Shown here: positions 1 through 21,268 of the stretch, piece by piece
Layout of the letters: the number at the start of each line of letters is the position of its first letter
Numbering within the stretch: the stretch's first letter is position 1
NCBI GenBank assembly: GCA_046760505.1
Contig: JBHIEG010000026.1
Location: 1 to 21,268, forward strand
From: Candidatus Hydrothermarchaeota archaeon
GTDB taxonomy: Archaea > CAYFZR01
Reading direction: 5' to 3'
Length of the DNA stretch: 21,268 nucleotides
Made by a program: the position numbers and the translations under genes
The notes under the pieces: model-generated
What the model saw: only the letters and a program-made list of their open reading frames with translations
What the model was told of the DNA's origin: nothing
Database searches by the model: none

Positions 1-117
1 TTTTAAGGTCTCAGGATTGATTTGAAAGGATCTTGTGGAATCTTTCCAGAGGATGTAAAATTTTTACCACAAAAAATATAGCGAGTTATTAAAGATCTAA
101 ATTGAAGGTGATATGAG

Positions 118-333
118 TTGGGGGAAAAGGAAGAGATTGAAAGAAGAAGTAGGCTCATTCAATCTAAACTGAGGGATATACTGAGACTATGTGATCTAGA
201 GAAATTAGATTTATTGGAGAGAGAACTAGAGGATATCCGTCAGAATCTCATACTATTCTGGGATTTTAGCGAGGTGGAGAAAGCCAAAGTGAAAAGATGC
301 CTTTGCTACAATCCCAGGAAGTGCCCGGCATAG
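118..333 (+). CDS. Small hypothetical protein (helical N-terminus, Cys-rich C-terminus)
   Basis: 71-aa ORF with TTG start preceded by an AGGTGAT RBS-like motif at ~106-112; same strand as, and 37 nt upstream of, the GH57 gene. Confidence 0.5.
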   Translation: MGEKEEIERRSRLIQSKLRDILRLCDLEKLDLLERELEDIRQNLILFWDFSEVEKAKVKRCLCYNPRKCPA

Positions 334-370
334 AGTACCGATAAAAAATTCAACAAGGAATTCGGCAAAA

Positions 371-1852
371 ATGCCAGATATATGTCTTTGTTTCGAAGTT
401 CATCAGCCCTACAGGCTAAATAAAGATTTTTACTGGAATAAAACTAGACTTAAAAAGGATATAGATCTTTTCAACCTCTACTTTGATGAGGTAACGGATA
501 AAAAAATACTGGATAGAGTGGCAAACAAATGCTACTTTCCGACCAATAACCTAATTTTGAAAGCCATAGATTTTTTTAAATCTGAGAAAGGCAGGATCAG
601 GATTGCATTGAGTTTGTCAGGAGTTTTCATAGAGCAGTGCGAAAAATACAATCCAGATCTGCTGGATTCGTTTCAGAAATTAGCAGACACAAAATGCGTT
701 GAATTTTTAAATCAAACTTACTACCATTCTTTAGCAAGTTTATACGAAGATAAGGATGAATTCATAGAACAGGTTGAAATGCATAGGTCTTTAATTAAAG
801 ATTTGTTCAAAATCGAGCCGGTGGTTTTTGAAAATACGGAGTTGATCTACAACAACAGAATAGCCAAGATAGCCGAAGAATTGGGTTTTAAGGGAATATA
901 TACGGAGGGAATAGAGAGAATATTAAATGGACGCTCTCCAAATTATATTTACAGGGCTTTTAACTCCGAGATAAAAGTTTTACTGAGAAATTATAGACTT
1001 ACAGATGATTTCGGATTTAGATTCTCAGCCAAATGGTGGGAGGAGTATCCACTTACTGCCGAAAAATACGCCACCTGGCTTGAGTCTACCCCCGGACAAA
1101 TAATAAATTTGTTCGCTGACTACGAAACTTTCGGCGAGCATCACTGGCCTGAGACCGGAATTCACGATTTTCTATGGCATTTGTTCCTTGAGGTTAACAA
1201 AAGACCTTCCCTTACTTTTATTACGCCGGGAGAAGCAATCGAAAAACATCAGGCAGCGGGAGAGATAGACGTTTACGAAAAAATAGATACGGTATCTTGG
1301 GCGGATTTAGAAAGGGATACAAGTTGCTGGCTTGGCAATCAAATGCAGCACGCATGTTATAAAGGGATAAAGGACCTTGGCAATCTGATTAAAGAAACTG
1401 AAAATGAGGAGTTTAAAAGAATATGGAGGCTCCTTCAAACTAGCGATCATTTTTACTATATGTTTACGGCTGGTGGAGCACCAGGAGAGGTGCACAGTTA
1501 CTTCAGTCATTTTAACACGCCCATGGATGCTTTTTTGACTTACTTCAGCATTTTATGCGATTTTGAAAATAGAGTCAAAGAGGGTATAAAAATCGTAGAT
1601 CCATTCTACTTCTTTATCAGAGATGGAGAATTTACAGGAAAGGTCGCTTTCAGTTTAAAGGGCTTTAAAAAAATTATAGAAAAAATAGACATTTCGAGCA
1701 TTGAGTACCATATGAAAAGGGGAGACATAGAGAACTGGATGAGTCATTCCATAAAAAATCAAGAATTGGCAAATAAAATCGCCAACCTAAAGGAAATGGA
1801 AGGTGAAAGGCTGAGAAAGGCTTTGATTAATCTAATAAGCCAAATTATCTAG
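371..1852 (+). CDS. Glycoside hydrolase family 57 (alpha-amylase/amylopullulanase-like) with a C-terminal DUF5752-like domain
   Basis: GH57 motifs FEVHQP, QTYYHSL, FENTELIYN (nucleophile Glu), DYETFGEH (acid/base Asp), SWAD and LQTSDHFYYM; C-terminal PFYF...SIEYHMKRGDIENW domain. Confidence 0.92.
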   Translation: MPDICLCFEVHQPYRLNKDFYWNKTRLKKDIDLFNLYFDEVTDKKILDRVANKCYFPTNNLILKAIDFFKSEKGRIRIALSLSGVFIEQCEKYNPDLLDSFQKLADTKCVEFLNQTYYHSLASLYEDKDEFIEQVEMHRSLIKDLFKIEPVVFENTELIYNNRIAKIAEELGFKGIYTEGIERILNGRSPNYIYRAFNSEIKVLLRNYRLTDDFGFRFSAKWWEEYPLTAEKYATWLESTPGQIINLFADYETFGEHHWPETGIHDFLWHLFLEVNKRPSLTFITPGEAIEKHQAAGEIDVYEKIDTVSWADLERDTSCWLGNQMQHACYKGIKDLGNLIKETENEEFKRIWRLLQTSDHFYYMFTAGGAPGEVHSYFSHFNTPMDAFLTYFSILCDFENRVKEGIKIVDPFYFFIRDGEFTGKVAFSLKGFKKIIEKIDISSIEYHMKRGDIENWMSHSIKNQELANKIANLKEMEGERLRKALINLISQII

Positions 1853-2125
1853 CTAAAACCAAGAAACGTTTTTTTCGTAGTTGAATATTAGATCCACCAT
1901 ATCGTCGTACGAAACAAGGTTTAAGTCTCCCTTCAATCCTCTAGCAAGAAAATCATCCTTAGAAACATAGATCTTTACATTAGGGTGTTCTTCAAAATTT
2001 AGATAGGCGTAAACTCCATCTTGAATCAGCAAAACTCCTACTTCCTCTTCTCTGCTCCTTATTTTAATCAGTTCTTTTACGAATGAGAGTTCTCTATTCG
2101 AAGCTATTATGTATAGAGTTGACAT
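1853..2125 (-). CDS. DsrH/TusB-family sulfur-relay subunit
   Basis: VLLIQDGVY, DDFLARGL and VSYDDMVDLI...SW are typical of DsrH/TusB. The start is placed at ATG 2125 (MSTLYII), just after the upstream gene's stop, rather than at 2158. Confidence 0.85.
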   Translation of the reverse strand: MSTLYIIASNRELSFVKELIKIRSREEEVGVLLIQDGVYAYLNFEEHPNVKIYVSKDDFLARGLKGDLNLVSYDDMVDLIFNYEKNVSWF

Positions 2126-2126
2126 T

Positions 2127-2474
2127 TTACCAAGCCCATACAAAATCGCTTTTAGCAATAATCCGGTCTATTTCAGCCAAATCTACTTTATTAAAAAAGG
2201 AGGGGACCTCTTCAATTTTTCTCTTCATCAAATCTTTCTCATACACATAAAAACTGGCATTGGTCATTTTCAGAAGTTCAATATCCTTATAAATCTCCTT
2301 TTGGCTTATCAATGCGGATTTTTGGTCTGGTAATATGGAATAGACGCCTTCTCCAATGAATATCAGGTTTACGGAGTGGTCTCCTATTGTACATCCTACT
2401 GCAAGCCTTAATGCCTCCTCCGTATTCAAAGAACCGTATGGGGGCCTACGTATTACAATAGATATGGTACGCAT
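2127..2474 (-). CDS. DsrF/TusC-family sulfur-relay subunit
   Basis: RRPPYGS...EALRLA, IFIGEGVYSILPDQ and DLMKR motifs; no Cys at the DsrE active-site position. Confidence 0.85.
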   Translation of the reverse strand: MRTISIVIRRPPYGSLNTEEALRLAVGCTIGDHSVNLIFIGEGVYSILPDQKSALISQKEIYKDIELLKMTNASFYVYEKDLMKRKIEEVPSFFNKVDLAEIDRIIAKSDFVWAW

Positions 2475-2482
2475 AAGAACAC

Positions 2483-2827
2483 CTAGACAAAACAGATTAG
2501 ACGGTCTACCTCCTTTACTATGTTGGATAGATCGTACATATCTCCGTACTTCGCATTTTTGATTAGATCTTTTTCTTCAAAACCTCTTTCCTTAACGTTC
2601 TGTCCGCAGGTAACCAGATTAATGTTTAACTTGGAAAGTTCATCTGGTATGTTTATCTTCTCCTTCGTAAACTCCAGGTTTGGACAGGCATTATAAATCC
2701 CGTTATCCATGAGAAACAATGATACACTATGTCCCTTTTTCAATGCAGATTTTATCAACTTCAGGACAGTGGTAGAATTTTGCGAATTAAATGGATCTGT
2801 ATAAAGTATTATTCCTAGATGTCCCAT
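2483..2827 (-). CDS. DsrE/TusD-family sulfurtransferase subunit
   Basis: DPFNSQ, SLFLMDNGIYN, active-site-position Cys in VTCGQNVKERG, and DLSNIVKEVDRLICF. Confidence 0.85.
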   Translation of the reverse strand: MGHLGIILYTDPFNSQNSTTVLKLIKSALKKGHSVSLFLMDNGIYNACPNLEFTKEKINIPDELSKLNINLVTCGQNVKERGFEEKDLIKNAKYGDMYDLSNIVKEVDRLICFV

Positions 2828-2941
2828 GAAATCCCCTCGAAGGAGTTCCTTTGATCGTTTAGATATATTTTTTTTATGGCATCAATTGCCGCAAACGATA
2901 GTGGAATATAGTATTTTTTGGTTAGGAAGTTGGGGAGTGAG

Positions 2942-3265
2942 ATGAAACTACTGCTAATATCGACGAAGGATCCAATCTCTCATGAACACCCGGAACTTGT
3001 ACTCGAAATAGCAAAAATAGCGAAAGAAAAAGGAGCCCATGTAAAGATATTCTTAATAGAGGACGGAGTCCTCCTTAGAAAGGGACAGGAAATAGAGGAA
3101 AAAGTGAAAGAAACAGCGGAAGCAGGAATCAGCATAAAGGCAGAGGACATTTCTTTGAAGACAAGAGGTGTTTCTGAGGACAAACTCGTGGATAATATAG
3201 AGGTATCGAATCTTGATGAACTCTTCGACTCCATAATTGAGTTCGATAGGGTGGTATGGTTTTAA
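2942..3265 (+). CDS. DsrE/F/H-superfamily protein (DsrH-like, Cys-less)
   Basis: IFLIEDGV, ISLKTRGV and LDELFDSIIEFDRVVWF; ATG at 2942 follows a GGGGAG/GAGTGA RBS. Confidence 0.8.
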   Translation: MKLLLISTKDPISHEHPELVLEIAKIAKEKGAHVKIFLIEDGVLLRKGQEIEEKVKETAEAGISIKAEDISLKTRGVSEDKLVDNIEVSNLDELFDSIIEFDRVVWF

Positions 3266-3277
3266 GAGGTGAAATAA

Positions 3278-3643
3278 ATGAGAAAAGAAATTACTTTCTT
3301 CATGGTAAGAGGACCATATGATGATGAATCAGTGTACACAGCACTAAGACTGGCTCAAAAAGCAAGAGAAAAAAAAGTCAACGTAAACTTCTTCTTCTAT
3401 CTTACAAGTACCGTGGTTGGAAATAGAGGACAAAAACCAGCGGAATACCCGCCAATTGAAGAGTTGGTAAGGGACATACTTAAGAAAGGTCTGAAGAACC
3501 CTAAAGCAGATGCAATCGCATGTATAAAATGTACAGACGCGAGAGGAGTTACGAATAGCCAGACGGAGGGCATCATAATAGGCGGTCTGTACGATCTAAT
3601 GGAGTGGATAAGGGATACAGACAAAACCATAATGCTGTCTTGA
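3278..3643 (+). CDS. DsrE-family sulfurtransferase/peroxiredoxin-like protein with CxxC
   Basis: RGPYDDE..YTALRLA, ACIKCTDARG and GGLYDLMEWI..TDK; GAGGTGA RBS. Confidence 0.85.
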   Translation: MRKEITFFMVRGPYDDESVYTALRLAQKAREKKVNVNFFFYLTSTVVGNRGQKPAEYPPIEELVRDILKKGLKNPKADAIACIKCTDARGVTNSQTEGIIIGGLYDLMEWIRDTDKTIMLS

Positions 3644-3644
3644 G

Positions 3645-4031
3645 GTGATTGAGGTGGGAAAGAAGGTACTCACAATAATAACGAGGGCACCTTACGGAAG
3701 TGAAGACAATTTCGGAGCCTTAGACATGATCTCCACCGCTCCAGCCGCCGATTTGGAAGCAGAGGTAATATTCCTGGGAGGAGGAGTTCATAGCACGGTG
3801 AAGGGGCAGGAACCGGGATACGGTCCCCTTGCAATATGGAGAAAGGGAATACCAAGTGTCGAAGATAGAATTAATAATGCGAAGGAATTTGGAGTAAAAA
3901 TATCCGTGCTGGATAGAGATCTGAAAAGAAGGGGGATAGGAGAAGAAGAACTCATATCGGGCATTGATATAATCTCTTTGGAAGAGGTGACGGATAAGAT
4001 ATTAGAGAGTGATGCCACATTTGTATTTTAG
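3645..4031 (+). CDS. DsrF/TusC-family protein
   Basis: TRAPYGSE, IFLGGGVHS.VKGQ, DLKRRGI and ESDATFVF; no Cys. Confidence 0.82.
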   Translation: MIEVGKKVLTIITRAPYGSEDNFGALDMISTAPAADLEAEVIFLGGGVHSTVKGQEPGYGPLAIWRKGIPSVEDRINNAKEFGVKISVLDRDLKRRGIGEEELISGIDIISLEEVTDKILESDATFVF

Positions 4032-4039
4032 GTGATAGG

Positions 4040-4276
4040 ATGAAAGAAATAAAGCCAAGCCATACACTGGATGTGAAGGGAAAGATATGTCCCTATCCCC
4101 TCTTCCATACAAAAAAGACGGTAGAAATACTCAATAAAGGAGAAATATTGGAAGTAATAGCAACCGACCCAGTGGCTCCTGATAACATTTCTTCATGGGC
4201 AGAAGACCACGGACATGAAATACTTGAGGTTAGAAAGGAAGGAGATGTGTTCAAAATATACCTGAGGAAGGGTTAA
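4040..4276 (+). CDS. tusA: TusA/SirA-family sulfur carrier
   Basis: LDVKGKICPYP (CPxP), GEILEVIATDP and W...GH motifs; 78 aa; AGGTGA RBS. Confidence 0.92.
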   Translation: MKEIKPSHTLDVKGKICPYPLFHTKKTVEILNKGEILEVIATDPVAPDNISSWAEDHGHEILEVRKEGDVFKIYLRKG

Positions 4277-4277
4277 C

Positions 4278-4625
4278 TTGAGGGAGATAATTGCCAGGGG
4301 GGAGATGTGTGTTGGATGTAGAGCATGCGAAATCGCATGCTCTTATTACCAGCAAAAAACCTTCAATCCGTCTATTTCTTGTTTAATAATCTGGAGAGGT
4401 AATGAAAAGGAAGGAGAAACAGGAATAATGCTTAAAAAACCAGGAACATTCGTTTTGGCATATGAAACAGGCGACGTTGAGGTAATAAGGGAAGATGAAG
4501 CAAGTGGAGAGATGGCTGACAAGCCAATTCTAAGCAGAAAAGACTGCGATTCATGTGTTAAACTTGAAAACGCCCTTTGCACTATTTTTTGCTTGAGAAA
4601 TGCCTTAATCCAGAGAGAGGTATAG
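4278..4625 (+). CDS. 4Fe-4S dicluster ferredoxin-like protein (AOR-partner type)
   Basis: CVGCRACEIAC followed by FNPSIS, and a second cluster motif CDSC-x7-CTIFC; lies directly upstream of the AOR-like gene. Confidence 0.82.
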   Translation: MREIIARGEMCVGCRACEIACSYYQQKTFNPSISCLIIWRGNEKEGETGIMLKKPGTFVLAYETGDVEVIREDEASGEMADKPILSRKDCDSCVKLENALCTIFCLRNALIQREV

Positions 4626-4627
4626 TT

Positions 4628-5806
4628 TTGACCTACAATAGATTAATTCTTCTGATAGATCTTTTTAAAAAGGAGTATGAAGAAATAGACCTTGAAGATG
4701 ATATTATAGAGGAGAAAATTGGCGGAATAGGAATAAATGAATACATTATGGAGAAATCAAACAGAAATTCGGTGATAATAGGGACCGGTCCGCTGACAGG
4801 ATCTCTGACATTGGGATCCTGCATAGGTGTTTTATCCGGATTTTCGCCGGTAACTGCCAAATTGGAGCACGTGGTTATAGATTGGCATTTCTCTCCTGAG
4901 TTAAAGTTCGCGGGTTATGATTTCCTAGTAATAAAGAACAAATCTTTAGAGCCAGTTTTTCTGTGGATACACGACGAGATCGCTGACATAATGAATGCGC
5001 ACGATTATTGGGGACTTGATGCCAGAACAACCACTGAAAAAATAAGAACGGATCTGGGTTATGAGAACGTTCAGGTTTTAAACATAGGGATTCCCGGAGA
5101 GTATAGAAAGAACATATCTTCTTTTGGTCTAAATTACACTCTTCTGAGAGATCCTTATGCATTATCTGCAGTTTTCGGGGAGAAAAATCTAAAAGCAGTA
5201 GCTGTCGCAGGTCTGGGGGATTTGTATCCTCATGATCCGGAAGAATTTATTAAGCTCTCTGAAAAAGTTATAGATAGATTAAGAAACAATAAATCAGCCA
5301 TAGAATTGATGGAAAACGGAAACATAAGCCTTTTAGATGGAGCACATGTATTGGAGGGAAAGAATGCCAGAAAAAGAGGCTGTTTCTCATGTCCTGTTGC
5401 ATGTCGCTTTCATATCTTGAGCGAGGAAATCTGTTTGTGGGGTTTAGATTCAACAGACGTATACGCAATGAGAAAACTTGATTTTGAGATCGAAACGATT
5501 CTCAAAATAATCGACAGGTGTCATGCTCTTGGATTAAACGTGGAGGGCACCTTGGATATCCTAAAGAAATATGGTGTTGAAGAAAAGGATGCTCTAGATT
5601 TCGTTGAAGAGATCGCCAGAGACAGGAAAAAGTATGTATCCGAAGTTAAAAGTAGTTTTATCGTTCAAAAATTAGAAAAATTCGAAAGTTACAGACTGGG
5701 TTTATTAACAGGCGTATGCCCGTTACTGATCCATTCGGGAGTATATGACAAAGAAATCTTACAGAGTTTGATAAGAACAGCGATAGGCATTGAGACACAT
5801 TTATAA
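4628..5806 (+). CDS. Aldehyde:ferredoxin oxidoreductase-like protein, shortened (AFOR N-terminal domain plus reduced C-terminal domain)
   Basis: IGGIG, GTGPLTGS, SPVT, ELKFAGYD, IGIPGE, GEKNLKAVAV, GCFSCPVAC and distal GVCP. The likely start is TTG 4628 after a GAGAGG RBS (the ORF track starts at 4577). Confidence 0.85.
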   Translation: MTYNRLILLIDLFKKEYEEIDLEDDIIEEKIGGIGINEYIMEKSNRNSVIIGTGPLTGSLTLGSCIGVLSGFSPVTAKLEHVVIDWHFSPELKFAGYDFLVIKNKSLEPVFLWIHDEIADIMNAHDYWGLDARTTTEKIRTDLGYENVQVLNIGIPGEYRKNISSFGLNYTLLRDPYALSAVFGEKNLKAVAVAGLGDLYPHDPEEFIKLSEKVIDRLRNNKSAIELMENGNISLLDGAHVLEGKNARKRGCFSCPVACRFHILSEEICLWGLDSTDVYAMRKLDFEIETILKIIDRCHALGLNVEGTLDILKKYGVEEKDALDFVEEIARDRKKYVSEVKSSFIVQKLEKFESYRLGLLTGVCPLLIHSGVYDKEILQSLIRTAIGIETHL

Positions 5807-5850
5807 ACCATCTGTAAAAATTTTACAAAATCTGGAATATAACCGGATTC

Positions 5851-6585
5851 TCATCTTTTTCTAAACTTATACAGGTCTAATTCCGCTGAAACAATTTCTT
5901 CCTTGTTTTCTTTTTCTGCCTCGCGAACGATACCCCATGGAGATACTATCGCACTTTTGCTGCCTATAATTTTTCCCCTCGAAGATAACCCGAGACAGGC
6001 ATTTTTTAAAATAAACAATGAATTTTCCCTTGCCATTTTTACAGAAGCAGGATGCCCGGTTACCGGAGGATGATCTTCAGATGGCAAAGAGATCGGGAGG
6101 AATATTACATCAGCACCCATGACCGCTAATTTTTTTACCGTCTCTGGGTAGAGTATATCAGCACATATTAGAATGCCTATTCTAGCATGCCCAGAATCGT
6201 AAACAAAAAAGTCCTTACCCGCTTCGAGCCCTTTTTCTCTCTCTTTATCAGTTATATGTATTTTTTTGTATTTTCCTAGTATTTCGCCATTTTTAAATAA
6301 GAATGCTGTGTTATAATATTTGTCTTTCTCTTTTTCGATTACTGTTCCACCAACGATATAGATACCGAGCTTTTCTGATATCTCTTCGAGTAGTGAGATG
6401 GTGGGATAAAAGGTTCTCTCGTATATTTCCTCTATAGGCTCCTCTAAGGATGTTACTGAAAAATACTCTGGCAAGCAAATGAAATCGGGCTTGAATTCAT
6501 TGAAAGACTTCAGTATCAATCTTTCTGCCTTTTTCAAGTTTGATTCAAAATCTCTGATTTCCATTTGGATTAAACTTACTCGCAT
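5851..6585 (-). CDS. Carbon-nitrogen hydrolase (nitrilase/amidase superfamily)
   Basis: Glu-Lys-Cys triad motifs LPEY, YKKIH and ICADILYPE; also YNTA and SAIVSPWG. Likely start MRVSLIQ at 6585. Confidence 0.9.
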   Translation of the reverse strand: MRVSLIQMEIRDFESNLKKAERLILKSFNEFKPDFICLPEYFSVTSLEEPIEEIYERTFYPTISLLEEISEKLGIYIVGGTVIEKEKDKYYNTAFLFKNGEILGKYKKIHITDKEREKGLEAGKDFFVYDSGHARIGILICADILYPETVKKLAVMGADVIFLPISLPSEDHPPVTGHPASVKMARENSLFILKNACLGLSSRGKIIGSKSAIVSPWGIVREAEKENKEEIVSAELDLYKFRKR

Positions 6586-6607
6586 GCTATTTTCATGCTT
6601 ATTATGC

Positions 6608-7021
6608 TTATTCAATGGATCTGGAGAGTTCTGACAGAGGATGACCCTTGCACTTCAGTTCAAATTTTTTGTACCATCCAAATGGGGCTCTCGTTACTCG
6701 ATAGTTTTTTTCCTCCAGTCTTTTATGCACCTCATTTAACAATTCAACCGCTATCTTAGGAGAGGCTAGATTGGAAGAAAGATGGGCAAATGGATATAAA
6801 ACGATATCTTTCGCTTTTACCTTCTCTGCCACATCAATTATATTTTCCAAGGTTTTTTCAAGCGTTTTTCCATCCTCGTCAATTTTCTCTACTGCGGTGA
6901 AACAGACCAAGCAATCATGCACGGTTGTCTTTTCCTTTTTGATATCCTCCACTACAGGTATTTTGACCTTTTTAGTGGGCTCAAAACTGATGTAATCAGA
7001 GTGAATGAAAAGTATTTTCAT
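6608..7021 (-). CDS. Free-standing archaeal threonyl-tRNA synthetase editing domain (DTD-like Ser-tRNA(Thr) deacylase)
   Basis: MKILFIHSDY, LYPFAHLSSNLASP, RAPFGWYK and CKGHPLSELSRSI match the archaeal ThrRS N-terminal editing domain; 137 aa with no catalytic domain. Confidence 0.9.
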   Translation of the reverse strand: MKILFIHSDYISFEPTKKVKIPVVEDIKKEKTTVHDCLVCFTAVEKIDEDGKTLEKTLENIIDVAEKVKAKDIVLYPFAHLSSNLASPKIAVELLNEVHKRLEEKNYRVTRAPFGWYKKFELKCKGHPLSELSRSIE

Positions 7022-7029
7022 AGTCTCTC

Positions 7030-7401
7030 CTAGTTTGCTTTTATTTCTCTTGAAAGAACGGATAAAGGATGTCCTTTAGATCTCAAGGCTAAATTTCGAC
7101 ACATAAGACTTCCTGAAGTGACGTTATATCCTTTTTTCTCCAATGAATCCTGAAGTTTCTCCAGAAAACACGCGGCCTCGTCTACGAAGCATGACTCACA
7201 ATTTTTGAAGGGAGAGGAAGGGTATAACACAATATTTTTTGTTTTAACCTTCGATGCGACGTCCTCTATTTCTTTCACGGCTCCCTCTACTGATTTTAAC
7301 TCGTGTTCTAGGTCGCATTCTGTAATCATTACGGTTAATGCATTTGTTACTCTCTTATTTTCGATCTCTGTGAAGTCCGTGTGAACGAATAAAAATCTCA
7401 T
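7030..7401 (-). CDS. Divergent paralog of the archaeal ThrRS editing domain
   Basis: MRFLFVHTDF, EIEDVASKVKTKNIVLYP and SKGHPLSVLSREI align with the neighbouring gene, but the FAHLSS and APFGWYK motifs are replaced. Confidence 0.8.
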   Translation of the reverse strand: MRFLFVHTDFTEIENKRVTNALTVMITECDLEHELKSVEGAVKEIEDVASKVKTKNIVLYPSSPFKNCESCFVDEAACFLEKLQDSLEKKGYNVTSGSLMCRNLALRSKGHPLSVLSREIKAN

Positions 7402-7524
7402 TCAATCGCCCATCAAATTCACCTGCTAATTACCTTTATCCTTTTCGCCCTCTTATTACCGCTATGCATATTATAAGCGAAAAATATTAATAATAGTGAT
7501 TTTTAAGTTAAGCGAGGTGTTTCA

Positions 7525-8796
7525 ATGCATGTCATAGGATTAAGGTGCAGAGAGTGTGGAAAAGAGTATCCCCATGAACTACTGAATACATGTAATAAAT
7601 GTTTCGGTCCGCTTGAACCTGTCTACAATTTCGATTACATTCAAGAAAACATAAGTAAAAAAAATATCGAGAAGGGTCCCAGCAGTATTTGGAGGTACAG
7701 GATCCTTTTGCCTGTGGAAAGAGAAGAGGTTATAGATTTAGGCGGTGGTTATACTCCCCTGCATAAATGCAAAAATCTTGCCAAAGAATTGGGCTTGAAG
7801 GAACTTTATATAAAAGACGATACTGCAAACCCTACTAACTCTTTTAAGGATAGAGTAGTTCCAGTAGCAGTAACAAAGGCTTTAGAATTTAATATGGAAG
7901 CAGTAGGTTGTGCTTCCACGGGTAATTTAGCAGCAAGTCTTGCGGCTCATGCTGCTAAGGCAAATTTAGATGCATTCATATTCATTCCCTCCGGTTTAGA
8001 ACTAGGGAAAATAGTCCAGATGCTGATATTCGAGCCGAATGTAATAGCAGTGAGAGGCACATACGACGATGCAAATAGGCTCGCCACAGAAATCGCTGAT
8101 ATATATAACTGGGCCTTTGTTAACATAAACGTCAGACCTTATTATGTGGAAGGCTCAAAGACAAGCGCCTACGAAATCGTCGAGCAACTAGACTGGACCA
8201 CGCCTGATAGAATAATCATACCAATGGCCAGCGGAGCGTTGTTCTGCTCAATTGCCAGAGGCTTGAAAGAACTGGAAAAACTCGGTTTAATAGAGGAAAA
8301 CCATACAATGCTTACCGGAACCCAGCCTAAAGGGTGCAGCCCTATTGTGGATGCTTGGTTGGAGAAGAGGGATTACATAATACCAGTTGAAAAGCCGAAC
8401 ACAATAGCAAAGAGCCTAGCGATCGGAGATCCTGCTGATGGATACTATGCCCTAGAGACCATAAAAGAAACCAGAGGAAATGCATATGCCCCCACAGATA
8501 AAGAGCTGGTAGAAGCTATAAAACTGCTAGCAAGAACAGAGGGTATTTTTGCCGAACCAGGATCTGCAACTACAATAGCAGCCCTGAAAGCATTGCTAGA
8601 AAGTGGTGGCATAGAAAGAGATGAGAGAATCGTCTGTTATATAACCGGAAGCGGTCTGAAGACCACTGACTCTGTGGTAAACGAAACTATAAAACCCTAT
8701 GAAATAGATCCAACGGTAGAGTCCTTTAAGGAATATTTGGAAAAGGGGTGGTACCATGGCAAGGGTAAGGATAAGATTCTCTTCCGTGTTACATGA
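7525..8796 (+). CDS. thrC: Threonine synthase-family PLP enzyme (possibly a sulfur-carrier-dependent O-phosphohomoserine sulfhydrylase)
   Basis: N-terminal Zn ribbon CREC...[13 protein letters not shown] (PLP Lys), [21 protein letters not shown] and ITGSGLK. Confidence 0.85.
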
Positions 8797-9037
8797 TTTA
8801 ACGAGGGAAAGAGAAACAGAGTTAGAGGGCGTAAGCACGGTAAAGTCCCTGTTCAACACACTGGTGGAGAAGTACGGTAAGGAATTTAGTGAGAGAGTTT
8901 TAGACGATACAGGAAGACCAAGAAGATTCGTGAACGTCTATGTGAATGGCAAGGATATCAGGCATCTAAAATATATAGACACCGAACTGAACGATGGAGA
9001 TGAGGTCTCCATACTTCCCGCTGTGAGCGGTGGATGA
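8756..9037 (+). CDS. MoaD/ThiS/SAMP ubiquitin-like sulfur carrier
   Basis: Beta-grasp motifs [12 protein letters not shown] and [16 protein letters not shown] with a free C-terminal GG; AGGGGTG RBS. Confidence 0.93.
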
Positions 9038-9070
9038 ACCCTATTTCACAGTCTGTTCCATACATCAAGG

Positions 9071-9835
9071 CTATATATCAAAGAGATTGGAAGCATTCTC
9101 GTAGCAGGCTCTTTGAATATCCTTTTTTGGAATACCCATTTTCCTCATTTCTATCACAGATCTTGGTATTGCAAGAGGATCCGAAGGTATAGAGGATATA
9201 TCGCTATTCAAGATAAATTTAGATGATCCATATTCTTTTATAATCTCTGCCGCTTGTTTGTGGGTGAGTTTTGAGGGTGGTTGTATGGTCAGTCCTATGT
9301 ACACATCGGTATCCATGAGTCTCTCCACAAGATCTTTTGAAGCGTGATCTATCATTATTTTAGTTTGCTCTATTCCCTTTACCTCTACTATCTTTAAGAT
9401 TCTTTCCGCAATTTCAGTCTTGTTTTTCTTTGGTGTATGGGCTATTACCGGCATGTCCTTTTCAACAGCAAGGTCTACTTGTTTTTCCAAGATCTTTTCC
9501 TCTACATCACTTGCATTTTCTAAACCTACTTCCCCTATGGCAACCACGTATCTCTCATTCAATAACTTCGAAAGTTTTTCAAGTAATTCATTCCAGCCTT
9601 TTGGTATTCCACTCGGGTGAATGCCAAGGGCAACATATAGCTCGAGATCATTATCCCTTGCTCTTTTTGTCTCAATCCTCAATAGCCTATCATAGTGGTC
9701 TAAATAAACATCAGCGCTACTCATTCTATAAACGTCGTGAGCGCATGTTATCGCCTTCACTATTCCCGAAATAGCCATCTTTTCAAAATCCTCATAACTT
9801 CTTGTATCAGCGTGAATGTGTGCATCGATGTACAT
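9071..9835 (-). CDS. TatD-family metal-dependent hydrolase (COG1099-like)
   Basis: DAHIH, LGIHP, AIGEVGL, IAHTP, MIDH and LNSD...SDPLA. Confidence 0.88.
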   Translation of the reverse strand: MYIDAHIHADTRSYEDFEKMAISGIVKAITCAHDVYRMSSADVYLDHYDRLLRIETKRARDNDLELYVALGIHPSGIPKGWNELLEKLSKLLNERYVVAIGEVGLENASDVEEKILEKQVDLAVEKDMPVIAHTPKKNKTEIAERILKIVEVKGIEQTKIMIDHASKDLVERLMDTDVYIGLTIQPPSKLTHKQAAEIIKEYGSSKFILNSDISSIPSDPLAIPRSVIEMRKMGIPKKDIQRACYENASNLFDI

Positions 9836-9865
9836 GAATCCGCCCCTTTCGATTTTAAGCAGATT

Positions 9866-11212
9866 TTAAGCATTTACCCTTTCGGCTATATTGATCACAG
9901 TATTGACCATCTCTCCTATCGAATGGGAAAATATCATTATTAACTTTTCCTTGCCCACCTCACCCAGATCGCAGACGACATTTGGCAGTTTCTCAGATTT
10001 GCTAACAGCATATTCAATACCCCATTCCGTTGTCTTGCCTTCTATCCTTTTTATTTCCTCAGGCTCATATTTCCTGTCAAAAAAAGATACGCTCAGACCC
10101 ATTTTTTCGCATACCTCAACGATACGCTCCGAGTATTTTATGTTCATTGCTGCCTTTACGTCTGTATATTTCCTCATCGCGAGTAAAGCCTTTGCCATAT
10201 GTCTAGAAACATCGAACCACGGACAGTAAACCGCTTTTACTCCGTTTTTGATTTTTACAATTCTACCTTCAATTCCCGCTATTTCTCTCTCGTTCATCGC
10301 ATAGGGCAGTGCATAAACCAAATTTGATCCAACCTCAGGTATTAAGTCCATTACTCTATCGTTTGTCTCAAGAAGTTTGATTCCCTCTCTTAACTCTTTC
10401 AGGACTTCATATCTTTTGGATTCATTCATTAGATATGCAAGATGATAAACAGGTCCATTTCCCTTTCCTAGGGGTAGAGAATATTTTAATGATCTCGTAA
10501 CAAATTCTTTCCCCTCTCTTACAGCATTTAATATATCCTCTCCCTTTGCCAGATAGGCTGTTATGGCAGCGGAAAGGGTGCAACCTGTGCCGTGGGTATT
10601 CTCCGTAATGATTCTTTTTTCCCTAAACTCATGGATCTCCCCGTCCTTGTAGAGAATATCTGATGAATACTCCCCGGACAGGTGTCCTCCCTTTATCAGT
10701 ACATTCTCAACCCCCAAATCCGATATCTCTCTTGCTGCCTCTATGCATTCGGAAACAGACGAGATCTTCATCTCTGCTAGAACCTCTGCCTCCTCTACAT
10801 TTGGAGTTAAAAGATAGGCTCTGGGTATCAGTTCCTCTTTCATGATACTTATCGCACTCTCTTTTATCAGAGGTGTCCCGGACTTTGCAACCATTACTGG
10901 GTCTACAATCAACCTTTCCATCGAGTACTCATCCATTTTTTTAGCAACAATCTTTATGTTTTCTTCGTTGCTTAACATGCCGGTCTTTGCTGCGTCAACT
11001 CCTATATCTGAAAAAACTGCATCTATCTGTGCGCTAACTGTATCTGGCTCTATATCTTGTATTTTAAGGACTCCTGTTGTATTTTGAGCAGTTACAGAGG
11101 TTATCACGCTCATCGCGTAAACTCCAAGGCTTTCCATCGTTTTTATGTCTGCTTGGATTCCTGCTCCACCTCCACTGTCAGAGCCTGCTATGGTTAAGCC
11201 CCTTGGAATCAT
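9866..11212 (-). CDS. thiDN: Bifunctional HMP/HMP-P kinase and archaeal thiamine-phosphate synthase (ThiDN)
   Basis: ThiD motifs TIAGSDSGGGAGIQAD, DPVM, TPN..EA, KGGH and THGTGCTLS; ThiN motifs LIPEVGSN, GRI, SRHMA, AAMNIKY and GKE. Confidence 0.95.
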   Translation of the reverse strand: MIPRGLTIAGSDSGGGAGIQADIKTMESLGVYAMSVITSVTAQNTTGVLKIQDIEPDTVSAQIDAVFSDIGVDAAKTGMLSNEENIKIVAKKMDEYSMERLIVDPVMVAKSGTPLIKESAISIMKEELIPRAYLLTPNVEEAEVLAEMKISSVSECIEAAREISDLGVENVLIKGGHLSGEYSSDILYKDGEIHEFREKRIITENTHGTGCTLSAAITAYLAKGEDILNAVREGKEFVTRSLKYSLPLGKGNGPVYHLAYLMNESKRYEVLKELREGIKLLETNDRVMDLIPEVGSNLVYALPYAMNEREIAGIEGRIVKIKNGVKAVYCPWFDVSRHMAKALLAMRKYTDVKAAMNIKYSERIVEVCEKMGLSVSFFDRKYEPEEIKRIEGKTTEWGIEYAVSKSEKLPNVVCDLGEVGKEKLIMIFSHSIGEMVNTVINIAERVNA

Positions 11213-11454
11213 TCTTTACCTCCTAATTTTTTATAATTCTGTAATTCGTATTTGTTTATATCATATTTGATGAAATAATTTTTGATTAAATCGATATTCG
11301 AAGTACTACCTGACAATTTTTTCAAATCAGGAGGTTCTTGCCTTTATGCCATCTCAGCACGAGAATCATCTTTCAGGTCTTGTTTTTAGGTGTCTCTTAA
11401 ATATCTGCGAAAAGTTGATATTAGTTTAGAAAATAAAGTTAGTGCGGTGTAGTC

Positions 11455-12432
11455 ATGCCAGTAAGTAAGGCGCCATATAAGAGAGGTTACAAGCATACGA
11501 AGTCAAGGGGTAGCGATCCAGCCGTATGGTGCGAGATGTGCGGGAGAAGGGTTCCCAGATTCAAGTCCTTCTCCAAGATCCAGAGCTTTTACATAGCTGA
11601 TCCTGTGGTAAGGGGAGTGGTAGATCAACATTCCTTCAACGTTAGAAAGGTATATTACTGTCCTAAATGCGCCAAATTCCTTGGAATAGTTGAAAAGAAA
11701 AGACAAAGGATGGAACAACCTAAAAGGATACCTGAAGTATCCGGTAACGTGATTATAAGAAAGATACACGGTCCAGAAGTGATGTTTAAGCATAAAGATT
11801 ATGCCTTCATCATAGATGTTGAAAATAAGAAGGAAAGAATAAAAAATTTGATAATCAGGCCCAAGACAATAGTTCAAAACATCAACCTCGAGCCAAAAGA
11901 GGTAAGGTTTGACGTTCCGGAAAAAACCATAAAACAAATACATTTTAGAGCGAGAGTTGATGATGAAGTAACAATAAAGGGAACCGCAATTTCGTTCGAG
12001 ATTCTTAAAGATGGGAGGCCTCTAGAAAATAAGGTTCATTACGTCAGCATAATGGACGAAAGTGCCCTGAACAAAGAAATAAAACTGGAGATAGAAAAGA
12101 GGTTAGAAAGGACAAAGATTACCGCCAACGAAATGTTAAAGGTTGAATTAGTGGTCAAAAACACCGGAGATTATCCTGCATACTTCGAAATAAAGGATAA
12201 AGTACCGAAGGGATGGTTAACAAGAGGAGACACAAGAGTACACAGTTATCTACAACCCAAGGAAGAATTGGTTCACGTATATCAGATGAAACCCTTTAAA
12301 GCAGGAAAATACAGGATACCAAGATGCGAGATGATGTACGAAGACGATCTCGAGGTTAAAAGGGTTCTCAGCAATGAGGTAACAGTAGAAGTATTGCCTG
12401 CAAAAAAAGCATCAAAGGTGCCCCTAGAATAA
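11455..12432 (+). CDS. Ribosomal protein eS26 (S26e)-like zinc ribbon fused to two predicted Ig-like beta-sandwich domains
   Basis: Basic N-terminus, then CEMCGRRVPRFK and YYCPKCAKFLGIV (eS26-like); C-terminal V.L.VKNTG...IKDKVP.G...LQPKE...GKY.IP.....Y....SN.V.VEV pattern (DUF11/BatD/TRAP-beta-like). Confidence 0.7.
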   Translation: MPVSKAPYKRGYKHTKSRGSDPAVWCEMCGRRVPRFKSFSKIQSFYIADPVVRGVVDQHSFNVRKVYYCPKCAKFLGIVEKKRQRMEQPKRIPEVSGNVIIRKIHGPEVMFKHKDYAFIIDVENKKERIKNLIIRPKTIVQNINLEPKEVRFDVPEKTIKQIHFRARVDDEVTIKGTAISFEILKDGRPLENKVHYVSIMDESALNKEIKLEIEKRLERTKITANEMLKVELVVKNTGDYPAYFEIKDKVPKGWLTRGDTRVHSYLQPKEELVHVYQMKPFKAGKYRIPRCEMMYEDDLEVKRVLSNEVTVEVLPAKKASKVPLE

Positions 12433-12446
12433 ATGAGCAAGCAAAA

Positions 12447-13478
12447 TCATATGTCCCAGTAAGGAGATATCTTCCCCCTGATCCTATTGATTATTTCTGA
12501 GACCCTTTCCGTGATTTTCTGCTCTGGAGGTGGATTTGGTTCTTCAATGGATAATTCCAGGTCCCCTAATTCATTCAGAATGCTTAAAACACCGTAAGAA
12601 ATTCCATCTGGGTGATATCCTCCCTCGAGTAACATGGTAACTCTATTTTTGCATTTCTCAGAAATTTCTCTGATTAAAGAGGCAAATTTAACGAAAGTAT
12701 TTATACTGTACCCTAGGTCTGATATGGGATCTAGGAAATAACCATCAAACCCAGAGGAGACAAGGATGAACTCGGGCTTGAAACTCTCTGTTACTGGGAG
12801 CAGAATCTGGTTCATGATTGCCAGTGCCCCGGCACCAGAGGTCTTTGGAGGAACAGGAGCATTTATGTTAAAGCCCTCTCCCTCTCCCTTTCCTACATCA
12901 TCTATTGAACCCGTCCCCGGATAGAGAGGATGTTGATGGATCGAAAAGTAGAGCACCCCAGGATCCGAGTAAAATATATTTTCAGTACCATTCCCGTGAT
13001 GAGCATCAAAATCTATTATCAAAATTCTCTCTAAAAATCCCTTTAGATAATTAGCGCATACAGCAATGTTATTGAAATAACAAAATCCCCCTCCAAAGTC
13101 TTTACCTGCGTGATGTCCTGGAGGTCTGATCAGAGCAAATGAAAGTGAATGGTTTTCCATTGTTTCTTTAACCGCTTCTATTGCTCCGCTGACAGAAAGC
13201 AGGGCAATATCGTAGGTATTTTTATATACTGGGGTGTCCAGTGTAAGCATTCCACCCCTACTGCTCAGATCTTTCACAAGTTTGACGTAGGTGCTTTCAT
13301 GAGTTTTTTCAACCAAGTGGGAATTCAGTGATTTGGGCTCAATTTTATTAACTTTCTGAAAAATCTCATAAACCTCAAGGAGATCAATGACCGATTGAAG
13401 TCTTTTTGGGTTTTCTGGGTGTCTTGATCCGGGATCGTGCTCCAAGTATTTGGGATGATAGATGATTGATATTCTCAT
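12447..13478 (-). CDS. Zn-dependent histone deacetylase-family protein (HDAC/AcuC/APAH)
   Basis: HPENPKRL, RPPGHHA, GFCYFNN, DFDAHHGNGT, YPGTG, GFDG and LEGGY. Confidence 0.93.
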   Translation of the reverse strand: MRISIIYHPKYLEHDPGSRHPENPKRLQSVIDLLEVYEIFQKVNKIEPKSLNSHLVEKTHESTYVKLVKDLSSRGGMLTLDTPVYKNTYDIALLSVSGAIEAVKETMENHSLSFALIRPPGHHAGKDFGGGFCYFNNIAVCANYLKGFLERILIIDFDAHHGNGTENIFYSDPGVLYFSIHQHPLYPGTGSIDDVGKGEGEGFNINAPVPPKTSGAGALAIMNQILLPVTESFKPEFILVSSGFDGYFLDPISDLGYSINTFVKFASLIREISEKCKNRVTMLLEGGYHPDGISYGVLSILNELGDLELSIEEPNPPPEQKITERVSEIINRIRGKISPYWDI

Positions 13479-13515
13479 GCTTTCATCTGATTTCTTTTTA
13501 TATAAAATTTTATCA

Positions 13516-13531
13516 CGAAAAGCATAAATAA
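13516..13531 (+). promoter_or_regulatory. Putative BRE/TATA promoter of tRNA-Gly
   Basis: CGAAAAGCATAAATAA: purine-rich BRE-like run plus a TATA-like box about 26-35 nt upstream of the mature tRNA. Confidence 0.4.
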
Positions 13532-13556
13532 GCTCTTCATTTAAATGTTATATTGA

Positions 13557-13631
13557 GCGGTCGTAGTATAGGTTGGTCTAGTACATCGGCCTGCCACGCC
13601 GAGAACCCGGGTTCAAATCCCGGCGGCCGCA
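13557..13631 (+). tRNA. tRNA-Gly (GCC)
   Basis: Acceptor stem GCGGTCG/CGGCCGC with discriminator A, anticodon arm TCGGC-CTGCCAC-GCCGA and T arm CCGGG-TTCAAAT-CCCGG; no intron, no encoded CCA. Confidence 0.96.
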
Positions 13632-13648
13632 CTTAAGACCTATTTAAA

Positions 13649-13659
13649 CTTATTTTTTT
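13649..13659 (+). terminator. Oligo-T archaeal terminator after tRNA-Gly
   Basis: TTATTTTTTT run about 18 nt downstream of the tRNA 3' end. Confidence 0.45.
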
Positions 13660-13870
13660 AAATAATCCTAATCGCATCTACTATTCTATCAAAAAATATC
13701 TATCAAAAATATTATTCAGAGGTACATTCTGATACATTCTGGAGAAGTCTGACTCGTGTCAGAAAAAATCAGTTATAGCAATTCTTTAACAATTTTGAAT
13801 CGTATTACAAGCGTCTGACAAAATCGAAAGATTTTTAGACTTTGTTTTATAAAAATGAAGTGGGTACGCT

Positions 13871-14626
13871 ATGAATCTGCCAATTTTGCTGCTGCTCGTC
13901 TTTTTAATTGTTCCCATAAGGGGAGATGTAATCCTTGAGTCTACAGTCATTCCGGACCCCATACCCAAGGATGGCTCAGGGGTTCTAATCGTGGATGTTA
14001 GCGTTGTCAAGGACGATGACCCCCTTACAAAGGATACAGCCTACGATTTTTATTTAGAGATTTCATCAGATGCTTTCAAGGGGGAAAATTATATCAAAAC
14101 CAGACCCATAAATCTCCCTGTTAATACGAGCAAGAGCTACCAATTCGATATCAATCCAATTTCATCTGGAAAAGTAGACATCAAGGCTAAATACGGGATA
14201 ATCGTCTGTACAGATGATTACTGTCCCATAGAGCCGAACAAATTTGAGACAAAGACGCTATCAGTTTCATTTGAAGTATCAGATGAATACGCGCCATTAG
14301 GCTACACCGACATAGTAAAAGCAAAGGATATGCTTAAGAAGAATTATGAGAAGAGTTTTGAGGACATAAAAGATCTGAACACAACCATAGTTTCTTTAAG
14401 AGAAAAGTCATCACGCTTAAAAGATGCTTACCTTTCCACGCTATCGAGATATAATTTAAAGAAAGAAAAATTCGAGTATTTTGTAAAAGAAATGGATAGA
14501 GTCAAGAAAGAGAAGATCCTGATCGATTTTTTCTTATTTTTCTCCATTACATCGATCATGGTTAACGATTACATCAAATTAAGGAGAGGAAAAAAATGGC
14601 GAATAGTAAGATGGTCCTACCGATAG
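13871..14626 (+). CDS. Exported membrane-anchored protein: signal peptide, Ig-like domain with C-x4-C, coiled coil, C-terminal TM helix
   Basis: Hydrophobic N-terminus LPILLLLVFLIVP, beta-rich domain containing VCTDDYCP, helical K/E-rich stalk, TM segment ILIDFFLFFSITSIMV and basic tail. Confidence 0.7.
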   Translation: MNLPILLLLVFLIVPIRGDVILESTVIPDPIPKDGSGVLIVDVSVVKDDDPLTKDTAYDFYLEISSDAFKGENYIKTRPINLPVNTSKSYQFDINPISSGKVDIKAKYGIIVCTDDYCPIEPNKFETKTLSVSFEVSDEYAPLGYTDIVKAKDMLKKNYEKSFEDIKDLNTTIVSLREKSSRLKDAYLSTLSRYNLKKEKFEYFVKEMDRVKKEKILIDFFLFFSITSIMVNDYIKLRRGKKWRIVRWSYR

Positions 14627-15846
14627 TACTGCTCTTGCTCTCAACCCCTGTATGTTCCAAGGTTATTCTGGAGTACTTCTGGAATTCTGAATGCGCTGCC
14701 TGTAAACTTCTTGCCAAAGAGATGTTCTTTGAAAAACTGGAGGAGAAATATGGATCAAATCTGATCGTGAAGAAATACAATACGGACAATTCAGAGAACA
14801 GAGATTACTTCAAGACGAAATATAATGGAGAAATTCTTCCGCATGTCGTCATAAACGAAAGAATAAACCTGATAGGGTATGCTGAAATAACAAAAAATAC
14901 TGAACGCATAATTCAAGAAGAAATAAGGAATGGAGGAGTCTCAACAGTTGCGTTTACCAGCAGTATGTTAATCAAGCCTAAAATAAATCCGATCTTAACT
15001 CCTGTGGTTCAAAAAACAAAGGAGGAGACTTCAACCCAAAAAAGACCCCTCACTAGGTATGAACGAATCTCATTGCTTTTGGAAGATATAGAGAAAAAAA
15101 TTGGAAACCTGGAACTCATGGGTATCGACGTTACCGAAGAAAAAGAAAGCCTGAACAAACTTCAATTCAAACTTAGGGGTTTGGATGGGAAGGAAAATGA
15201 AGATGACTACGAGCCAAGGTTAAATGAAGTGCGCATAATGGGAGAGAAGTTGGATGAAAAGATTACAGAGAATGAAAAGAACCTAGCATATGATATGTTG
15301 TCTAAGGCAAGGGACGATTTAATTCCACCAAGAGAAATCTTTTTCATATCTCCAACTGGAAGAGAACTTCTAACCAAGGCCAACGAATATATAGAAAGGG
15401 CAAACTATCAGTACAGGGTGGCCGAAACCGCATATTATTCAAAAGACTACTTAAAGGCATATACATGGGCAGCAACTAGCCTCAACAGTATTAAAAATGC
15501 CAAAGAACTTATATCCAAAGCTGAAATAATGGAAGAGGCATATATTCGGGAAAATATTCAAGAAGATAGTAGAACCGTTAATAAGTATGCTGAAGGTCTA
15601 AGATATAACGACGAAAAGATAAACAAATTACGGAACGAGATATCTACCCTTAAGAGTGAAATCAAATTTTATGAAGACGGTATCGCCACTCATTCGAGGG
15701 GGATAGAAGAGCTGAATTCTGAGATGAAAGAACTCAGCAAAAATATAAACTCAAAGAGAGAGAGAAACTGGAGTTACAAGTTAGGCTTGCTGATTTACAT
15801 AACAATGCTTCTACTCTCAGCGCCTATAAAGGAGAGTGGGCTATGA
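14596..15846 (+). CDS. Exported thioredoxin/glutaredoxin-fold protein with long helical stalk and C-terminal TM helix
   Basis: Signal peptide VLPIVLLLLS, EYFWNSECAAC (CxxC), cis-Pro motif ILPHVVIN, LIG, heptad-rich region and TM segment LGLLIYITMLLL; GAGAGG RBS. Confidence 0.78.
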   Translation: MANSKMVLPIVLLLLSTPVCSKVILEYFWNSECAACKLLAKEMFFEKLEEKYGSNLIVKKYNTDNSENRDYFKTKYNGEILPHVVINERINLIGYAEITKNTERIIQEEIRNGGVSTVAFTSSMLIKPKINPILTPVVQKTKEETSTQKRPLTRYERISLLLEDIEKKIGNLELMGIDVTEEKESLNKLQFKLRGLDGKENEDDYEPRLNEVRIMGEKLDEKITENEKNLAYDMLSKARDDLIPPREIFFISPTGRELLTKANEYIERANYQYRVAETAYYSKDYLKAYTWAATSLNSIKNAKELISKAEIMEEAYIRENIQEDSRTVNKYAEGLRYNDEKINKLRNEISTLKSEIKFYEDGIATHSRGIEELNSEMKELSKNINSKRERNWSYKLGLLIYITMLLLSAPIKESGL

Positions 15847-16064
15847 GGCTCCCTTGGGTAGTAATGATACTGGGCATGGTGATATTTACCCTCGGATTAG
15901 TAAAAGATATTGCAGATGAAGACATACTCACAAATTGGGAATTTACAGCAGGCTTGTCAGGATCTTTGAAGATTTTTTCAAAATCTTTACCGGTAGACGG
16001 CATTTTACTTGTATTCGGCGGCGCTTTCTTGGTTTTAATCGGGCATATTCTCATAGATTATTGA
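15843..16064 (+). CDS. Small two-TM membrane protein
   Basis: Two hydrophobic segments; ATGA overlap with the upstream stop codon; GGAG RBS. Confidence 0.7.
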   Translation: MRLPWVVMILGMVIFTLGLVKDIADEDILTNWEFTAGLSGSLKIFSKSLPVDGILLVFGGAFLVLIGHILIDY

Positions 16065-16135
16065 TGATGGAAAGGTTTTTAGTCTTAAATTAATCTTAAA
16101 TTCTATCTGAGCATTAAGGCTGAAAAACAACATAT

Positions 16136-16166
16136 ACACTAGATACAATAACACTAGATACAATAA
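16136..16166. repeat. Perfect 15-nt tandem duplication (ACACTAGATACAATA x2)
   Basis: Copies at 16136-16150 and 16151-16165, ending one base before tRNA-Val. Confidence 0.9.
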
Positions 16167-16240
16167 GGGCCCGTGGTCTAGCAGGTTATGACGCCACGCT
16201 CACACCGTGGAGATCGGGCGTTCGAATCGCCCCGGGCCCA
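16167..16240 (+). tRNA. tRNA-Val (CAC)
   Basis: Acceptor stem GGGCCCG/CGGGCCC with discriminator A, anticodon arm CCACG-CTCACAC-CGTGG and T arm GGGCG-TTCGAAT-CGCCC; no intron, no encoded CCA. Confidence 0.96.
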
Positions 16241-16296
16241 CTCAGTTTTATAAAGATCAATTTTTGCTAGCTTTTCGAGTTTATTTCCCTTCATCC

Positions 16297-17328
16297 TTAT
16301 TTGTACCATTCTAAACTCTCTGCAACGTACTCAATAAAACCCACAAAGAATTCCTTGGTTTCCTCGGAGAGAGATGTCCCTTTTATTAATTCAACTGCCT
16401 TCTTTGCATGAGTCCTGGAATTCTCTTTGGCTTTTTCCAGAGCACCGCTCTTTTTTATGATTTCCTTGATTTCTTCTATCTCCTCTTTTGTCATATCGCC
16501 TTTCAACCTCAATTTATCTAAATTTTCTCCTCTAGAGAGTTCAAAGGCGTATACGGTATGCAGGGGTTTTTTTCCCAAAATAATATCTCCGGTCGGCTCT
16601 CTGCCGTACTCTTCTTTGCTCGCGAAACTTCCTATTATGTCATCTTGTATATCAAAGGAGTATCCTATGTGAGAGGCTGCATCTTTCAATTTAAGAATAT
16701 CTTCCCTAGGAGCTTCTCCTAAAATCGCTCCAGTTAAAATCGTGCAGTGGAAAAGAGATGCTGCTCTTTTACTAGCCATCACATACCATTCTTCTTTGCT
16801 GGGCTCCTTCCATTCAAAGAGAAGATCGAGAATTTGGCTTTCATTTACCCGCTGATAGTCTCTTGCAAATAACTTGAGCGTTTCTTTTATCAATTCGTCT
16901 TTGAAGCCAGAATTTTGGATCGCTTGAATACTCAATGCGTACATAATATTTCCCATGAATATGGCAAGCCCCTCTCCAAACCTCTCATTGTACTCCTCGT
17001 ATATTTTGTGAAATGCTTTACCTCCTCTTCTTAAAATATCTCTGTCGACCAAATCATCATGTGCGAGAATGCTGTGTCTGTACAGTTCGATTCCTACGCA
17101 CACGTCTAGGATTTCCTCATTGATCTCGTTGGTGTATCCTTTATAAGTTAACAACGTACTGCAAGAGGCTAATCTCTTTCCCTTTCTTAGCACATATTCT
17201 TGGAGATGCGAATATGCATCAAATATGAACGGATGATAGTCCCTTGCCTCATCTAAGAGATTTGCAAAGTATTTTTCCAGTCTTTTATTTATCATCTCAG
17301 TGTAGTCCTCTAACAGTTTTTCGTACAT
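16297..17328 (-). CDS. trans-Polyprenyl diphosphate synthase (IdsA/GGPPS family)
   Basis: GKRL, FARM HDDLVDRD.LRRG, Q.LD, SARM FDIQDDIIG and GDI..GK. Confidence 0.9.
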   Translation of the reverse strand: MYEKLLEDYTEMINKRLEKYFANLLDEARDYHPFIFDAYSHLQEYVLRKGKRLASCSTLLTYKGYTNEINEEILDVCVGIELYRHSILAHDDLVDRDILRRGGKAFHKIYEEYNERFGEGLAIFMGNIMYALSIQAIQNSGFKDELIKETLKLFARDYQRVNESQILDLLFEWKEPSKEEWYVMASKRAASLFHCTILTGAILGEAPREDILKLKDAASHIGYSFDIQDDIIGSFASKEEYGREPTGDIILGKKPLHTVYAFELSRGENLDKLRLKGDMTKEEIEEIKEIIKKSGALEKAKENSRTHAKKAVELIKGTSLSEETKEFFVGFIEYVAESLEWYK

Positions 17329-17343
17329 TTTTTCACCTCTATC

Positions 17344-18618
17344 CTAAGTGGTCAAAAGCACACCAAGAAACTTAGCATAGTTCATTAAGTCATCTATTCT
17401 AACATTTTCATTCGCCGCGTGATCCTTGCTCTCCAAAAGTCTTCCCACACCATAGCAGCATACAGGAATTCCTGCTTTTTGGATAGCATAGGCTACGTCA
17501 AGACTTCCCTGTGCTCCAACAAGTTCTAATTCCTCTCCTCTCACATGACTTGCTATTCTCTGAACCTTCTTTGTCCATGGATGATTCGGATCGGTATACA
17601 TAGGTGGATAGAGTTCTTCATAGGTCCATCTAAATTCCAAATCAGGATCTCTTTCTCTCGATCTTTTTAAAGCCTCCTCGATTTCTGATACAACGTCTTC
17701 AATTCTTTCCTCTGGAATATACCTTCGATCTCCTTTCAGAATGCATTTGTCCGGTATTATGTTTTCCTTTATCCCGGCGTTTATCATGGTTATGTTCAGA
17801 ACAGGTATGACGTTTTTCAAATCGACCTTATCTCTTATGGCAGGAGTGCTGGGCAACCTAGATTTTCTCTTTTCTAGAACAGATTTCAGGTTAATGAATT
17901 CTTCCATAATGACCTTGGCTTTTTCTATTGGGTTAACGCCAAGAAAACTGCTACCACTGTGCCAGGATCTTCCATATACCTCTATACACCAGTTTATGAC
18001 TCCATTTGTACCGATTGTTATTGCATCGCCACTGCCATCCATGCTCAAAAAGTAATCCCCCTCCAAAATTCCCTCATCTGCGAAGTAACAGAGGCCAGAG
18101 TATGGACCGACCTCTTCGTCTGTAACAAGTACCACCCTAACATTGTATTTCAGTTCAATGCCTTTCTCCTCTATTGCGCTGAGAGCAGTCAGGAGTGCTG
18201 CTATCCCCGACTTTGAGTCAGAGGCGCCTCTCCCATAGATTCTGCTATCTTTTACCACTCCCTCAAATGGAGGCACATCCCATCCAGATCCGGGAGGGAC
18301 GACATCCAGATGGGTTGATACTATAACTGTCTCTTTAGCCTCTGTTTTAAGAAAGGCATGCAGGTTTACTCTCTTTCCTTTGAGTGATGGATTTTTCTCT
18401 CTCTGTCTTTTTTCAAAAATATCATCCGGCATTATAATCTTTTCGGCTTCAAATCCGAGACCCTCAAATTTTGGTATCAAAAAATCACATATTTCTTCGT
18501 ATTTGTCTCCCGGAGGAACTACGGTAGGATACTTGATAAGATCCCTTAACATTTTTATGGTCTGATTTCTCCTCCCTTCTATCTCAACCAGAGTATTTTC
18601 TTTCCCCATCTTAATCAC
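17344..18618 (-). CDS. M20 metallopeptidase, ArgE/DapE-family deacylase
   Basis: HLDVVP, YGRGASDSK, TDEE, G.SWH, KENIIP, DRR.IP and DHAANE. Confidence 0.9.
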   Translation of the reverse strand: MIKMGKENTLVEIEGRRNQTIKMLRDLIKYPTVVPPGDKYEEICDFLIPKFEGLGFEAEKIIMPDDIFEKRQREKNPSLKGKRVNLHAFLKTEAKETVIVSTHLDVVPPGSGWDVPPFEGVVKDSRIYGRGASDSKSGIAALLTALSAIEEKGIELKYNVRVVLVTDEEVGPYSGLCYFADEGILEGDYFLSMDGSGDAITIGTNGVINWCIEVYGRSWHSGSSFLGVNPIEKAKVIMEEFINLKSVLEKRKSRLPSTPAIRDKVDLKNVIPVLNITMINAGIKENIIPDKCILKGDRRYIPEERIEDVVSEIEEALKRSRERDPDLEFRWTYEELYPPMYTDPNHPWTKKVQRIASHVRGEELELVGAQGSLDVAYAIQKAGIPVCCYGVGRLLESKDHAANENVRIDDLMNYAKFLGVLLTT

Positions 18619-18723
18619 ATGTTAAAACGTTGGCGGCAACATTTAAATATGTATTTTCAAACAATTCTCAAAAGAAAAGAGATTGATGTGAGAATATATT
18701 TTAAAATTAGAATTAAATGAGGA

Positions 18724-20583
18724 ATGGTTGGTAATTTGGTGAAAGAGGAAAAGGTGTCCCCGAGAAAAGGGTCTATGAGGAATCTCACATCCATATATTG
18801 TTCTCTCCGCGACATCACAAAGGAAAGATGGTTTAAGGTAGATATGCTCGCAATTTTAGCAGGTCTAGCCGGTGGAATCGGTGCTATCGTATTCAGAGGA
18901 ATGATAGCAATAAATCAAAAGATATTCTTCGGCACAATTCTCCCTGAAATTTCTCTTTTCGCAGGCAATCACAACCTAAGTTTAATACTTCTGCCTGCCC
19001 TAGGGGGATTGATAATAGGCCCCATAATTTACAAAGTCAGTCCAGAAACAAAGGGACATGGCGTTCCTGAGGTTATGGAGGCTTTAAGCCTGAGGGGTGG
19101 TAGAATCAGAACAAGAGTTGCCTTTGTCAAGATCATTGTATCTTCCATCACAATAGGTTCCGGGGGGAGCGCAGGAAGAGAAGGACCCATTGCACAGATA
19201 GGATCTTCAGTGGGCTCTATAATAGCACAGAGATATAAGCTAACAGAGAGAGATGTTAGATTGCTCGTTGTCTGTGGGGCAGCATCTGGAATAGCTGCGA
19301 CTTTTAACGCTCCGTTGGGAGGAGTTTTGTTTGGATTAGAAGTCCTACACAGGAGAATAGAACCCTTGGATGCCATACCAATTTTGCTTGCATCTGTAAT
19401 TGGAACCTCCGTGGCAATAAGCGTACTGGGACCAAATCCCTCTTTAGTAGTGCCTCCTTTTCCGTTTCCTAGGGTTCAAGAACTAGGCTTGTACCTTATA
19501 TTCGGCCTGATATTCGGTTTAATCTCTTTTATCTGGGTAAAAATTTTCTACTTAGTCGAGGATTTCTTCGATGAGATAAAATTTATCCCTCCCCAGTACA
19601 GGCTTGCAGTAGGGGGCATCTTTGTGGGAATATTTGGAATCATATCAATGAGTATAATTGGAATAAACTACGGAGGAACAAACAATCCTGAAATAATGAG
19701 GTTAATAAATGACAACATAATGGGAGTCGGATACGGCGGCATGGAACTAGCAATTGCAGGCGGTTTGCCTTTAGCCCTCTTACTTGTCCTTGGATTGCTA
19801 AAAATATGTTCAACATCATTTACAATAGGTTCTGGGGGTAGCGGAGGAATATTCGCGCCCTCTCTTTACATAGGATCAATGCTTGGTGGAGCCATGGGTT
19901 TGACCTTTCACAACCTTTTCCCTCATCTTGTTAAGACTCCTACCGCATACTGTCTGGTTGGAATGGGCGCTCTATTTGCTGGTGCAGCAAGTGCCCCACT
20001 AACTTGCATAATATTCATTCCTGAGATGGCAAAGAACTTCAACCTGTTTCTCCCTCTAATGTTGGCTTGCTCAACTAGCTATGCGGTATCGCACGTCTTG
20101 CTGAAGGGGTCTTCCATCTACACACTCAAGTTTGAGAGAAGGGGAGTAAAAATAAGGGAAGAATGGGCTCCCACTCTTGAAAAGATTAAGGTGGAGGATG
20201 CCATGAACACTAATCTGATTACAGTATCTCAAAATAGGTGTTTAGCAGATCTTCACGATATAATGCTGGAAAAACACCATCTTGGTTATCCTGTGGTTGA
20301 TGGCAATCGACTGGTAGGTATAATTACATTCGACGACTTAATTAAGATACCCTTAGAGAGGAGAGATAAGGTCCTGATCTCAGAAATCATGAGCAAAAAC
20401 CTTATTGTTACTTACCCAGATGAATCTTTACAAAAAGCATTAGATAAGTTACATAAAAACGACATCGGTAGGTTACCGGTAGTTGACAGAAAAAATCCAG
20501 ATAAACTGATTGGAATTATAACAAGATCCGACATCCTTCGCGCATTGGAGATTGCAGTCTCAAGGGAACGTGAAATGCACTGA
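18724..20583 (+). CDS. CLC-family anion channel/transporter with a C-terminal CBS pair
   Basis: GHGVPEV, GGSAGREGP, FNAPLGG, GGIFAP and SIY motifs, followed by two CBS repeats (GYPVVD..LVGIIT; RLPVVD...LIGIITRSD). Confidence 0.93.
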   Translation: MVGNLVKEEKVSPRKGSMRNLTSIYCSLRDITKERWFKVDMLAILAGLAGGIGAIVFRGMIAINQKIFFGTILPEISLFAGNHNLSLILLPALGGLIIGPIIYKVSPETKGHGVPEVMEALSLRGGRIRTRVAFVKIIVSSITIGSGGSAGREGPIAQIGSSVGSIIAQRYKLTERDVRLLVVCGAASGIAATFNAPLGGVLFGLEVLHRRIEPLDAIPILLASVIGTSVAISVLGPNPSLVVPPFPFPRVQELGLYLIFGLIFGLISFIWVKIFYLVEDFFDEIKFIPPQYRLAVGGIFVGIFGIISMSIIGINYGGTNNPEIMRLINDNIMGVGYGGMELAIAGGLPLALLLVLGLLKICSTSFTIGSGGSGGIFAPSLYIGSMLGGAMGLTFHNLFPHLVKTPTAYCLVGMGALFAGAASAPLTCIIFIPEMAKNFNLFLPLMLACSTSYAVSHVLLKGSSIYTLKFERRGVKIREEWAPTLEKIKVEDAMNTNLITVSQNRCLADLHDIMLEKHHLGYPVVDGNRLVGIITFDDLIKIPLERRDKVLISEIMSKNLIVTYPDESLQKALDKLHKNDIGRLPVVDRKNPDKLIGIITRSDILRALEIAVSREREMH

Positions 20584-20592
20584 GGAAATCGT

Positions 20593-21096
20593 ATGTGGAA
20601 AATTATTGAAGAAATATTTGATCCATATCCGGCTCAAAAAAGGGTTGTCCAATTATTGCTGGAAAGAGGATTCCAAGTTAGAGAGGACGAAAAAATTGTA
20701 TGCGGAAATATTGAGATACCCCACACGCAGATAGCAAAAGAAGCCGGTGTTGACAGGCGGGTAGTTGATGCTACTGCAAGGAAGATCCTTGAAAATGATC
20801 TTCTCCGCAGGATCTTCACCTACATAAGATCAATCGCTTTTTTAAGAGACGTAGCCATCCAGCTTGGACACGGAGTTATTGAAATCTCAGTTAAAGATGC
20901 AAGAAAACCCGGCATAATTGGAAGTATAAGTACAAAGATCGCAGAACATGGCATAAGCATCAGACAGGCAGTCGCTGACGATCCAGAATTGAGTGACGAT
21001 CCGAAGTTTACCATAATAACCAATGAACCCATCTCAAGCAGAGTTATAGAGGAATTGAAGAAGATTCCAAACATAAAGAGCCTAACCATCTATTAA
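20593..21096 (+). CDS. ACT-domain amino-acid-binding regulator (COG2150-like)
   Basis: YPAQ..V, HTH-like IAKEAGVDRRVV and ACT motif PGIIG.I...IA..GISIRQ....DPE. Confidence 0.85.
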   Translation: MWKIIEEIFDPYPAQKRVVQLLLERGFQVREDEKIVCGNIEIPHTQIAKEAGVDRRVVDATARKILENDLLRRIFTYIRSIAFLRDVAIQLGHGVIEISVKDARKPGIIGSISTKIAEHGISIRQAVADDPELSDDPKFTIITNEPISSRVIEELKKIPNIKSLTIY

Positions 21097-21106
21097 AGAA
21101 GCGAAC

Positions 21107-21260
21107 CCATTGTAAATTTCTAGAAGGGGGTTTTAAAGTATTTTATACTGTATTCACACTATTTTAACCTATCACCCCCTTTCTAAACCCCCATATGAGA
21201 AATGGAGAAGGTATCTCAGTCCAAATTGTCCTATCTTACCCTATCACCTCTTTACACCCC
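21107..21260. other. ORB-like element plus G/C-string repeats (candidate replication-origin region)
   Basis: CCATTGTAAAT-N8-GGGGGT at 21107-21131, an AT-rich spacer, an inverted copy of its G-string end (ACCCCCTTTCTA) at 21174-21185, and imperfect direct repeats CCTATCACC...CCCC at 21168 and 21240. Confidence 0.35.
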
Positions 21261-21268
21261 TTATAAAA

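Follow-up and report, generated by a model that had tools for sequence, protein, structure and literature searches.

The window, a 21,268-nucleotide stretch of DNA from a Candidatus Hydrothermarchaeota archaeon, encodes a short protein with the core fold and the [4Fe-4S] ligand set of aldehyde ferredoxin oxidoreductase (AOR), from which the residues of the tungstopterin cofactor site have been lost. Its gene closes an operon of the order dsrE-dsrE-dsrE-tusA-ferredoxin-short AOR, the pairing with the ferredoxin is conserved, and the clade of short AORs to which it belongs is independent of pterin. We suggest, with about an even chance of being right, that the short AOR and the two-cluster ferredoxin work as a heterodimer that transfers electrons for the sulfur relay and needs no pterin, where the contact with the relay and the sulfur chemistry are the parts that we infer. 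The features of the locus are listed in Table 1.

Table 1. Features of the sulfur-relay locus, in positions of the window.
Feature	Position	Strand	Characteristics
TusB/DsrH-like, 101 aa	1853..2158	-	Pfam DsrH 1.4e-9; NCBIfam TusB 2.2e-12, just below cut-off
TusC/DsrF-like, 115 aa	2127..2474	-	Pfam DsrE 1.1e-9; NCBIfam TusC 3.2e-15, below cut-off
TusD/DsrE-like, 114 aa	2483..2827	-	Cys in TCGQNVKERG; Pfam DsrE 5e-14; NCBIfam TusD 5.6e-10, below cut-off
AT-rich divergent intergenic region, 90 bp, between the two dsrE triplets	2828..2917	.	Presumed promoters
DsrE-family, weakly TusB/DsrH-like, 115 aa, first gene of the + strand operon	2918..3265	+	Pfam DsrE 7e-15, DsrH 6.6e-4; NCBIfam TusB 6.6e-5, below cut-off
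DsrE-family, TusD/DsrE-like, 121 aa	3278..3643	+	Cys in ACIKCTDARG; Pfam DsrE 5.1e-14; NCBIfam TusD 4.5e-5, below cut-off
DsrE-family, TusC/DsrF-like, 128 aa	3645..4031	+	Pfam DsrE 5.9e-14; NCBIfam TusC 1.9e-8, below curated cut-off
TusA-family sulfur carrier, 78 aa	4040..4276	+	Cys-Pro-x-Pro motif (KICPYP); Pfam TusA E 9.8e-23
Ferredoxin-like partner (mini-WorS/BamC-like), 115 aa	4278..4625	+	CxxCxxCxxxC and CxxCx7CxxxC, read as two [4Fe-4S] clusters; TTG start
Short AOR-fold protein, pterin-free mini-WorL, 392 aa	4628..5806	+	AFOR_N 7-195; [4Fe-4S] ligands C252, C255, C259, C364

The last two features of Table 1, which together span 4278 to 5806, are ORFs in different frames. A single frameshifted gene of about 510 residues over this region is ruled out, as the first ORF encodes a ferredoxin that is conserved as a separate protein. 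The short AOR gene runs from a TTG at 4628 to a stop codon at 5804–5806. This start is preferred because of the N-termini of the homologues, the upstream Shine-Dalgarno-like motif GAGAGGT and the database entry P0001. The mechanical ORF list begins the gene at another TTG, at 4577 (409 residues).

The first-pass annotation had described the short AOR gene as intact and had raised the case that relatives carry a full-length canonical AOR at this locus. The sole syntenic relative, the locus of a sister species (L001), carries an orthologue of the same short form, 80% identical to the query. The dN/dS between the two, a comparison suggested at the same time, is 0.113, which indicates purifying selection and is inside the range of the adjoining genes (0.03–0.15). 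Thus the gene is not decaying, and a pseudogene is ruled out by this value together with the equal length of the orthologue.

Structurally, the short AOR and the AOR of Pyrococcus furiosus (PfAOR, 1aor) share the core fold. The AlphaFold2 model has a pLDDT of 91.7, and a Foldseek search with it finds 1aor_A with an E-value of 8.3e-26 and a TMq of 0.87. Superposition with VIA on 1aor_A covers 390 residues, along 2..523 of the chain, with a Z-score of 36.1 and an rmsd of 2.0; seven chains of the WOR family (tungsten oxidoreductases) score between 32 and 36, and the next chain scores 3.4. The overall three-domain WorL fold is present, with reduced C-terminal domains 2 and 3 that superpose on 1aor. 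At the sequence level, AFOR_N (PF02730) matches residues 7–195 with E = 6.7e-35 and 121 bits against a cut-off of 29.8, while AFOR_C (PF01314) gives no match at E <= 0.01, and the NCBIfam AOR equivalog reaches 93.7 bits against a cut-off of 868, over residues 42–216 only. BamB is the second-best sequence match (E = 9.4e-22). The cluster ligands Cx2Cx3C...C, read by the first-pass annotation as CFSCPVAC and GVCP, align with the canonical ligands and stand at equal places in PfAOR. However, the short AOR is about 210 residues shorter, and the cofactor residues of PfAOR are replaced or deleted.

In PfAOR, Arg76, Arg182, the Gly-rich loop 185–190 and the Asp of the two DxxGL[CD] motifs are among the residues that hold the pyranopterins and Mg. 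In the short AOR, Arg76 is replaced by I66, Asn93 by V83, Arg182 by L172 and Gly185-Arg186 by D175-P176, and L172/L173 occupy the Arg182/Ala183 region. The two DxxGL[CD] motifs have become HALGLN, which is aligned to DxxGLD, and LLTGVC. Residues 185–196 of 1aor, GRGGVGAVMGSK, align to residues 175–186 of the short AOR, DPYALSAVFGEK, so that the altered pterin-site motifs noticed in the sequence at first are borne out. For one of them, an EYET-like motif said to have become DSTD, the exact counterpart depends on the alignment: GPEYE is aligned to GLDST in the HMMER pairwise alignment (a weak second stretch) or to CLWGL in the MAFFT family alignment. The two placements are four residues apart, and in both the Glu at the Glu313 position is gone (Thr276 or Gly272), so the loss itself stands. 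Deletions remove the Thr243 region, a stretch of about 110 residues that includes Tyr427 and His448, and about 70 residues at the C-terminus. In excerpts of PMC12096430, roles in holding the cofactor are given for Asn93 and Ala183, and Thr243, Glu313, Tyr427 and His448 are listed as catalytic-site residues, there and in excerpts of PMC13328260. With the tungstopterin pocket lost, the short AOR would be unable to oxidise aldehydes in the AOR way.

The short AOR belongs with many other short AOR-like proteins, of about 360–500 residues, in a monophyletic clade whose support is 100 in both trees. All 33 database representatives found at E <= 1e-30 span 250–502 residues, and the deletions of the query are common to the whole clade. 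A specific sister relation to BamB is resolved by neither tree. The query departs from the clade-signature residues at eight positions and has a long branch (1.1–1.3). One cultured carrier is Desulfosarcina cetonica JCM 12296. All four cluster ligands are kept in 47 of 98 aligned sequences of the clade, and at least one is missing in the other 51; thus, the common function of the clade cannot depend on that cluster.

Genes for pterin synthesis were searched for in five Methanomassiliicoccales genomes that carry the pair, of completeness not given and separate from the genome of the window. Three of them (G041, G043 and G045) have no matches to MoaC, Mob_synth_C, MoeA_N or AFOR_C. The other two (G042 and G044) have MoaC, MoeA_N and canonical AORs, with Mob_synth_C, the C-terminal domain of MoaA, in G042 only. 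Since three of the five thus carry the pair but no detectable MoaA, MoaC, MoeA or canonical AOR, the clade works without pterin.

These observations bear on the idea of a canonical AOR that is in decay or has been truncated, or of a protein that still binds W- or Mo-pterin. The cofactor would be available, as the genome makes four canonical AORs. However, the dN/dS, the equally short orthologue, the clade-wide deletions, the replaced cofactor-binding residues and the clade members in genomes that lack pterin synthesis all speak against it, and we consider it hardly tenable and largely refuted. The same evidence supports the earlier description of a W-free Fe-S protein.

Our literature search returned no paper on a clade of short or pterin-free AORs, or on a mini-AOR/ferredoxin pair, and NCBIfam holds no model for the short AOR or for the BPL_N-like protein often encoded nearby; a sequence search of the PDB with the latter gave no matches. 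The sole mention of AOR in PMC2702500 is of the canonical Aor5. According to the excerpts of PMC13328260, its classification of WORs took proteins with both the N- and the C-terminal InterPro domains.

In 66 of 73 loci, the gene immediately before that of the short AOR encodes the ferredoxin. The eight cysteines of the partner are invariant in all 29 aligned partners, and the insert between the two motifs holds no conserved Cys. Its best structural matches are the BamC chains of 4z3w and 4z3x (E = 4e-4, TMq 0.60), followed by 8c0z_C and 9mqx_E/G, which places it nearest to BamC, AorA and WorS. A complex model of the ferredoxin with the short AOR scores 0.92 in three runs, while the best of three controls scores 0.00; the mark applied is reached by 116 of 157 solved complexes and by 2 of 215 mismatched pairs. 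The runs share at least 95% of their contacts, and the pLDDT of the partner is at least 83. In the model, the Cys loop of the short AOR (residues 248–258), joined by residues 58–62, is predicted to pack against residues 12–16 of the ferredoxin, its first cluster motif. Binding of the subunits and the cluster-to-cluster geometry are thus predicted by modelling, and the score may reflect likeness to the solved BamBC, AorAB and WOR5 complexes.

This arrangement resembles two known systems. One is the class II WORs (WorL and WorS), to which P. furiosus WOR5/ASOR (6x1o) and A. aromaticum AorAB (8c0z) are assigned in excerpts of PMC13328260. In both, the gene for the large subunit adjoins that for a small Fe-S subunit, and the modelled contact of cluster loop and cluster motif is shared. 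However, WorS has four [4Fe-4S] clusters (PMC13328260, in part), while the eight cysteines here are enough for two, and the short AOR has no pterin site. The other is BamBC, the active-site module of class II benzoyl-CoA reductase (4z3w), whose BamC gives the best structural matches of the ferredoxin. Many relatives of the short AOR adjoin HdrA-, MvhD- and CCG-type genes, and bamBC likewise adjoins bamDEF. BamB, with 653 residues, has a tungsten cofactor, for which the short AOR has no such site.

The first-pass annotation had proposed an electron-transfer or scaffold subunit, and both the partner in most loci and the modelled loop-to-motif contact support this. Taken alone, a scaffold would mean a redox-inert pseudoenzyme that holds the ferredoxin or other partners, with a structural cluster. 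Half of the clade lacks at least one cluster ligand, yet the ferredoxin partners keep all eight cysteines, which speaks for such a role. However, the query, its orthologue and the paralogue in its own genome each keep the four ligands, and the ligand loop is the very part modelled against the cluster motif of the ferredoxin. We therefore regard an inert scaffold as quite improbable and prefer electron transfer.

The gaps between the six genes on the + strand, from 3265 to 4628, are 12, 1, 8, 1 and 2 bases, and the tusA stop lies one base before the ferredoxin start, in line with the tight spacing behind tusA and the ferredoxin that had been noted at first. Gaps of 1–12 bases, with stop/start spacings of 1–2 bases, argue for one transcript and coupled translation. 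The same nine genes are found in the sister species, where their arrangement has been kept under purifying selection. The proposed nine-gene cluster is real and conserved in that species, but it occurs nowhere else among the loci examined.

The function of relays from TusA through DsrEFH/TusBCD to DsrC/TusE is known from work on E. coli and Allochromatium. Here, two TusD/TusC/TusB-like triplets and a TusA with the Cys of the CPxP motif are present, as is the TusD-type Cys. However, all NCBIfam scores are below the curated cut-offs, no DsrC/TusE (PF04358) is found in the genome, rated 100% complete, and the operon ends in an Fe-S pair derived from AORs. The genome has four further TusA genes and additional relay loci, so the sulfur relay here is not unique. 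A literature search found no paper combining 'aldehyde ferredoxin oxidoreductase' with TusA and DsrE, and a part of the supplements of PMC13328260 mentions neither TusA nor DsrE.

Across the clade, neighbours point to thiol/disulfide enzymes, namely Hdr-like CCG proteins (37 of 73 loci), NarI-like proteins (20), and HdrA/MvhD in the Methanofastidiosia-type loci; BPL_N-like (34) and GlcD-like (25) proteins are also common. TusA occurs in 6 and DsrE-like matches in 7 of the 73 loci, one of the latter (L002) being the N-terminus of a radical-SAM/GNAT protein. A search for similarly short homologues linked to dsrE and tusA, as suggested at the outset, thus finds a large short clade, but a true operon only in two species of one genus. 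No family-wide link is found among these loci. In Methanomassiliicoccales a tusA-dsrE operon lies about 3 kb from the short AOR on the other strand, separated by pyrBI, a TrmB regulator and a Roadblock gene, and is co-oriented with an ArcS-like tRNA enzyme; its position and this co-orientation point to tRNA modification and not to the short AOR.

The neighbourhoods also allow for a pair that is a pterin-free electron-transfer module for Hdr-like CCG proteins encoded elsewhere, like its paralogue and most relatives, with the adjacency to tusA due to co-regulation or a chance insertion. It fits the common neighbours, the restriction of the tusA/dsrE operon to one genus, and the abundant Hdr-like genes beside a second short AOR in the same genome, which lies among TfrAB-like, HdrD/E-like and HdrA-MvhD genes. 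However, this second copy already covers the Hdr-linked job, the tight spacing of the six genes argues for a single coupled transcript, and all nine genes are under purifying selection in their shared order. We give such a module a small but real chance, and keep service to the sulfur relay as the preferred reading.

Cys65 offers a catalytic alternative, in which the short AOR is itself a sulfur acceptor or reductase whose [4Fe-4S] cluster and a nearby thiol, e.g. Cys65, would split a persulfide or disulfide one electron at a time, by analogy with ferredoxin:thioredoxin reductase or HdrB. This residue is next to the counterpart of PfAOR Arg76; the loop that carries it also holds residues 58–62, which join the cluster loop at the modelled ferredoxin interface. 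The sister species and roughly half of the clade retain Cys65. In eight members of Methanofastidiosia type, Cys65 and the fourth-ligand Cys are the only ones left (pattern C...C); with 8 of 98 sequences, such a dithiol pair is not a clade-wide feature. The former cofactor loops also carry clade-specific conserved residues (H81, D175 and R248), and the genome lacks DsrC/TusE. However, of the 47 members with a full ligand set, 26 lack Cys65, and the AOR fold is found in no known family with such chemistry. We judge a catalytic short AOR unlikely.

Since the Fe-S cluster is kept, the protein has its own ferredoxin and the operon includes sulfur carriers, the short AOR probably moves electrons to or from carried sulfur. 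We suggest that it is the large subunit of a miniaturised complex, free of pterin, that descends from a two-subunit tungsten oxidoreductase of the WorL-WorS or BamB-BamC type. Bound to the 115-residue ferredoxin it would line up three [4Fe-4S] clusters as a wire. In this genus, one copy of the pair now stands behind three dsrE-family genes and tusA, in what reads as an operon with coupled translation, and could have become the redox module of the TusA/DsrE relay. Electrons at the ferredoxin level would pass to sulfane sulfur on TusA/DsrE, with release of sulfide, or the reaction would run in reverse. The pair would thus fill the place held elsewhere by DsrC/TusE-linked enzymes.

More tentatively, and with a modest chance of being right, the short AOR and mini-WorS may represent a widespread side branch of the tungsten oxidoreductases that has shed its cofactor and has not been described before. 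It would have been retained because thiol, disulfide and persulfide chemistry can draw on it for low-potential Fe-S clusters. In most lineages the module would deliver electrons to Hdr-like CCG enzymes. The archaeon here, deep-branching and from a vent, would have turned a fast-evolving second copy into a reductase, or loader, that depends on ferredoxin and acts on sulfur bound to TusA/DsrE, in place of the DsrC/TusE branch that is missing.

To our knowledge, tungsten oxidoreductases have been described as always carrying the pyranopterin cofactor. A large cofactor-less clade that is under selection and keeps its own ferredoxin means that the AOR shell also serves a purpose for which no cofactor is needed. 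The Hdr-like company, and a TusA/DsrEFH-type relay without DsrC/TusE, make the pair a testable candidate for the coupling of ferredoxin to sulfur trafficking in strictly anaerobic archaea.

The first-pass annotation had placed an AOR-like protein of about 392 aa at 4278..5806. The reading frame does extend to 5806; the span is divided between two ORFs in different frames, coding for a ferredoxin and an AOR-fold protein, here called the short AOR, see the table. The start of the latter is placed at TTG 4628, as this agrees with the N-termini of homologues and with the database entry; a GAGAGGT motif precedes it. From the first dsrE through tusA and the ferredoxin gene to the short AOR, the gaps are 12, 1, 8, 1 and 2 bases, and the TusA/DsrEFH-type relay and the pair of ferredoxin and short AOR form a tight operon in this genus. 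Every NCBIfam assignment of the Tus/Dsr-type genes is under the curated cut-off. The DNA of the window was found in four DNA runs from one study, labelled hydrothermal vent metagenome; no RNA run was listed.

Features of the window and of related loci, and changes in the short AOR
Feature	Position	Strand	Remarks
TusD/TusC/TusB-like triplet	1853-2827		divergent from the + strand operon; Pfam
Three DsrE-family genes	2918-4031	+	upstream of tusA; Pfam matches
tusA	4040-4276	+	directly upstream of ferredoxin ORF; Pfam match
Ferredoxin-like ORF, 115 aa	4278-4625	+	TTG start, 1 base past tusA stop
AOR-like ORF, 392 aa	4628-5806	+	start 2 bases past ferredoxin stop
Tandem free-standing tRNA-Thr_ED genes (archaeal threonyl-tRNA synthetase editing domain)	6608-7021 and 7030-7401	-	E 3.9e-52 and 1e-12; second gene far more diverged
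Second pair with its neighbours, own genome, L081 (G000:C7:40001-60000)	3296-17716		adjoins fumarate hydratase
DsrE/TusA fusion locus, own genome, L087 (G000:C9:44001-62000)	5760-11323
ThiF/TusA row, own genome, L088 (G000:C10:5001-15000)	4036-7537
tusA-dsrE2-dsrH-dsrE-dsrE, L016	3155-7123		matches parts of L008, L039, L045
DsrE-like fusion protein, 652 aa, L002	14216-16171
BPL_N-like proteins, L020 and L054	11077-12189 and 11270-12499
Deletion 1	near residue 40		short loop
Deletion 2	after domain 1		about 25-30 residues, Thr243 region
Deletion 3			about 110 residues, holding Tyr427 and His448 in AORs
Deletion 4	C-terminal end		last ~70 residues
Swap	Arg76 to Ile66		1aor to short AOR
Swap	Asn93 to Val83		1aor to short AOR
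Swap	Arg182/Ala183 to Leu172/Leu173		1aor to short AOR
Swap	Gly185-Arg186 to Asp175-Pro176		1aor to short AOR

Pfam finds AFOR_N at residues 7-195 of the short AOR (E 6.7e-35) and no AFOR_C. Its AlphaFold model, with 45 relatives as input, is confident (pLDDT 91.7, pTM 0.92), and the proposed superposition on P. furiosus AOR (1aor) gave a match over nearly the whole length (Foldseek E 8.3e-26, TMq 0.87; VIA Z 36.1, rmsd 2.0 A, 390 residues, chain 2..523). As it superposes despite the absent AFOR_C, the protein is best described as an AOR core with pieces removed, and alignment with the canonical AORs of its own genome maps four deletions. All four Fe-S ligands are retained (C252, C255, C259, C364), while the cofactor-binding residues are substituted in the profile alignment to 1aor and in the family table; retained ligands and altered motifs had both been noted in the first pass. 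Arg76, Arg182 and the aspartates of DxxGL[CD] belong to the cofactor site of AORs. Aligned pairwise, the Glu313 position falls on Thr276; the family alignment puts it on Gly272, and in neither case is it a carboxylate. According to two reports, Thr243, Glu313, Tyr427, His448 and Asn93/Ala183 are important in AORs (PMC12096430, PMC13328260).

That the protein is the wreck of an AOR gene is ruled out by a dN/dS of 0.113 against the 80%-identical orthologue at L001, the sister-species locus (N domain 0.071, remainder 0.144; neighbouring genes 0.03 to 0.15), so that the gene is not a decaying copy; the first pass had called the ORF intact. The orthologue occurs in just one of 40 sampled relatives, a same-genus genome, the rest being alike at the domain level only.

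The own genome has four canonical AORs and can thus make the cofactor, so the pterin-free case for the short AOR rests on its residues. Pterin INDEPENDENCE was checked in five Methanomassiliicoccales genomes with the pair, whose completeness is unreported. In G041, G043 and G045 (1.8-2.0 Mb) no MoaC, MoaA C-terminal domain, MoeA_N or canonical AFOR_C was found; G042 and G044 have MoaC, MoeA_N and canonical AORs, with the MoaA C-terminal domain in G042 only. As synthesis genes and canonical AORs are concordant across the genomes, the absences appear to be more than mere gaps. The short AOR is an AOR-fold Fe-S protein under selection and, judged from its residues, pterin-free.

An exhaustive profile-free search with the short AOR returned 3111 matches at E <= 0.001, and every one of the 33 at E <= 1e-30 measures 250-502 aa. 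When genomes representing species were scanned by pattern, 73 loci emerged, seven with an ORF of canonical length (581-747 aa) and the others short or clipped by contig ends. Short and canonical proteins split with support 100 in two trees (FastTree, 150 rows; quick IQ-TREE, 54 rows), in both of which our protein and its L001 orthologue sit on a long stem (1.1-1.3) near the clade base, without firm placement. Signatures of the clade include W113, H115, D116, H81, D175 (Gly in canonical AORs) and R248; our protein differs from the consensus at eight signature positions besides these. Of 98 clade sequences in the alignment, which mixes loci and database representatives and is not de-duplicated, 47 have the full set of four cluster ligands. 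In Methanofastidiosia-type short AORs (L004, L006, L019, L030, L043 and relatives) Cx2Cx3C is lost, and only the Cys beside the Arg76 position and the fourth-ligand Cys are left (8/98 sequences), which could be a dithiol site. In the cultured Desulfosarcina cetonica JCM 12296 (L044) the short AOR, of 439 aa, is devoid of cluster ligands and is accompanied by the ferredoxin. ESM Atlas contains 29 similar clusters, mostly named hypothetical, and no NCBIfam model covers the clade.

A homologue of the ferredoxin lies immediately upstream of the short AOR in 66 of the 73 loci, and its eight Cys are invariant in all 29 aligned partners, including those of short AORs without ligands of their own. Its model (pLDDT 88.1) is closest to BamC (E 4e-4, TMq 0.60), followed by the small subunits of A. 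aromaticum AOR, bifurcating WOR and WOR5. It is thus a WorS-type subunit pared down from four clusters to two. When the complex of the two proteins was predicted with three clusters riding along, all three runs scored 0.92 (controls, best of 3, 0.00), a mark that 116 of 157 solved complexes attain, as do 2 of 215 mismatched pairs; at least 95% of contacts are shared between runs, with partner pLDDT of at least 83. The model supports a heterodimer with cluster-to-cluster contact, in which the Cys loop 248-258 would meet residues 12-16, the first cluster motif of the ferredoxin. However, BamBC, AorAB and WOR5 complexes are already solved, so the score may reflect likeness rather than binding.

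Within 6 kb, and with many loci clipped by contig ends, the neighbours are CCG/HdrD-like Fe-S proteins (37 of 73 loci), GlcD-like FAD oxidases (25) and NarI-like membrane proteins (20), and a BPL_N-like protein of ~410 aa follows the short AOR directly in 34. Thermodesulfobacteriota loci contain GntR regulators, aldehyde dehydrogenase and multihaem cytochromes, and Methanofastidiosia-type loci HdrA, MvhD and molybdopterin oxidoreductase. In NCBIfam the BPL_N-like proteins (~370-410 aa) are without a model, and searching the PDB by sequence gave no match; the L020 copy has a GICAG nucleophile-elbow-like motif. An NMT1/SsuA-type ABC transporter (nitrate/sulfonate/bicarbonate family) follows ferredoxin, short AOR and BPL_N in Actinomycetota and some Thermodesulfobacteriota (L061, L062, L069, L053, L058). 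Downstream of the same cluster in L002, the first ~120 residues of the fusion protein are DsrE-like (E 7.9e-8 to the TusC-like protein of the window), joined to radical-SAM and GNAT domains.

A search for short homologues with conserved dsrE/tusA linkage had been proposed as a check. The short clade exists, but TusA occurs in 6 and DsrE-like matches in 7 of the 73 loci, in the same operon as the pair only in L001. In Methanomassiliicoccales a tusA-dsrE operon lies about 3 kb from the short AOR on the opposite strand, with pyrBI, a TrmB regulator and a Roadblock gene between. The array, in L016 and with matching parts in L008, L039 and L045, runs in the same direction as an ArcS-like gene (DUF5591, PUA, TGT), which hints at a tRNA-modification role for this relay.

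A second pair lies on contig 7 of the own genome: its ferredoxin has 114 aa, and its short AOR, 39% identical to the window's copy, has 475 aa and retains the cluster ligands. The pair sits among several Hdr-type genes, with TfrA/TfrB-like genes to one side and HdrD-like and NarI-like genes on the opposite strand; an HdrA-MvhD fusion follows, then a protein with four CCG domains and one that is BPL_N-like. The whole resembles a thiol:fumarate reductase/heterodisulfide cluster. In both trees the second copy clusters with Theionarchaea- and Thermococci-labelled copies, and the window's pair looks like a duplicate relocated behind tusA, further shrunk and fast-evolving. The genome has five TusA genes. 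L087 contains DrsE_2, TusA, DsrE, a TusA-DsrE fusion and a thioredoxin-DsrH fusion and, across a TrmB regulator, a glutaredoxin/ferredoxin:thioredoxin-reductase-beta/DUF3422 fusion, with IscS and NifU genes close by. The L088 row of ThiF-type E1, TusA, SepSecS/cysteine-desulfurase-like, DUF169 and thioredoxin genes suggests an additional sulfur-activation pathway.

We infer that the pair would supply or remove electrons for sulfane sulfur carried on TusA/DsrE, based on the operon, on DsrC/TusE having no match in the own genome, and on the clade's company of disulfide-reducing CCG enzymes. Against this, the tusA/dsrE link is narrowly distributed and the cluster ligands are lost in half of the clade. 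No description of such short pterin-free AOR proteins was found in the literature searched, and a recent WOR classification chose proteins with both InterPro domains (PMC13328260). The present analysis adds the sulfur-relay operon, the paralogue and the pterin-synthesis test, and the half of the clade without cluster ligands shows that the AOR shell has a role besides carrying that cluster.

Follow-up and report, generated by a model that had tools for sequence, protein, structure and literature searches.

An eS26 ribosomal protein homologue continuous with two Ig-like domains in an uncultured archaeon

Ribosomal protein eS26 is usually small, some 85-120 aa, and stands alone. Solved ribosomes that contain it include those of S. 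solfataricus (9fs6, 9fs8) and Pyrobaculum calidifontis (9e71) and the yeast and human 40S subunits. A stand-alone subtype of 83-106 aa is found in Archaeoglobi, Methanopyri, Aenigmatarchaeota and other groups, with Methanopyrus kandleri Q8TZ16 and Archaeoglobus profundus D2RHL9 as examples. Core ribosomal proteins can also carry an additional folded module. The eukaryotic ubiquitin-eS31 and ubiquitin-eL40 proteins begin with ubiquitin, which is removed by cleavage. Among archaea, S. solfataricus eS6 carries an extra domain (PMC11698992). [quoted passage not shown] It is argued there, from S. solfataricus, that archaeal eS26 is closer to an exchangeable initiation factor than to a fixed ribosomal protein (PMC11698992).

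Here, we describe a 325-aa protein of an uncultured deep-branching archaeon in which an eS26 homologue runs on into two extra domains. The gene lies in a 21,268-nucleotide stretch of DNA (the window), and the ORF list and translation give a single ORF of 325 codons plus a stop, with an ATG start and no internal stops (Table 1). It joins a core ribosomal protein to an extra folded unit, as eS6 and the ubiquitin fusions do, but with another partner domain in another position. No earlier description of an eS26-Ig fusion was found in the literature searched, which fits a sequence-only reading of this locus that knew of none. As far as our searches show, the architecture is apparently undescribed and known from a handful of sequences.

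Table 1. Features of the eS26-Ig-Ig gene, in window coordinates
Feature	Position	Strand	Evidence
Whole CDS, eS26-Ig-Ig fusion	11455..12432	+	ORF list; contigs of four runs; congener orthologue 86% identical
GGTG, SD-like core, inferred ribosome-binding site, 6-9 nt before ATG	11446..11449	+	Sequence inspection
eS26 zinc-ribbon domain, residues 1-82	11455..11700	+	PDB profile search, fold matches, Cys conservation, dN/dS
Predicted Zn ligands C26, C29, C69, C72	Codons at 11530, 11539, 11659, 11668	+	
Basic, disordered, fast-evolving linker, residues 83-98, with non-conserved Met87	11701..11748	+	pLDDT, congener identity, pI
Ig-like beta-sandwich 1, residues 99-200, basic	11749..12054	+	Model pLDDT >90, dN/dS, pI; aligned in all fused relatives
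Ig-like beta-sandwich 2, CARDB/DUF11/BatD/TRAP-beta type, residues 201-314 (modelled 211-314)	12055..12396	+	Pfam, structure match, dN/dS
Short basic C-terminal tail, residues 315-325	12397..12429	+	Low-confidence model end

The N-terminus is an eS26 homologue despite missing both curated cut-offs. The protein scores 19.4 bits against PF01283 (Pfam cut-off 27) and 26.7 bits (E 5e-6) against NF006816 (NCBIfam cut-off 118). However, most of the stand-alone relatives tested fare no better: four of five fall below the PF01283 cut-off (18.6-24.5 bits; the fifth passes with 41.9), and none of the five reaches 118 bits with NF006816. The low score is therefore a mark of the subtype and not of the fusion. 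A profile made from the N-domain and seven relatives gave 74 PDB matches at E <= 1, and all 60 of those listed are eS26 chains. The best, 9e71_BX from the P. calidifontis 70S ribosome (E 2.3e-11), aligns query residues 6-90 with residues 4-92 of its 100. Since this alignment stops at most eight residues short of the chain end, the eS26 part is complete and the Ig part is an addition to its end. Moreover, when an AF2 model of residues 1-95 (pLDDT 76) was compared with the PDB by Foldseek, all 50 matches listed were eS26 chains, led by S. solfataricus 30S chain 9fs8_b. The TM-scores were modest (0.36-0.49), as expected when an extended protein is modelled without its ribosome.

The residues that define the family tell the same story. 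The translation reads C26-x-x-C29-G-R-R-V-P-R-F-K37 and, 40 residues on, Y68-C69-P-K-C72-A-K-F-L-G-I-V79. C26, C29, C69 and C72 are invariant across 46 relatives, most of them stand-alone, and conservation is 90% or more at G30, P34, R35, K37 and P70; the fusion keeps every one of these invariant and near-invariant residues. On sequence criteria, residues 1-82 make up an entire eS26 zinc ribbon, one of a divergent subtype. The sequence-only reading had named these motifs and made its assignment depend on a profile match to eS26, which the family profile supplies and the curated models give below threshold.

Among known proteins, the nearest counterparts are the stand-alone proteins of this subtype. 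These, M. kandleri Q8TZ16 and A. profundus D2RHL9 among them, are 45-59% identical to residues 1-83 and share with the fusion the CxxCG..VPR.K ... YCP.CA..GIV pattern, a basic N-tail and a single copy per genome. However, they stop 9-25 residues past the second CxxC, whereas the window protein goes on for 240 residues more. The eS26 proteins of solved ribosomes are homologous over the whole domain by profile (E 2e-11 to 1e-6) and have the four-Cys zinc ribbon and a matching predicted fold in common with the fusion, but identity is only 20-32%, and the fusion adds two globular domains and misses the Pfam and NCBIfam cut-offs. All solved archaeal eS26 proteins among the listed matches are crenarchaeal, none being of the euryarchaeal/DPANN subtype. 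Naming of the subtype is uneven. The M. kandleri protein is called S26e/eS26 by one source and the A. profundus protein by both NCBI and UniProt ('eS26 family ribosomal protein'), while many Aenigmatarchaeota relatives are filed as 'hypothetical proteins'. Because many stand-alone relatives carry that name and a distant relative is called 'BatD family protein', genomes with this subtype can appear to have no eS26, an annotation blind spot.

The first alternative to be weighed is an artefact, in which a lost stop, a frameshift or a chimeric assembly has run an eS26 gene together with an unrelated gene downstream. The rarity of the architecture gives some reason for suspicion: it occurs at 2 of 80 genome loci and in 4 of 51 matches among 1.84 billion cluster representatives. 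The sequence-only reading had asked for read support here. Contigs assembled from four sequencing runs match the CDS without any difference at word depths of 20-40, and three of these runs have one contig that covers it from end to end, although the four runs come from one study and three are possibly the window's own source. Seven runs were found in all, with no RNA run among those listed. The orthologue in a congener keeps the same frame at 86% identity and dS 0.86 and is six residues shorter at the C-terminal tail. Both halves are under purifying selection, with dN/dS of 0.03 for eS26, 0.04 for Ig1 and 0.09 for Ig2 at dS 0.56-1.08. Three more distant proteins (27-40% identity) also run from eS26 into the Ig region in one frame, and the search of those representatives gave no stand-alone Ig1 homologue that could have served as the source of a join. 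We therefore consider an artefact barely credible: the gene specifies a single polypeptide, and purifying selection acts on it.

Two related possibilities were rejected. An internal restart at Met87, which would make two genes of one, was set aside because this residue varies among relatives: the congener has Ile there, and P0004 has no Met at the equivalent place. The relatives that share the Ig region instead keep one frame. The joining of adjacent genes was examined by tblastn of three Ig modules against 110 loci. A similar gene lies downstream of a stand-alone eS26 only at L028, where it encodes a signal-peptide/TM protein, and we judged this a coincidence.

The architecture, which the sequence-only reading had proposed looking for elsewhere, is thus found in the congener and in three distant proteins. 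The latter (P0003, P0004 and P0005) are 40%, 32% and, by phmmer, 29% identical to the window protein, and all cross the same junction. Four fused N-domains fall on one side of a branch opposite 90 stand-alone sequences (SH-aLRT 91), and the fusion appears to be old and of single origin. What is appended differs among them and can be a pair of Ig domains, three Ig domains or more, or Ig domains followed by further sequence and a transglutaminase core. The last is a 619-aa protein that NCBI names 'BatD family protein', with a BatD (PF13584) score above the cut-off (30.6 bits), and its transglutaminase-fold domain has Cys and His in place as read from the sequence. We found no separate transglutaminase partner in the host genome or congener: matches there were only to residues 3-441 of this relative (eS26 and Ig), and none were to the core at 498-561.

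Structure models support the sequence-only reading's description of two beta-sandwich-like repeats, the last resembling DUF11, BatD and TRAP-beta domains. Both sandwiches (99-200 and 211-314) are modelled at pLDDT >90. The second falls short of the BatD cut-off (PF13584; 22.1 bits over residues 217-313, where 24.1 is needed) and matches TRAP-beta chain 8b5l_v with TMt 0.62 and rmsd 1.9. Its look-alikes in the atlas are CARDB/DUF11/BatD clusters (feature scores 0.88-0.90, a lead only), and its fold is also similar to transglutaminase C-terminal barrels. The first sandwich is nearly without relatives outside the fused proteins, being reached by 2 of 22 Ig-type matches, and its region is basic in all four fused proteins tested (pI 9.1-9.9 in P0001, P0002, P0004 and P0005). 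Within the host genome, repeats of CARDB-type proteins are 26-29% identical to the second sandwich. Surface proteins of the CARDB/DUF11/BatD/TRAP-beta kind carry a signal peptide and are anchored in the membrane at the C-terminus, whereas the fusion has neither and begins with a ribosomal protein. As the earlier reading had held, no signal peptide or TM helix is present, since the Kyte-Doolittle maximum is 0.64 over 19 residues; the host's CARDB-type paralogues (C19, C31) reach 2.5-2.7. A co-model of two copies of residues 95-325 as an Ig-module homodimer scored 0.00 against a mark of 0.42, using a 4-row alignment without controls.

The linker between the two parts raises a second alternative. 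Residues 83-94 are modelled at pLDDT <50, the linker pI is 10.7, and its identity to the congener is 31%, versus 80-96% in the domains. A segment so disordered, basic and fast-evolving would be accessible to proteases. The protein could be a precursor that is cut here to free an eS26 of normal size, with the Ig part acting as a folding or solubility partner or having a separate job, in loose analogy to ubiquitin-eS31/eL40. Some members of the transglutaminase fold are proteases, and one relative carries such a domain with its Cys and His. However, aligning the linkers brought out no conserved cleavage motif, and neither the window protein nor the congener has a protease-like domain. We regard cleavage as improbable.

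What might such a protein do? The sequence-only reading had put forward a ribosome-tethered adaptor, a specialised-ribosome component and an extraribosomal repurposing of eS26 as candidate roles. We lean towards the reading that the fusion is this organism's eS26 and would dock around the 3' end of 16S rRNA, at the mRNA exit channel, holding the Ig module there. A search for another eS26 copy, proposed at the outset, found none. The host genome, the congener and one distant fusion genome each gave one match (E 1e-42 to 1e-45), no further homologue appeared up to E 1 in these three whole genomes, and PF01283 likewise gave a single copy in the host. The host genome (G000) is a MAG of 142 contigs with completeness given as 100 and contamination of 5.67%, in which a second copy could conceivably have been missed. 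Its 16S rRNA covers model positions 4-825 only, with the 3' half unassembled. Since the Ig module starts at the canonical end of eS26, it would extend from the platform on the linker, out into the solvent. The use of SD signals is widespread in this organism: a core of at least 4 nt lies at -18 to -4 in 50.7% of 1,067 long ORFs, compared with 18.8% in a control window, and the GGTG core seen here peaks at -12 to -9. Given this and the SD-excluding, initiation-factor-like behavior of S. solfataricus eS26, the 25-kDa Ig module would most likely serve to tune occupancy of the exit-channel site or to recruit a partner there. Tuning could come about if the basic first sandwich made extra contacts with platform rRNA or proteins. 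The same observations also count against docking, since stable binding that excluded the SD duplex would clash with wide SD use.

A third alternative is that eS26 has been dropped from the ribosome in this lineage and repurposed, its zinc ribbon serving as the RNA- or protein-binding head of a cytoplasmic multidomain protein of the CARDB/BatD type, one relative of which has a transglutaminase-like enzyme. The sequence-only reading had called eS26 patchy in archaea, and we detected a homologue in 22 of 41 sampled archaeal genomes and none in the other 19. As eS26 is dispensable in many archaea, a lineage could drop the ribosomal role and keep the fold. The varying appended part would be a pattern more typical of modular non-ribosomal proteins and counts against the ribosomal reading; the BatD name of the 619-aa relative and an N-domain under the curated eS26 cut-offs point the same way. 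Moreover, neither eS25 nor eS30 was found in the host genome. However, within the protein constraint is strongest on the eS26 domain (96% identity to the congener), this domain has retained the family's conserved residues, four of five stand-alone relatives score as poorly against PF01283, and the fused branch lengths lie within the range of other lineages and are no longer than those of stand-alone clades. Repurposing is, in our view, rather unlikely.

Returning to a ribosomal role, a more specific and tentative proposal is that the fusion is a built-in regulator of translation initiation. The eS26 head would reversibly cap the anti-SD end of 16S rRNA, and the Ig module, or in the sister lineage the transglutaminase-like enzyme, would set its dwell or its cargo. 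If true, two orphan archaeal lineages would possess a ribosome bearing a lineage-specific adaptor or enzyme arm, which could switch between SD-led and leaderless mRNAs or silence idle subunits. The fusion is a natural experiment on eS26, at the one spot of the small subunit that brings the mRNA leader and the anti-SD together. It can show whether eS26 binds stably, what the exit channel tolerates and whether archaea build lineage-specific ribosome-tethered adaptors.

Gene neighborhood offered little further guidance: no functional link emerged from conserved neighbors in the window, the congener or a distant relative, and Rfam found no RNA elements in the window beyond two tRNAs. The neighbors in the window are thiamine genes (ThiD/ThiN), a histone-deacetylase-family protein, tRNA-Gly and other housekeeping genes. 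The neighbors differ at the distant relative's locus, and the deacetylase is common to the window and the congener locus.

We found that the window encodes a protein in which an eS26-type zinc ribbon continues in frame into two Ig-like domains. Residues 1-82 carry C26xxC29-GRRVPRFK37 and, after 40 residues, YC69PKC72AKFLGIV, the eS26 motif pattern that the sequence-only reading had claimed and that the translation contains. Curated models score the protein low: Pfam Ribosomal_S26e gave 19.4 bits, below its cut-off of 27, and NCBIfam S26e gave 26.7 bits, below its cut-off of 118. However, of five stand-alone relatives (eS26-type proteins without the Ig region), four score likewise, with 18.6-24.5 bits from the Pfam model, and one reaches 41.9; the low scores are a trait of the whole subtype rather than of this gene. 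S26e was also the sole family to recur across all five. We ran a profile of the N-domain and seven relatives against the chain sequences of the whole PDB; at E ≤ 1 it matched 74 distinct sequences, and the 60 among the matches listed are without exception eS26. The best, 9e71_BX from a Pyrobaculum calidifontis 70S ribosome (E 2.3e-11), aligns query residues 6-90 with positions 4-92 of a 100-residue chain. An AF2 model of residues 1-95 (alignment of 46 sequences, pLDDT 76) returned eS26 chains as all of the best 50 Foldseek matches listed, led by the S. solfataricus 30S chain 9fs8_b; the TM-scores of 0.36-0.49 are modest, as expected of an extended ribosomal protein modelled alone. Profile search, motifs and predicted fold thus all mark the window protein as an eS26 homologue. 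It departs from plain eS26 membership because its scores lie below the curated cut-offs, its size is outside the range set for the family and its ribosomal location is predicted.

Naming of the relatives is uneven. The Archaeoglobus profundus protein is an 'eS26 family ribosomal protein' at NCBI and '30S ribosomal protein S26e' in UniProt, while NCBI lists that of Methanopyrus kandleri as a 'Zn-ribbon containing protein' and a further source lists it as 'small subunit ribosomal protein S26e'. NCBI labels each of the Aenigmatarchaeota and Micrarchaeota relatives that we looked up 'hypothetical protein'. The window-type subtype appears in none of the PDB structures returned by our searches.

Could the fusion be an assembly error or the product of a lost stop codon? 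Contigs from four runs cover 11300-12500 at a word depth of 20-40 without a single difference in the coding sequence, including the junction for which the sequence-only reading had asked for read support. One contig spans this interval in three runs, and in the fourth (X3) a 2,230-nt contig lies over 11405-12500; all four belong to a single hydrothermal-vent metagenome study, and three are possibly the window's own source. Moreover, a same-genus genome (G001) encodes an orthologue of 319 aa with 86% identity. Nei-Gojobori counts between the two genes, both from MAGs, yield low dN/dS in the eS26 and both Ig domains (see the table). Met87, earlier proposed as a possible restart, is Ile in the congener and has no Met counterpart in the more distant fused protein P0004. 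The four-run contigs, the orthologue, the dN/dS values and the non-conserved Met87 all contradict an artefact, which we consider hardly credible.

Coordinates of the fusion gene, its domains and associated features (dN/dS, dS and amino-acid identity against the G001 orthologue)
Feature	Location	Strand	Details
Fusion gene	window 11455-12432	+	single ORF, 325 codons, ATG start, 0 internal stops (ORF list and translation); GGTG 6-9 nt upstream of ATG
eS26 domain	residues 1-82		dN/dS 0.03, dS 0.56, identity 96%
Linker	residues 83-98		dN/dS not computable (pS saturated), identity 31%
Ig1	residues 99-200		dN/dS 0.04, dS 0.78, identity 94%
Ig2	residues 201-314		dN/dS 0.09, dS 1.08, identity 80%
Strain variants	window, after 11390; 11404		TA insertion; T>C
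A/T-rich TTAAATAT	window 11397-11404		~50 nt 5' of ATG
ORF, 251 aa	window 13871-14626	+	overlaps next ORF
ORF, 416 aa	window 14596-15846	+	overlaps previous ORF
P0004, fused, 619 aa	L005/L016 1010-2866	+	transglutaminase core at residues 498-561
16S rRNA, 5' part only	G000:C42:1-766	-	model positions 4-825, at contig end
Gene beside stand-alone eS26	L028 4320-5648	+	442 aa; 37 nt 3' of eS26

The window is an entire contig of a 2.17-Mb genome (G000) in 142 contigs, with a stated completeness of 100 and contamination of 5.67%. Housekeeping genes lie near the fusion gene: a ThiD/ThiN fusion, a histone-deacetylase-family protein, tRNA-Gly, a polyprenyl synthase, an M20 peptidase and a ClC channel. 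Strain variants among the four runs occur only upstream of the fusion gene, in or beside the A/T-rich stretch, which could be its TATA box. The two overlapping ORFs listed in the table lie next to each other and lack Pfam matches at E ≤ 1e-5; the first resembles a surface protein in its hydrophobic N-terminus and in a hydrophobic stretch close to its basic C-terminus.

An AF2 model of the full protein (17 aligned sequences, only 5 over the C-terminal part; mean pLDDT 84) predicts one all-beta sandwich at residues 99-200 and another at 211-314, most blocks having a pLDDT of 90-96; residues 83-94, between them and the eS26 domain, fall below 50. Foldseek against the PDB matched the C-terminal part to tandem Ig-type proteins: protein 4.2 and transglutaminase C-terminal barrels, ASH/PapD-like ciliary central-apparatus proteins, CEP192 SPD-2 and integrin legs. 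The last domain resembles TRAP-beta (8b5l_v; TMt 0.62, rmsd 1.9 over 115 columns), and BatD scores 22.1 bits on the second sandwich, below the cut-off of 24.1. As no more than a lead, ESM Atlas neighbours fall in CARDB/DUF11/BatD/TRAP-beta clusters. The second sandwich shares 26-29% identity with repeats of CARDB-type proteins from the same genome. Unlike those proteins, which have signal peptides and C-terminal anchors, the window protein has no hydrophobic stretch (Kyte-Doolittle maximum 0.64 over 19 residues), in keeping with the earlier observation that it lacks a signal peptide or TM helix.

How widespread is the fusion? HMMER over 1.84 billion cluster representatives (E ≤ 1e-3) found 51 proteins: 25 stand-alone eS26-type proteins of 68-145 aa, 22 Ig-only matches, just two of which reach the first sandwich, and four that cross the eS26-Ig junction, so the architecture first read from the window does recur. 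These four, each alone in its 90% cluster, are P0002 from the congener; P0003 (216 aa), truncated on a 939-nt contig; P0004 (32% identity) from a distant genome, G025; and P0005 (388 aa), truncated N-terminally within eS26 and bearing three Ig-like units. Beyond its Ig region P0004 continues with additional sequence and with a transglutaminase core, which Pfam Transglut_core scores at 34.5 bits (cut-off 23) and whose catalytic-motif Cys and His are visible. NCBI names it 'BatD family protein', leaving its eS26 head unannotated. Two further scans also show it to be rare. Species-representative genomes gave 86 confirmed loci, of which 80 were kept; only those of G001 and G025 are fused, and the remaining 78 encode stand-alone proteins ending 9-25 residues past the second CxxC. 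A JGI metagenome scan added one fused locus among seven (L102, 85% identity), with two checked loci stand-alone and four of Methanopyri type. An N-domain tree (92 columns; L014 and P0026 omitted for long branches, P0005 for too little domain) placed four fused proteins on one side of a branch and 90 stand-alone proteins on the other (SH-aLRT 91, below the 95 mark), consistent with one old fusion event. In the species-representative collection the window's phylum comprises G000 and G001, and that of G025 comprises G025 alone; thus two deep-branching orphan lineages of archaea carry the fusion. Our full-text literature search returned no paper on an eS26-Ig or ribosomal-protein-CARDB fusion.

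Has the eS26 head left the ribosome? Extraribosomal repurposing would match both the patchy occurrence of eS26 and the varied make-up of the C-terminal part, but the eS26 domain is the most constrained part of the protein and keeps all family-invariant residues, and we regard repurposing as possible but rather unlikely. We favour a ribosomal role. Bourgeois et al. (2025, PMC11698992) describe S. solfataricus eS26 as sub-stoichiometric, loosely bound and incompatible with the SD:anti-SD duplex, and propose that it is initiation-factor-like and favours leaderless mRNAs. [quoted passage not shown] In the PDB profile alignment the appended module begins at the canonical eS26 end, and the Ig tandem would extend out from the platform, tethered by a flexible linker of ~16 residues. 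There it might recruit a partner or add affinity through the first sandwich; this region is basic in each of the four fused proteins that were tested, with a pI of 9.1-9.9. In G025 the same stalk bears the transglutaminase domain, which suggests that an enzyme can be carried at this position. An exposed linker would also suit a precursor that is cleaved into two products, yet it contains no conserved cleavage motif and the protein has no protease-like domain, making cleavage improbable.

The organism is a heavy SD user. SD cores in G000 show strong enrichment 8-12 nt before the first ATG: of the 1,067 ORFs that are 250 aa or longer, 50.7% have a core of at least 4 nt at -18 to -4 (18.8% in a control window), and 25.9% have one of at least 5 nt (3.6%). 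With such wide SD use, an exchangeable, regulated occupant is a better fit than a permanent plug. The assembly lacks the 3' end of 16S rRNA, where the anti-SD lies.

The fused protein appears to be the only eS26 in the genomes that carry it, all of which are MAGs. The subtype profile has exactly one match each in G000, G001 and G025 (E 1e-42 to 1e-45) and no further match up to E 1, and PF01283 on G000 finds the same locus plus one chance-level match; the search for another copy, also suggested by the sequence-only reading, thus came back empty. Of 41 genomes sampled across the domain, 22 have a match (20 at E ≤ 3e-11, two weak), and only in these three does it lie within a frame of > 300 aa. 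eS25 and eS30 are usually listed with eS26 as TACK/Asgard-specific, and Pfam models found neither in G000 at E ≤ 0.01. Stand-alone members of the divergent subtype (83-106 aa; L017-L094, L103-L108) carry the labels Archaeoglobaceae/Geoglobus, Methanopyri, Aenigmatarchaeota, Nanohalarchaeota, Micrarchaeota and Nanoarchaeota, from MAGs and genomes. According to two papers (PMC11698992, PMC3082918), eS26 has not been found beyond TACK/Asgard or is lacking from Euryarchaeota.

Two loci deserve mention. L018, a 3.5-kb contig in a 'Deltaproteobacteria bacterium' MAG, encodes an archaeal eS26 near-identical to that of L017, from an 'uncultured archaeon' MAG, and is probably mis-binned. In L028, from a Micrarchaeota-labelled MAG, the neighbour of a stand-alone eS26 gene codes for a signal-peptide and TM-segment protein made of Ig-like repeats, which are weakly similar to the Ig part of P0005 (22% identity, E 4e-6, small database). 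As the only such case among the 110 loci searched, which are mostly stand-alone eS26 loci, this adjacency is probably a coincidence.
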